Shown: positions 1-64,000 of the stretch, in pieces
How positions within the stretch are numbered: the first letter of the stretch is position 1
How the letters are laid out: each line of letters opens with the position of its first letter
Source of the DNA: an uncultured Bacilli bacterium
Lineage (GTDB): Bacteria > Bacillota_I > Bacilli_A > RF39 > UBA660
Direction of reading: 5' to 3'
Length of the DNA: 64,000 bases
NCBI GenBank assembly: GCA_944332295.1
Contig: CALVJR010000002.1
Coordinates: 3,555 to 67,554 of the forward strand
Position numbers and translations under genes: made by a program
The notes under the pieces: generated by a model
What the model was told of the DNA's origin: nothing
The model's input: the letters and a program-made list of their open reading frames with translations, nothing else
Database searches by the model: none

Positions 1-2
1 AT

Positions 3-620
3 ATTGCCGCTATTTCTAAATTTATGAAATATGGTAATATATTTTGTATTATTACAGGGAGAAATTATTCTAATATTAAAGTATTATTAAACGAATATAA
101 AATTCCTTATCATTATTTAATATGTCAAGATGGTGTTAAAATATTTGATTCTATGGATTATTGTTTTTCTACGGAATATTTATCTAGAGAAAAGATAGAA
201 AAGATTATTCCAGTTATGGAGAAGTATTCTTTTGAATATTATTTAGATGATGGATATAATGAAACAACTAATATGGATGATTGTGTTAAAGTAGTTGGTA
301 TTATTAATGATAGAGAAGAAGATGCTAAAAAGGTAGTAGAAGAGTTAAGAAATTTAGGTTTTTATGCATATCTTAGTACTTATTATATTAATGTTATTGA
401 TTCTACTGTTAATAAAAGTGTGGCATTAGAAAAAGTATTAGTTCATGCAGATTGTTATAAAGATGATTTGTATGTGATAGGGGATAGTGTTAACGATTTA
501 GAGATGCTTTCTACTTTTCAGGGTGCTATTATGAAAAATCATAGTACAGAGCTTGATAAATTAAATAAGAAAACATATGATACCTTATATGAATATATTG
601 AAGAATTAGAAAAAAACTAA
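3..620 (+). CDS. HAD-superfamily (Cof-type, HAD-IIB) phosphatase, 5' end cut by the window edge
   Basis: The frame is open from nt 3 (first ATG at 24). It has the TGR motif-II region and the GDSVNDLEM motif IV typical of Cof-type HAD hydrolases. The N-terminal DxD motif must lie upstream of the window. Confidence 0.7.
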   Translation: MAAISKFMKYGNIFCIITGRNYSNIKVLLNEYKIPYHYLICQDGVKIFDSMDYCFSTEYLSREKIEKIIPVMEKYSFEYYLDDGYNETTNMDDCVKVVGIINDREEDAKKVVEELRNLGFYAYLSTYYINVIDSTVNKSVALEKVLVHADCYKDDLYVIGDSVNDLEMLSTFQGAIMKNHSTELDKLNKKTYDTLYEYIEELEKN

Positions 621-654
621 TTCTTTTTTCATATATTTTATTAGGTGATATCGT

Positions 655-1260
655 TTGGGAGATTTTGTTTTTTCATTGATTGAAAACTTTGGTTATTTTG
701 GTATGTTTTTAGGTATGGTTTTGGAAGCTGTTATTATTGTTATTCCAAGTGAAGCTATTTTAGCAACGGGTGGTATTTTAGCCAGTCGTGGTGTTTTTTC
801 TTTTTTTGGAGCTTTTTTAATAGGTCTTGTTGGTAGTGTCTTTTGTGCCATTGTTATTTATTTCATGGGATATTTTGGAGGAAGACCATTTATTAGGAAA
901 TTCGGAAAATACTTTTTTATGAAGGAAGAAGATATTGAAAAAAGTGATTCTTGGTTTTTAAGATATGGGATGTTTGGTGCACTGATTGGACGTAATTTTC
1001 CTATTATTCGAACTCTTATTTCATTACCTATTGGTATTATGAGAATGTCTTTTTTTAAGTTTTTGATTTTTACTATCATTGGATCTATTCCATGGACTTT
1101 TTTATTTGTTTATTTAGGTTATGCTCTTGGTAATAGTTGGATTTATGTTAGTGCTAAAATATCTTGGTTGAAGCTTCCTATTAAGGTTTTACTTGGCTTT
1201 ATTGTGATATTTTACTTTTATAAGAAGATTACTAAGAAGTTAATCACTCGTGAAAAATAA
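655..1260 (+). CDS. DedA-family inner membrane protein
   Basis: 201 aa with several TM helices and a DedA/SNARE-associated pattern (FGYFGMFLGMVLEA, IPSE, RNFPIIRTLISLPIG). TTG start sits 6 nt after AGGTGA. Confidence 0.75.
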   Translation: MGDFVFSLIENFGYFGMFLGMVLEAVIIVIPSEAILATGGILASRGVFSFFGAFLIGLVGSVFCAIVIYFMGYFGGRPFIRKFGKYFFMKEEDIEKSDSWFLRYGMFGALIGRNFPIIRTLISLPIGIMRMSFFKFLIFTIIGSIPWTFLFVYLGYALGNSWIYVSAKISWLKLPIKVLLGFIVIFYFYKKITKKLITREK

Positions 1261-1403
1261 TTTTTAAATACTTTAATATTAGTTATTATATTTTACTTGG
1301 TGAATTAATGTATTGTGTGGTAGAATTATTATAGGTAAAGATAAAGTCAGTATGATAAGATGCTTTGTTTTCATTTAAATATTGTTGTAGGTAGGTAGTG
1401 AGT

Positions 1404-2477
1404 ATGAAGAAAGTTATTTTACGAATTGAACATTTAAAAAAATCTTTTGGTAATAAAGAGGTCATAAAAAATTTTGATTTAGATGTGTATGAAGGTGAAT
1501 TTTTAACATTACTTGGTTCTTCCGGATGTGGAAAAACTACTATCTTAAGGGCAATTGCTGGATTAGATTCTGTTTCTGACGGTCATATTTATATCGATGG
1601 AAAAGATGTTACTATGTTAGATCCAAAATATCGTGAAGTTAATACTATTTTTCAAAATTATGCATTATTTCCTTTAATGACAGTAGAAGAAAATATTGGA
1701 TTTGGTTTAAAAATGAAAAAGGTTAATAAACAGGAAATTAAAAAACGTGTACAAGAAATGCTAGAACTTGTTCATTTGCAAGGATATGAGAAACGCAAAC
1801 CAAAAGAATTGTCAGGAGGAGAGCAGCAAAGAGTTTCGATTGCACGTGGATTAATTAATAATCCTAAAGTATTATTATTGGATGAACCATTATCAGCATT
1901 GGATCAAAAACTACGAAAAAGTATGCAATTGGAATTAAAACAATTACAAAAGAAATTAGGTATTACGTTTATTTATGTAACTCATTCACAAGATGAGGCT
2001 TTGACTATGAGTGACCGAATTGTTTTATTAAAAGATGGAGTGATTCAACAAGTGGATACTCCAGTAAAAATTTATGAGCATCCTAATAGTTTATATACAG
2101 CTCAGTTTTTGGGTGATTCTAATTTATTTCAAGGAATAGTAACTAGAGTCGAAGATAATTATACCTGGGTAAAAGTAGATGATGCTACTTTGAAGATTGT
2201 TTCTCATGGTTGGTGTGTAGGTGATGCACTAAATATTCTTTTGCGACCTGAAAATATAAAAATTATTTTAAAGGAAAAAAAAGAAAATACACTTCAAGGT
2301 ACGATTGTTGACCGGGTTTATGACGGTGCTTCGACCAATTTAACAATTCGAGTTAATAAGAAAAAAATAAATGTCATGTATTTAGGTAATGATAAGTTAT
2401 ATAGTAGAGGACAATCTGTATATATTACATGGGATATCGAAGATACTATTGTACTTAAGAGGGAAGCCTATGAATAG
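1404..2477 (+). CDS. potA: Spermidine/putrescine ABC transporter ATP-binding protein PotA
   Basis: Walker A GSSGCGKTT, ABC signature LSGGEQQR, Walker B LLLDEP, plus a C-terminal TOBE-like regulatory domain. It heads a potABCD-ordered operon. The ATG at 1404 is preferred over the GTG at 1398. Confidence 0.9.
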   Translation: MKKVILRIEHLKKSFGNKEVIKNFDLDVYEGEFLTLLGSSGCGKTTILRAIAGLDSVSDGHIYIDGKDVTMLDPKYREVNTIFQNYALFPLMTVEENIGFGLKMKKVNKQEIKKRVQEMLELVHLQGYEKRKPKELSGGEQQRVSIARGLINNPKVLLLDEPLSALDQKLRKSMQLELKQLQKKLGITFIYVTHSQDEALTMSDRIVLLKDGVIQQVDTPVKIYEHPNSLYTAQFLGDSNLFQGIVTRVEDNYTWVKVDDATLKIVSHGWCVGDALNILLRPENIKIILKEKKENTLQGTIVDRVYDGASTNLTIRVNKKKINVMYLGNDKLYSRGQSVYITWDIEDTIVLKREAYE

Positions 2478-3324
2478 TAAGAAATTGTGGAAATTTTTCT
2501 TTATTTGTCCAGTTATTATTTATGTATCTTTATTAATTGCATTACCTTTAATTTATATTCTCTTAATTAGTTTTTTTCAAAGTGATTATTATGGTGGAAT
2601 GATAAGTACTTTTACAATACAAAATTATATTGATGTATTTGATCAAGTTTATATTAGTGTCTTTTTAAAATCCATCTTTATTGCAGGAATTACTACATTT
2701 ATTTGTATTTTGATTTCTTATCCTTTCGTTTTAGCAATTTCTCATAAAAAGCCTAGAACACAAAAGATATTAATGACATTGGTTATGGTTCCTTTTTTAA
2801 CTAATTCATTAATCCGTATGTATGGTTGGTTAGTGTTACTTAGAAAATCTGGAGTTATTAATCAAGTATTAATGGGATTGGGTGTTATACAGGAGCCGCT
2901 ATCTCTTATGTATAATATGATTGGAATTATTATTGGAATGGTTTATACTTTACTACCGTTTATGATTTTGCCATTGTATAGCTCTGTTAGTACTGTGGAT
3001 CCTTATTTATTAGAAGCATCTAGCGATTTAGGAGCTTCTAAAATGAAAACCTTTTTTAAAATTATTGTTCCACAAACTTTGCCTGGACTATTTAATGGAA
3101 GTTTAATGGTTTTTACTCCTGCATTAGGATATTTCTTTATTGTAGATATTCTTGGCGGTGGAAAAATGATGATTCTAGGAAACTTAATAAAAAATCAGTT
3201 CTTAACAGCTCGTAATTGGCCATTTGGTGCTGCTATTTCGATTGTTTTAGTTTTAATTACTTCTCTTGTAATTATTGCTTATCGTAAATTAGGTGGAAAA
3301 ATGGAAGATTTAGGAGGTGCTTAA
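2470..3324 (+). CDS. potB: Spermidine/putrescine ABC transporter permease PotB
   Basis: Polytopic permease with EAA loop (LEASSDLGASKMKTFFKIIVPQ). Start taken at MNSKKLWKF after AAGAGGGA, overlapping the potA stop. The upstream extension in the ORF track lies inside potA. Confidence 0.88.
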   Translation: MNSKKLWKFFFICPVIIYVSLLIALPLIYILLISFFQSDYYGGMISTFTIQNYIDVFDQVYISVFLKSIFIAGITTFICILISYPFVLAISHKKPRTQKILMTLVMVPFLTNSLIRMYGWLVLLRKSGVINQVLMGLGVIQEPLSLMYNMIGIIIGMVYTLLPFMILPLYSSVSTVDPYLLEASSDLGASKMKTFFKIIVPQTLPGLFNGSLMVFTPALGYFFIVDILGGGKMMILGNLIKNQFLTARNWPFGAAISIVLVLITSLVIIAYRKLGGKMEDLGGA

Positions 3325-4109
3325 TGAAAAAAATTGGTGAAAATTTATATCTTGTATTAATATTTGTTTTTTTGTTTTTACCTATTTTGGTATTAATACT
3401 ATTTTCTTTTAATACTTCTAGTTTAAATATTATATTTGAAGGTTTTACTCTTCATTGGTATTATGATTTGTTTCAGAATAGCACTCTTTTAGAATCTCTT
3501 TTTAATACCCTTATTGTAGCAGGTGTGAGTACTGTTGTTTCTACTGTTATTGGTACTATTTCTGCTTATGGATTATATAAGTATTCTTTTAAAGGTAAAA
3601 ATATTGTTAATGAACTTTTATATATTCCTGTTGTTATACCAGAAATTGTTTTAGGAATATCTTTGTTATCTGTTTATACTTTATTGCAATTGGAATTAGG
3701 TTTATTTACTTTAATTTTGGCGCATATTTGTTTTTGTATTCCGTTTGTAATTATTAGTGTTAGATCTGTATTGGAAGGAATTGATTCTCATATTTCGGAA
3801 GCTGCAAGTGATTTAGGTGCTAGTAGATTTCAGATATTTACTAAGATTATTATTCCGATGTTAATGCCTGGTATTTTAAGCGGGGCACAACTCGCACTTA
3901 CTCTTTCTTTGGATGATGTGGTCATTAGTTATTTTACGGCAGGGCCTGGTGCTAATACTTTACCACTTCAAGTATATTCTATGATTAAAACAGGTATTAC
4001 TCCAGATGTAAATGCTTTGATTACTATTATGTTATGCTTTGTTTTTGTTTTACTTATGGTTTCTACTGTTGTTCAGTTACGGCGTTTAAAGAAAGAGGTA
4101 AGTTTATGA
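3324..4109 (+). CDS. potC: Spermidine/putrescine ABC transporter permease PotC
   Basis: Six-TM permease with EAA loop (EAASDLGASRFQIFTKIIIP). Start immediately follows potB. Confidence 0.88.
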   Translation: MKKIGENLYLVLIFVFLFLPILVLILFSFNTSSLNIIFEGFTLHWYYDLFQNSTLLESLFNTLIVAGVSTVVSTVIGTISAYGLYKYSFKGKNIVNELLYIPVVIPEIVLGISLLSVYTLLQLELGLFTLILAHICFCIPFVIISVRSVLEGIDSHISEAASDLGASRFQIFTKIIIPMLMPGILSGAQLALTLSLDDVVISYFTAGPGANTLPLQVYSMIKTGITPDVNALITIMLCFVFVLLMVSTVVQLRRLKKEVSL

Positions 4110-5143
4110 GAAATATAATGAAAATAAGTGTTGTATATTGTTTGTTTATGGCTTTTTTGCTATCAGGTTGTTCTAAACAGGATACAAAAGTAGTAAATGT
4201 ATTGAATTGGTCTTCTTATATTCCTGATTCTGTTATTCGTAGTTTTGAAAAGGAGACTGGAATTCAAGTTAATTATAGTACTTATTCTTCTAATGAAGAA
4301 TGTTTAGCTAAGGTTTCTTCTGCTAAAAAGGGTACTTATGATTTGATTTTTCCAAGTGATTATATGATTGAAATTATGATTAAAAGGGAAATGTTAGAAT
4401 TATTAGATCAAACTCAATTACAAAATGTTGGTAATCTTGATACTTTTTATTTAAATCAATCCTTTGATCCTGGAAATAGATATTCTTTACCATTTGTAAT
4501 GGCTTCTACTGTAATTGCTGTTAATAGGGATTATATTTCTGATGAGATTATATCGTATCAGGATTTACTTAATGAAAAATATTATAATAACATTACATTG
4601 ATCGATGATCAGAGAATTATTATTGGTATGGCACTACTTGCTAATGGTTATGATATGAATACTACTGATGAAGAGGCATTGGAAGTTGCTAAAGATTGGC
4701 TTCTTCAGTTAAAACCTAATATTAAGGCATTCGATAGTGATAGTCCTAAAAACTTTTTGGTTACAGAAGAGGCAGATATTGCAGTGTTATGGAATGCTGA
4801 GGCTGCGCTTGCATATCAAGAAAATAATAATATTGAGTTTATTTATCCTAAGGAAGGTAGTGCACTTAGTATGGATAATTTTGCAATTCCTAAAGGAGCA
4901 AAACATCAAAGTGAGGCTTATCAATTTATCGATTATATATTACGAGCTGATGTGATGAAAAAAATTATTGAATCTTATCCATATAAAAATGTGAATCAAG
5001 CTACTCAAACTTTGCTTGGCACGGATTATTTATATAATATTGCATCTAATATTCCAGCATCTATTATTGAAAGTGGTTTTTATGTTGAAAATATTGGTGA
5101 ATCTGTTAAATTATATGACAAATTATGGGCAGAAATTAAATAA
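4106..5143 (+). CDS. potD: Spermidine/putrescine-binding lipoprotein PotD
   Basis: Signal peptide with lipobox LLSGC. Size and pattern fit a PotD/PotF-type solute-binding protein. ATGA overlap with potC; the track's upstream extension is inside potC. Confidence 0.85.
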   Translation: MRNIMKISVVYCLFMAFLLSGCSKQDTKVVNVLNWSSYIPDSVIRSFEKETGIQVNYSTYSSNEECLAKVSSAKKGTYDLIFPSDYMIEIMIKREMLELLDQTQLQNVGNLDTFYLNQSFDPGNRYSLPFVMASTVIAVNRDYISDEIISYQDLLNEKYYNNITLIDDQRIIIGMALLANGYDMNTTDEEALEVAKDWLLQLKPNIKAFDSDSPKNFLVTEEADIAVLWNAEAALAYQENNNIEFIYPKEGSALSMDNFAIPKGAKHQSEAYQFIDYILRADVMKKIIESYPYKNVNQATQTLLGTDYLYNIASNIPASIIESGFYVENIGESVKLYDKLWAEIK

Positions 5144-5250
5144 TGGTCTTAAGTAAAATACTGTCATTTTGTGTATAGTAACGGATAAATTTTCTATACA
5201 TAATGATAAAATGTGTTATACTTTAGATATATAAGGTAAGGAGGTAAGTT

Positions 5251-6231
5251 ATGAAGAAAGATTACGTAGATACAAGTGATTTTTCGAAAGAAGAATTGTT
5301 GGATATTGCTAACTTAGGAATTCTTATCAAAAAGAATTTAAAAGCTGGTTATCCATTAAATGTCTTGTATCACAAGTCGCTTGGAATGATATTTGAACAA
5401 GCGTCAACAAGAACACGTGTGTCATTTGAAACAGCAATGACACAATTAGGAGGTCATGCTCAATATTTGGCTCCGGGTCAAATTCAATTAGGAAAGCATG
5501 AAACTTATTACGATACAGCAAAGGTTTTGTCTCGCCTTGTAGATATTTTAATGGCTCGTGTGCAAAAACATGAATCTATTACAAACTTGGCAAAATATGC
5601 TGATATTCCAGTTATTAATGGAATGAGTGATTATAATCATCCAACACAAGAAATGGGAGATTTAACTACAATGTTGGAACATTTACCAGAAGGTAAGCGT
5701 TTTGAAGATTGTAAAGTTGTGTTTGTAGGAGATGCTACTCAAGTGTGTGCATCACTTATGATGATTGTTACAAAATTAGGTGGACATTTTGTTCATTTCG
5801 GTCCAAAAGGTTTTCAATTAAATGAACATTTTCAAAAAATTGCAGAGGAAAACTGTAAAGTTAGTGGAGGTAGTTTTTTAATTACTGATAATGAGGATGA
5901 AGCGATTCCTGGTGCGGATTTTATTTATACTGATGTATGGTATGGATTATATGAATCTGAATTACCTGAGGAAGAGAGAAAAGCAATTTTTTATCCAAAA
6001 TATCAGGTTGATATGGAAATGATGAATAAAGCAGGAGCTAATGCTAAATTTATGCATTGTTTACCTGCAACACGTGGTGAAGAAGTAACAGATGAAGTTA
6101 TGGATTCAGATCGTTCTATTGCTTTTGATGAAGCAGAGAATCGTTTGACTTCTATTCGTGCTTTACTTGTTTACTTCATGGGTAAACGTGATGAAACAAT
6201 TGAAATATGTAAAAGAAATTTAGGAGAGTAA
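5251..6231 (+). CDS. ptcA: Putrescine carbamoyltransferase (OTC-family carbamoyltransferase of the agmatine deiminase pathway)
   Basis: Carbamoyltransferase motifs STRTR, HPTQ and HCLP. Strong RBS AAGGAGG. The putrescine-versus-ornithine specificity is inferred from its position directly upstream of the antiporter, agmatine deiminase and carbamate kinase. Confidence 0.75.
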
Positions 6232-6246
6232 AAGTAGGTATTTTAT

Positions 6247-7638
6247 ATGGAAACGAAAAAGAAAAAAAAGTTTAAATTAGTAGATGCCATACTTGCAACT
6301 GTATGTATTACGTTAGTTGCTGAAAGTGTTGCACCTACTGCTGCTATCGGAAATTCTCAATATTTCTGGTGGATTTTATTAATTTTAGCATTTTGTTTAC
6401 CTTATGGATTAATTACAGCAGAGTTAGGTAGTACTTTTAATAGTGAAGGCGGTATGTATGACTGGGTAAAAAAAGCCTTCGGTAAAAAATGGGCAGCTCG
6501 TGTTGCTTGGAATTATTGGATTAATTTCCCATTATGGATTGCGTCTTTAGCTGTTGCAGTTACAGATGTTATTGCTAGTATTTTTGGGATTGAATTATCT
6601 ATTGTATGGTTATTAATTTTACAACTTGGTTATACTTGGGTAGTTTCTCTTTTGGGAACTAAGCGTATTGGTGAGAGTAAATGGATTGTAAATGTTGGAA
6701 CATTTTTCAAGATTCTATTTATGGTAGGATTAGGTTTGTTAGGTATTTATGTATTTATAGTTACGGGACAAAGTGCTAATCCAATTCAAAGTGTAACTGA
6801 TTTACTACCTAGTTTAGATTTGGCTGGACTTTCTTTTATTTCAGTTATTATCTTTAATTTCTTAGGATTTGAAGTAGTTGCTACTTATACAGATGATATG
6901 GAAAATCCTAAAAGAGAAATTCCTAAAGCATTAATTATAGGTGGTGCTTTAATGGCATTATTCTATATTTTACCTGCTACTGGTATTAATATTGCAATGA
7001 CTACAGAACAAGCTGAAGTAGCTGGTATTACTGATTCATTTGCAATTTTACTTACACAATTAGGTATGAATGCTGATTTAGTTCGTATTATTGTAATTGT
7101 TGTAGGACTTATGTTTATTTATACAATGGTTGCTAATATTGTTTCTTGGTCATTTGGAGTAAACAGTGTGGCAAAATATTCTGCTGATGATGGTGGACTT
7201 CCAAAGGTCTTTAGTAAAACAAATAAAGAAGGCGTTCCTTATATGGCATCTATTATGAATGGTGTTGTTGCAACTGTTGTTGTCGTACTTGGAATTATTC
7301 TTGGTGTAGTTAGTGAAGAAGCATCTAATTTATTCTGGACATTCTTTAGTTTCAGTTTAGTAACTTTATTAATTAGTTATATTCCATTATTCCCAGCTTT
7401 CTTAAAACTTCGTAAGACAGATAAGACAAAGAGATCTTATAAAGTTCCTGGTGGTCCTGCTATGCTTAATATTATTACCTGGGTACCATTTGTATTGTTG
7501 ATTGCTGGTGTTGTGTTTACATTATTTATTGACTTTACCTGGGCATCTATTCAAGCTAATTTGCCTGTTATTATTGGTGTTATAGTTTCATTTATTATTG
7601 AAGAAATTCTTGTAAGTAGAGTAAAGGAAGAAGGTTAA
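6247..7638 (+). CDS. aguD: APC-family amino acid/polyamine antiporter, probably agmatine:putrescine antiporter
   Basis: 463 aa with about 12 TM helices and APC-superfamily architecture. It sits between the carbamoyltransferase and agmatine deiminase genes. Confidence 0.75.
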   Translation: METKKKKKFKLVDAILATVCITLVAESVAPTAAIGNSQYFWWILLILAFCLPYGLITAELGSTFNSEGGMYDWVKKAFGKKWAARVAWNYWINFPLWIASLAVAVTDVIASIFGIELSIVWLLILQLGYTWVVSLLGTKRIGESKWIVNVGTFFKILFMVGLGLLGIYVFIVTGQSANPIQSVTDLLPSLDLAGLSFISVIIFNFLGFEVVATYTDDMENPKREIPKALIIGGALMALFYILPATGINIAMTTEQAEVAGITDSFAILLTQLGMNADLVRIIVIVVGLMFIYTMVANIVSWSFGVNSVAKYSADDGGLPKVFSKTNKEGVPYMASIMNGVVATVVVVLGIILGVVSEEASNLFWTFFSFSLVTLLISYIPLFPAFLKLRKTDKTKRSYKVPGGPAMLNIITWVPFVLLIAGVVFTLFIDFTWASIQANLPVIIGVIVSFIIEEILVSRVKEEG

Positions 7639-7641
7639 AAT

Positions 7642-8754
7642 ATGAAAAGATTAGTTACAACTCCTAAGATAGATGGTTTTAGAATGCCAGGTGAATTTGA
7701 ACCTCATCGTGGCACATATATGATTTGGCCTGAGAGACCAGATAATTGGCGATTGGGAGCAAAGCCTGCACAACATGTATTTGCTCAAGTTGCTAATACT
7801 ATTGCAAAATATGAACCAATTACTATGGTAGTATCTTATGAGCAATATGCAAATGCTAGACATATGTTGGATCCAAAAGTTCGTGTTGTTGAAATGAGTA
7901 GTAATGATTCTTGGATGAGAGACTGTGGAGCTACTTTTGTTGTTAATGATAAAGGTGACATTCGTGGAGTAGATTGGTATTTTAATGCCTGGGGAGGATT
8001 AGTTGATGGACTTTATTTTCCTTGGGATAAGGATGATGCTATTGCACAAAAAATGTGTGAATTAGAGGGCTGTGATAGTTATCGTTTACCTGATTTTATC
8101 CTAGAAGGCGGTTCTATTCATGTTGATGGTGAAGGTACTGTTATGGCTTGTGCTGAAACATTACTTCGTCCAGAATCTGGTAGAAATGTACCAAATATGA
8201 CGAAAGAAGAAATTGAAAAAACTTTATGTGATTATTTAGGTTGTACTAAAGTATTATGGATTCCTGAAGGAATTTATAATGATGAGACTAATGGTCATAT
8301 TGATAATATTTGTAATTTTGTACGTCCTGGAGAAGTTGTTCTTGCTTGGACAGATGATGAAAGTGATCCTCAATATGAAATTAGTAAGAAGGCTTTAGAA
8401 TATTTAGAAAGTGAAACTGATGCTAAAGGTAGAAAGATTATTGTACATAAGCTTTATACACCAAAACCAATTCTTATTTCTAAAGAAGAAAGCGAAGGTG
8501 TGGATGCAGTAGATGGTACACTTCCTAGACAAGAGGGAGATCGTTTAGCAGCTTCTTATGTTAATTACTATACTGGAAACGGATTTGTTGCATTGCCAGT
8601 GTTTAATGATCCTCATGATCAAAAAGCAATCGACTTACTTCAATCATTATATCCGGATCGTGTAATTGAACCTATTTATGCTAGAGAAATTTTATTAGGC
8701 GGTGGAAATATCCATTGTATTACACAACAAGTTCCTAGAGGAGACGCTAAATAA
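7642..8754 (+). CDS. aguA: Agmatine deiminase
   Basis: Guanidino-modifying enzyme pattern: [11 protein letters not shown]-terminus, SWMRDCG, and the C-terminal catalytic-Cys motif [11 protein letters not shown]. Confidence 0.9.
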
Positions 8755-8763
8755 TAGTGCTTT

Positions 8764-8793
8764 AAGAAGAGTTTACATACTCTTCTTTTTTTT
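8764..8793 (+). terminator. Rho-independent terminator after aguA
   Basis: 8-bp stem AAGAGAG.../...CTCTTCTT (aagaagag / ctcttctt), 8-nt loop, followed by a T-run. Confidence 0.7.
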
Positions 8794-8895
8794 ACACTTT
8801 TCTAATATGCTTATTGTTATTTTGTTTGCTGACCTTTTAATAAATATGATAAAATAAAGATAGGATATAATATGTAGAGTAAGAGGAGTGTAAAT

Positions 8896-9828
8896 ATGAA
8901 AAAAAGAATTGTAATAGCGTTAGGTGGGAATGCTTTAGGTAATAGTCCTGAAGAACAGTTAAGACTTGTTCAGAGTACTGCTAAAACTATTGTTGATTTA
9001 GCCGATGATTATGATATTGTTGTAACTCATGGAAATGGTCCACAAGTGGGAATGATTAATATGGCTATGGAGGTTGCTCATGATGAAGTTAATAGTCCTG
9101 ATGTTCCTTTTGCAGAATGTGGAGCAATGAGTCAAGGTTATATTGGTTATCATTTGCAACAATCAATACAAGAGGAATTGTATAAACGACATATGAGAAA
9201 AAATTGTGCTACTGTTTTGACTCAAGTAATTGTCGATAAAAATGATCCTGCATTTTCTAATCCTACAAAACCAATTGGTAGTTTTTATACGAAAGAAGAA
9301 GCTGAACAGTTATCTAAAGAGAGAGGATATATATTTAAAGAAGATGCTGGTAGAGGGTATCGTAGAGTTGTTGCTTCTCCAGCACCAAAGAAAATTGTTG
9401 AAACTAAAACTATAAAGTTACTTTTACAAAATAAGAATATTGTTATTGCTGGTGGTGGAGGAGGAATTCCTGTTATTTCTTATTATCGTCGATTAAAAGG
9501 TGTAGATGCAGTTATTGATAAAGATAAAACTAGTGCTAAAATAGCTATTGATATCAAGGCAGATATTTTCTTAATTTTAACTGCAGTAGAAAAAGTATGT
9601 ATTAATTATAATACTGAAAATGAGCAGGCATTAGATTCTTTAACTCCTAGTTTGGCTAGAAAGTATATTAGTACAGGTGAATTTAAACCTGGTAGTATGT
9701 TGCCTAAAATAGAAGCATGTTTGCAATTTGTTGAACATAATAGAAGAGGTGCTGTTGCGATAATTACTTCACTTGACAAAGCTAAACAAGCGTTAGAAGG
9801 AAAGACTGGAACAGTTATTGGTAGATAA
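8896..9828 (+). CDS. arcC: Carbamate kinase
   Basis: IALGGNALG and THGNGPQVG motifs at the N-terminus; 310 aa; completes the agmatine deiminase pathway. Confidence 0.9.
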   Translation: MKKRIVIALGGNALGNSPEEQLRLVQSTAKTIVDLADDYDIVVTHGNGPQVGMINMAMEVAHDEVNSPDVPFAECGAMSQGYIGYHLQQSIQEELYKRHMRKNCATVLTQVIVDKNDPAFSNPTKPIGSFYTKEEAEQLSKERGYIFKEDAGRGYRRVVASPAPKKIVETKTIKLLLQNKNIVIAGGGGGIPVISYYRRLKGVDAVIDKDKTSAKIAIDIKADIFLILTAVEKVCINYNTENEQALDSLTPSLARKYISTGEFKPGSMLPKIEACLQFVEHNRRGAVAIITSLDKAKQALEGKTGTVIGR

Positions 9829-9946
9829 CAATTTTTAATAGTAAATTAGTTTGATGAGGAATATAGTTTATTTAATTATGCTATATTTCTTTTTGCTGTA
9901 AAAAATAACATAATGTGTATAATATGTTGATAAGGAGGATTTTATA

Positions 9947-10369
9947 ATGTCTATTGTTAAAAAATTGTCTTTGTATGCAACTATTAGTACTTTAGGAATG
10001 TCTACTTTTGTTGGATGTGGTCATTCGGAGGATACTAATCAAGAAGAAGTTATTGCAGAAGAGAGTAGTAAGGAGCAGGAAGATGTTACGGAGATAAAGT
10101 ATTTTGATGTTAGGGAGCATGTGTTTTATCAATCTGATGTTATATTTTATAGTAGTGGAAATATTTCAATTCCAGAAGGTTATGCTATTATTGATATAGA
10201 TACTATTAGTCATGATAAAAAGGCGGATGAATATATTGTTTGGTTTCAAAATGAAGTTCCTGTAGAAGCTAAAGGCATTAAGGGCGAATTTGATGATGAA
10301 TATTATTATGGAGAACCTGGGACTCCTGTATTAGAGAAATCAGAAGAAGCTGTTCAGAAGGTAAAATAA
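9947..10369 (+). CDS. Small lipoprotein of unknown function
   Basis: Signal peptide ending in lipobox FVGC followed by an acidic linker. RBS AAGGAGG. No family recognised. Confidence 0.6.
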   Translation: MSIVKKLSLYATISTLGMSTFVGCGHSEDTNQEEVIAEESSKEQEDVTEIKYFDVREHVFYQSDVIFYSSGNISIPEGYAIIDIDTISHDKKADEYIVWFQNEVPVEAKGIKGEFDDEYYYGEPGTPVLEKSEEAVQKVK

Positions 10370-10443
10370 AAATATTAGAAAAGTCTAGTATTTTTTTTTA
10401 TTGTGTGATATAATTGGGAGCGACGTAAGAAGAGGTGTGAAGT

Positions 10444-12264
10444 ATGAATAAAAGAAATGTAGCAATTATTGCGCATGTAGACCATGGAAAGACAACATTA
10501 GTAGATGGTATTTTGAAACATTCTGGAATGTTTCGTGATAATGAGGATGTTTCTAATGTATCAATGGATTCTAATGCGTTAGAAAAAGAACGTGGTATTA
10601 CGATTTTGGCAAAGACAACAGCTTTAGATTATAAAGGTGTACGTATCAATATCTTAGATACTCCAGGACATGCTGACTTTGGTGGAGAAGTTGAGCGTAT
10701 TATGAATATGGTTGATGGAGTTATTTTAGTTGTTGATGCTTATGAAGGTGCTATGCCACAAACTCGTTTTGTATTAAAGAAAGCATTTGAAGCTCATGTT
10801 AAACCTATTGTTGTTGTTAATAAAGTAGATAAACCTAGTGCTAGATGTAAGCAAGTAGTTGATGAAGTATTAGATTTATTTATTGAATTAGGTGCAGATG
10901 ATAGTCAACTTGATTTTAAGGTTATTTATGCGTCTGCTTTAAATGGTACATGTTCTTATAGCGATGATTTAAGTACACAAACAGAAGGTTTTGGAGAAAT
11001 TCTTGATACCATTTTAGAAGAGATTCCTGAACCAGCAGGAGATAGTTCTAAACCATTACAATTTCAACCTGCATTACTTGATTATAATGAGTTTGTTGGT
11101 AGAATTGGTATTGGTCGTGTACATAATGGTAAGATTAAAACAGGTGAGATGGTAACTTGTTGTCGTTTGGATGGCTCTACAAAACAGTTTAGAATCCAAA
11201 AATTATTTGGTTTCTATGGATATAGACGTGTTGAGATAGAGCAAGCAGAAGCAGGAGATATTGTTGCAGTTGCTGGTCTTGCTGATATTTCAGTAGGTGA
11301 GACATTATGTAATCCTAGTGATATTTTACCATTACCTTTATTACATATTGATGAACCAACGTTACAAATGACTTTTGGAGCTAATTCTTCTCCTTTTGTA
11401 GGTCGTGATGGTAAGATTGTTACTGCTCGTAAGATTGAAGAACGTTTGATGAGAGAGACTCAAAGAGATGTTAGTTTAAAAGTAGAACCATTTACTAATG
11501 ATAGCTTTGTTGTTAGTGGACGTGGTGAATTACATTTAAGTATCTTAATTGAAAATATGCGTCGTGAAGGATTTGAACTTGAAGTTAGTAAACCTAAGGT
11601 TATTATTAAAGAAATAGATGGTGTTAAATACGAACCATATGAAGAATTACAAATCGATGTTCCAGATGATTCTGTTGGTGCTGTTATTGAGCAATTAGGA
11701 TTACGTGGTGCAAAAATGGATAATATGACAAATATTAATGGTCAGACTCGTCTTTTATATACGATTCCTTCTCGTGGATTAATTGGATTTTCTACTGATT
11801 TTATGACTCTTACTAAAGGTTATGGTATTATGTCTCATAGCTTTAAAGAGTATATGCCATATGAAAATGTAGATGTAGGTGAGAGAAAACTTGGTGTTTT
11901 AGTATCTATGGAAAATGGTTCTTCTACTGCTTACTCTATTGGAAATTTGGAAGATCGTGGTGTTATGTTTATCGAACCAGGTACTGAAGTTTATGAAGGT
12001 ATGATTGTTGGTGAATGTAATCGCGATAATGATTTAGCAGTTAATGTTGTTAAAGGAAAGCAATTAACTAATACTCGTGCTGCTGGAAGTGATCATACTG
12101 TAGTTTTAAAGCGTCCACGTCCAATTACTTTGGAATATGCACTTGATTATATTAATTCTGATGAATTAGTAGAAGTTACTCCAAACTTTATTCGTCTACG
12201 TAAGAGAATACTAAATACGGAAGAACGTAAGAAGTTTGATGCTAGAAATAAAAAAAGTAATTAA
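10444..12264 (+). CDS. typA: Translational GTPase TypA/BipA
   Basis: G-domain motifs [21 protein letters not shown]; 606 aa; EF-G-like domain order without domain IV. Confidence 0.93.
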
Positions 12265-12344
12265 AAAATAACTAGAAATAGTTATTTTTGTTTGCTATTT
12301 TTTATGATTTCTACTATAATGATAATAGTAGAGGGTGATGATTA

Positions 12345-13058
12345 ATGGCTCGTAGAAGAAAATCTAAAGAAGAGCTTGAAGAATTGACAAGAACACAAGT
12401 ATTAAATTTAAAAGAATTAGAGAAGGCTGCTAATTTTGAGAAGAAAACTAGTCAGAAACCAGCAGCTATTTTTGCTATTTTAGGTGCTATTTCTATTTCT
12501 TTAGGTATATTTTACCCTAATATTACTACTATGCTTTCTGGTAGAGAAGTAGAGGATAATCCAAGTGTTTCTGAACAACGTCAAGAAGATACATCTAGTG
12601 ACGTTGGTGTTAATGCTACTGAAGTTCAAGCTAATAGTTTATCTTGCTCTATGAGTCAAGTTAATCCAGAAGATGCTACTTTGGTAACAACTACTTATAC
12701 TTTTCAATTTCAAGAACTTGGTACTTTAGCAAATTATCAAAAAACTTCTGATATTAAGGTAAGTGCACCAGTTGCACAAACTCCTAGTAGTATTGTTACT
12801 CTTGATACTTCAATTACTAATTTAATGCAAACGCCAATAGTAGGATATACTTTAGAAAAAGTACCTACTGCTAGTACAGATCCTACTATTGTAGATGGTT
12901 ATACTGCTAAATTATCTGTAGATTTTACTACTTTTAATCCAGCGACTTTAACACCACTTCATGCTAGTAATACGTTTGCTAATGTAGAGTTTGTAAATAC
13001 TGATACGAAAGATATTATTCAACAACGTCTTATGGCGCTTGGATATACTTGTCAATAA
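12345..13058 (+). CDS. Hypothetical single-pass membrane protein
   Basis: Basic N-terminus, one TM (AAIFAILGAISISLGIF), and a Ser/Thr-rich extracytoplasmic part. RBS GAGGGTGA. No family recognised. Confidence 0.55.
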   Translation: MARRRKSKEELEELTRTQVLNLKELEKAANFEKKTSQKPAAIFAILGAISISLGIFYPNITTMLSGREVEDNPSVSEQRQEDTSSDVGVNATEVQANSLSCSMSQVNPEDATLVTTTYTFQFQELGTLANYQKTSDIKVSAPVAQTPSSIVTLDTSITNLMQTPIVGYTLEKVPTASTDPTIVDGYTAKLSVDFTTFNPATLTPLHASNTFANVEFVNTDTKDIIQQRLMALGYTCQ

Positions 13059-13065
13059 TAAAAAT

Positions 13066-13095
13066 AGGACATCATTTGATGTCCTTTCTTTTTTT
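13066..13095. terminator. Hairpin terminator between convergent genes (12345-13058 and rpmB)
   Basis: Stem aggacatc / gatgtcct with a 4-nt loop. There is a long T-run on the + strand and a shorter T-rich run on the - strand. Confidence 0.7.
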
Positions 13096-13118
13096 AAATT
13101 ACAATAAAAAAACTGCGA

Positions 13119-13298
13119 TTAAGCAGCTTTAGCATTTTTTAATAATTCTCTTTTTTCTTTAGTTGACATTCTTACTTTTGTTCCATCAGCAAGTCTTACA
13201 ATTTGTAAATTTAATTTTTGTCTCTTTTTTGTAGCTCTTAAAGAGTGAGCTCTTAAGTTTTTAACATTTCCTGTTCTATTTGATACGTTAGTTGCCAT
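13119..13298 (-). CDS. rpmB: 50S ribosomal protein L28 (59 aa; below the ORF-track length cutoff)
   Basis: Hand translation of the minus strand gives MATNVSNRTGNVKNLRAHSLRATKKRQKLNLQIVRLADGTKVRMSTKEKRELLKNAKAA. This shows the bL28 pattern (SH..R.TKR...NLQ). GGAGGAAG RBS lies upstream. Confidence 0.75.
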   Translation of the reverse strand: MATNVSNRTGNVKNLRAHSLRATKKRQKLNLQIVRLADGTKVRMSTKEKRELLKNAKAA

Positions 13299-13452
13299 TA
13301 TACTTCCTCCTTTGCTCTTTTTCTTTCTGCTTTATAACTTTAACATAAAATAGTGCATAAGTCAAATAAAATTTGTTTGATATATTATCTATTACTAATT
13401 ATCATACTTATCTTTCTATATTTATGTTAGAATATATATGAGGAGGTTTTAT

Positions 13453-16419
13453 ATGTATATACCATTATATAATAAGAGTTATTATTCTCTACTTTCTAGT
13501 ATGCTTTCTATTGATGATTTAGTATCTTTTGCTGTACATCATAAAATCTCTAGTATGGCACTTACAGATGATTCTATGTATGGTGTGATGGAGTTTATTA
13601 AGAAGTGTCGGGAGCATGATATAAAACCTATTATTGGACTTACAGTTAAATTAGAGGAATTTATTGTTGTTTTATATTGTAAGAATTATTTAGGATATCA
13701 AAATTTAATAAAGCTTTCTACGATTCAGAATGAAAGAGTTGTTACTGTTAGTGATTTAGAACAATACTCTAGTGATATTGTTTGTGTATTGCCCTTTGAA
13801 AGTCGTAGTCATTATTCTTTTTGTAAAAATATATATTCTGACTTATATTTGGGATATCGTAGTAAGAGTGAAGAAAGAGAAGTTTTATTAGAGACTAAAA
13901 ATGTGTTGTTTTTTCCACTTAATTTATATTTATATAAAACTGATAGTGATTATCTTGGATATTTATATAGAATTCGTGATGGAAAGACGGTTAGTGATGA
14001 AGTGGAGTATGATTTGTTAAATCATGAGTTAGAGATTCCTAATTTGTTAGATTATACAGATAATATAGGGCTTATTAATACTCTTAAAATTAGTGATTTA
14101 TGTAATCTAGAGTTTCCTAAAGCAAAATTGTTACTTCCTATTTATGAATGTAGTGATCCTAGTAAGTATTTATTTGAGCTAGCAAAAGCAGGACTTTCTA
14201 GAAGACTTCAAGGAGATATTAGTGATGTTTATCGAAATCGTCTTAGTTATGAACTAAAAATTATTGATTCCATGGGATTTTCTAATTATTTTTTAGTGGT
14301 ATATGACTTTATTAAATATGCAAAACAGCATGATATCTTAGTTGGTCCTGGAAGAGGTAGTGCTGCAGGTTCTTTGGTTTCTTACTGTTTAGGAATTACT
14401 GAGATTGATCCTATAAAATATGATTTGTTATTTGAACGTTTTTTAAATCCAGAACGTAAGACAATGCCTGATATTGATACTGATTTTCCTGATGATAAGA
14501 GGGATGAAGTTATCGAGTATGTTGTTTCTAAATATGGAAAGAAAAGGGTTGCTGGTATTGTTACTTTTGGTACTTTAGGTGCTAAACAAGTTATTCGAGA
14601 TGTTAGTCGGGTTTTAAATATTCCTACTTATAAAGTAGATAGTTTAAGTAAGTTTATTCCTTCTTTTACAAAAGATAAATTAGCAGGTTTTTATCAGAAT
14701 AATTCTAATTTTAAAGCTAGGATTGATAGTGATTTGTTACTTAGTAAAATGTTTCAGATTGCTTGTCGTTTGGAAGGGTTTCCAAGACACACTTCTTCTC
14801 ATGCTGCTGGTATTGTTATGTGTCAGAAGGATTTAGATGAAGTATTACCTTTAACTATTAGTGAAGGTATGTATTTGACTAGTTATTCTATGGAATATTT
14901 AGAAGAACTTGGACTTTTAAAAATGGACTTTTTAGGACTTAAAAATTTGACTATTATACATAATATTTTAAAGGATATTGAGACTTCATTAGGAGAGAAG
15001 GTTAATTTTAATCAAATACCTTTAGATGATTCTGAAGCTCTTCATATATTTGAAGTTGCGAATACGAGTGGAATATTTCAATTTGAATCTACTGGTATGA
15101 GAAATTTCTTACGTAATCTTAGACCAAATCAATTTGAAGATATTTTTGCTGCGATTGCTTTGTTTCGACCTGGTCCTGCTGTTAATATTGATTCTTATAT
15201 TAGAAGAAAGCATGGAGAAGAAGAAATTACTTATTTAGATCCTTGCCTAGAACCAATTTTAAAAAATACGTATGGTATTATTATTTACCAAGAGCAGATT
15301 ATGCAGGTAGCTAGTCGGTTTGCTGGATATAGTTTGGGAGAAGCTGATATTTTACGTAGAGCGATGAGTAAGAAAAAAGTAGATTTATTAAAGAACGAAG
15401 AAGAAAAATTTATTCGTAAAAGTTTAGAACGTGGTCATAATTATGAAGTTTCTAAGAAGATATTTGATTTAATATTAAATTTTGCTGGATATGGATTTAA
15501 TAGATCGCATTCTGTTGCTTATTCTATTATTGCGTATAAAATGGCTTATTTAAAAAGTCATTATCAGACTATCTTTTTTGCTAATCTTTTAACTAATGTG
15601 ATTGGAAGTGAGGCAAAAACTCATGAGTATATTATGGAAGCTCGAGCTAATAAATTAGAAATTTTAAAGCCATCTATTAATTTAAGTGATATTAGATATA
15701 TTGTAAAAGATGGAAAGATAGTTTATCCAATTTCTAATATTAAGTCTATTGGTGTTGTAGTTGCGAATAGTATTATTAAGGCTCGAAGTGATGGTGAGTT
15801 TGTTAGTATTTATGATGCATTTAGTCGTCTTTATATTGCTGGTGTTGGCAAGAAAAATTTGGAGACGTTAATCTATGCTGATTGTTTTCATGAATTCTCT
15901 TATAATAGAGCAACTCTTATTTATAATTTAGATAGTTTATTTAATTATGCAGAACTTACTAAAGATATTGATCCATCTTTGGTTATGCAACCAGATATTG
16001 AAGAAAAAAGTGAATATGAAGCTAGTTTTTTATTAGAAAAAGAAAAAGAAGTTTTTGGTTTTTATTTATCTAGTCATCCTGCTACTATGTATAAAAAAGA
16101 TCATCCATATACTGTTTTGTTAAATCAAATTTCAAATTATTTTTCAAAAAGTATTGATACTTTGATATTAGTTGATAAAATAAAAGTAATTAATACAAAA
16201 AAAGGGGATAAAATGGCATTTATTACTGGTAGTGATGAGACTGGGACAATGGATTTTACTTTTTTCCCAAAAGTATATCGATTATATGAGAATATAGAAA
16301 AAGGGGATTTGTTAAAGGTTCGAGGAACTGTTGAGAAGAGATTGGATCAGTTTCAAGTGGTTGTTCAAAAAGTTAAATTTTTAAATGAGAAGGAGGATGT
16401 TTATGAGAAGAAAGACTAA
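13453..16419 (+). CDS. dnaE: DNA polymerase III alpha subunit DnaE
   Basis: N-terminal PHP domain, GPGRGSAAGS and PDIDTDF polymerase motifs, and a C-terminal OB fold. Start chosen at the ATG 7 nt after AGGAGG. Confidence 0.92.
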   Translation: MYIPLYNKSYYSLLSSMLSIDDLVSFAVHHKISSMALTDDSMYGVMEFIKKCREHDIKPIIGLTVKLEEFIVVLYCKNYLGYQNLIKLSTIQNERVVTVSDLEQYSSDIVCVLPFESRSHYSFCKNIYSDLYLGYRSKSEEREVLLETKNVLFFPLNLYLYKTDSDYLGYLYRIRDGKTVSDEVEYDLLNHELEIPNLLDYTDNIGLINTLKISDLCNLEFPKAKLLLPIYECSDPSKYLFELAKAGLSRRLQGDISDVYRNRLSYELKIIDSMGFSNYFLVVYDFIKYAKQHDILVGPGRGSAAGSLVSYCLGITEIDPIKYDLLFERFLNPERKTMPDIDTDFPDDKRDEVIEYVVSKYGKKRVAGIVTFGTLGAKQVIRDVSRVLNIPTYKVDSLSKFIPSFTKDKLAGFYQNNSNFKARIDSDLLLSKMFQIACRLEGFPRHTSSHAAGIVMCQKDLDEVLPLTISEGMYLTSYSMEYLEELGLLKMDFLGLKNLTIIHNILKDIETSLGEKVNFNQIPLDDSEALHIFEVANTSGIFQFESTGMRNFLRNLRPNQFEDIFAAIALFRPGPAVNIDSYIRRKHGEEEITYLDPCLEPILKNTYGIIIYQEQIMQVASRFAGYSLGEADILRRAMSKKKVDLLKNEEEKFIRKSLERGHNYEVSKKIFDLILNFAGYGFNRSHSVAYSIIAYKMAYLKSHYQTIFFANLLTNVIGSEAKTHEYIMEARANKLEILKPSINLSDIRYIVKDGKIVYPISNIKSIGVVVANSIIKARSDGEFVSIYDAFSRLYIAGVGKKNLETLIYADCFHEFSYNRATLIYNLDSLFNYAELTKDIDPSLVMQPDIEEKSEYEASFLLEKEKEVFGFYLSSHPATMYKKDHPYTVLLNQISNYFSKSIDTLILVDKIKVINTKKGDKMAFITGSDETGTMDFTFFPKVYRLYENIEKGDLLKVRGTVEKRLDQFQVVVQKVKFLNEKEDVYEKKD

Positions 16420-16939
16420 AGCTCAGAAGACGTTAATCAAAAACAGGGAATATGTATATAGTGTTGCTTGTGTTTTACTTATTATTGATCAGGTATTGAA
16501 ATTACTTGTTCGTTCTAAAATTGAATTATTAGATGAGATTGAAGTTATTCCTAGTTTCTTTTCTATTTATCATGTTGAAAATACAGGTGGTGCTTTTAGT
16601 CTTTTTAGTGGTGCAACTATAGTTTTAATTATTATTAGTATTTTGGTTCTTGCCTTTTTGCATTATTATGTATTAACTGATGAGGTTATGACGAAATGGA
16701 GAATATTTGGTCTTGGTATTGTTATTGGTGGAATTCTAGGTAACTTAATTGATCGCCTTTTATATGGTGCTGTTATTGACTTTTTGTCTTTTGATTTATT
16801 TGGCTATGGATTCCCGGTTTTTAATATTGCAGATATTGGTATTACCGTGGGATTTGTGATTTTAGCGATAGGTATTCTTAGGAGGGATGGAAATGAATTC
16901 TTGGATCGAAGTAAAAGACGAGATAGAGGAGAGAATTGA
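16403..16939 (+). CDS. lspA: Lipoprotein signal peptidase (signal peptidase II)
   Basis: Four TM helices and the conserved FNIADIGITVG (NxAD) and NTGGAFS motifs. Start after GAAGGAGGA, overlapping the dnaE end. Confidence 0.9.
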   Translation: MRRKTKAQKTLIKNREYVYSVACVLLIIDQVLKLLVRSKIELLDEIEVIPSFFSIYHVENTGGAFSLFSGATIVLIIISILVLAFLHYYVLTDEVMTKWRIFGLGIVIGGILGNLIDRLLYGAVIDFLSFDLFGYGFPVFNIADIGITVGFVILAIGILRRDGNEFLDRSKRRDRGEN

Positions 16940-17789
16940 TTCTTACTTGGCAAAAGAGTTAAATATTTCTAGAAGTAAGGTACAGAAATTGATAAAACAA
17001 GGTCTTGTTACTGTTAATGAGAAAGTTATATCTAGTAATTATATTGTTAAAGTAGGGGATTTTATTTCTGTTAATGATGATTTGGATTATGATATTTCTC
17101 TTGAGCCTGAAGATATTGAGATTGATGTTGTATATGAAGATTGTGATTTGTTAGTAATTAATAAGGCTAGTGGTATGGTGGTGCATCCAGCTCCAGGACA
17201 TTATTCACATACTTTAGTAAATGCTCTTTTATATCGTTTTCAGATTTCTGGTGGAGAGAAGAACCGTCCTGGTATTGTTCATCGTCTAGATAAAGATACT
17301 AGTGGACTTATGATGGTTGCTAAGAATGAAAAAACGCATGATAAGTTATCTCGTATGATTGCAAATAAAGAAGTTGAAAGACATTATTTAGCTATTGTTG
17401 ATGGTGTGATTAAGCATGATACGGGAACGATTGATGCTCCTATTGGTAGAGATGCTAATAATCGTCAAAAGATGGCGGTTACTGATGTTCATGGAAAAGA
17501 AGCGGTTACGCATTTTCGAGTATTAGAGACATTTTCTAATCATACGTTGGTAGAATGTATTTTGGAGACAGGTAGAACTCATCAGATTCGTGTTCATATG
17601 GCATATATTGGACATCCTGTTTCTAATGATCCGTTATATGGAAGAGGAAAATCTACAGAATTTGGTCAAATGTTACATTCTAAAAGTATTAAGTTTAAGC
17701 ATCCTACGACTGGTAAAGAATTATTTTTTGAAGTTGATCCTCCAAAGGAGTTTTTAGAAAAAATAGAAAAGTTACGAGAAGGTATTTAA
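16887..17789 (+). CDS. rluD: 23S rRNA pseudouridine synthase, RluD family
   Basis: N-terminal S4 domain, catalytic HRLDKDTSG, and GRTHQIRVH motif. Confidence 0.9.
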   Translation: MEMNSWIEVKDEIEERIDSYLAKELNISRSKVQKLIKQGLVTVNEKVISSNYIVKVGDFISVNDDLDYDISLEPEDIEIDVVYEDCDLLVINKASGMVVHPAPGHYSHTLVNALLYRFQISGGEKNRPGIVHRLDKDTSGLMMVAKNEKTHDKLSRMIANKEVERHYLAIVDGVIKHDTGTIDAPIGRDANNRQKMAVTDVHGKEAVTHFRVLETFSNHTLVECILETGRTHQIRVHMAYIGHPVSNDPLYGRGKSTEFGQMLHSKSIKFKHPTTGKELFFEVDPPKEFLEKIEKLREGI

Positions 17790-17792
17790 ATT

Positions 17793-17817
17793 ACATATCG
17801 AATGATATGTTTTTTTT
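17793..17817 (+). terminator. Rho-independent terminator after rluD
   Basis: Stem acatatc / gatatgt, 4-nt loop, then T7. Confidence 0.7.
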
Positions 17818-17855
17818 ATGGATTTTTTTTCTTTTTTCTAATAATACAGTAGGAG

Positions 17856-18734
17856 GTGATAGTTATCACAAAGTTTTATACTTGTCGTTATGAAAGAGCT
17901 TTTAAAGAAGTCTTTATGAATGAGAAAAATAAAGATTTACTGATTTATTTATTAGAAGGAATATTGAAAGTAAAAATAAAGGAGGTAGAATATCTTAATT
18001 TAGAACAGAATGTAGATAATGTATCTGTCAAAAGAAAACATTTTGATCTTAATCTAAAAACAGATATTGGAAGAATTCAAGTAGAAGTAAATGCCTCTGA
18101 TTTAGGGTACGTAAGACCAAGGAACATGTCATATTTGTGTGATGTTTATTCACATCATGTTCTAAAAGGACAAAACTATCGAGAAGATGTAAAAATAATA
18201 CAAATAAACTTTAGTTATGGCCTAAAAGATACTAAGGCATTAAGGGTCTATTATATTCAGGATGAAGAAGAAAAGAAGTATGTGGAAAATTTTGTCATTT
18301 ATGAAATCAATATGGAAAAGTATATGAGTTTTTGGTATACTAACAATGTACAAGAAATAGAAAAAAATAAAGAAATAATTATGTTGGATTTAGGACTAGA
18401 AGAGTTAAAAACTCTATCAAAAAAGGATAGGATGGTGGAAAAATATATGGACGAGTTAAAAAGAGTAAATGAAGATCCAGATTTTCATGTGTTTATGAGT
18501 GCAGAAGAAGATAATCGAAAGATAGAAAACTCTATTAGGGAAGAGATGATAGAAAAGGGTTTGAAGGAAGGGATGGAAAAAGGCTTACAACAAGGATTAG
18601 AAGAAGGACTGAAACAGGGGAAAAATGATATGATAGTAGAAATGTTAAAAAATAAAATAGATATGCACATAATAGCTAAGTGTGCTAAGGTAAGTCTTGA
18701 TGAAATAGAGAAAATAGCAAAAAATGTAAATTAA
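17856..18734 (+). CDS. Rpn-family recombination-promoting nuclease / PD-(D/E)XK putative transposase
   Basis: N-terminal YERAFKEVF...LLIYLLEGIL nuclease-family pattern. The C-terminal repeats (EKGLKEGMEKGLQQGLEEGLKQG) plus a helix-turn-helix-like tail are typical of Rpn/YhgA-like proteins. No terminal inverted repeats seen. Confidence 0.65.
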   Translation: MIVITKFYTCRYERAFKEVFMNEKNKDLLIYLLEGILKVKIKEVEYLNLEQNVDNVSVKRKHFDLNLKTDIGRIQVEVNASDLGYVRPRNMSYLCDVYSHHVLKGQNYREDVKIIQINFSYGLKDTKALRVYYIQDEEEKKYVENFVIYEINMEKYMSFWYTNNVQEIEKNKEIIMLDLGLEELKTLSKKDRMVEKYMDELKRVNEDPDFHVFMSAEEDNRKIENSIREEMIEKGLKEGMEKGLQQGLEEGLKQGKNDMIVEMLKNKIDMHIIAKCAKVSLDEIEKIAKNVN

Positions 18735-18829
18735 GGTCTTGTCTTTTTTATTTACATTGTGTAAACTAATAGGTGTCAAGAGGTGAGTTCTTATGGTGAG
18801 GACTTGTATAATAAATTTAGAGATTTATT

Positions 18830-18879
18830 AAGCAGTACTTTTGAGGGATGTTTGTCCTTTCTAAGTGCTGCTTTTTTTT
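18830..18879 (+). terminator. Hairpin plus T8, probable terminator of the Rpn-like gene
   Basis: 11-bp stem aagcagtactt / aagtgctgctt (one G-U pair) followed by T8. The 22-nt loop is unusually large. Confidence 0.5.
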
Positions 18880-18895
18880 AACAATAAATATTATG

Positions 18896-18924
18896 TTGAA
18901 TTTTTTTATAAAATATGATATAAT
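18896..18924 (+). promoter_or_regulatory. Sigma-A-type promoter for the 18950 ORF
   Basis: TTGAAT, 17-nt spacer, TATAAT; lies 25 nt upstream of a GAGGGGGA RBS. Confidence 0.6.
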
Positions 18925-18949
18925 ATGCAACAAATTGAGGGGGATAGTT

Positions 18950-19594
18950 ATGAATAATAGTACATTAAATAATATTATTATATTAGCTGAAGATAAAACT
19001 TTAAATGGGGATAAATTAAAAAAACTGACAGAGCAAGGATGTAGGCTAGTTAGTGTGATAAACGAAGAGTCATATTCTTTATTTGATACGGTGAAGAAAA
19101 AGGCTTTAGTTCCCAAAACTTTTATTACAGGATTAAAAGCGATATATCAGGAAATTCATGATATTAAAAATAGAGAAAAAGTTGTTTCTAGAGTGTTTAA
19201 TTTTGATTCTAATTTAGTTACAGGTGATTTAGCAACATTTATTGGTTCTAAAACTAGATTTCCATATTTTGTGGATAGTTTTCAATATGATGCTTCTGTT
19301 TCTTTAGACCGTATGGATTCTTTAAAATTTGTTTGGGGAGATGTAGATTTACGAAAGTTACATGATTTTAGTCATGTAAAATCTTTAAATGTTGTCATGG
19401 GAGATTTTTATGCTTCTACTGCAAAGAATCCAGAAGGGTTACAAAGTTTACAGGTTGTTACAGGTGATATGCATATGGAACAGTTTGAAAATGTAGATTT
19501 TTTAAGTCCATCGTTATATGTTGGAGGCGCTATTTATACAAAGAATGGAGTTCATGAGTTAACTTCTTATCAGAAAAGTTATAAAAAGTTATAA
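18950..19594 (+). CDS. Hypothetical protein with five degenerate repeats of about 22 aa centred on V.GD
   Basis: Start at MNNSTL after GAGGGGGA. Repeats are NLVTGDL, KFVWGDV, NVVMGDF, QVVTGDM, LYVGGAI. No signal peptide and no family recognised. Confidence 0.5.
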   Translation: MNNSTLNNIIILAEDKTLNGDKLKKLTEQGCRLVSVINEESYSLFDTVKKKALVPKTFITGLKAIYQEIHDIKNREKVVSRVFNFDSNLVTGDLATFIGSKTRFPYFVDSFQYDASVSLDRMDSLKFVWGDVDLRKLHDFSHVKSLNVVMGDFYASTAKNPEGLQSLQVVTGDMHMEQFENVDFLSPSLYVGGAIYTKNGVHELTSYQKSYKKL

Positions 19595-19631
19595 GTAATT
19601 TACAATTGAATTTCAAAGGGTGTTGATAATT

Positions 19632-20318
19632 ATGGAAAATAAGAAAATAGAAATTGTTGCTAGTTATACAGATACAGTTCCTGGAAAGATTATAAAATTA
19701 AGAGCTGCAATGAAATTTTGGAATCGATATTCTGGAGATACCTATTCTCATATTTCTTTGTCTAGAGATAGTAAATTAGGCAATATGATGTCTTTCGCAA
19801 GAAAGGAAATTAATAATCCTTTTAATTCTGGTTTAATTAAAGAAGATATTAGAACTGGTATGTTTGCATTAAAACCAAACGTTAGTCGTATTGCTGTTAT
19901 GGAATTGAAAGTTTCTGAACAACAATATAATAATTTATCATCTTTGATGGATTATTATTGGCAAAATAAAGATAAATATAAATTTAATTTTGCAGGATTA
20001 ACAACCATGTTAATTTATGGTAAAGGTATTGATATTCCAAATAGTTTTTTCTGTTCTCAATGGGTTGCTACTGTATTACAAGATAGTGGTATTGATATCT
20101 TTGATGGAAAAAAACCGAAAGATATTAGACCGTTTGATTTTTATGGTACTTTAAAGGATTCTATTATATATGAGGGTTTGACTGTGGAGTATCCTGAGTA
20201 TAACCAAGAGTGTGATTATGGTAATCCTACTATATCAGATGATTCTTCTGTACAAAAAATAAAGCGAATTACTCCTTCTACTCCAATAGTTACTAAGGAT
20301 TCTAAGCTTTGGAGGTAA
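19632..20318 (+). CDS. Putative permuted papain-fold (YiiX/C92-like) amidase
   Basis: The order 'His then Cys' (YSHISLS ... FFCSQWVATVLQDSGIDIF) resembles YaeF/YiiX-type permuted NlpC/P60 proteins. This rests on motif resemblance only. Confidence 0.4.
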   Translation: MENKKIEIVASYTDTVPGKIIKLRAAMKFWNRYSGDTYSHISLSRDSKLGNMMSFARKEINNPFNSGLIKEDIRTGMFALKPNVSRIAVMELKVSEQQYNNLSSLMDYYWQNKDKYKFNFAGLTTMLIYGKGIDIPNSFFCSQWVATVLQDSGIDIFDGKKPKDIRPFDFYGTLKDSIIYEGLTVEYPEYNQECDYGNPTISDDSSVQKIKRITPSTPIVTKDSKLWR

Positions 20319-20322
20319 TATT

Positions 20323-21306
20323 ATGCCGGGACCAAAAACGCATGATATTTTTTATAAATCTTTAAAGGGTAAACTAAATAAAAGAACGTTAGATTCTTTT
20401 CCTAATTATGATCAATATAATATTTTTGTACAAGGGCATGACTTTTTAATTTATTATGATTTTTATAATAGTAAAGTTCGTGATGCTAATATTGAAAATT
20501 CTATTCATCTACAAGAACATAAATTTCAAGAGTTTGTTTATAATTATTTGTATATAGCTAAAGAGTCTGGTGCGTTGGAAAAAGAAGATGTCAGATTATT
20601 TATAGGACCAGGTTATGTAATGCATCATTTGCTTGATGCTTATACTCATCCACAGATTATATATTATTCAGGTGATCATACCAGAAATTCGGAAACAAAA
20701 ATATGGAATCATGGAATTGTAGAAAACTTACTTGATATTTATATGATGCAAATGTATGAAAGTAAAGATGCTAAGACTTATAAAGTATATAAAGATTTTG
20801 AGATTGATGAAAACTTAATTAGTCCTGAATTGATTTCAACTATTGATGAAAGTTTAAATGGTACTTATGCTATTAATAAGGGAGGAGAAATGTTTAGGAA
20901 ATCTTTTAGACAGTTAGCACTTTATATGTGGTTAATGAAATATGATAAATTAGGTATAAAAGCTGTTATTTTTGATGAAGTATTAAATCCTTTTGTAAAA
21001 TGTTCTAAGGCTTTTTCTTATCATAGAGATTTTAGTGAAGCTTTACCATATTTAAATCTTGAACATGAAAAATGGTTGAATCCGAGTGATGAGACTATTG
21101 TATCTAATGCATCATTTATAGATTTATTTGAAAAGGCTTTGGATGATGGTTCGTATATAGTAGATGAATTAGAAAAAATATGTCAAAGTGGTATTATTAA
21201 TAAAGATGATGTTTATTCATTAATTCCAAATATAAGTTCTGTACATGGATTAGAATGTGAAAGACCTTTTCAATTAAAATATACGAAAAGAGCAAATAAT
21301 AGATAA
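20323..21306 (+). CDS. Hypothetical protein, possibly zinc-dependent phospholipase C-like
   Basis: His-rich motifs (KTHDIF, QGHDFLIYYD, HHLLDAYTHP) resemble the zinc-dependent PLC family. Weak assignment. Confidence 0.35.
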   Translation: MPGPKTHDIFYKSLKGKLNKRTLDSFPNYDQYNIFVQGHDFLIYYDFYNSKVRDANIENSIHLQEHKFQEFVYNYLYIAKESGALEKEDVRLFIGPGYVMHHLLDAYTHPQIIYYSGDHTRNSETKIWNHGIVENLLDIYMMQMYESKDAKTYKVYKDFEIDENLISPELISTIDESLNGTYAINKGGEMFRKSFRQLALYMWLMKYDKLGIKAVIFDEVLNPFVKCSKAFSYHRDFSEALPYLNLEHEKWLNPSDETIVSNASFIDLFEKALDDGSYIVDELEKICQSGIINKDDVYSLIPNISSVHGLECERPFQLKYTKRANNR

Positions 21307-21364
21307 TTATTATTTGTTTTTATTTTGTTTTGTATTATAATTAAATAAGAGTAGGGTGGTATTT

Positions 21365-23665
21365 ATGGCAAGTATTACAAGTTTGTTTTTTCAAATTGCA
21401 AGTATTTTTTATATTGTATTAATTGGAGTTGCTTATTTTTGTAAGAAAAAAGTAGATACTTTAGAAAATCGTATTTATAGTTCTTTAATTATAATCATCT
21501 TTATTACTTTAATTCTAGATTGTCTTAGTGTTTCGTTAGGATTAATTTATCCAGATCTTTATGTTACTAATTTATTTGGAAAATTATATTTAATTTCTAT
21601 TCTCGCTTGGGTATTTGCTTTTACCTATTATATTTTTGTTATATCTTTTCATAAAGACAAAAATAATATTATAATGGATAGAACTTCTAAGACGTATTTA
21701 TATTTTAAAAAATATTTTCATTTGTTTTTATTACTTTTTGCAATTGCCGGTAGTATTGTTTTTTTAGCGCCTTTAAATGTTTATGGTGATGGCAAGATTA
21801 TGTATACTTATGGTTCTTCTGCTATTTTAAGTTATTCTTTTGCTGCTGTTTGTATTGTATCCTGGGTAATTTTTATTGTTTTAAATATAAAACGAGTAGG
21901 GTTTAAAAAATATATTCCAGTATTCGCGTTTGTTGTGGTAGCAGGTATTGCTGTGGCTATTCAGTCCTCTTTTCCACAATATTTATTAGTTACTGCCGCT
22001 GCAACATTTATTACTATTTTAACGTATTTTACTATTGAAAATCCTGATATTAAAATTATTGAACAACTTGAATTAGCTAAAGAACAGGCAGATAAAGCTA
22101 ATCAGGCTAAAACTGATTTCTTGTCTAGTATGTCTCATGAAATTCGTACACCGCTTAATGCAATTGTTGGTTTTAGTGATTGTATTCGTCATACTGATAC
22201 TTTAGAAGAAGCTAAAGATAATGCTAAGGATATTGTTAATGCTTCTAATACGTTACTTGAAATTGTTAATGGTATTTTAGATATTTCTAAGATTGAAGCT
22301 GGTAAATTAGAGATTGTTAATTCTCCATATGATGCGAAAGAGTTGTTTTCTAGTCTTGCTAAACTTATTAAACCTAGAATGACTGAAAAGGGACTTGATT
22401 TTCAAGTATATATTGCGCCTGATTTACCGAGAGTGTTATACGGAGATCATGCTAATATTAAAAAAGTTGTTACTAATATTTTAAGTAATGCCAGTAAATA
22501 TACAGATAAAGGTTTTGTTCGTTATGAAGTTAATTGTGTTAATAATGGTAATCGTTGTCGTTTGATTATCTCTGTTGAAGACTCTGGACGTGGTATTAAA
22601 AAAGAAAATATAGATAAATTATTTACTAAGTTCCAACGTTTAGAGGAGGATCGTAATACTACAATTGAAGGTACAGGACTTGGTCTTGCGATAACAAAAC
22701 AGTTAGTAGAGTTAATGGGTGGTAAAGTTATTGTTCATACTGTTTATGGAGAGGGTTCTAAGTTTACCATTATTTTAGATCAGCCTATTGAAAAAGAAAG
22801 TGCATTACAAAAAGTACAAGGACCAAATTTGACACATTTAGACCTTACTGGTGTTAGAATATTGGTTGTTGATGACAATACTTTGAATTTAAAAGTGTCT
22901 ACGAAACTATTTGAAAGATATCATGCTACGATAGAGTGTGTGGATAGTGGATTTCGTTGTCTTGAAAAAATACAAGCTGGAGAAAAGTATGATATCATTT
23001 TGCTTGATGATATGATGCCTAAGATGAGTGGTGTAGAAACATTGCAAAAATTAAAACAACTTCCTAATTTTTCTACTCCAGTTGTTGCTTTAACTGCTAA
23101 TGCTATTACTGGAATGAGAGAAAAATATATAGGTGACGGTTTTAATGATTATCTAGCAAAACCAATTGAGAAAGATGAAATGATTCGAGTATTTGCTTCT
23201 ATTTTACATTTAACTGATGAAGTTACAGGGAAATTGTTTGAAACTACCGAGCTTTTGGATGTAGATGATAATGTAAATACTTCTTCTACAAGTAAAGAAG
23301 TTTATAATGAAGATTATTTAAGAAGTCATGGTGTTGATATCGATCATGCTTTAGATTTGTTGGGCGATATGGAAATGTATAAAATGACACTGCATGATTA
23401 TTTAGATGAAATTGATGGAAAAGTTGAACAATTAAAAAAGTATTTGGATGTTCATGATATGTCTAATTATGCTATTTTAGTTCATTCTATGAAAAGTGAT
23501 GCCAAATATTTAGGCTTTATGTCTTATGCTGATATTTGTTACCAACATGAGTTAAAAAGTAAAGAAAACGACTATCATTATTGTGTAGAACATTTCTCTG
23601 AATTAAAGAGCGAACTACAAAAATATTTAGAAATAGTTCGTTCCTATAGTAAACATATTAATTAA
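21365..23665 (+). CDS. Hybrid sensor histidine kinase (multi-TM sensor, HisKA, HATPase, REC, HPt)
   Basis: About 6-7 N-terminal TM helices, H-box [10 protein letters not shown]-box GTGLGLAI, receiver [11 protein letters not shown], and a C-terminal HPt ([11 protein letters not shown]). ATG lies 5 nt after AGGGTGG. Confidence 0.88.
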
Positions 23666-24116
23666 TATTTAGTAAATAAATGGATAAAGAAAGAAGGCTA
23701 GCAAATAAACTAAATAAAATATATGGTATTAGGTATTTTGAACTTTTTTCTTTTAAATCTCTTGTTTCTTTATATAAAAATAGAGAAGTAATAAAAGTTA
23801 AGATACAAGATACAAATCCTAAAAATGGATTTTTCAGTGTGAAAAATAATGGTTGGAAAGATTGGTTTGCTATAAAATTTAATAGTAAGGTATACTTATA
23901 TGATTTAGGTATATCTTTTATTGTGTAAGTGTTTATGATTTGATAAATACTAATACTGATGCCAATATATAGAATAGACCATATAATACCATATGCTATT
24001 TGTGGTGGTGTAAAGAATGGTAAATTTAGAGAATTATAATATATTTTATCGACTGGAATTAGTGAAGATAAAAACCAGGGAAGTAGAATGATTATAAACT
24101 TTAAAACTGCTTTCAT
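23658..24116 (-). CDS. tspO: TspO/MBR-family membrane protein
   Basis: 152 aa with 5 TM helices and a TspO pattern ([17 protein letters not shown] ... [16 protein letters not shown]). Converges on the kinase gene with an 8-nt overlap. Confidence 0.72.
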
Positions 24117-24180
24117 AAAACACCTCTTTCTTTATTTTATGTTTTAGTATATAATATTATTAGTATTTTGGAGGGATTCA

Positions 24181-25332
24181 ATGGAAAATGAGATTTTAAT
24201 GGATGACAAGAATGTTCTTGTGATGAAATTACTTCATTATTTTATTATAGATAAAAATTATAATCCTATTATTTTACAGGGTGTAGAAAATGAGATTTGG
24301 TTAGAGAATTTAGATGAGGATTATAAAGTAGTTCGTATTGTATCTTCTTATATACATAATGATGAACAGTTTAATTTTGATATGTTTAAGACCAAGAGGA
24401 TTGTTAAAAAGATTAAGAAGAAAACTTTATCATTTAATATTAATACTTTAAGTATTTTTTTAGACTTAGGAGAAAATGTTAGTCAAGATATTCATGCAAT
24501 ACCTAATGTTGAATGTGTTAAGATTAATACGGAGTCTGATTTTAAGAAGAGTGATGTTATTAAGAAAGAGTTTCCTGATTTAACTAAAAAGTTAAAATAT
24601 AGTGAAGAGGGAATTGCTTTATTTGCTAAAATAACTAGTGATATTAATGAACACAATAAGAAAGATGCTAAAAAGATTAATGCTGTATTTAAGAATAAGT
24701 TTCCTATGATTACTTATTGGTTAATAGCTGTTAATGTTATTTTATATGTTATTCCTATTTTATTTGGGCAATATAATGATTTAATTAATAACTATTCTGT
24801 CTGGGGACCTGCTATTCGTGAAGGACAGTATTATCGATTACTTACTGGTATCTTTTTACATGGTGGTATCCTTCATTTATTATTTAACTGCTATGCTTTA
24901 TATGTAATTGGTGCTCAAGTGGAGAATTTCTTGGGACGTATTAAGTTCTTGATTATTTATTTAGTTGCTGGTATTAGTGGTGCTTTATTTTCAGTGATTT
25001 TTGGTGGAAATTTCGCCTCTATTGGAGCAAGTGGTGCTATTTTTGGTCTCATGGGAGCTTTAGTTTATTTTGGATATCATTATCGTGTTTATTTAGGCAC
25101 CGTTATTAAAAGTCAGATTATACCTTTAATTGTACTTAATTTACTTTTAGGTTTTTGTGTATCAGGAATTGATAATTTTGCTCATATAGGTGGACTTATT
25201 GGCGGTACTTTAATGTCTATTGCTTTAGGTGTTAAAGATAAGAGTAGTTGGTTTGAAAGAATTAATGGTTGGATTATTACAATTATTTTCTTAGCATTTT
25301 CTGTTTATATGGCATTTTTCTATACAATATAG
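24181..25332 (+). CDS. Rhomboid-family intramembrane serine protease
   Basis: Cytoplasmic N-domain plus a 6-TM core with catalytic GASGAIFG and HIGGLIGG motifs. Confidence 0.88.
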   Translation: MENEILMDDKNVLVMKLLHYFIIDKNYNPIILQGVENEIWLENLDEDYKVVRIVSSYIHNDEQFNFDMFKTKRIVKKIKKKTLSFNINTLSIFLDLGENVSQDIHAIPNVECVKINTESDFKKSDVIKKEFPDLTKKLKYSEEGIALFAKITSDINEHNKKDAKKINAVFKNKFPMITYWLIAVNVILYVIPILFGQYNDLINNYSVWGPAIREGQYYRLLTGIFLHGGILHLLFNCYALYVIGAQVENFLGRIKFLIIYLVAGISGALFSVIFGGNFASIGASGAIFGLMGALVYFGYHYRVYLGTVIKSQIIPLIVLNLLLGFCVSGIDNFAHIGGLIGGTLMSIALGVKDKSSWFERINGWIITIIFLAFSVYMAFFYTI

Positions 25333-25361
25333 GAATATTACAGTTGTAATATTCTTTTTTT
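25333..25361 (+). terminator. Rho-independent terminator after the rhomboid gene
   Basis: 9-bp stem gaatattac / gtaatattc, 4-nt loop, T7. Confidence 0.75.
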
Positions 25362-25421
25362 GGTTGTAATAGATTTTAAACCATGGTAAAATAAAATTAA
25401 ATATTATAGTGAGGTGATATT

Positions 25422-25673
25422 ATGTCACAAGATAAGACTAGTCTATTTAATTTAAAAGATATTGATTCTAAATTAATTCATAGTATTTTGGATGAAGTTT
25501 GGGATGCATTGGAAGAGAGAGGTTATAACCCTAGTAATCAAATTGTAGGATATTTAATTAGTGGAGATCCTGGGTATATTTCTAATTATAAAGATGCACG
25601 TAGTAAAATACAGGAAATTGATCGTGCTAAAATTGTTGAAGCGTTATTACAGGAGTTTTCTAAAAATAAATAA
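25422..25673 (+). CDS. ireB: IreB-family regulatory phosphoprotein (UPF0297)
   Basis: 83 aa with GYNPSNQIVGYLISGDPGYI signature; conserved position upstream of ruvX. Confidence 0.85.
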   Translation: MSQDKTSLFNLKDIDSKLIHSILDEVWDALEERGYNPSNQIVGYLISGDPGYISNYKDARSKIQEIDRAKIVEALLQEFSKNK

Positions 25674-26104
25674 TGCGCTATTTAGGACTTGATTTAGGTA
25701 GTCGTACGTTAGGTGTTGCAATTAGTGATGCTACGGGATTACTTGCTAGTAGTTATAAGACAATTCGTCATCAGGAAGAGTATTCTAGGTTGGTAGATGA
25801 AGTTTCCTCTTTAGTAAAAGAATTAAAAATAGATGCTATTGTTTTAGGTTTTCCTAAAAATATGAATAATACTATTGGTCCTAAAGGGGAACTTAGTCTG
25901 CAATTTAAAGAGAGATTAGAAAAAGTATTATCTATTCCTGTTTATTTACAGGATGAAAGACTTTCTACTAAGAGTGCTACTGATATGTTGATTTATGCCG
26001 ATGTTTCTAGAAAAAATCGTAAGAGGGTTGTAGATAGTGTAGCAGCTACTATAATATTACAAACATATTTAGATAAGGAGAAAAGAGAGTATGAAAAAAA
26101 ATAG
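25673..26104 (+). CDS. ruvX: Holliday junction resolvase-like pre-16S rRNA nuclease RuvX (YqgF)
   Basis: N-terminal LGLDLGSRTLGVA RNase H-fold motif; 143 aa. Confidence 0.9.
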   Translation: MRYLGLDLGSRTLGVAISDATGLLASSYKTIRHQEEYSRLVDEVSSLVKELKIDAIVLGFPKNMNNTIGPKGELSLQFKERLEKVLSIPVYLQDERLSTKSATDMLIYADVSRKNRKRVVDSVAATIILQTYLDKEKREYEKK

Positions 26105-26387
26105 TTTTTCTATGATAGATGAAAATGGTAATGAAACAGTATATGATGTTTTATTTACTTTTGAGAGTGAGGAAACTCATAAAAATTATATTGTATATAC
26201 AGATAATACAAAAGATGCTCAGGGAAACGTAGAGGTTTATGCTTCTATTTATGATCCTAATGATCCAAATAGTAGATTAGAAGCTATTGAGACTGAGAAG
26301 GAATGGAAAGTAATTGAAACAATATTAGAGACTTTACAAGAACAAGTTAGAAATGCTGCCAATAATAGTGGAGAACAAGGGCAATAG
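26091..26387 (+). CDS. DUF1292 protein
   Basis: IDENGNETVYDVLFTFESEETHKNYIVY is the DUF1292 signature; conserved ireB-ruvX-DUF1292 synteny. Confidence 0.8.
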   Translation: MKKNSFSMIDENGNETVYDVLFTFESEETHKNYIVYTDNTKDAQGNVEVYASIYDPNDPNSRLEAIETEKEWKVIETILETLQEQVRNAANNSGEQGQ

Positions 26388-26414
26388 CTCTTTTGTTTTC
26401 TGGAGGGGTATTTT

Positions 26415-27485
26415 ATGGTAGTGAGAAGAAGACCAAAACCATTATTTATATTTTTGGTTTTAGCAGGTTCTTTTTTAATTTTACTAGCGGCAGTTTATAT
26501 GTATTTGGCAAGTCCTGTAGATAAAGGAAATTCTGATACGATAGAAGTGGTTATTCCTAATGGAACTGGGGTTTCGGGAATTGCTAAAATATTAAAAGAA
26601 AATGATTTGATTCGTAATGAGTTTGTATTTATGATTACCGTTAAGACTAAGAGTGGTTCTTATTTACAAGCTTCTACTTATCAACTTAGTAAAAATATGA
26701 CTATGGAGGAGATTATTGATGCTCTTATTTCTGGTAATAAATATAATCCTGATGCTATTACTATTACCTTTAAAGAAGGTGAGAGGATTACGGATTATGC
26801 GGATGAAATTGCTGATGCTACTAATCATACGCAAGCAGAAGTTTTATCTATGATTAATGATAGGACATATTTAGAGGAGTTAAGGACTAAGTATTGGTTT
26901 TTGACAGCTTCTATTTTTCAAGAAGGAATTTATTATCCGTTAGAAGGATATTTAGCACCAGATACTTATCAATTTGAAAATAAGGATGTTACTGTTAATA
27001 CTATTGTTGAAAAAATGTTAGATGAAATGGAAAGTGAATTAGAGCCATATAAGGATATGATTTCTAGTAATGTTCATTATTATATGACTATGGCTTCTAT
27101 GATAGAGTTAGAGGGTACTAATACAGATAATCGTAAAATGATTGCTGGTATTTTTGAAAATAGGTTGGCTTCTAATATGAATCTTGGTAGTGATGTTACT
27201 ACATATTATGCCTTACAATATCCTATGACTAGTGATTTGACATCTGCTCAATTTGCAACCATTAATCCTTATAATACTAGAGCTTCTAATATGGGAGGAA
27301 AGATGCCAATTGGTCCTATTTGTAACCCTAGTTTATCTAGTTTAGAGGCTAGTATTGAACCAACGGCTAATACATATTTCTATTTTGTTGCTGACAAAAA
27401 TGGAAATATATTTTATACTAGTACCTTAGCAGAGCACGAGGCAATGGTGCAAGAAATAAAAGATAAGGGTGATTGGATATGGTAG
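26415..27485 (+). CDS. mltG: Endolytic murein transglycosylase MltG (YceG-like)
   Basis: N-terminal TM and YceG domain with the catalytic region MASMIELEG; synteny with ruvX. Confidence 0.88.
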   Translation: MVVRRRPKPLFIFLVLAGSFLILLAAVYMYLASPVDKGNSDTIEVVIPNGTGVSGIAKILKENDLIRNEFVFMITVKTKSGSYLQASTYQLSKNMTMEEIIDALISGNKYNPDAITITFKEGERITDYADEIADATNHTQAEVLSMINDRTYLEELRTKYWFLTASIFQEGIYYPLEGYLAPDTYQFENKDVTVNTIVEKMLDEMESELEPYKDMISSNVHYYMTMASMIELEGTNTDNRKMIAGIFENRLASNMNLGSDVTTYYALQYPMTSDLTSAQFATINPYNTRASNMGGKMPIGPICNPSLSSLEASIEPTANTYFYFVADKNGNIFYTSTLAEHEAMVQEIKDKGDWIW

Positions 27486-28072
27486 GTAATTATTCTATGA
27501 TTCGAGAAATCAAAGAATATGCTAAAAAAAATAATATTCCTATTATGGTGGATGATGGTATTGATTTCTTGACTGCACTTATTTTTAAAAGGCATGTCAC
27601 TAATATATTAGAAATTGGTACTGCTATAGGGTATTCTGCTATTATGATGGCACTTGTTCATCCAAATGTTAAAGTTACTACTATTGAGAGGGATGAAAAA
27701 AGATATTTAGAAGCAGTTAAAAATGTAAAAGCTTTTGGATTAGAAGATAGAATTACTCTTATTTATAATGATGCATTTAATGTAAAATTGGAAGATGAGT
27801 TTGATTTGATTTTTATTGATGCTGCTAAGGCTCAAAATATTAAGTTTTTTGAACATTTTGAGCACAATTTAGTACCGAAGGGAGCAATTGTTACGGATAA
27901 TTTAAAATTTCATGGTTTAGTGGAAAAAGAAGAGTATGAAATTAAAAGTAAAAATTTGCGTGGTTTAGTTCGAAAAATAAAAGAGTATATTTCTTATTTA
28001 AAGTCAAATAGTAGATATGAGACAGAGTTTTTTAATGTTGGTGATGGTATTTCTGTCAGTACAAAAAAATAG
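27473..28072 (+). CDS. trmR: Class I SAM-dependent O-methyltransferase (YrrM/TrmR-like)
   Basis: SAM motif I EIGTAIGYS and FIDAAK motif; position after mltG as in the Bacillus yrrL-yrrM arrangement. The true start may be the internal Met at 27497. Confidence 0.75.
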   Translation: MDMVGNYSMIREIKEYAKKNNIPIMVDDGIDFLTALIFKRHVTNILEIGTAIGYSAIMMALVHPNVKVTTIERDEKRYLEAVKNVKAFGLEDRITLIYNDAFNVKLEDEFDLIFIDAAKAQNIKFFEHFEHNLVPKGAIVTDNLKFHGLVEKEEYEIKSKNLRGLVRKIKEYISYLKSNSRYETEFFNVGDGISVSTKK

Positions 28073-28075
28073 AGG

Positions 28076-28927
28076 GTGATTGCGGTGAGTTTTTTTCAGA
28101 TATTAGATTGTAGTGAGGCATTAGGTACTTGTTGTACTGATTATGGTTTACTTACTATTTTAGATATTTCTAGAAAGGTATTGGATTTAATTCAGTTAGT
28201 AGCACCTATTCTTTTGATGATTGCCCTTGCGATTCAATTGACACAATTATTAGTAAATCCAGATGATAAGAAGAAAACAAAAAGTTTAATAAATAAGTTT
28301 ATTGCAGCATTACTTTGTTTTTTTGTTCCTTATTTAGTGGATTTATCATTAAGTTTATTGCCTTCTGATATAGAAAGTTTTCAGATTGGAGCTTGTTGGG
28401 ATACTGCTCAAATTTCTAGAGAATTGTTAAGAGATTCTAATAGTACTTATGTGTCTACTTCAAATAAACAGCCGCAATCTTTTATCTTAAGTTCTCAACT
28501 TCCACAGTTATCACCAGGTGACCCTAGTACTGGTAGTATTACAGGTAGAGCGATTGTTGCTTATGCAATGGAGTTTGTTGGGCAGGAATATCGATATGGA
28601 GGATCTTGGGATGGAGAGCATCCTTATACTCCTACTGATTGTAGCGGCTTTGTGCAAGGAGTATTTTCTCATTTTGGAATACAATTACCTAGAGACACTT
28701 CTTCACAATGGGCTGCTAGAAATACATATACTTTAGTTACTGATGGTAATATTAAAGCTGGAGATGTGGTTATGTACGATGGTCATGTTGGAATACTTAC
28801 TGGTAATGGTGAAGAAATGGTTCATGCAAGTAATTCTAGACCATATCCAGCCGGGGGAGTTAAAGTTTCTAGTAGTTATAGATACAGAAGTGTTTTAGGT
28901 ATTATGCGAATTAATGGTGTTAATTAG
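28076..28927 (+). CDS. NlpC/P60 peptidoglycan endopeptidase with an N-terminal VirB2/TrbC-like two-helix membrane module
   Basis: C-terminal NlpC/P60 catalytic motifs DCSGFVQGVF and GHVGI. N-terminal residues about 10-100 align by eye with the hairpin modules of 47926-48276 and the C-terminus of 48357-49562 (APILLMIALAIQL..NPDDKKKTKSLINKFIAALLCFFVPYLV). Confidence 0.75.
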   Translation: MIAVSFFQILDCSEALGTCCTDYGLLTILDISRKVLDLIQLVAPILLMIALAIQLTQLLVNPDDKKKTKSLINKFIAALLCFFVPYLVDLSLSLLPSDIESFQIGACWDTAQISRELLRDSNSTYVSTSNKQPQSFILSSQLPQLSPGDPSTGSITGRAIVAYAMEFVGQEYRYGGSWDGEHPYTPTDCSGFVQGVFSHFGIQLPRDTSSQWAARNTYTLVTDGNIKAGDVVMYDGHVGILTGNGEEMVHASNSRPYPAGGVKVSSSYRYRSVLGIMRINGVN

Positions 28928-28935
28928 GAGGGCTT

Positions 28936-29718
28936 ATGTTTGGAGTTGTCCAGAAGGAAAAAGAAGAGCCTAGAGTAAGGCATGCTAGTAATCATAATTT
29001 TTCAAAAATTCCTTTTCGTTTAAAAAAGATATTGCCTTGGTTAGGTTTAATTATTTTAATTATTTTATTAGTAGGATATTATTTATATAAGAATTATTAT
29101 CGTAATTATAATTATATTAAAGTTGATACTAATCAATATTTGGTTTATACAAAATCTAGTTCATATAATAATCAGAATATGCGTAATGAGATTCCTTTTA
29201 TTAATATTGATAGTCCGGATGCAGAACTTGTAAATCAAGCAATAGAAGAGTATGCAGAATCTTTTTTACAAAATAAAGATAATTTATTTGTTTACGATTC
29301 ACAAGTCAATGGTCAAGTGTTATCTGTATTAATAAAAATGAAAGATTATAGTGACGGTTATTCTTTTCCTGAGGCGCAATTTCACACTTATAATTTTGAT
29401 TTAACTACACAAACCTTGATGGATGATAATGAAGTGTTATCCTTGTTTAATATTACTACAGAAGATGTTTCTAAAAAAATTCAACAACAATTTGAGGGCT
29501 ATTATCAACAAGAGTTAGAAGAGGGATATTTAATAGGAGAGGAATGCAATTATGAGTGCTTTTTAAATTGGCGTGGTGTTAATGATTATATGAATGATGT
29601 ACATTACTATATTCGAGATGGTAGTTTGATAGCTTACCGAGGATTTAGTATTTATTCTGTTTTTTCAGAAGAAGAGTTTTTTAATGATGAAAGTTATGAG
29701 TTTAAAATTACTGATTAA
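28936..29718 (+). CDS. Hypothetical membrane-anchored protein
   Basis: One TM (LPWLGLIILIILLVGYYLY) plus a 200-aa extracytoplasmic domain. RBS AGGAGGG. No family recognised. Confidence 0.55.
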   Translation: MFGVVQKEKEEPRVRHASNHNFSKIPFRLKKILPWLGLIILIILLVGYYLYKNYYRNYNYIKVDTNQYLVYTKSSSYNNQNMRNEIPFINIDSPDAELVNQAIEEYAESFLQNKDNLFVYDSQVNGQVLSVLIKMKDYSDGYSFPEAQFHTYNFDLTTQTLMDDNEVLSLFNITTEDVSKKIQQQFEGYYQQELEEGYLIGEECNYECFLNWRGVNDYMNDVHYYIRDGSLIAYRGFSIYSVFSEEEFFNDESYEFKITD

Positions 29719-29738
29719 GCAAGTGTTCTTGCTTTTTT
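29717..29738 (+). terminator. Rho-independent terminator
   Basis: Stem aagcaag / cttgctt, 4-nt loop, T6. Confidence 0.6.
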
Positions 29739-29784
29739 CTTTTCTTTTTATTTTTGTTGATATATAATAAAGGCGAGGTGTATT

Positions 29785-30639
29785 ATGAAAGTATTAGTTG
29801 AGGTTGCTAGTAAAAATATAGAAAATTATGCTGATAAATGTGATGCTTTATTATTAGGTCTTTGTAAGTTTTCTGTCATGAATATGGTTAGTTTTACTGT
29901 GGATGAAATTAGAGATATTGTTTTAAAGTATCCTCAATTAGAAATATTTGTTAAGATGGATAAGAATATTTTTAATGATGAGATTGATGAGGTAAAACGG
30001 TGCTTAAAAGAACTTAATGATATTCCTATTCGTGGTATTTTCTTCTATGATTTAGCACTGTTAGAATTAAAACAGGAACTTTCTTTGTCTTTTGATTTGG
30101 TATGGAGTCAAACTCATATGGTTACTAATTACAGGACTTGTGATTATTACTATCAAAAAGGTGTTTCTTATGCTTTACTTTCTAAGGAAATTACTTTAGA
30201 TGAGATAGTTGAAATTTCTGAGAAATCTTCTGTTCAAACGATTGTGGAAGTGGTTAGTTTACCTAGTGTTGGTTTTAGTCGTCGAAAGTTAGTTCATAAT
30301 TATTATGAAGATTTAGGTGAAGAAGGTAATAGTCATCTTTCAGTTTTAGAGAAGATTACTAATAAGAAATATTTGGTGAGAGAAGAAGATGCTGGTACTG
30401 TTTTTTTACTGGACGAAGTGTTAAATGGTACTTCTGTTATTTCTTCTTTATATCAGGCAGGTGTTGATTATATCTTATTGAAAGAAGAAGGAATAGATTC
30501 TTTTTTAGAGTTAATATGTGATACTAAGAATTATATTTCCTTGGGATGTAGTGATTCATCTTATGTAGAAAAATATAAAAAGTTAGGGGATAGTACTGGT
30601 TTCTTTTTTAAGAAAACTATCTATAGGGTGAAGAAATGA
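29785..30639 (+). CDS. Peptidase U32-family protein (YrrN-like, tRNA hydroxylation partner)
   Basis: Size and position match the first of the paired U32 genes downstream of yrrM in Bacilli. Sequence is divergent, so the call is mostly by context plus general U32 TIM-barrel-like pattern. Confidence 0.6.
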   Translation: MKVLVEVASKNIENYADKCDALLLGLCKFSVMNMVSFTVDEIRDIVLKYPQLEIFVKMDKNIFNDEIDEVKRCLKELNDIPIRGIFFYDLALLELKQELSLSFDLVWSQTHMVTNYRTCDYYYQKGVSYALLSKEITLDEIVEISEKSSVQTIVEVVSLPSVGFSRRKLVHNYYEDLGEEGNSHLSVLEKITNKKYLVREEDAGTVFLLDEVLNGTSVISSLYQAGVDYILLKEEGIDSFLELICDTKNYISLGCSDSSYVEKYKKLGDSTGFFFKKTIYRVKK

Positions 30640-31829
30640 AAAAAATAGAATTACTTTCTCCTGCTGGAGATTTGGAACGATTAAAAGTTACTTTGTTATA
30701 TGGGGCAGATGCTGTTTATATTGGTGGAGAAAAATATGGACTTAGAGCGAATGCTACGAATTTTACAATTGAACAAATTAGAGAAGGATGTAGTTTTGCC
30801 CATGATTTAGGAAAGAAAGTATATCTTACTTTAAATATTGTTTTTCATAATGAAGATATGGATGGAGTAGAAGAGTATATTTCTTCTGTAGTTGATTGTG
30901 GAATTGATGCTTTTATTGTTAGTGATCCGTTTATCATTTCTTATATTAAATCTCATTTTTCGCAAGTAGAAGTTCATTTGTCTACACAGGATTCTACTAC
31001 GAATTATAAAGCAGTGGAGTATTTTCAGAAAGAGGGAGTCGATCGTGTTGTTTTAGCTCGAGAAGTATCTTTAAATGAGATGAAGGAAATTATCGATAAG
31101 ACTGGTATTGATATTGAAGTGTTTATTCATGGTGCAATGTGTACTTGTTATAGTGGAAGATGTGCTTTATCCAATTATGTTACTAATCGTGATGCTAATC
31201 GTGGAGGATGTGCTCAAGTTTGTAGATTTTCTTTTGCAGTAGATGGTAAGAAGGATTTTACTTTTGCTACTAAGGATAATAATTTAGCGAGATATATTGG
31301 TCAGTTAATTGATATTCATGTTACCAGTTTAAAAGTCGAAGGTCGTATGCGTTCTTTATATTATCTAGCAACAGTGATTGGTACTTACCGAGAGATTATT
31401 GATCGTTATTATGCTGGAACATTGACAGAAGATAAATTGAAGGTACTTGAAGAAAGACTTGCTAGAGTTGCGAATCGTGAGGTTTCTACGCATTATTTAC
31501 TTAAAGAGGCAGATGCCAGTGATCAATATTATACTGGTAGAAATGAAGCTAGTAATCAAGACTATTTAGGACAAGTTATTTCTTATGATAAAGAAAAGAA
31601 GTTAGTAAAGTTTTATGAGAGAAATTATTTTGAGGTAGGAGATAGGGTAGAGTTATTTACTCCTTCTGGAGATAGGGTATCATTTTTGGTAGATAAGTTA
31701 TATGATCAAGATATGAATCTAGTAACGGTTGCTAGACATCCAGATAATATTTATTATTTATCTTTAGATACGGATATTTCTATTGCTACTTATTCTATGA
31801 TACGACTACTTCATTCTAATAAGAGGTGA
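30636..31829 (+). CDS. Peptidase U32-family protein (YrrO-like)
   Basis: IELLSPAG N-terminus, EVHLSTQ, and a GAMCTCYSGRCALSNY cysteine cluster characteristic of U32 proteins. ATGA overlap with the previous gene. Confidence 0.85.
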   Translation: MKKIELLSPAGDLERLKVTLLYGADAVYIGGEKYGLRANATNFTIEQIREGCSFAHDLGKKVYLTLNIVFHNEDMDGVEEYISSVVDCGIDAFIVSDPFIISYIKSHFSQVEVHLSTQDSTTNYKAVEYFQKEGVDRVVLAREVSLNEMKEIIDKTGIDIEVFIHGAMCTCYSGRCALSNYVTNRDANRGGCAQVCRFSFAVDGKKDFTFATKDNNLARYIGQLIDIHVTSLKVEGRMRSLYYLATVIGTYREIIDRYYAGTLTEDKLKVLEERLARVANREVSTHYLLKEADASDQYYTGRNEASNQDYLGQVISYDKEKKLVKFYERNYFEVGDRVELFTPSGDRVSFLVDKLYDQDMNLVTVARHPDNIYYLSLDTDISIATYSMIRLLHSNKR

Positions 31830-31833
31830 TAGT

Positions 31834-32958
31834 ATGGATCAATTTGATGTGATTAAAGAAAACTTTTTAGCTATTGAGAAGACGTATTCTCCTTATGCAA
31901 CGAAAAGTAGTGAGATGGTTCGCTTTTTTCCTATTGAAGATGATATTAGGGCACCTTTCTTTCGTGATGTTGACCGTATTATTCATGCGTTAAGTTATAC
32001 AAGATATGCGGATAAGACTCAGGTTTATTCTTTTAAAGAAAATGATCATATTAGTGAGAGAATGTTACATGTTCAATTAGTTAGTAAGGTTGCTAGAACA
32101 ATTGGTAGAGCACTTAATCTTAATTGTGATTTGATTGAGGCCATTGCTTTGGGACATGATGTTGGTCATACACCTTTAGGGCATACTGGAGAGGCGTTGT
32201 TAAATGAAATTTCTATGCAAGAGTTAGGAGAAGTGTTTGCTCATAATATTCAAGGTGTTCGTCATTATATGGAGGTTGAAAATTTTGGAGAAGGTCTTAA
32301 TCTAACTGTTCAAGTTTTGGATGGGATTATGTGCCATAATGGAGAGATGTTATCTAATGTTTATAAACCTGTTAAGAAGACGAAAGAGGAGTTTTTGTTA
32401 CAATATCAGAATGCTTATCATGACTTAGAAACATCTAGTCACAATCGTCCTATGACTTTGGAAGGTTGTGTTGTTAGAATTAGTGATATTATTGGTTATA
32501 TTGGTCGTGATATTGAGGATGCTATTGAATTAGGTTTATTTAAGAGGAATGAACTTCCTAAAGAAATTACGGATGTTTTAGGAAATACGAATAGTCAAAT
32601 TATGAATACTATTATTTTAGATATTATAGAGAACAGTTTAGATAAGCCTTATATTGCTTTAAGTGATAAAGTTTATCGTGCTTTATTTGCTTTAAAGAAG
32701 TTTAATGGTAAAAATATTTATAGTAAAAGTATGAGTTCTAAAGATATTGCATATTACCGAGAAGGAATGAATAAGATATATCATCTTTATCTAAATGATA
32801 TTCAAAATAAAAATACATCTAGTATCATCTATACATTGTTTTTAAATTCTCAAAGTATCAGATATCTTACTTCTACAAGTCATAAACGTATGGTCATTGA
32901 TTTTATTGCTGGAATGACTGATGATATGTTTATACGTGAGATTGAAAAAGCAAGATAG
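31834..32958 (+). CDS. HD-domain dNTP triphosphohydrolase-like protein
   Basis: HD motif LGHDVGHTPLGH and the dGTPase-like organisation (RSDIIGYIGRDIEDA-type second half). Confidence 0.8.
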   Translation: MDQFDVIKENFLAIEKTYSPYATKSSEMVRFFPIEDDIRAPFFRDVDRIIHALSYTRYADKTQVYSFKENDHISERMLHVQLVSKVARTIGRALNLNCDLIEAIALGHDVGHTPLGHTGEALLNEISMQELGEVFAHNIQGVRHYMEVENFGEGLNLTVQVLDGIMCHNGEMLSNVYKPVKKTKEEFLLQYQNAYHDLETSSHNRPMTLEGCVVRISDIIGYIGRDIEDAIELGLFKRNELPKEITDVLGNTNSQIMNTIILDIIENSLDKPYIALSDKVYRALFALKKFNGKNIYSKSMSSKDIAYYREGMNKIYHLYLNDIQNKNTSSIIYTLFLNSQSIRYLTSTSHKRMVIDFIAGMTDDMFIREIEKAR

Positions 32959-33019
32959 GACTTGCTTTTTTTTTGAAAATATGGTATAATGGTGCTACTT
33001 TCTTGGGAGGAATATATAT

Positions 33020-33730
33020 ATGAAAGATTATTCAGGATTAGATAAAAAATTAGATAAAGAAATGGATAAAAGTACTTATATTACTGATATTGAAACTAAC
33101 AATAGGAAAAATGAAATTCATCTTGCTTTTGCTGACGGGTCTGAGCTTGATAATGTTGCTTTGACTCAGGACAATATTGATAAGATTGAAGAGACTTTAC
33201 AAGGTCAAAAACAGTTTTGGATTCAAAACAAACCTAGATTAGTTCATACACAAAAAGTAGGATTTATAAAAAGAATTACTGCTAGTGTGGTAGCTGCTGC
33301 TGGTACTAGTGCGATTGCTTTACAAACTACGGATAATCCTGCGATTATTGCTACAGTAGCAGGAGCTGTATTTATAGGCGGCTTTTTGATGTCTGTTAAT
33401 TATAGCGTTAAAGCAGGTGAGGTTATTCACGAGATTATAGATTTACAATATCGTGATAGACATGCAGAAGATGTTGAAGCATTTTTGCATACTTCTCCTA
33501 ATGCTTATTTAGCTTTTGATGGAGATGAAGAAGAGCAATATCAGAGAGTTGATGAGATTTATACAATGATGAATAAAGGCGTAAATCCTAATTCTCTTTA
33601 TGTTAGAGAGACTGGTGTAGGGCTTACTGATCAAGAGTTTAAAAATGCAGTCAAGTTAGATGCAAAACAGAAAAAACTTGGACTTACTTATACAGATGGT
33701 TATCATTATCAACCTAAAAATAATGAGTAA
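33020..33730 (+). CDS. Hypothetical membrane protein
   Basis: Two central hydrophobic helices (ASVVAAAGTSAIAL, IIATVAGAVFIGGFLMSV). RBS GGGAGG. No family recognised. Confidence 0.5.
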   Translation: MKDYSGLDKKLDKEMDKSTYITDIETNNRKNEIHLAFADGSELDNVALTQDNIDKIEETLQGQKQFWIQNKPRLVHTQKVGFIKRITASVVAAAGTSAIALQTTDNPAIIATVAGAVFIGGFLMSVNYSVKAGEVIHEIIDLQYRDRHAEDVEAFLHTSPNAYLAFDGDEEEQYQRVDEIYTMMNKGVNPNSLYVRETGVGLTDQEFKNAVKLDAKQKKLGLTYTDGYHYQPKNNE

Positions 33731-33827
33731 TAAATTCTTAAGAATACTACTTGCATAATTTTTTTAAATATGATATACTATCGCAAGTTGAGTTTAAAAA
33801 ATAACACATTAGAGGTGATTAATTATT

Positions 33828-34298
33828 ATGAAAAATAAAAATACAGTTTATTTAACGCAAGAGGGTTTGGATAATTTAAAAAACGAGTTGGATGATTTGA
33901 TTAATGTAAGACGTCCAGAAAATGTTCAAGCAATTAAAGAAGCTCGTGCGTTAGGTGATTTATCAGAGAATGCCGAATATGATGCTGCTCGTAATGAACA
34001 AGCGGTTATTGAAGCTAGAATTAAACAACTTGAAAAAATGTTAGAAAATGTATCTATTATTGCTGATGTTTCTACTGATTCTGTTGGTATTGGTAATACA
34101 GTATCTATTAAATATGTAGATGATGATGAAGAGGATGAGTATAAAATAGTAGGTAGCCAAGAAGCTGATCCGTTTGAAAGTAAGATATCTAACGAAAGCC
34201 CTATTGCTCAAGCTTTATTTAACCATAAAGTTGGTGATATTGTTACTGTTAATAGCCCTAATGGTGCTTATCAAGTTGAAATTATTGGTATTGAATAA
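33828..34298 (+). CDS. greA: Transcription elongation factor GreA
   Basis: LTQEGLDNLKNELDDL coiled-coil N-terminus with the acidic tip DLSENAEYDAA; 156 aa. Confidence 0.93.
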   Translation: MKNKNTVYLTQEGLDNLKNELDDLINVRRPENVQAIKEARALGDLSENAEYDAARNEQAVIEARIKQLEKMLENVSIIADVSTDSVGIGNTVSIKYVDDDEEDEYKIVGSQEADPFESKISNESPIAQALFNHKVGDIVTVNSPNGAYQVEIIGIE

Positions 34299-34328
34299 AT
34301 GAAGATTTTCTTCATTTATTTTTTTTTT
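34297..34328 (+). terminator. Rho-independent terminator after greA (left boundary of the Tad/T4SS locus)
   Basis: 9-bp stem aaatgaaga / tcttcattt, 3-nt loop, then a T-run of at least 10 nt. Confidence 0.75.
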
Positions 34329-34398
34329 GATAAAATAACTTTTAAAAAAAGTAAAAGTACGGTATACTGATTATAATGTAAGAATAGAGGGTGTTTTT

Positions 34399-35955
34399 AT
34401 GATCATTAGAAAGCCGTACGCATTTTTAATTAAAAACTTTAAAAAGATACATATCTTTTTATTACTTTTATGTTGCTATATTTATTATAAAAATATGCAG
34501 ACAAGGTCTTTTGTGGATGAGTTTTTACAATTAGGAACGTATGACTCTTATTATGAACCTATTACTGATTATGTTTCAGGACTTGCTATTATCAGTTTGT
34601 TAGTTGTTATTGGTCTTTCCCTTGCATTAGTTATTGTGTTAAGGCATAAGAAAAAGCCATGGAAATTATATATTATTCCTGTTTTATCTTATGCTTTTAT
34701 GTTGGTTGTATTTTTATTTACTATTTCTTATTTTAATGGATATGAGGATGGTACAGGTACTACTGCGATTCGAGCGATTAGTGATTTATTATTTATGAGT
34801 GCTCTTCCTCAATATGTAGTTATTATTATCTTTTTAATTCGTGTCTTTGGAATTGATTTAAATAAATTTGATTTTAAGTCTGATGAAGAATATTTAGAAT
34901 TAAATAGCGAAGATAAAGAAGAAGTAGAAATTAGTATTAATATTGATAAAGAAAGTTTTCGTAGAACATTTAAACGACTTTTAAGAAATATAAAATATGT
35001 CTATGAGGAACATAAATTAATTGTACATGTTTTGGCTGTTATTCTATTAATTATTAGTTTGGCATCTATTTATAATTATGTTTTTATTGTACATAAGGCT
35101 TATCGTGAAGGAGATGTTATAGAAACTAGTGGATACTCTATTGATATTCACCATAGTTATTTTACTAATAAAGATTATCATGGAGAAGTTATTTCTAAAG
35201 GAAGTAATTTTGTTGTTTTAGATATTACTGTTCAAAATAATGTGTCTGAGAGAGAAGTTAATTTTAACCGTTTTCATATTATGAATGGTACACATAATTA
35301 TTCTCCGACTTATCGTACGTATGCTGTTGATTTTCAAGATTTAGGTAATACATATGATAAACTTACTTTAAAAAATGGAGAAAAGGAAAGAATGCTTCTT
35401 GTGTATAAAGTAGATAAAGAATTAGATCCTAATCGTTTTGTTCTTTATTATCAAGAAATTGAGAATAATCAACCATATTTAAGAAAGATTAAGTTAAATA
35501 TGGAGGATTTGAGAAAGGTAGATAAGAAGAAAGAAAAATCTCTAAAGGAAAATCAGATTATTTCTATTGGAGATGATAGTTATTCTTTTTCTATTGAGGA
35601 GTACTTGATTACTAACCAAATTTCTTATAATACAAGGTATTGTTCTAGCGATTATAACTGTTATTCTAAAGCAAATACAGTACAAGCAAAGGATGGTAGG
35701 TTATTATTACAAATTTTATTTACTTCTGGTACATTTACAGGTAAAGATTTCGTTGACTTTTCTATGGAATATGGTAAAATTGTTTATATAGATAATAAAG
35801 GTAAGTCTCATAATGTTTCTATCGTGGATGCTATTAATCGTAGTTATGATGGTAATTATATGTATTTAGAAGTTCCACAAGAGTTGCAGGAGGCTAGCGA
35901 GATTCGGTTGGTATATACAGTTCGAAATAAGGAGTATATTTATAGGTTAAAATGA
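34399..35955 (+). CDS. Polytopic membrane protein with extracytoplasmic DUF4352-like domain (first gene of the locus)
   Basis: 518 aa with about 5 N-terminal TM helices and a further TM near residue 210. The following domain carries a DUF4352-type signature (GSNFVVLDITVQNNVSEREVNFNRF). RBS AGAGGGTG. Confidence 0.55.
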   Translation: MIIRKPYAFLIKNFKKIHIFLLLLCCYIYYKNMQTRSFVDEFLQLGTYDSYYEPITDYVSGLAIISLLVVIGLSLALVIVLRHKKKPWKLYIIPVLSYAFMLVVFLFTISYFNGYEDGTGTTAIRAISDLLFMSALPQYVVIIIFLIRVFGIDLNKFDFKSDEEYLELNSEDKEEVEISINIDKESFRRTFKRLLRNIKYVYEEHKLIVHVLAVILLIISLASIYNYVFIVHKAYREGDVIETSGYSIDIHHSYFTNKDYHGEVISKGSNFVVLDITVQNNVSEREVNFNRFHIMNGTHNYSPTYRTYAVDFQDLGNTYDKLTLKNGEKERMLLVYKVDKELDPNRFVLYYQEIENNQPYLRKIKLNMEDLRKVDKKKEKSLKENQIISIGDDSYSFSIEEYLITNQISYNTRYCSSDYNCYSKANTVQAKDGRLLLQILFTSGTFTGKDFVDFSMEYGKIVYIDNKGKSHNVSIVDAINRSYDGNYMYLEVPQELQEASEIRLVYTVRNKEYIYRLK

Positions 35956-35965
35956 GGAGAGTTCT

Positions 35966-37774
35966 ATGGCTATGGATAAGAAGAAGATGACGAAGCATCT
36001 TAAATTGGCAATTGTTATTATTGTGGTAGTATTATTTATATGGTTCTTAGTATTAAATCCTTTACTTACTTTTAAAGGGTATGAAAACCAAGTAGAAGAT
36101 GCAGCTAAGAGATATTTTGAAATTAATTCTAGTCAATTACCAACCGGAACTAGAGTTAAGACACTTAGTGTTCAAGAATTATTTAATCAAGCTTATTTAA
36201 AAGATGATTTTTACGTTCCATTTTCTAAAAAACCTTGTTCTATTACGGAAAGTTGGGTAAAAGTTAGAAGAGAGGATGGAGAATATAAGTATTATACGTA
36301 TTTAAAATGTGGAGTAATATCTTCTATTGTTGATCATAAAGGTCCAGAGATTACTTTAAATGGTGATGATTCTATTACGATTGATCAAGGAAGTAAATAT
36401 GAAGAGTTAGGAGTTAAAAGTGTTGTTGATAACTCTGATGGTAAAATGAATATAGATGATGTTACTATTGATTCTAGTGATGTTAATACTGATGTTACAG
36501 GTACTTATGAAGTTGTTTATAGTATTAAAGATAGTTTAAATAATGAGACAAAAAAAGTAAGGACAGTCAAAGTTGTTTCTAGATTAGAAAATTTAGTTAA
36601 GAAAGCAACGAATGATTCGGGTACTTATACTGGTGCTAATCCAAATAATTATATGTACTTTTCTGGAATGCTATTTAGAATTATTGGTCTTGATGGTGAT
36701 AATGTAAGAATTGTCGCAGAACAAGATGTTAGTAACGTTAATTATTCTGCTATTGATGAATGGTTAGATTATTACTATGATCATTTAACGAAAGAGTCTA
36801 AGAAGTATATTGTTGAAAATAAATATTGTGATATGACTGCTGATGATGGAAGCATAGGTAGTGTTACTGAATGTAGTTCTTATACAGATTCTCAGAATGT
36901 TTCTATTTTATCAGCTAGCGATATTAATAAAGTTGGTCCTATTTCTGATAATTATTTGTTTCCTAATAGTATTTCCTGGGTGAGAAATAGTAAAAATAAA
37001 TCTGAAGCTTATACTGTTAGAAATCGTTTCTATAATACAGAGTCTAAGTATATGAGCTTTAGTAAAGATTTTAATTTTGGAGTACGTCCGGTTATTACTA
37101 TTAAAGGTGATACATTAGTAGTAGATGGTGATGGAACTCGTGAGAATCCTTATTCTATAGGAGATTTTACTTATGCAAAAACTAATGATTTAGTTAATAC
37201 TCGTTATACTGGTGAATATATTTCTTATTCTGGTATTTTATGGAGAATTATTGATGTAGATAATGATGGTACTACCAAAGTTATTGCTAATACAACACTT
37301 TATAATAACGGTGAGAGAGTGTTGACATTCTATAATACTGATGCTACTGCTAAAATATATAATCCTACTCAGAGTGGTAATGTAGGGTACTTTATTAAAA
37401 ATCAAGCAAGTCAATTTATTGATACAGAATATTTTGTAAATAAACAAATAGAAGTACCAATTTATAAAAATGATATTAAGTATGGACAAGAGAGTACTAC
37501 TAAAAAATATAAAGTAAAACTTTCTGCTCCTAATATGTATGAAATGTTTAGTGCTTTTGATTATAATGATAAAGCAATGAAGTCTTATTGGTTAATCAAT
37601 TCTTCTAGAAAACAATATACAAAAGCGGTTGTTTCTGATATTGGAGTTGTAATGTATGGTGATTTATATGATTATGATGAGTATGGAGTACGTCCAGTTG
37701 GATATTTAGATAAAGATTGTGTTATTGTTCGTGGTCAAGGAACTATGGATAATCCATACACGATAACAAAGTGA
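35966..37774 (+). CDS. Membrane-anchored surface protein (Ig-like DUF5011-type domain plus two WRII repeats); paralog of 59935-61116
   Basis: N-terminal TM, then a Cys-pair domain ending LKCG. The Ig-like segment (GPEITLNGDD...TGTYEVVYSIKD...VRTVKVV) is followed by two repeats with LFRIIGLDGDN / LWRIIDVDNDG cores, each ending G.GT..NPY.I. Confidence 0.6.
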   Translation: MAMDKKKMTKHLKLAIVIIVVVLFIWFLVLNPLLTFKGYENQVEDAAKRYFEINSSQLPTGTRVKTLSVQELFNQAYLKDDFYVPFSKKPCSITESWVKVRREDGEYKYYTYLKCGVISSIVDHKGPEITLNGDDSITIDQGSKYEELGVKSVVDNSDGKMNIDDVTIDSSDVNTDVTGTYEVVYSIKDSLNNETKKVRTVKVVSRLENLVKKATNDSGTYTGANPNNYMYFSGMLFRIIGLDGDNVRIVAEQDVSNVNYSAIDEWLDYYYDHLTKESKKYIVENKYCDMTADDGSIGSVTECSSYTDSQNVSILSASDINKVGPISDNYLFPNSISWVRNSKNKSEAYTVRNRFYNTESKYMSFSKDFNFGVRPVITIKGDTLVVDGDGTRENPYSIGDFTYAKTNDLVNTRYTGEYISYSGILWRIIDVDNDGTTKVIANTTLYNNGERVLTFYNTDATAKIYNPTQSGNVGYFIKNQASQFIDTEYFVNKQIEVPIYKNDIKYGQESTTKKYKVKLSAPNMYEMFSAFDYNDKAMKSYWLINSSRKQYTKAVVSDIGVVMYGDLYDYDEYGVRPVGYLDKDCVIVRGQGTMDNPYTITK

Positions 37775-37805
37775 GCAGGTGAAGATAGTGAAGCGGAGAA
37801 GTAAG

Positions 37806-38594
37806 ATGATAATTATGAAAAAAAAGAAGTTATTTCTACTTTTAGGAATTCTTTCTTTTTTATGTTTATTAACAGCAATTTTCTTCTTATTATTCTATGA
37901 TTATTATCCGGTAGAAGCTAGGGCAGAAAAACTTGAAGCTTATGCACAAAATGATACTGAAGACTATACTACGACAGGTTGGATTAGAGTGCAGGGTACA
38001 GATATTGATTATCCAGTTATTTATGCTCCCGGATATGACTTTAGTGGTAAGACAGATAATTTTGCTTGGAATGAGATTAATAGTGATGAATTGTTAAATC
38101 AAGTTACTATTAGTGGTCATAATATTTTGAATCTTTCTAAGAATCCCTTAGTTGCTGATAAAAATCATCAAAGATTTGAACAGTTAATGAGTTTTACATA
38201 TTTGGATTTCGTAAAAGATAATAAATATATTCAATATACTTTTAAAGGTCAAGATTATATTTATAAAATATTTTCAGTTTCTTATACTGAACATGATAAT
38301 ATTCCTAAGTTTACTAGGGAAAATCTTACATCAGAAGAGATGAATGATTATATTAAGCAATCACTTGAAGATAGTATCTTTAAGTTTGATATAGATGTAA
38401 ATGAAAATGATAAAATTTTATCTTTAGTTACTTGTACTAGAATGTATGGACGTTATAATGATATTGAGTTTAAAGTAGATGCTAGATTAGTGCGTGATGG
38501 TGAATTGAAATTAAATTATGATGTATCTGAGACAGAAAAGTATCAAGAAGTTAAAGATATTATGGAAGGCGGGGAATATAATGCAAAAGCATAA
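37806..38594 (+). CDS. Class B sortase-like transpeptidase
   Basis: N-terminal TM, GWIRVQGTDIDYPVIYA (SrtB-type N-region), His in ISGHNI, TLxTC-type LVTCTR, and Arg in KVDARLV. ATG is 7 nt after GGAG. Confidence 0.7.
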   Translation: MIIMKKKKLFLLLGILSFLCLLTAIFFLLFYDYYPVEARAEKLEAYAQNDTEDYTTTGWIRVQGTDIDYPVIYAPGYDFSGKTDNFAWNEINSDELLNQVTISGHNILNLSKNPLVADKNHQRFEQLMSFTYLDFVKDNKYIQYTFKGQDYIYKIFSVSYTEHDNIPKFTRENLTSEEMNDYIKQSLEDSIFKFDIDVNENDKILSLVTCTRMYGRYNDIEFKVDARLVRDGELKLNYDVSETEKYQEVKDIMEGGEYNAKA

Positions 38595-41481
38595 AAAGAT
38601 TTTAAAAAGGGCTTTGTTGGTTATTGTATTGGTCTTTGTAGCTTTCTTTGGTTTCCGTGAAATCATGAGTTTTGTTCCTGATTCTGATTCTGTGGATACA
38701 GATTCTTATGATGTTCAGCGTAGAGAGACGCAGACTTTAAAAACTACTGACGGTGCGACTTGCGGATCTTCAGAAGAGATGAATGGTCATTATGGACCAA
38801 AAGTTTCTTTTGATGTTAGTTCTAGAACTGCTACTATTACTGTTAAAAATGGTAGTTTTAAAGTTACTTCTGTAAGTGATCAAAGCATATTAGTTGATGA
38901 TCCTACAACACTTGGTGTGGTATCTCGTAATAATCCTATGGTTATTCGATATGGTAATTTTTCTGGAGATGTAGTTTTACACTTTGTGTTAGCCGAAACT
39001 GATGATAAATGTCTTTCTTATGATGAAGCTACAGAAATTAATTCTGCAGGTCAAAAAGTAGGAACGTATGAGTTTGATTTGACTTTACAGTTAAAAGCAC
39101 AACAAGAAACTCCAAAAAAAGTAAATGAAAATTATAATGGTATTTGTGCCGCTTTTAGAAATGGTACAGGATATGATACTTATAAAGATGTTTTATCTGG
39201 TGCTGGAGTAAGTAGAAATGAGTTTGGTAGTTACAACTATGCTGCTGTTAGTGCGGCAGGAAAAAGAGAATATGAACAAGTATTATCTTACTGTTTTAAT
39301 GCTAATGAGGTTAACTTTAACTATTCTGAAGCACAAGTTGCATCTATGATTAGTTCTGCTATTGATATTTTGAGAAAGAAAGAAGCTTCTGGAGCTATTG
39401 ATGATACTCCGGTATCTGAAGATTTTATGACTGCATTTAATGATGCAAAGAATAGAGCAATTTCTTTAGGTCATGATTATTCTAGTCGTGTTTCTGATGG
39501 TAGTTTAGATGATTCACGTTTTGGAATGGTTTGTGATTGGACAAAGAAGGCAGAGGGTAGTACCGGTGATGCTTATTATGTTAATAAAGATTATTATTAT
39601 GCTAAGGAAGAAGATTCTGAGGGTGTAAGTTATAATTATCACTATACTGGTAGTGATGAAAATGTTTCTGGTGTTACTGAGACAGTTTCTGGTGGTTCTT
39701 GTAAGAGAATATGTGAAGAGTCTGTTGTGGTTGAATATGGACCCCCAGTTGGTACAAAAGCAGGACTTTGTTTTGAGTATAAAGTAAAGGTTACTAGTAG
39801 AGTAGTGTGTCAGACTGATACCTCTGGTATTACAGCACCTACTACTCCAGCTATTTGTACACCAGTTCCTATTTGTAATGATCTTTCTGGACTTACTCAT
39901 CAAGGTGGACCAAATGAGGATTTTGAACAATGTATCAATGAATGTGATGGTGGTAAATATACTTCAAGATGTAGTAATAAATGTTACCGAGAAGCTTATG
40001 GTGATGAAGATTCTTCAGTTGATCCGTTAGCTATTCGTTACGGTGAAGATATTGTTGCTGAAAAGATGTGGAGTTCTACTTTCCCTGGATATGAAGGGCG
40101 TTATGAATGGGAAAATGGTAGCATTGTTTGGGAAGGTAGCGGTTATGGTCGTTGGTATGAAGTTTTTGAAAATGCCAGAACTCAGGCTGACCATGGTAGA
40201 TACAATGTTTATGATGGATTTAAGAAACATGATTATGGTAACGGTGTTGTTTGTGATGATAACTGTGTTTGGTCAGGATGTGATGAACATGACTATTTGA
40301 ATGAAGAAGATGCTGCAGCAGATACAGTTGAAAACTTAAGAAAATATAATCAAGCGATTTCTCGTTGTCAAGCATCAGCAAGTTGTACTACTAAAACTGC
40401 ATATTTTGAAATTAGTGTTGATTATACACATGATGTTGATGGTACTGAAAGAGAAGAGACTATTTCATTCCCTTATAATTCTAGTGAACCATCTAAATTA
40501 CCAAGTTTAGGTCAAGGTCAAGAGACTGCTAGTCCTGGTCGTACTGAAATATTCTTGAGTGATGGAGCTGATTATAATGGTTATGATGGATGTTATGTAA
40601 GCTCAAGTGAAAGAAACTGGTATCAAGCAGAATGGGGATTCCCTGGTACTTGGATTAATAATAAGTCAGGTGATATTTCATTTGTTGATAAAACTGGTAA
40701 TAATGCATGGCATCTAAAAGAAGATAAATTCTGTATTCCTGGTGATGCTAAGAGTGTTAATACACTTTGGTGGGAATGGAATGAATTAGGTGATCATTGT
40801 TATCCTGCAGATCAAATTGCTGCTGATATTGATTATAATATTCATGCTTCTACTACTGATTTTGGATTCTTTGGATGGAACTTTGATTTTGAATGTTTCT
40901 ATGCTCTTAGAAATGAAGTTTGTGATCCTGATATAAGAGGATGTTGTCGTCCTCCGGAAGGTTCTCCAGGTGATCCTGATGATCCTGATGATCCAGGAGG
41001 CGGTGGTGATACTCCAACTACAACGGTTTATGATTATGCATTTAGAATTGTAGAAACTTCTGATTTATTCCCTGAACCAGAAGAAAGTACTGATAGTAAC
41101 ACACCTAGTATTGCTGGTGTTGGACGTCAACCTGGTTATAACTGGACTTTAGGAATGAGTTCTGAAGATACTTCAATCTTGACAGCATTAAATGCTAAAA
41201 ATCCAGATTATAAGATTGATCCATTAGCTTTGATTGATAATATTCAGTCAAGACAAAATATTTATAGTGATGATACTTATGTGGATTATAAGTTTGTTCT
41301 TGATACAGAAACATTATCTAAGATTCGTGAGTTTAATAGAAATAAAAAATATACTGATTTTGATGGAGAGTTTAGAACTAAGAATGGACTTACTGTTTAC
41401 TATAGTGATTTATGGAGTGAGATTGGTGATGCTGTAATTACTAAAGGTACTCCAGGTGTCAATAACGAAAGGGAGGGATAA
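38581..41481 (+). CDS. Large cysteine-rich secreted/anchored protein (966 aa), function unknown
   Basis: N-terminal TM/signal anchor (ALLVIVLVFVAFFGF). I count about 27 Cys, mostly in close pairs (CKRIC, CTPVPIC, CINEC, CSNKC, CDDNCVWSGC, CQASASC, GCC). A PGDPDDPDDPGGGGDTPTTT linker precedes the last roughly 170 aa. No family recognised. Confidence 0.6.
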   Translation: MQKHKKILKRALLVIVLVFVAFFGFREIMSFVPDSDSVDTDSYDVQRRETQTLKTTDGATCGSSEEMNGHYGPKVSFDVSSRTATITVKNGSFKVTSVSDQSILVDDPTTLGVVSRNNPMVIRYGNFSGDVVLHFVLAETDDKCLSYDEATEINSAGQKVGTYEFDLTLQLKAQQETPKKVNENYNGICAAFRNGTGYDTYKDVLSGAGVSRNEFGSYNYAAVSAAGKREYEQVLSYCFNANEVNFNYSEAQVASMISSAIDILRKKEASGAIDDTPVSEDFMTAFNDAKNRAISLGHDYSSRVSDGSLDDSRFGMVCDWTKKAEGSTGDAYYVNKDYYYAKEEDSEGVSYNYHYTGSDENVSGVTETVSGGSCKRICEESVVVEYGPPVGTKAGLCFEYKVKVTSRVVCQTDTSGITAPTTPAICTPVPICNDLSGLTHQGGPNEDFEQCINECDGGKYTSRCSNKCYREAYGDEDSSVDPLAIRYGEDIVAEKMWSSTFPGYEGRYEWENGSIVWEGSGYGRWYEVFENARTQADHGRYNVYDGFKKHDYGNGVVCDDNCVWSGCDEHDYLNEEDAAADTVENLRKYNQAISRCQASASCTTKTAYFEISVDYTHDVDGTEREETISFPYNSSEPSKLPSLGQGQETASPGRTEIFLSDGADYNGYDGCYVSSSERNWYQAEWGFPGTWINNKSGDISFVDKTGNNAWHLKEDKFCIPGDAKSVNTLWWEWNELGDHCYPADQIAADIDYNIHASTTDFGFFGWNFDFECFYALRNEVCDPDIRGCCRPPEGSPGDPDDPDDPGGGGDTPTTTVYDYAFRIVETSDLFPEPEESTDSNTPSIAGVGRQPGYNWTLGMSSEDTSILTALNAKNPDYKIDPLALIDNIQSRQNIYSDDTYVDYKFVLDTETLSKIREFNRNKKYTDFDGEFRTKNGLTVYYSDLWSEIGDAVITKGTPGVNNEREG

Positions 41482-41487
41482 TAGTTT

Positions 41488-41949
41488 ATGAATAAAGCGA
41501 TGTTAACTGTTGGTATTATCATCTTAAGTTTAGCGACCCTTTTAATGATTAATATTATTACAAACTATTCATCAGGTAGTGAGTTAGATTACTACCTGGT
41601 GAAAGAAACTGCAGAAGCTGCGATGATTGATGCTGTTGATATTAAATATTATCGTGAAAATGGGTTGCTTCGCGTTGATAAAGAAAAATTTGTTGAGAGT
41701 TTTCTTCGTAGATTTGCAGATTCTGTTGATAATACTAGAAACTATCAAGTTGCCTTTTATGATTTAAATGAAGTTCCTCCTAAAGTTAGTGTTAAGGTTG
41801 ATTCTTCTACTGTTTTAAGTTTTAATGGTGATAATCTTGAGATGTCAACAACACTAGATGCTATCTTAGAAAATACTTATAACTCAGATCCATTAGTTAC
41901 TAATGAACTTAAAGATCCAGAGAGTGACTTTGGAAAAGCTATTGAATAA
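41488..41949 (+). CDS. Small N-terminally anchored protein (pseudopilin-like or VirB8-sized), unknown function
   Basis: 153 aa with a single N-terminal hydrophobic helix (MLTVGIIILSLATLLMINII) and a soluble domain of about 120 aa. RBS GGGAGGG. Confidence 0.5.
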   Translation: MNKAMLTVGIIILSLATLLMINIITNYSSGSELDYYLVKETAEAAMIDAVDIKYYRENGLLRVDKEKFVESFLRRFADSVDNTRNYQVAFYDLNEVPPKVSVKVDSSTVLSFNGDNLEMSTTLDAILENTYNSDPLVTNELKDPESDFGKAIE

Positions 41950-41970
41950 AAAGTGGAAGGAGAGGATAAA

Positions 41971-42774
41971 ATGGGAAATTTTAGTAACGGAATAAAGAAA
42001 TTCTTATCTAATAAAAATACTGTTACAGTTGTTGGAGCTGTTGTTGCAGTGGTAGTACTATATGTTGCGTATTCTATGCGTGTTAATGCTGCTGTTAACC
42101 CTATTAGTGTTCCTTATGCGAGGGAACAGATTAATCCTGGAACACAGATTACTGAAGATATGGTAGGAACTATGCAAGTTCCTCCTTCTATGGTTCAGGA
42201 TGGTGTTATTACTAATCAGGCAGAGGTTATTGATAAATACTCTAATGCTGATACTTTAATACCAGAAGGTAGTTTATTCTTTACTCGACAAGTAGTTGAG
42301 AAGGAACAATTACCTGCTAATATTATTTTGGATTATCCAAAGGGTTACGTTTTATATAATATGCCTGTTAATATTGAAAGTACCTATGGTAACTCTATTT
42401 ACCCTGGTAACTATATTGATATTTACTTAAAAGCTGTACATAAAGTAGCTGAGGGGCAAACTGCTACTGATGATGAAATTATGTATGGTAAACTTATTGA
42501 AAATGTTAAGGTATTAGCTGTTAAAGATTCTTCTGGACAAGCTGTATTTACCAACTTAGATGAACAAAGAACTCCTGCAATGATTGTATTTGCAGTACCA
42601 GAAGAGCATTATCTTTTATTAAAGAAGGCTAGTTATTTACAAACTTATGATTCTGAACTTGTTCCAGTTCCAACAAATGAAAGCTTAAAAGATGAACCTG
42701 GAGATTTGGAAATCAGTAGTGCTACTTTACGTGATTGGATTAATACTGTTACATATTGGGATGAAGGTATGTAA
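41971..42774 (+). CDS. Flp pilus assembly protein CpaB/RcpC-like (SAF domain)
   Basis: N-terminal TM, SAF-like segment (VPYAREQINPGTQITEDMV), and the VKVLAVKDSSGQ region typical of CpaB. ATG follows GGAAGGAGAGG. Confidence 0.65.
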   Translation: MGNFSNGIKKFLSNKNTVTVVGAVVAVVVLYVAYSMRVNAAVNPISVPYAREQINPGTQITEDMVGTMQVPPSMVQDGVITNQAEVIDKYSNADTLIPEGSLFFTRQVVEKEQLPANIILDYPKGYVLYNMPVNIESTYGNSIYPGNYIDIYLKAVHKVAEGQTATDDEIMYGKLIENVKVLAVKDSSGQAVFTNLDEQRTPAMIVFAVPEEHYLLLKKASYLQTYDSELVPVPTNESLKDEPGDLEISSATLRDWINTVTYWDEGM

Positions 42775-42806
42775 TTGTTAGTGTAGAATAAAAAGGAGTG
42801 GGTCAT

Positions 42807-44423
42807 ATGAACGAGAATATTTTTGATAAACTGGATTTTGGACCATTACGTCCTTTACTAGATAATGATGATATTACAGATATTTCTTTTGATAATAATG
42901 GTCAGATTTGGGTTCGTTCTCTAACTCAAGGTTCTTTACGAGTTGAGGTTCAAGGACTTACACCTGAATTTGTTGAAAAACTTGCTTTTCAGTGTTCGAA
43001 TGTCATGGGTACAACATTTAATAATGCAAAACCGTTTTTGGATGCTGAATCTGCTGAATTACGTTTGAACTTTGTGCATCCATCTATTGCAACAAATGGA
43101 ATAGCCATGGTTATTCGTAAGACACCAGCTAAGATTCGATTAGAAAAGGATAAATTATTGAAGGATGATTACTTCACTCAAGATATTCATGATATTTTAA
43201 TTAAGTGTGTTGAAGGTCATTGTAACATTATCGTTTGTGGAGAGACTGGTTCTGGTAAAACTGAATTTGTTAAGTATCTTGCTAGTCATACTCGTACTGA
43301 TGAGAAAATTATTACTATTGAGGATACGTTGGAGTTACACTTGGATCGTATCTTTCCACAACGTGATATTGTTGCGATGAAGACGAATAATGTAGCTAGT
43401 TATACTGATGTTTTGGTTACTTGTATGCGTCAGAATCCAAAATGGATATTACTTTCTGAGGTTCGTAGTGCAGAAGCTGTTTCTGCGGTACGTAACTCTA
43501 TTTCTTCAGGACACAATATTTTGTCTACTATTCATGCGGATAAGGCTTCTGCTATTCCTTATCGTATGTATAGTTTGATGGAGACAGATTTAGATGTTAA
43601 TCAGTTTTTGAATACGATTTATCGATATATTCAAATAGGTGTACATATTAAAGCTTATTATAGTAAAGAAAAAGGAAAATTTCATCGTGAAGTGGATGAG
43701 GTGTGTGAGTTCTATGTTGATGAGGATAACAAACCACAATGTAGAATTATTTATCAAAAACTATTTGGTCAAGAACCTGTTATGCGTAAGCCTAGTCCAC
43801 ATTTGATTGAATATTTAGAAAATCAAAATATTGATATTTCAGCTATTACAGGACATTTAAGTGATGATTTACCTTTTAAGGATGATCTTGAAAGGGAAGA
43901 ATATATGGAGAATAATAATGCTAATGGGAATAGTATGAATGATGCTTTAGAGGTAACTGATAGTTCTAGTGATACTTCTACAACTGTTGATGTTGCTACT
44001 GTAAATGATATCTCTAATACTTTGGATGTTGTTCATGATACTCCTATTCAAGGTGCTGATGATGATACAGGAGATGAGCAAAGTTCTGTTAGTTTACCTA
44101 TTTCTGCTGATGAAGTTGCTATTATTGCAGATAATATAGAGGTTAATAATGATAATTCTGTTAGCTTGCCTACAGAGGGAGCTGGAGTTGTTATTCCTAC
44201 TCCGGTTGCTAGTGTTTCTCCAGCTGTTACTTTAGAGGTTCCACCAGATGATAGTGTTAGAAAAAATATGGAAGCGCCAATAAAGTCTAACTCTGATGCT
44301 AATGTTTCTAATGACAATTCTGTTCCAATAGAACAGGCAAATGATAGTCAATCTATTGTTACTAATCAGGCAGTAGAGTTACCTTCCACCGTAGATTTTT
44401 CTTCGTTGGATAATTTGGAATAG
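42807..44423 (+). CDS. CpaF/TadA-type (VirB11-superfamily) secretion ATPase with a 170-aa low-complexity C-terminal tail
   Basis: Walker A GETGSGKTE, Asp box IEDTLEL, Walker B region RQNPKWILLSEVRSAEA, and His box GHNILSTIHA. The Tad assignment is supported by the two T2SSF-type genes immediately downstream. Confidence 0.85.
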   Translation: MNENIFDKLDFGPLRPLLDNDDITDISFDNNGQIWVRSLTQGSLRVEVQGLTPEFVEKLAFQCSNVMGTTFNNAKPFLDAESAELRLNFVHPSIATNGIAMVIRKTPAKIRLEKDKLLKDDYFTQDIHDILIKCVEGHCNIIVCGETGSGKTEFVKYLASHTRTDEKIITIEDTLELHLDRIFPQRDIVAMKTNNVASYTDVLVTCMRQNPKWILLSEVRSAEAVSAVRNSISSGHNILSTIHADKASAIPYRMYSLMETDLDVNQFLNTIYRYIQIGVHIKAYYSKEKGKFHREVDEVCEFYVDEDNKPQCRIIYQKLFGQEPVMRKPSPHLIEYLENQNIDISAITGHLSDDLPFKDDLEREEYMENNNANGNSMNDALEVTDSSSDTSTTVDVATVNDISNTLDVVHDTPIQGADDDTGDEQSSVSLPISADEVAIIADNIEVNNDNSVSLPTEGAGVVIPTPVASVSPAVTLEVPPDDSVRKNMEAPIKSNSDANVSNDNSVPIEQANDSQSIVTNQAVELPSTVDFSSLDNLE

Positions 44424-44438
44424 AGAGGAGTGAATTTT

Positions 44439-45341
44439 ATGTATTTAGAAGAGTTAATCTTTCTACTTGTACTTATGATATTAATATTTCTATATCGCAA
44501 TTATAAGGGACAGAATATTGGTAAGTTTATTACTAGTCAAGTACAAGGTGTTTATGATAAATTTGCTCCTTATTCTTTTAAAGTAGTCCGTGAAAAGACA
44601 AAGGAATTAGGTCAAGAATATACGGCTAGGCAATATATGATACAAGTTATAGTTATGGCATCTTTTACTGGTGTTGTTAGTTATTTATACTTTTATAACT
44701 TATTTATTTCTTTAATTTATATTATTGTCGTTATTATGTTTATTCCTTATTTATCATATTTAAGATGTAAACGTATTTATAGTGAGTTTATTTTTGAACA
44801 AATTCAGGTTTATACTTCTAATACTATTATGGAATTTGCAACAACACAATCTTTTGTTAAAGCATTAGAAGGTGTTCGTAATTCTGGAATTTTGGAAGAT
44901 CCAGTAAAAAGTGATGTTGATCATATGATACAACTTGCCTATCAAAATGGTAGTATTGATGAAGCGTTAGCATATATGAGTCAACTATATCCATATTATA
45001 TTGTTAAGAATATGCATCAGCTATTTTTGCAAATTACTAAAGAAGGTGCAAGAAATTCTTTAGAATCTTTAGATAATATGCAACTTGATATCGATATGTT
45101 GGTTGAAAGTGTTTACCGCGACCGTATAGAACGTGCTTCTTTTCATAAGTCGTTTTTGCAATTTGGTATCATGCTTTACTTAATGGTTATGTTAGTTCAA
45201 TATCTATTAGGTAGAGAGACTTATTTAATATTGTTAGATCGTTGGTATATTAAAGTACTATTACATGGTGTGCTAATCGTTAATACTATTTTCTTATTAA
45301 AGGGAGAAAAATATTATAATGAGAATGTAGGTGCTGAATAA
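44439..45341 (+). CDS. TadB-like T2SSF-domain platform protein
   Basis: Topology is TM, TM pair, a cytoplasmic helical domain of about 130 aa (ALEGVRNSGILEDPVKSDVDHMIQLAYQNGSIDEALAYM), then two C-terminal TMs. ATG is 8 nt after GAGGAG. Confidence 0.65.
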   Translation: MYLEELIFLLVLMILIFLYRNYKGQNIGKFITSQVQGVYDKFAPYSFKVVREKTKELGQEYTARQYMIQVIVMASFTGVVSYLYFYNLFISLIYIIVVIMFIPYLSYLRCKRIYSEFIFEQIQVYTSNTIMEFATTQSFVKALEGVRNSGILEDPVKSDVDHMIQLAYQNGSIDEALAYMSQLYPYYIVKNMHQLFLQITKEGARNSLESLDNMQLDIDMLVESVYRDRIERASFHKSFLQFGIMLYLMVMLVQYLLGRETYLILLDRWYIKVLLHGVLIVNTIFLLKGEKYYNENVGAE

Positions 45342-46126
45342 TGGTAGAGATAGTTGTTGTTGGTGCTATTATTATATTTATTCTGATATATAATAATACT
45401 ATTGATAAAAATAAGTTTATTGCAGATAATGAGAAATATTTTAATATTTTAAGAGAAGAGGATTATGACTTTTTAGTATATGCTAGATATGGTGAAGATG
45501 TAGATCCTAATCAATTATTTAGAAAAAGAATTTTTTATGCTTTGATTGCAGGTATCGTCTTTTTATTTATATTTTTAAATCAATTATCTTTTCTTAATGT
45601 AGTATTTTGTATTGTAGTTGCAGCATTAATTTTTAAAATGCCATATATGAATTTGAAGACTTTTTATAAAGCACATTTGCATGATATTGATGTTATGTTG
45701 CCATACTATTTAAAGAGTTTGGAAATTTTGATTCAACATTATACTGTTCCAGTTGCTTTAGGTAAGTCTATAGATGATGCTCCAGATATTTTTAAACCTG
45801 GACTTCGTAAATTAATTGAACGTATTAATTCGGGTGATTCTACTATTGATCCTTATATGGAGTTTGCTAATACGTATCCAGTTAGAGATTCTATGAGAAT
45901 GATGCGTTTGTTATATCGTCTAGGACTTGGTTCTCAAGAAAGAAAGCAAGAACGTTTGATGATGTTTTCTAGAACGGTTTCTAATTTACAAAATAAAGCT
46001 CGTGAGACTAAATATAAAGAGCGTCTAAATCATATGGAAAATCAGACAATGGTTATGCTTGTTGTAACTGGTGCTGGTACTATGGTTGTTATCCTAATTT
46101 CTATGATGATGATGTTTAATATGTAA
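45341..46126 (+). CDS. TadC-like T2SSF-domain platform protein
   Basis: Same topology as the previous gene. T2SSF-like core: MLPYYLKSLEILIQHYTVPVALGKSIDDAP..GLRKLIERINSGDS...MEFA. Start overlaps the previous stop. Confidence 0.7.
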   Translation: MVEIVVVGAIIIFILIYNNTIDKNKFIADNEKYFNILREEDYDFLVYARYGEDVDPNQLFRKRIFYALIAGIVFLFIFLNQLSFLNVVFCIVVAALIFKMPYMNLKTFYKAHLHDIDVMLPYYLKSLEILIQHYTVPVALGKSIDDAPDIFKPGLRKLIERINSGDSTIDPYMEFANTYPVRDSMRMMRLLYRLGLGSQERKQERLMMFSRTVSNLQNKARETKYKERLNHMENQTMVMLVVTGAGTMVVILISMMMMFNM

Positions 46127-46156
46127 AATTTGAATTGTAAAATATTTTAAAATATA

Positions 46157-46185
46157 TTGTTAAATATAAGTTATCTTGTTATAAT
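46157..46185 (+). promoter_or_regulatory. Strong sigma-A-type promoter in front of the pilin-like gene
   Basis: TTGTTA, 17-nt spacer ending in TG (extended -10), TATAAT. It lies in the only sizeable intergenic gap (106 nt) in this part of the locus. Confidence 0.65.
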
Positions 46186-46232
46186 ATAAGTGTATATCAT
46201 ATATACAATAGAGAAAGGATGTGTGTTTTTAG

Positions 46233-46403
46233 ATGAAAGCAGCAACAGGTGAATTAAACTTAACAGTTATTACTCTTATTGCTATAGCAGCAATTATTGG
46301 ATTTTTCTGGATTATGTGGCCAACTATCCAGGAGGCTATTAATAAACAATGGGGTAATATTTCTGGTGATTATCCTGGATATATTATTGTTGAAAGAAGA
46401 TAG
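46233..46403 (+). CDS. Flp/type IVb pilin-like small protein (56 aa; not in the ORF track)
   Basis: Hand translation gives MKAATGELNLTVITLIAIAAIIGFFWIMWPTIQEAINKQWGNISGDYPGYIIVERR. It has a short polar leader ending in Gly, then a 22-residue hydrophobic helix. It sits between TadC-like and TadE-like genes. The canonical Flp EY dipeptide is absent and the RBS (GAAAGGA) is 13 nt away. Confidence 0.55.
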   Translation: MKAATGELNLTVITLIAIAAIIGFFWIMWPTIQEAINKQWGNISGDYPGYIIVERR

Positions 46404-46422
46404 AAAAGGGTAGGTGTAGAAG

Positions 46423-46872
46423 ATGCGGGATGCTTATGGTGGTATTGTCAATTTAGCGATGATTGTAGTTTTCCTTCTTTTGGTATGTGGATATTTAGCA
46501 TTTAATGTAAACTACACGAAAGCGTTCCGTGTCAAAAACTATATTATTACTACAATGGAACAATATGAAGGTAATTGCGATAGTGAATCTAGTGCTTGTG
46601 CTCAAAAAATAAATAATTATATACGTCAAATTGGTTATAGTGCACCTGATTTTGATTTAACTAGAGATGGTTATACTTGTCATTTAGGGTACTGCTATAA
46701 GGAATTTGAAGTAGGTGCAGAAGCAGGTGCTGTTCAAGAAAATGCAGATAAGGTTTATTATAGAGTAGTTACTCAAATTAATATTGATATTCCTATTATT
46801 AATAAAATTATGCCTAATTTAAGAATTTTTCAAGTTTCTGGTAATACAAAGTTGATTACACCATTTAATTAG
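46423..46872 (+). CDS. TadE-like pseudopilin
   Basis: N-terminus AYGGIVNLAMIVVFLLLVCGYLAF resembles the TadE/TadF hydrophobic N-domain. The 120-aa extracytoplasmic part has two Cys pairs. Confidence 0.5.
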   Translation: MRDAYGGIVNLAMIVVFLLLVCGYLAFNVNYTKAFRVKNYIITTMEQYEGNCDSESSACAQKINNYIRQIGYSAPDFDLTRDGYTCHLGYCYKEFEVGAEAGAVQENADKVYYRVVTQINIDIPIINKIMPNLRIFQVSGNTKLITPFN

Positions 46873-46886
46873 AATAGGGTGATTAC

Positions 46887-47870
46887 ATGAATGTTATTGT
46901 TAGTAATGAGCAACGAAATGTTTTATCAGGTTTAGATATAGATGTTATTAAGAACATTTCTGGTGAATATGAAGCTAGTGAATTAGTAGAAATGTTTAAA
47001 AATTTCTTTTATAATAAAATGGTTTTGGATGTTACTGCTATTAAAGATTTTCATAATATTAAAAATTTTCAAGTGTTAGCTATAGGACTTGATGTCGAAA
47101 AAATAGTTTTCTTTTTACCAGAAGGTACGGATGTATGTACCTCTAATTTTTTATCTAAACTAGTTTCTATGGGAATTTATAATTTTACTACTAATGTTGA
47201 AGGGGTAAAATATCTATTAGAACATCCCAATTCTTATAAGGAAGTTGCACATATTCAGCAGTTGAATGATGTGTCTACTACTATTACTGAAAAAGTTGAA
47301 AATGGTTCTAATGTAATAGGTATTAGGAATGTTACTGAGCATGCTGGTGCTACAACTTTTATATATATATTAAAAAAAGAATTAAAAGCTCGTTTTGGTG
47401 ATAATATTATTGCTATAGAAATCAATAAGAATGATTTTCAATATTTTGGAGATAAAAATATGATTTCTATTACTTCTGATCAGATACAAAATACTTTAAC
47501 TCGATATGAGGGAGCGTCAGTAATATTAGTTGATTTAAATGATTTCCCTGATGATTATTTTTGTGGGGATGTTTTATATTTATTAGAACCATCTATTATT
47601 AAACTTAATAAATTGATGCGAAAAAATAATATGATTTTTTCTAAACTTCAACATAAAAAAATTGTTTTGAATAAGAGTTTATTAACTAGTAAAGATATTG
47701 TTGATTTTGAATATGAAGCTAAAGCTAAAGTATTTTATAATATGCCACCTTTAGATGATAGAAGAAAAAATCCGGCTTTTGATGACTTTTTATCTAGGTT
47801 AGGTTTAATTAATAAACCGCAAGAAAAAAAGGAATCAGGTGGGAAAATATTTGGTTTATTTCGTAGATAA
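46887..47870 (+). CDS. TadZ/CpaE-like protein (pseudo-receiver plus ParA/MinD-like domain with degenerate Walker A)
   Basis: The only clearly cytoplasmic unknown in the locus. The first 105 aa or so look receiver-like. The segment VIGIRNVTEHAGATTFIYILKKEL occupies the deviant Walker A position of CpaE/TadZ but lacks KGG, and a later ILVDLND resembles Walker B. Confidence 0.4.
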   Translation: MNVIVSNEQRNVLSGLDIDVIKNISGEYEASELVEMFKNFFYNKMVLDVTAIKDFHNIKNFQVLAIGLDVEKIVFFLPEGTDVCTSNFLSKLVSMGIYNFTTNVEGVKYLLEHPNSYKEVAHIQQLNDVSTTITEKVENGSNVIGIRNVTEHAGATTFIYILKKELKARFGDNIIAIEINKNDFQYFGDKNMISITSDQIQNTLTRYEGASVILVDLNDFPDDYFCGDVLYLLEPSIIKLNKLMRKNNMIFSKLQHKKIVLNKSLLTSKDIVDFEYEAKAKVFYNMPPLDDRRKNPAFDDFLSRLGLINKPQEKKESGGKIFGLFRR

Positions 47871-47872
47871 GG

Positions 47873-47901
47873 TTGACAAATCTAATGTTTTAGGTTAATA
47901 T
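47873..47901 (+). promoter_or_regulatory. Near-consensus sigma-A promoter for the small VirB2-like gene
   Basis: TTGACA, 17-nt spacer, TAATAT; followed by RBS GAAGGAGAGG. Confidence 0.7.
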
Positions 47902-47925
47902 ATAGTCATTGAAGGAGAGGTTGTT

Positions 47926-48276
47926 ATGTTAGATTTATTTCAAATTGGTGTTAATGTAAATGCAATGGATGATGGCTGTGGTGGTTTATCTTCTATTGTT
48001 AAAATTATAAAACGTGGTGTTTTTCCTATTGTTCAAATAGGTATTCCAATTCTTTTAATTGTTTTTGGTACCATTGATTTAGGTAAAGCAGTTATTTCTA
48101 GTGATGATAAAGAGGTAAAACAAGCACAAAGTAGACTAATTAAGAGATGTATTTATGCTGTAGCTATTTTCTTTATTACTACGATAGTAAGTATTATTAT
48201 GTCTTTAGTTGCAACAGGTGCTGATCAGGATGAAGCAAATACTACTGGTTGGGCTGAATGTTGGGAGAACGTTTAA
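47926..48276 (+). CDS. VirB2/TrbC-like two-helix hairpin membrane protein (candidate T4SS pilin)
   Basis: 116 aa: N-terminal segment with Cys18, TM1 (IGIPILLIVFGTI), charged loop (DLGKAVISSDDKEVKQAQSRLIKR), TM2 (IYAVAIFFITTIVSIIMSLV), and a tail with Cys112. It has its own promoter and terminator and sits directly upstream of VirB6-like genes. Confidence 0.6.
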   Translation: MLDLFQIGVNVNAMDDGCGGLSSIVKIIKRGVFPIVQIGIPILLIVFGTIDLGKAVISSDDKEVKQAQSRLIKRCIYAVAIFFITTIVSIIMSLVATGADQDEANTTGWAECWENV

Positions 48277-48286
48277 TGGAAATTTA

Positions 48287-48315
48287 AATAGCAAAATATT
48301 TGCTATTTTTTTTTT
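48287..48315 (+). terminator. Internal hairpin terminator/attenuator after the small VirB2-like gene
   Basis: 9-bp stem aatagcaaa / tttgctatt, 3-nt loop, T-run of about 10. Confidence 0.6.
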
Positions 48316-48356
48316 ATTCTGTTATACTTATTCTGTATAAATGTTTATATGGAGTG

Positions 48357-49562
48357 ATGCATGTGAAACGGTTACGTTTGTTTTTGCTTTTATTTATCTT
48401 TGGTTTGATTTGTATTCCATATAATACGAGTGCTTTAGGTAATGAGGTAGCAAGTTGTAATTATCAATTTACGGATGCAAGTGGTAGTCAAATAAATTTA
48501 AAATATCGTATTTATTCAGACGGAAGTGTAAAACTTCCTTTTGGTGATGGTGATAATTTTACTAATACAGGTGTTTCTTGGTATCATAGTGATAATTTTA
48601 CTAGTAAATTTTATGATGCTTCTATTGTTGATGAGTCTACTGTTACTTGTCCTTCTATTTTTGTTCAACAGAATGAATCAGGAGTAACTGTGTATCCTTA
48701 TCCATTATCACAAAATGTATGTACGGGTAATTGTTATAATGTTACTTCTTCTGTTAAATTAACAAGAGATGCTAAGGATAGAGGAATACAATCTAAGAAA
48801 ATTATATCTTCTTGTGCTGGCTCGTCCATGGGATTTTATAATCGTCAAAGTTATGTGTATCCTTATTTTAGATTATTTTCTGATGGTACTAGAGAATGGT
48901 CTATTGATGGTTCTAATTATGTAGGTGTTACAGAGTCTATTACAGGGTCTATTAATTCTAGTGAAAGATTTTCTATTTCTTTAAACGATTCTTTAATTAA
49001 CTCTATATATTCTTCTAATTCATTAACTTGTCCTGATAGGATGTATCGATGTGTCAGCAGTGCTCAGAATGGATATTCGTATGATTTATCTACTTCTGAT
49101 AATTCTTGTATGAATCCTGTATTTAGTGCAGGTGATGGACAGGAGTTTGGCTCTAATTATGCCAATCTTGGATATGGTGATCCTGATACAAGTGATGATG
49201 GCTCTGTTACTTTGGATGATTTAAGAGATGATTTAAGAGATGATTTAAACTCTTATGATCAAGTTACTGATTGTGTTGGTATTTTAGGTGATCCTAATAA
49301 TGAAGATTCTGTTGCTTGGCTATTACAACAGATATTAAATTATATTAAAATTTTAGGTCCAATTTTGGTTGTTATTTTAAGTAGTTTGGATTTTGCTAAA
49401 GCAATTATTGCTAGTGATGATGAGTCTATGAAGAAAGCTGAGAAAAAGTTAATGATTCGTCTTATTTTGGCAGTCGCATTATTCTTAGTTCCAACTTTAG
49501 TTAGTGTAATGTTAGATTTACTTGGATTTACTGCTGATGGACAATTGTGTTTACTAAAATGA
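48357..49562 (+). CDS. Secreted Cys-rich domain fused to a C-terminal VirB2/TrbC-like hairpin
   Basis: Signal peptide (LRLFLLLFIFGLICIPYNTSALG) and a domain of about 300 aa with 8 Cys. This is followed by a DDLRDDLRDDLN repeat and a C-terminal hairpin (GPILVVILSSLDFAKAIIASDDESMKKAEKKLMIRLILAVALFLVPTLV) homologous to 47926-48276. The start could also be the GTG at 48363. Confidence 0.6.
   Translation: MHVKRLRLFLLLFIFGLICIPYNTSALGNEVASCNYQFTDASGSQINLKYRIYSDGSVKLPFGDGDNFTNTGVSWYHSDNFTSKFYDASIVDESTVTCPSIFVQQNESGVTVYPYPLSQNVCTGNCYNVTSSVKLTRDAKDRGIQSKKIISSCAGSSMGFYNRQSYVYPYFRLFSDGTREWSIDGSNYVGVTESITGSINSSERFSISLNDSLINSIYSSNSLTCPDRMYRCVSSAQNGYSYDLSTSDNSCMNPVFSAGDGQEFGSNYANLGYGDPDTSDDGSVTLDDLRDDLRDDLNSYDQVTDCVGILGDPNNEDSVAWLLQQILNYIKILGPILVVILSSLDFAKAIIASDDESMKKAEKKLMIRLILAVALFLVPTLVSVMLDLLGFTADGQLCLLK
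49215..49250 (+). repeat. In-frame 12-nt tandem repeat x3 (gatgatttaaga) encoding DDLR-DDLR-DDLN
   Basis: Read directly: gatgatttaaga gatgatttaaga gatgatttaaac. Confidence 0.9.
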
Positions 49563-49577
49563 TGGAGGTGATGATGA

Positions 49578-51503
49578 ATGTCTGCAACTGAATGGTTAGA
49601 TCCGGATCTTATTGGAAATATGCTTCGTACATTTGGAAGTGTTCTTAACAGTTGTGTCTATGACTTGTTAAGTGCTATGTATCAAATTTTCTTTAATGTT
49701 TCTAGTGCTCAACTTTTTGAGAATGAAACAATAAAGAATTTTTATGGAAGAGTCCAATTAATTATTGGTGTTTTTATGGTTTTTAAATTAGCGGTTTCTA
49801 TTTTACAAGGCATTATGGATCCGGAGAAGTTTACTAGTGGTAAAGAAGGCGGTTTTGGTAGTGTTATTACTAGAGTTATTGTTGCCTTAATTATGTTAGC
49901 TGTGATTGTTCCTATTAATGTTCCTGATGTACAGAATGCTAATTCTTATGAAAAATATATTAATAATAATGGTTTATTATTTGGTACTTTATATTCTTTA
50001 CAGGATCGTATTTTATCTGAGAATACATTAGGAAGATTAATACTGGGTACGACAGATGATGATGATGATGATTCGGATTCTAGTTCTGCGACCCAGCAAG
50101 AAAAGTTAAAGAGAGCTGCTAATATTTTTGCTTCTACGATTTTAAAAGGATTTCTTAGAATAAATATGCGTCCAGAAGACGAATGGGTTGATGATAATGA
50201 TAATAATCCGCAGAATTGGTATTGCGGGGAACATTTGAATGACTCTGATATTTCTGATGCACTTACAGTTTATAATCAATTAGATGTTTCTACAGGTGCT
50301 TTGTTAAGTAGTAATATGATTCATGCCAAATGTAATGTAGAAGGTGGATTTTTTGGTGATGAGAAATTTTTATTCTATTTTAACTGGACAATTTCTCTTG
50401 TCATAGGAGTCATTTTTTTGGTTATTTTAGTTGGTTTTACTATTGATATTGCTGTACGTTCTGTTAAGTTGGCAATTCTTCGTTTATTGGCACCAATTCC
50501 GATTATAAGTTATATAGAACCGAAATCAGCAAAAGATGGTATGTTTGCTTCCTGGGTAAAATCTTTGACTTCTACCTATTTAGATTTATTTTTACGTTTA
50601 GCTATTGTTTATTTTGTTATTTTTATCATCCAAGATATGATGGTTAATGGAATTGTTATTGATCAAGCAGGTGGAATGGTTGGTATTGTATCTGTTATAT
50701 TTATTTGGATAGGTTTATTCTTCTTTGCGAAGATGGCTCCTAAGTTTATCAAAGATGCTCTTGGAATAAAAGGTCCAGGTATGACTAATATTGGTCTTAG
50801 TGGTATGCTTTCAGCTGCTGGTGCTGTTCGTCAAGGTGGAACACTGATGGATGCTTTGGATGCAGGAGGTTCTGCTGTTGATACACAAATTCAAGCGTAT
50901 AATCAAGGAAAAGCAGCTCCTGGTTTAGGTGCAACATTTAACGCAGGTAGAGATTTAGCTGCTCAAATGATTACTGGTAATGAAAAGGCAACTTATAGAG
51001 GAATGAATAGAGGTAGAAGAAGATTAGCTGCTGAAGGTATTACTCCTTGGGAAGCAGATAAGGTTCATAGTGCTTCTATTGCAGCAGAGGCATTTACTGA
51101 ACGTATGGCCGACGATGCTAGGAGAGGTAAATTTAGGTATATGGACGATGCAGGAAATATGAATACTTATAAATGGAAAGATGATCATGGTATTGTTCAT
51201 GATGTTACTAATAAGAAGGAAATGTCTTTAGCGTTAGCTCAACAAAGAGAACGTTCTGGAATCTTAAAAGCTCAAGATTCTAAGATTGATGCTGAAGTTA
51301 AGAAGAATATGCAATCTCGTAGTTATAGAGATAAGAAGAGAATGCCAAATACGAAAGATCCTAGTATTATTAATGTTCAAGGAAGACTGGATCAAAGACG
51401 TTCTAATAGATATAATGCTAGATATAATGGTAGTACTTATACACCTAGAGCACCTGGAGGTAATACACATGCGGCTGGGGCTGATCTTACGGATCATTTA
51501 TAA
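49578..51503 (+). CDS. VirB6/TrbL-like polytopic T4SS channel protein
   Basis: 641 aa with at least 6 TM helices. The N-terminal region is typical of Gram-positive mobilome TrbL/VirB6-like proteins. It has a D6-S-rich loop and a basic C-terminal tail of about 230 aa. Its position between VirB2-like and VirB3/VirB4-like genes supports the call. Confidence 0.6.
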   Translation: MSATEWLDPDLIGNMLRTFGSVLNSCVYDLLSAMYQIFFNVSSAQLFENETIKNFYGRVQLIIGVFMVFKLAVSILQGIMDPEKFTSGKEGGFGSVITRVIVALIMLAVIVPINVPDVQNANSYEKYINNNGLLFGTLYSLQDRILSENTLGRLILGTTDDDDDDSDSSSATQQEKLKRAANIFASTILKGFLRINMRPEDEWVDDNDNNPQNWYCGEHLNDSDISDALTVYNQLDVSTGALLSSNMIHAKCNVEGGFFGDEKFLFYFNWTISLVIGVIFLVILVGFTIDIAVRSVKLAILRLLAPIPIISYIEPKSAKDGMFASWVKSLTSTYLDLFLRLAIVYFVIFIIQDMMVNGIVIDQAGGMVGIVSVIFIWIGLFFFAKMAPKFIKDALGIKGPGMTNIGLSGMLSAAGAVRQGGTLMDALDAGGSAVDTQIQAYNQGKAAPGLGATFNAGRDLAAQMITGNEKATYRGMNRGRRRLAAEGITPWEADKVHSASIAAEAFTERMADDARRGKFRYMDDAGNMNTYKWKDDHGIVHDVTNKKEMSLALAQQRERSGILKAQDSKIDAEVKKNMQSRSYRDKKRMPNTKDPSIINVQGRLDQRRSNRYNARYNGSTYTPRAPGGNTHAAGADLTDHL

Positions 51504-51526
51504 TAAATATGGGAGTGTGATATATA

Positions 51527-51844
51527 GTGAATTATTTAATACCTGCTAATACTAAGAGAGGTCAATTAATCCTTGGATTATTTCGACCTTTCGATTTAAT
51601 TTTATTTTTATCCGGGGTGCTAGTTACTGTTATTTTACTTGCTTTTATGCCACTTACTAATACATGGCTTACTATATTAGTTGTAAGTCCTGCTGTTATT
51701 TGTGGGCTTTTGGTTACACCGGTTCCTTACTATCATAATATTTTAACTATTATTATAGAGTTATATGAATTTTGTACTACAAACCAAAAGTATTATTGGA
51801 AAGGTTGGTGTTTCATGAATGGCAAAGAAAATCACTGGAAGTAA
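51527..51844 (+). CDS. PrgI/VirB3-like small membrane protein
   Basis: 105 aa. The N-terminus MNYLIPANTKRGQLILGLFRPFDLILF, followed by two TM helices, matches the PrgI-family pattern. It lies immediately upstream of VirB4. GTG start. Confidence 0.6.
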   Translation: MNYLIPANTKRGQLILGLFRPFDLILFLSGVLVTVILLAFMPLTNTWLTILVVSPAVICGLLVTPVPYYHNILTIIIELYEFCTTNQKYYWKGWCFMNGKENHWK

Positions 51845-52370
51845 TTTTACAGAGAACTGGATTCCTGTAAAATCTATTCAAAATGGAATGATTGTTACTT
51901 ATGATAATTTAAAGGTATCCGGAGTTAAAATTTCTCCTCGAAATATCTTTATTCTCGATGCGCAATCACAAGATAATGTGTTAATTAGTTTAAAGAATTT
52001 TTATAATATGATTGATTTTGAGTTTTGGTTAGTTGTTGCAGATAGACCTGTTGATATTTCTGTTTATATGTCTCAACTTCAACTTTTATATAATGAGACT
52101 CAGTCTCCTGCTATACGTAAATTAATTATGCAGGATATTGATAAAGGTAATACTTTTATTAATAATAATATTGTTGATACGGAATATTATTTCTTATTTA
52201 AAGAAAAGGATCCTGATATAGTACAGAAGAAAGTCCGTATGTTGATTAATGGTCTTGCTAGTTGCGGGCTTAATGCTGCTCAAACTAGTAATGACGACTT
52301 AAGAATTATTTTAGATAATTTTTTGAATGGGGGAAATACTACTGAATTTGGGACGGTGATGCCTGTATGA
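51819..52370 (+). CDS. VirB4 N-terminal domain encoded as a separate ORF
   Basis: NWIPVKSIQNGMIVTYDNLKVSGVKISPRNIFILD matches the N-terminal signature of Gram-positive VirB4/TcpF/Orf16-type ATPases. ATGA overlap with the ATPase ORF. Confidence 0.65.
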   Translation: MAKKITGSNFTENWIPVKSIQNGMIVTYDNLKVSGVKISPRNIFILDAQSQDNVLISLKNFYNMIDFEFWLVVADRPVDISVYMSQLQLLYNETQSPAIRKLIMQDIDKGNTFINNNIVDTEYYFLFKEKDPDIVQKKVRMLINGLASCGLNAAQTSNDDLRIILDNFLNGGNTTEFGTVMPV

Positions 52371-54157
52371 GTACTAGTATTAGAAGTCAACTTGCTCCTA
52401 AAGGACTTGAGTTTCATCCTAGTGATTTCTTTATTAGTGATAAGTATGCAACTATTTTAACTGTTGTTTCTTATCCTAAATATATTGTTCCTGGATATTT
52501 ATCATCTTTAACAAATATGCCTGGTATTAAAGTTGTTGTTAAACATATACCAGTTCCTTTTCAAACTATGTCTAAAATGTTAAATAGAGAAGTTGCAGAT
52601 TTAAAGGAAAAATATCAGCGCGAGCGTGATCAAACTATGCGTGAGAGATATCGTCAAGATGCTGAGAGTTTGGAGTATTTTACATCAATGCTTGCTGGTA
52701 GCCAAGCTCGTATCTTTGATTTTCAAATGCATATTATGATTACTGCTGATACTAAGGAAGATTTAGAGTTAAAGAAAGTTAATGTTAAGAATTATTTGGA
52801 TGCGATGGAGTTAAAAGCAATTTCACTTCGTTTTGAACAAGAAAAAGTATTGAAGAGTATTTTGCCAATTTTTCCTTCGCAAGATATTGAACAACGAATT
52901 GGTACTCCAATTCCATCTGTTACTATAGCAGCAATGTATCCATTTATTTTTGATAGTATTAAAGATCCTGGACTTTCTACTTTACTTGGTGTTGACTTTT
53001 CAGGAGGAGTAATTTTATTTAATCAATTTTTATATAAGATTCGTAAAGAAAATAATAGAAATAATGCTAATATGATTATCCTTGGTACTTCTGGTTCTGG
53101 TAAGTCTACTGCTGCAAAGGTTATGCTTCGTACTCACATTCGTAATGGTTGTCAAATTGTTGCGATTGATCCAGAAGATGAGTTGCGTGAAATTACTCAG
53201 ACTTATGGTGGAGATACGGTTGATATTGGTAAGGGTGGAGAATTTGGTTTAATTAACCCTCTTGAAATTGTTATTGATGCGGATGAAGAAGAAATTAAAC
53301 AAGGTCTTGGTTATACCGTTTTAACTCGTACTTTACAATTTTTAAAAGCATTTTTAAAATATTATGATCCAACAATTACAGAAGATGTTTTAACAATGTT
53401 TAGTGAAATTGTACAAGATACTTATAAGCGTTTTGGAATTGATTTTAATACAGATTTTTCTAGATTTACTTCTAATGATTATCCGACATTTACTGATGTT
53501 TATGCTACTATCAAGGGTCGTTTGATGTCTATGACAGAACAGACACAAGAACGTGATATTATGGAGCGCTTAGAATTAAAGATTCGTCCACTTACTAAAG
53601 AATTACGTTTTTACTTTGATGGTCATACTACACTTAGTCGTGATAGTGATTTTATGGTATTTAATATTAAAGAGTTAATGAATACTGATTCTAATATTCG
53701 TAATGCTTTGTTCTTTAATGTATTGAAGTATGCTTGGGGACTTTGTTTGGACTTTAATGTTGATACGGTATTAATGGTAGATGAAGCGCATGTATTGCTT
53801 GGTGCTAATAACGTTCTTGGTGCGGAGTTCCTTGCACAAGTACAAAGGCGTGCTCGTAAATATAATACAGGTACCATTATTATTACTCAACAACCTAGTG
53901 ATTTTGCTGATCCTGGTGTTATTATGCATGGTAAAGCAATATTTGATAATGCATCTTACTATTTAGTAATGGGATTAAGGAAACAAGCAGTTGAAGATTT
54001 AAGTTTATTAATTGATTTAAATGATAGTGAAAAGGAGAGTATAAAGAGATATTCTCAAGGAGAAGCATTGTTTGTCTGTGGAAATAGGCGAATGCGTATT
54101 AATATTGCAGTTACTAAAGAAGAGTTAGACTCTTTCGGTTCTAGTGGTGGTTTTTAG
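52367..54157 (+). CDS. VirB4-family T4SS ATPase (C-terminal ATPase portion)
   Basis: Walker A LGTSGSGKST, Walker B LMVDEAH, and downstream IITQQPSD motif; 596 aa. Confidence 0.88.
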   Translation: MSTSIRSQLAPKGLEFHPSDFFISDKYATILTVVSYPKYIVPGYLSSLTNMPGIKVVVKHIPVPFQTMSKMLNREVADLKEKYQRERDQTMRERYRQDAESLEYFTSMLAGSQARIFDFQMHIMITADTKEDLELKKVNVKNYLDAMELKAISLRFEQEKVLKSILPIFPSQDIEQRIGTPIPSVTIAAMYPFIFDSIKDPGLSTLLGVDFSGGVILFNQFLYKIRKENNRNNANMIILGTSGSGKSTAAKVMLRTHIRNGCQIVAIDPEDELREITQTYGGDTVDIGKGGEFGLINPLEIVIDADEEEIKQGLGYTVLTRTLQFLKAFLKYYDPTITEDVLTMFSEIVQDTYKRFGIDFNTDFSRFTSNDYPTFTDVYATIKGRLMSMTEQTQERDIMERLELKIRPLTKELRFYFDGHTTLSRDSDFMVFNIKELMNTDSNIRNALFFNVLKYAWGLCLDFNVDTVLMVDEAHVLLGANNVLGAEFLAQVQRRARKYNTGTIIITQQPSDFADPGVIMHGKAIFDNASYYLVMGLRKQAVEDLSLLIDLNDSEKESIKRYSQGEALFVCGNRRMRINIAVTKEELDSFGSSGGF

Positions 54158-54183
54158 TTTTTTTGTGTAGGTGGTGATTAAAA

Positions 54184-64000: not shown

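Follow-up and report, generated by a model that had tools for sequence, protein, structure and literature searches.

The locus at issue begins with two genes for small membrane hairpins, each bracketed by a pair of cysteines, directly upstream of the components of a T4SS. Are these hairpins pilins, and do the cysteines close their open ends in the way that cyclisation closes the pilins of certain plasmids? A preliminary description of the window (the whole stretch of DNA that was analysed, 64 kb) had proposed both, reading the hairpin as VirB2/TrbC-like. The best explanation overall, to which we assign a probability of about 0.6, is that the hairpins are PF18895 paralogues that act as T4SS pilin-like subunits with a disulfide-clamped hairpin. 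The analysis establishes paralogy, family assignment, operon context, conserved cysteines and conserved regulatory signals, which are taken in turn below.

Three copies of one hairpin module

The module, about 100 residues long, occurs three times in the window: alone, at the C terminus of a secreted Cys-rich protein, and at the N terminus of an NlpC/P60 hydrolase. All three copies are carried by an uncultured gut bacterium of the RF39 type, whose genome is small. The genes are as follows.

47926–48276, + strand: stand-alone PF18895-type protein of 116 aa (PF18895, 18.1 bits; 943 homologues; AF2 model)
48357–49562, + strand: secreted Cys-rich protein of 401 aa (PF18895, 19.3 bits; AF2 pLDDT 81)
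28076–28927, + strand: NlpC/P60 (C40) peptidoglycan hydrolase (PF00877, 1.2e-15; PF18895, 21.5 bits)

The open reading frames and coordinates given earlier proved correct on re-checking, and the claim of three paralogous modules is borne out. The modules share 31–32% identity in alignment, with 42% over the core of the tandem pair (the 116-aa protein and the module of the 401-aa protein). By BLASTP, the 116-aa protein matches the C terminus of the 401-aa protein at E = 5e-18 and the N terminus of the NlpC/P60 protein at E = 2e-10, whereas the latter two match each other at E = 1e-10. A module HMM run over all six frames of the window matched exactly these three ORFs and returned no fourth copy at E ≤ 10. 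Searches further afield retrieved 943 homologues of the stand-alone protein and, with the module profile, 10,321 cluster representatives at E ≤ 1e-3.

The 116-aa protein consists of an acidic N-tail with C18, a helix (residues 22–57), a basic loop, a second helix (61–98) and an acidic tail with C112. AF2 models it as a helical hairpin (pLDDT 73), with low confidence at residues 1–20 and 100–116. Its start is fixed by a conserved RBS, there being just 9 codons of open frame upstream, and it has no signal peptide, as the acidic N-tail is without a hydrophobic core. The 401-aa protein comprises a signal peptide, a beta-rich ectodomain (residues 30–260), a disordered acidic linker (272–305) and a C-terminal PF18895-type module (nucleotides ~49272–49559), in which AF2 places helices at 319–352 and 355–388. 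Its gene more likely starts at GTG 48363 than at ATG 48357, because the RBS (GGAG, 48351–48354) lies just 2 nt from that ATG and relatives begin at the GTG. Foldseek of the AF2 model found no PDB fold for the ectodomain (TM ≤ 0.13). In the NlpC/P60 protein, the module occupies nucleotides ~28076–28405 and the catalytic domain residues 169–253.

The module falls in PF18895, without detectable homology to TrbC/VirB2

Profile searches place the three modules as paralogues within PF18895, the Pfam ‘T4SS pilin’ family of VirB2-like membrane hairpins, which have two helices and serve monoderm-type T4SSs. All three scores lie below the gathering threshold of 26.6 bits (E = 0.0028–0.00025), the matches cover nearly the whole 71-position profile, and PF18895 is the sole pilin-type match for every copy in the window. 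The relative P0361 scores 27.8 bits, above the threshold. PF18895 is found at E ≤ 1e-3 in 45 of the 142 representatives retrieved with the module profile, among which no other membrane family recurs beyond 3 and no competing pilin family appears. Precomputed PF18895 annotations exist for P0238 and, together with PF00877, for orthologues of the NlpC/P60 protein. The architecture of the family, two long hydrophobic helices joined by a short K/R-rich loop, is also present, as judged from AF2 and residue composition. The tandem copies lie within a T4SS cluster, whereas the NlpC/P60 copy lies outside it.

Of the proposed VirB2/TrbC likeness, the part that stands is this membership in a ‘T4SS pilin’ family; homology to PF04956, the TrbC/VirB2 pilins of the MPF_T type, was undetectable. 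None of the window copies matched PF04956 at E ≤ 1, and hhalign of a 35-sequence module alignment against seven annotated plasmid VirB2/TrbC proteins indicated no relationship (probability 0.1%, E = 0.56). A tblastn search of 72,556 plasmids with the 116-aa protein and the profile consensus gave no match even at E ≤ 1. Profile searching with the module alignment found no PDB pilin, and its PDB matches (a designed repeat protein and GPCR TM5–TM6; E ≥ 0.003) were rejected as chance hydrophobic similarity. Foldseek of the hairpin model against the PDB returned generic helical hairpins at E > 1, the method being weak for a two-helix fold, and nothing at E ≤ 0.001 was obtained with either AF2 model. 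Spurious weak matches to GPCR families also occurred, hydrophobic hairpins matching easily.

The tandem copies head a conserved T4SS operon

The tandem module genes head a chromosomal T4SS operon that continues with VirB6, VirB3, a split VirB4, a SpoIID hydrolase and VirD4, and they are directly preceded by Tad-like pilus genes.

41953–47870, + strand: Tad-like pilus genes (PF16976, PF00437)
49578–51503, + strand: VirB6/TrbL-like polytopic membrane protein, 641 aa (TrbL_4, 22 bits against a threshold of 27; position conserved)
51527–51844, + strand: VirB3-like protein
51819–52370, + strand: VirB4 N-domain
52367–54157, + strand: VirB4 ATPase
54184–56544, + strand: SpoIID-domain protein, 786 aa (PF08486, 1.6e-09; position conserved)
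57372–59924, + strand: VirD4-type coupling protein, 850 aa (PF02534, 2.7e-56; PF12696; PF10412)

The three overlapping VirB3/VirB4 ORFs together correspond to one Mycoplasma-ICE VirB4 (NF045975 positions 2–96, 100–276 and 294–891), and the split of VirB4 is conserved in related loci. The ATPase itself matches NF045975 at E = 1.5e-102 and NF045971 at E = 5.4e-48, as well as the TraC-like PF26593. With a Firmicutes/Tenericutes-type VirB4 and a VirD4, the operon has the features of a monoderm (MPF_FATA-like) T4SS; the VirB6-like match is weak. The SpoIID-domain protein is probably the cell-wall remodelling enzyme of the system. The Tad-like locus contains CpaB/RcpC, a CpaF ATPase, two TadB/C-like proteins, a 56-aa Flp-like protein and proteins of 149 and 327 aa in a conserved order, the small proteins having putative roles.

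The gene order is kept in 61 loci from species-representative genomes of RF39-like gut Bacilli. Most of these loci retain the tandem pair of a stand-alone and an ectodomain-bearing module, and in nearly all that reach far enough downstream the module lies directly upstream of VirB6-VirB3-VirB4. An ICE was considered and, within the window, rejected: the scanned ORFs of the window yielded no relaxase or integrase domain, the locus is flanked by housekeeping genes, and its order is kept in 61 species. The T4SS locus is vertically conserved. No phage or lysis genes were found around the modules.

The NlpC/P60 gene lies 20 kb from the tandem pair, in a conserved IreB-RuvX-DUF1292-MltG-methyltransferase housekeeping cluster, so for this copy ‘membrane anchor’ fits at least as well as ‘pilin’. 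The protein has a weak NCBIfam match to the pLS20_p028 conjugation transmembrane family. Enzyme fusions recur among the 142 representatives, with NlpC/P60 in 11, Amidase_5 in two and CHAP in one.

Regulatory signals around the stand-alone gene

The preliminary description had credited the stand-alone copy with a promoter and a terminator of its own. Both are present and both are conserved across species.

47873–47901, + strand: promoter TTGACA-17-TAATAT of the stand-alone gene (consensus scan; cross-species conservation)
47913–47919, + strand: RBS GGAGAGG, 3′ of this promoter
48286–48315, + strand: terminator-like hairpin and T-run (10-bp stem 48286–48295/48299–48308; T-run 48306–48315)
48300–48328, + strand: second promoter, TTGCTA-17-TATACT with TG extension, for the 401-aa gene (consensus scan)

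The TTGACA-17-TAATAT match says little by itself, since 39 promoter-like sites were found in the scanned region against 34.8 expected. It is made credible by conservation, as TTGACA is invariant at the same place in all 25 related species listed, down to ~54% protein identity, and a −10-like hexamer is kept with it. The terminator hairpin has a folding energy of −12.6 kcal/mol (z = −4.2), and 89% of the cells of its stem are paired over 15 species, compared with 36–62% in slid controls. Pair counting over the 15 species revealed no informative covariation in the hairpin, and RNAalifold gave no consensus structure. The consensus scanner missed this terminator because its stem has only two G-C pairs. 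The −35 of the second promoter is formed by the 3′ arm of the terminator hairpin, and its TGnTATACT block is conserved across species.

That the stand-alone copy has a conserved strong promoter of its own, and a terminator, suggests high stoichiometry. Transcription from this promoter would mostly end after the gene, and the 116-aa protein would be the major, abundant subunit of the structure, whatever its nature, that the machine assembles on the wall or through it. The 401-aa gene would supply the same hairpin with a signal peptide and a lineage-variable ectodomain, as a minor or display subunit that perhaps sits at a tip.

Both ends of the hairpin are predicted to face outward

The fusion partners bear on topology. 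The signal peptide and ectodomain of the 401-aa protein are N-terminal to the module, and the wall hydrolase of the NlpC/P60 protein is C-terminal to it. The loop contains 4.6–5.8 K+R (net charge +2.2 to +2.9) and the tails are mostly acidic. Because the module is a two-helix hairpin, both cysteines should be on the same side of the membrane, and the secreted ectodomain, the wall hydrolase and the charge distribution (positive-inside rule) all point to the outside. On this prediction the basic loop would lie in the cytoplasm and the two ends of the inserted hairpin outside. The 401-aa paralogue and short relatives have a signal-peptide-like N terminus directly or shortly before the hairpin. 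The stand-alone protein has no signal peptide and its N-tail averages 3.6 K+R; its predicted topology is therefore drawn chiefly from its homology with the fused copies. The prediction agrees with the earlier placement of both cysteines on the outer face. Three results had been named beforehand as speaking against the proposal, namely cysteines on opposite sides of the membrane, cysteines not conserved in orthologues, and assignment to an unrelated family; none of them was obtained.

Conserved cysteines flank the hairpin

The cysteine contexts quoted for the tandem copies are all correct: DDGCGG and WAECWENV hold C18 (47977–47979) and C112 (48259–48261, in a ‘CW’ motif) of the 116-aa protein, and TDCVG and GQLCLLK hold C306 (49272–49274) and C398 (49548–49550) of the 401-aa protein. 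The NlpC/P60 copy is also Cys-flanked, with C12, C19 and C20 before helix 1 and C107 (‘ACW’) after helix 2, a feature absent from the preliminary description.

In orthologues and paralogues alike, the flanking cysteines are the most conserved residues. The 35-sequence alignment, which spans all three paralogue families at 19–84% identity, contains four invariant columns, two of which are the flanking cysteines (C18 and C112). Both are kept in 137 of 145 distant representatives, and the N-side position is Cys in 94% of rows. Three representatives without the C-terminal Cys have two or four N-side cysteines instead; P0493 and P0443 have lost the C-terminal Cys, and their chains have gained a new one at a distance of 11 residues from that on the N side. 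Among 70 signal-peptide-bearing representatives, the mature chain has an even number of cysteines in 49 and an odd number in 21 (70% even), and exactly two in 16, where the second is 3 residues from the C terminus in all but two cases (14/16). Within the 401-aa family, C306 and C398 are invariant in 16 diverse homologues, in which the ectodomain pairs C153/C225 and C232/C251 are lost pairwise.

The Cys before helix 1 and the Cys after helix 2 of the same chain probably form an intramolecular disulfide, which would hold the hairpin together at its open end. In function, such a clamp would parallel the head-to-tail peptide cyclisation known from TrbC, VirB2 and TrhA, and disulfide ‘pseudo-cyclisation’ is, as a hypothesis, well supported. 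No thiol-disulfide oxidoreductase was recognised among the window ORFs.

Other readings of the cysteines were considered and rejected. The N-side Cys was not taken as part of a lipobox, as the stand-alone copy has no hydrophobic leader before it. A CaaX-like reading of ‘CGLK/CLLK’ is at odds with the stand-alone family, which ends 4–8 residues past the Cys in variable tails, and with the internal Cys of the NlpC/P60 copy. For cyclisation by the neighbouring sortase, no LPXTG-like motif was present in the large neighbouring proteins that were scanned or, by eye, in the pilin-like sequences.

Filament subunit or anchor

Within the pilin-like reading, assembly into an extended filament is a tentative further step, to which we would give somewhat less than even odds. 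The rival that survives best, a real if minority possibility, is that the hairpin builds no filament but stays in the membrane, as a T4SS component or docking anchor that binds the VirB6/VirB3/VirB4 platform. The hairpin would then bring ectodomains and wall hydrolases to the machine, and the cysteines would merely stabilise its exposed end. Docking of this kind is also the role ascribed to further small membrane proteins in the conjugation systems of Gram-positive bacteria. The fusions of the module to NlpC/P60, CHAP and Amidase_5 enzymes suit an anchor, whereas the conserved tandem of a plain and an ectodomain-bearing copy mirrors the logic of major and minor pilins. Likewise, the housekeeping neighbourhood and the weak pLS20_p028 match of the NlpC/P60 copy fit docking, but the high stoichiometry suggested by the promoter and terminator of the stand-alone copy does not. 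Finally, there is no detectable homology to proven pilins and reviews hold Gram-positive T4SSs to be pilus-free (PMC12857230), yet the same Pfam family provides essential pilin arrays in Patescibacteria. Under the preferred, pilin-like reading, the NlpC/P60 enzyme would use the same hairpin as a membrane or machine anchor.

A second rival concerns the partner of each cysteine. The N-side Cys of one subunit could bond to the C-side Cys of the next and so chain the subunits, or the ectodomain-bearing subunit and the hydrolase could be tied to the stand-alone subunit. The predicted location of both cysteines on one exposed face, the compatible cysteines in all three paralogues and the three N-side and one C-side cysteines of the NlpC/P60 copy would allow this. 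We consider it improbable, as the replacement Cys of P0493 and P0443, 11 residues off in the same chain, suggests a within-chain partner, and the two cysteines of the minimal forms are near the chain ends, which leave the hairpin next to each other. It is extremely improbable that the module is an unrelated small membrane family (holin-like or immunity-like, for example) with a coincidental T4SS proximity or a wrong Pfam name, because the sub-threshold Pfam scores and spurious GPCR matches that would fit this are outweighed by the conserved position upstream of VirB6-VirB3-VirB4, the recurrence of PF18895 among the representatives as against any other membrane family, and the lack of phage or lysis genes nearby.

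Implications

A VirB2-like surface filament has been proposed for Patescibacteria, which reviews treat as the single exception to the absence of VirB2-type pilins from Gram-positive T4SSs (PMC12857230). The RF39 locus widens that exception: here the same Pfam pilin family occurs, as a conserved pair of a major and an ectodomain-bearing copy, in a chromosomal T4SS that is inherited vertically within a Bacillota order both abundant in the gut and uncultured. Two unrelated small-genome lineages, RF39 and Patescibacteria, are thereby linked. The outward-facing Cys pair suggests that covalent closure of the hairpin may have arisen independently via a disulfide; if true, T4SS pilins would in general need their open end closed in order to function, and closure would be no mere curiosity of a few plasmids. 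The use of the module to anchor wall hydrolases and variable ectodomains suggests a general route for targeting proteins to monoderm T4SSs. The Cys pair itself is a concrete and cheaply testable hypothesis.

Taken furthest, RF39 bacteria (genomes of ~1.4 Mb) would build a T4SS-dependent VirB2-like filament of disulfide-closed subunits, with an ectodomain tip adhesin and a pilin-anchored NlpC/P60 enzyme that cuts the wall. Plasmid transfer would not be its purpose; the machine and the adjacent Tad pilus would jointly support a dependent way of life, epibiotic or attached to a host. We regard this full picture as unlikely to hold in every part.

Comparison with known systems

The relaxase-poor chromosomal T4SSs of Patescibacteria, in which arrays of VirB2-like (PF18895/PF04956) pilins are essential (PMC12102498, PMC10633639), share several features with the RF39 locus. 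The systems of Ca. Southlakia epibionticum and TM7x have the same Pfam family, PF18895, with a two-helix hairpin of ~70 aa, and several divergent pilin paralogues next to virB4/virB6. Theirs is likewise a chromosomal monoderm (MPF_FATA-like) T4SS without a nearby relaxase, in a small genome with type IV-filament genes. As in their description (PMC12102498), the RF39 locus has two divergent PF18895 genes in tandem near virB4 and, within the window, no relaxase. The host differs, however, RF39 being a true Bacillota lineage, and the RF39 locus has a VirD4 whereas the Southlakia system is reported to be without a coupling protein. In place of the Patescibacteria arrays, RF39 has only two tandem copies, one with a large ectodomain, plus one enzyme-fused copy elsewhere. 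The flanking Cys pair is unmentioned in the text of PMC10633639 and PMC12102498, where ‘disulfide’ occurs 0 times; ‘cysteine’ occurs once in PMC12102498, for a hydrolase domain.

Head-to-tail cyclic pilins are known from RP4 (TrbC), the Ti plasmid (VirB2) and R27 (TrhA) (PMC12037004, PMC13434634). Like these, the RF39 module is a small hairpin protein at the start of a T4SS operon, with both termini predicted on the outer face and chain ends proposed to be covalently joined; the cysteines of minimal relatives are ~4 residues from the mature ends. The bond would be a disulfide and not a peptide bond, there is no detectable sequence homology, the envelope is monoderm, and no TraF-like cyclase was recognised at the RF39 locus. 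The stand-alone copy also differs from VirB2 and TrbC in having no signal peptide.

The 401-aa gene resembles those of VirB5 and the minor (tip) pilins of Gram-negative T4SSs in its place between the major-subunit gene and virB6 and in its variable extracellular domain, which would suit a tip or adhesin subunit. VirB5, in contrast, is a separate helical protein, whereas the 401-aa protein combines a hairpin with a beta-rich ectodomain that has no PDB fold match.

PrgK, CwlT and TcpG are membrane-anchored wall hydrolases of Gram-positive T4SSs. The NlpC/P60 copy is comparable in carrying an NlpC/P60-type hydrolase on an N-terminal hydrophobic tether, as a wall-remodelling enzyme tied to a T4SS. 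Its anchor, however, is a PF18895 hairpin in full, a paralogue of the putative pilin, and its gene lies in a conserved MltG/RuvX neighbourhood while the T4SS operon carries the SpoIID-domain protein.

The best NCBIfam match for the RF39 VirB4 is the Mbov_0397-type VirB4 (NF045975) of the Mycoplasma ICE T4SS, with whose N terminus the RF39 VirB3-like segment is collinear. What is a single 894-aa protein there is split into three overlapping ORFs in RF39, and, in a window without ICE integration or relaxase genes, the RF39 locus is vertically conserved.

Three paralogous membrane hairpins

The two-helix membrane hairpin is encoded by three open reading frames (ORFs), all of them present as the preliminary description had reported:

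47926-48276, +, stand-alone module, 116 aa
48357-49562, +, 401-aa protein with the module at its C terminus
28076-28927, +, NlpC/P60 protein, 283 aa, with the module at its N terminus

The hairpin regions share 31-32% identity in alignment. In BLASTP with composition correction, the 116-aa protein matches the C terminus of the 401-aa protein (E = 5e-18) and the N terminus of the NlpC/P60 protein (E = 2e-10), which also match each other (E = 1e-10). Given these values, sequence comparison identifies the hairpins as true paralogues, with hydrophobic noise ruled out. When the whole window was scanned in six frames with an HMM of the three families, just these ORFs matched, and no further copy appeared at E ≤ 10. 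The window itself is low in GC (about 30%), its GC skew is positive in each 2-kb bin (1-64000), and the large ORFs listed are on the + strand except one of 152 aa (23658-24116, -). It therefore falls entirely within a single replichore, and its gene-strand bias is extreme.

All three copies match PF18895 (T4SS_pilin) across nearly all 71 profile positions, with scores (18.1, 19.3, and 21.5 bits) below the gathering score of 26.6. Precomputed PF18895 matches occur on NlpC/P60 orthologues and on one distant homologue of the 401-aa protein. Among 142 representatives retrieved by the module profile, 45 match PF18895 at E ≤ 1e-3, and any other membrane family recurs in at most three. Profile evidence thus makes the family-level tie to PF18895 firm. 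The family is already known, as it exists in Pfam. The module profile retrieves 10,321 cluster representatives at E ≤ 1e-3 and 5,652 at E ≤ 1e-10 from a 50%-identity library, so this is a very large family covered just partly by Pfam's model.

The homology to TrbC/VirB2 pilins (PF04956) that had been suggested earlier was not detected. The module copies gave no PF04956 match in a Pfam search, and hhalign against seven annotated VirB2/TrbC proteins from plasmids returned a probability of 0.1%. No PDB chain matched in a profile search with the module. The AF2 model of the 116-aa protein (pLDDT 73; helices 22-57, 61-98, and 107-115) retrieved generic helical hairpins alone in Foldseek, at E > 1. 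Because no sequence, profile, or fold connection to proven pilins was found, 'VirB2-like' is an analogy drawn from shape, size, operon position, and the PF18895 name rather than a demonstrated homology. Members of the 116-aa family are unnamed or 'hypothetical' in databases, apart from one orthologue (P0041) that one source (JGI) names 'precorrin isomerase', an evident misannotation.

A conserved chromosomal Tad and T4SS locus

The stand-alone gene and the gene of the 401-aa protein form a tandem pair within the following locus:

ahead of the Tad-like genes: sortase, 987-aa protein with 27 cysteines, DUF5411
41953-47870, upstream of the tandem pair: Tad-like set (CpaB, CpaF, two TadB/C-like proteins, 56-aa Flp-like, 149-aa, and 327-aa proteins)
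downstream of the tandem pair: VirB6/TrbL-like protein
downstream of the tandem pair: VirB3-like protein
downstream of the tandem pair: VirB4 as two ORFs (N-domain and ATPase)
downstream of the tandem pair: SpoIID-domain protein
downstream of the tandem pair: 260-aa protein
downstream of the tandem pair: VirD4 coupling protein

The best model for VirB4 is the Mycoplasma-ICE VirB4 NF045975 (E = 1.5e-102). The VirB3-like, VirB4 N-domain, and VirB4 ATPase ORFs (51527-54157) are collinear with a single 894-aa NF045975 protein and overlap at 51819-51844 and 52367-52370. The VirB4 split is not a sequencing frameshift, since the same split is kept in relatives. The Tad-like set, in which the 56-aa, 149-aa, and 327-aa proteins belong to no Pfam family, joins the T4SS operon head-to-tail, and the junction is kept in nearly all related loci that extend that far upstream. 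The sortase gene overlaps the 5' start of the gene for the 987-aa, 27-cysteine protein (37779-41481). Its substrate is not evident, because the neighboring large proteins contain no LPXTG-like sorting motif.

The 116-aa protein has 943 homologues and is present in 61 GTDB species representatives, all of them uncultured gut 'Bacilli/Tenericutes/Mycoplasmatota' MAGs. Among them is Candidatus Faecimonas (GTDB order RF39, family CAG-611), which has a 1.4-Mb genome of 28% GC (PMC8035907). The entire Tad and T4SS gene order is kept across these species, which points to a vertically inherited chromosomal machine and not a mobile element. The flanks are housekeeping genes, with DnaE, BipA, GreA, RuvX, MltG, and U32 peptidases on one side and rhodanese, DedA, and RmuC on the other. 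The window ORFs scanned contained no relaxase or integrase domain, and no sequence related to the 116-aa protein turned up in 72,556 plasmids. The sole mobile-element-like gene seen in the window is a PD-(D/E)XK nuclease-family transposase-like ORF (PF12784; 17856-18734), far from the T4SS.

A second gene ending in the same module comes after the stand-alone gene in most of the 61 loci. The second gene always has a signal-peptide-like start, and this segment and the C-terminal hairpin do not change between species, unlike the ectodomain, which is swapped or lost. Ectodomain length ranges from almost none (127 aa for the whole protein) to about 340 aa, giving products of 127 to about 450 aa between species (loci L020-L052, positions about 10350-11000). 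With a signal peptide and then a hairpin of about 95 aa, the short forms have the build of a classical propilin. One second gene (locus L020) encodes a CX3C...CX3C mini-domain. In the 401-aa protein, residues 30-260 (48444-49136) are predicted to form a β-rich domain with pLDDT above 90, followed by an acidic disordered linker (272-305) and the hairpin. The ectodomain is an orphan fold, as no PDB fold matched it (TM ≤ 0.13). The annotated ATG (48357) is just 2 nt past the RBS GGAG (48351-48354). The GTG at 48363 has normal RBS spacing and is the start codon in relatives, so the protein is probably 399 aa long.

Expression signals

The preliminary description gave the stand-alone copy its own promoter and terminator, and both are borne out by conservation. 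TTGACA at 47873 is invariant in 25 of 25 related species examined, and a -10-like hexamer and GGAG RBS are kept at a fixed distance from it, although consensus promoter sites as a whole are no more frequent than chance predicts here (39 against 34.8 expected), the region being AT-rich. The stop codon of the 116-aa protein is followed by a 10-bp AT-rich hairpin and T-run (-12.6 kcal/mol, z = -4.2). Sequence and pairing of the hairpin are both conserved, with 89% of cells paired where slid controls reach 36-62%, and there is no informative covariation. Its 3' arm, TTGCTA, is at the same time the -35 element that goes with a conserved TG-extended -10 (TGTTATACT) for the next gene, and the terminator/promoter block (48286-48328) is kept in about 25 species. 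A strong promoter, short gene, terminator, and fresh promoter for the remaining genes make up the layout that one would look for if a subunit is produced in large excess. The layout thus supports the proposed abundant subunit without proving it.

Topology and flanking cysteines

As a two-helix hairpin, the module has both ends on the same side of the membrane. The fusions indicate which side, with a signal peptide and Cys-rich ectodomain before the module in one case and a peptidoglycan hydrolase after it in another. The loop contains 4.6-5.8 Lys+Arg (net +2.2 to +2.9), and the tails are net acidic in the 401-aa and NlpC/P60 families. The 116-aa family has an acidic C-tail and an N-tail that is mildly basic close to the helix. 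Fusions and charge distribution together make a 'termini out, loop in' orientation very likely. Both flanking cysteines would accordingly be extracytoplasmic, a strong assignment that agrees with the outer location first proposed; the refuting case named in the preliminary description, cysteines on opposite sides of the membrane, does not apply. The N-tail of the 116-aa family (17-30 residues, acidic, without a signal peptide) might cross the membrane much as small coat proteins do.

The cysteines are conserved as the preliminary description's scheme supposed. Essentially all 120 listed orthologues of the 116-aa protein have an N-side Cys (CGGL/CKGL) and a C-side 'CW'. A third Cys, where helix 2 begins on the cytoplasmic side, can be exchanged for A, V, F, or L. 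The NlpC/P60 family has 'C-x6-CC' ahead of helix 1 and 'ACW' past helix 2. The flanking C306 and C398 of the 401-aa protein are invariant across 16 diverse homologues (34-78% identity), as are four ectodomain cysteines. The other four are lost strictly pairwise (C153 with C225, C232 with C251) and are thus read as disulfide partners.

When 35 sequences of the three families (19-84% identity to the query) are aligned jointly, just four columns are invariant: C18, P41, F82, and C112, the first and last being the flanking cysteines of the 116-aa protein. Cysteines on both sides occur in 137 of 145 best domain matches from the 50%-identity library. Of the eight exceptions, four are clearly fragments, and three of the remaining four have no C-terminal Cys and carry two or four cysteines on the N side. 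In two of these three (P0493 and P0443) a new Cys stands 11 residues past the usual N-side Cys. The flanking cysteines co-vary. Among 70 representatives with a recognizable signal peptide, a crude cut of that peptide leaves an even number of cysteines in 49 and an odd number in 21. Exactly two remain in 16 mature chains, the second lying 3 residues from the C terminus in 14.

Proposed mechanism

We infer that the flanking cysteines form an intrachain disulfide clamping the open end of the hairpin, with moderate confidence (probability about 0.6). In the minimal signal-peptide forms, such a bond would link positions about 4 residues in from either mature end, yielding a near-cyclic topology.

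A more tentative proposal, to which we give somewhat less than even odds as a whole, is that the 116-aa protein polymerizes on the VirB6 platform into a wall-spanning or extracellular filament, with the ectodomain paralogue as a minor or tip subunit and the NlpC/P60 paralogue recruited via the same hairpin. The main rival to polymerization takes the hairpin to be a non-polymerizing membrane or docking element of the T4SS machine. Fusion of the module to enzymes favors it, as does the housekeeping location of the NlpC/P60 gene. This gene is 20 kb from the T4SS in a cell-wall/housekeeping context, within a conserved IreB-RuvX-DUF1292-MltG-O-methyltransferase neighborhood (28076-28927; 6001-6837 in the related locus L071).

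Comparison with known systems

The disulfide-clamped hairpin would resemble TrbC, VirB2, and TrhA (PMC12037004, PMC13434634) in its near-cyclic end product, whereas the chemistry of the link would differ. Neither the papers cited below on Patescibacteria and Gram-positive T4SSs nor a limited full-text literature search mentions a conserved pair of cysteines or a disulfide in such pilin-like proteins, which leaves novelty unproven. In Patescibacteria, arrays of VirB2-like (PF04956/PF18895) pilins belonging to relaxase-poor chromosomal T4SSs have been described and are essential (PMC12102498, PMC10633639), and according to a 2025 review, VirB2 and VirB5 are absent from Gram-positive T4SSs save for Patescibacteria (PMC12857230). 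The RF39 locus is a second case after Patescibacteria, now in Bacillota, and has a coupling protein and a conserved pair of genes, one for the plain hairpin and one for the hairpin with an ectodomain.
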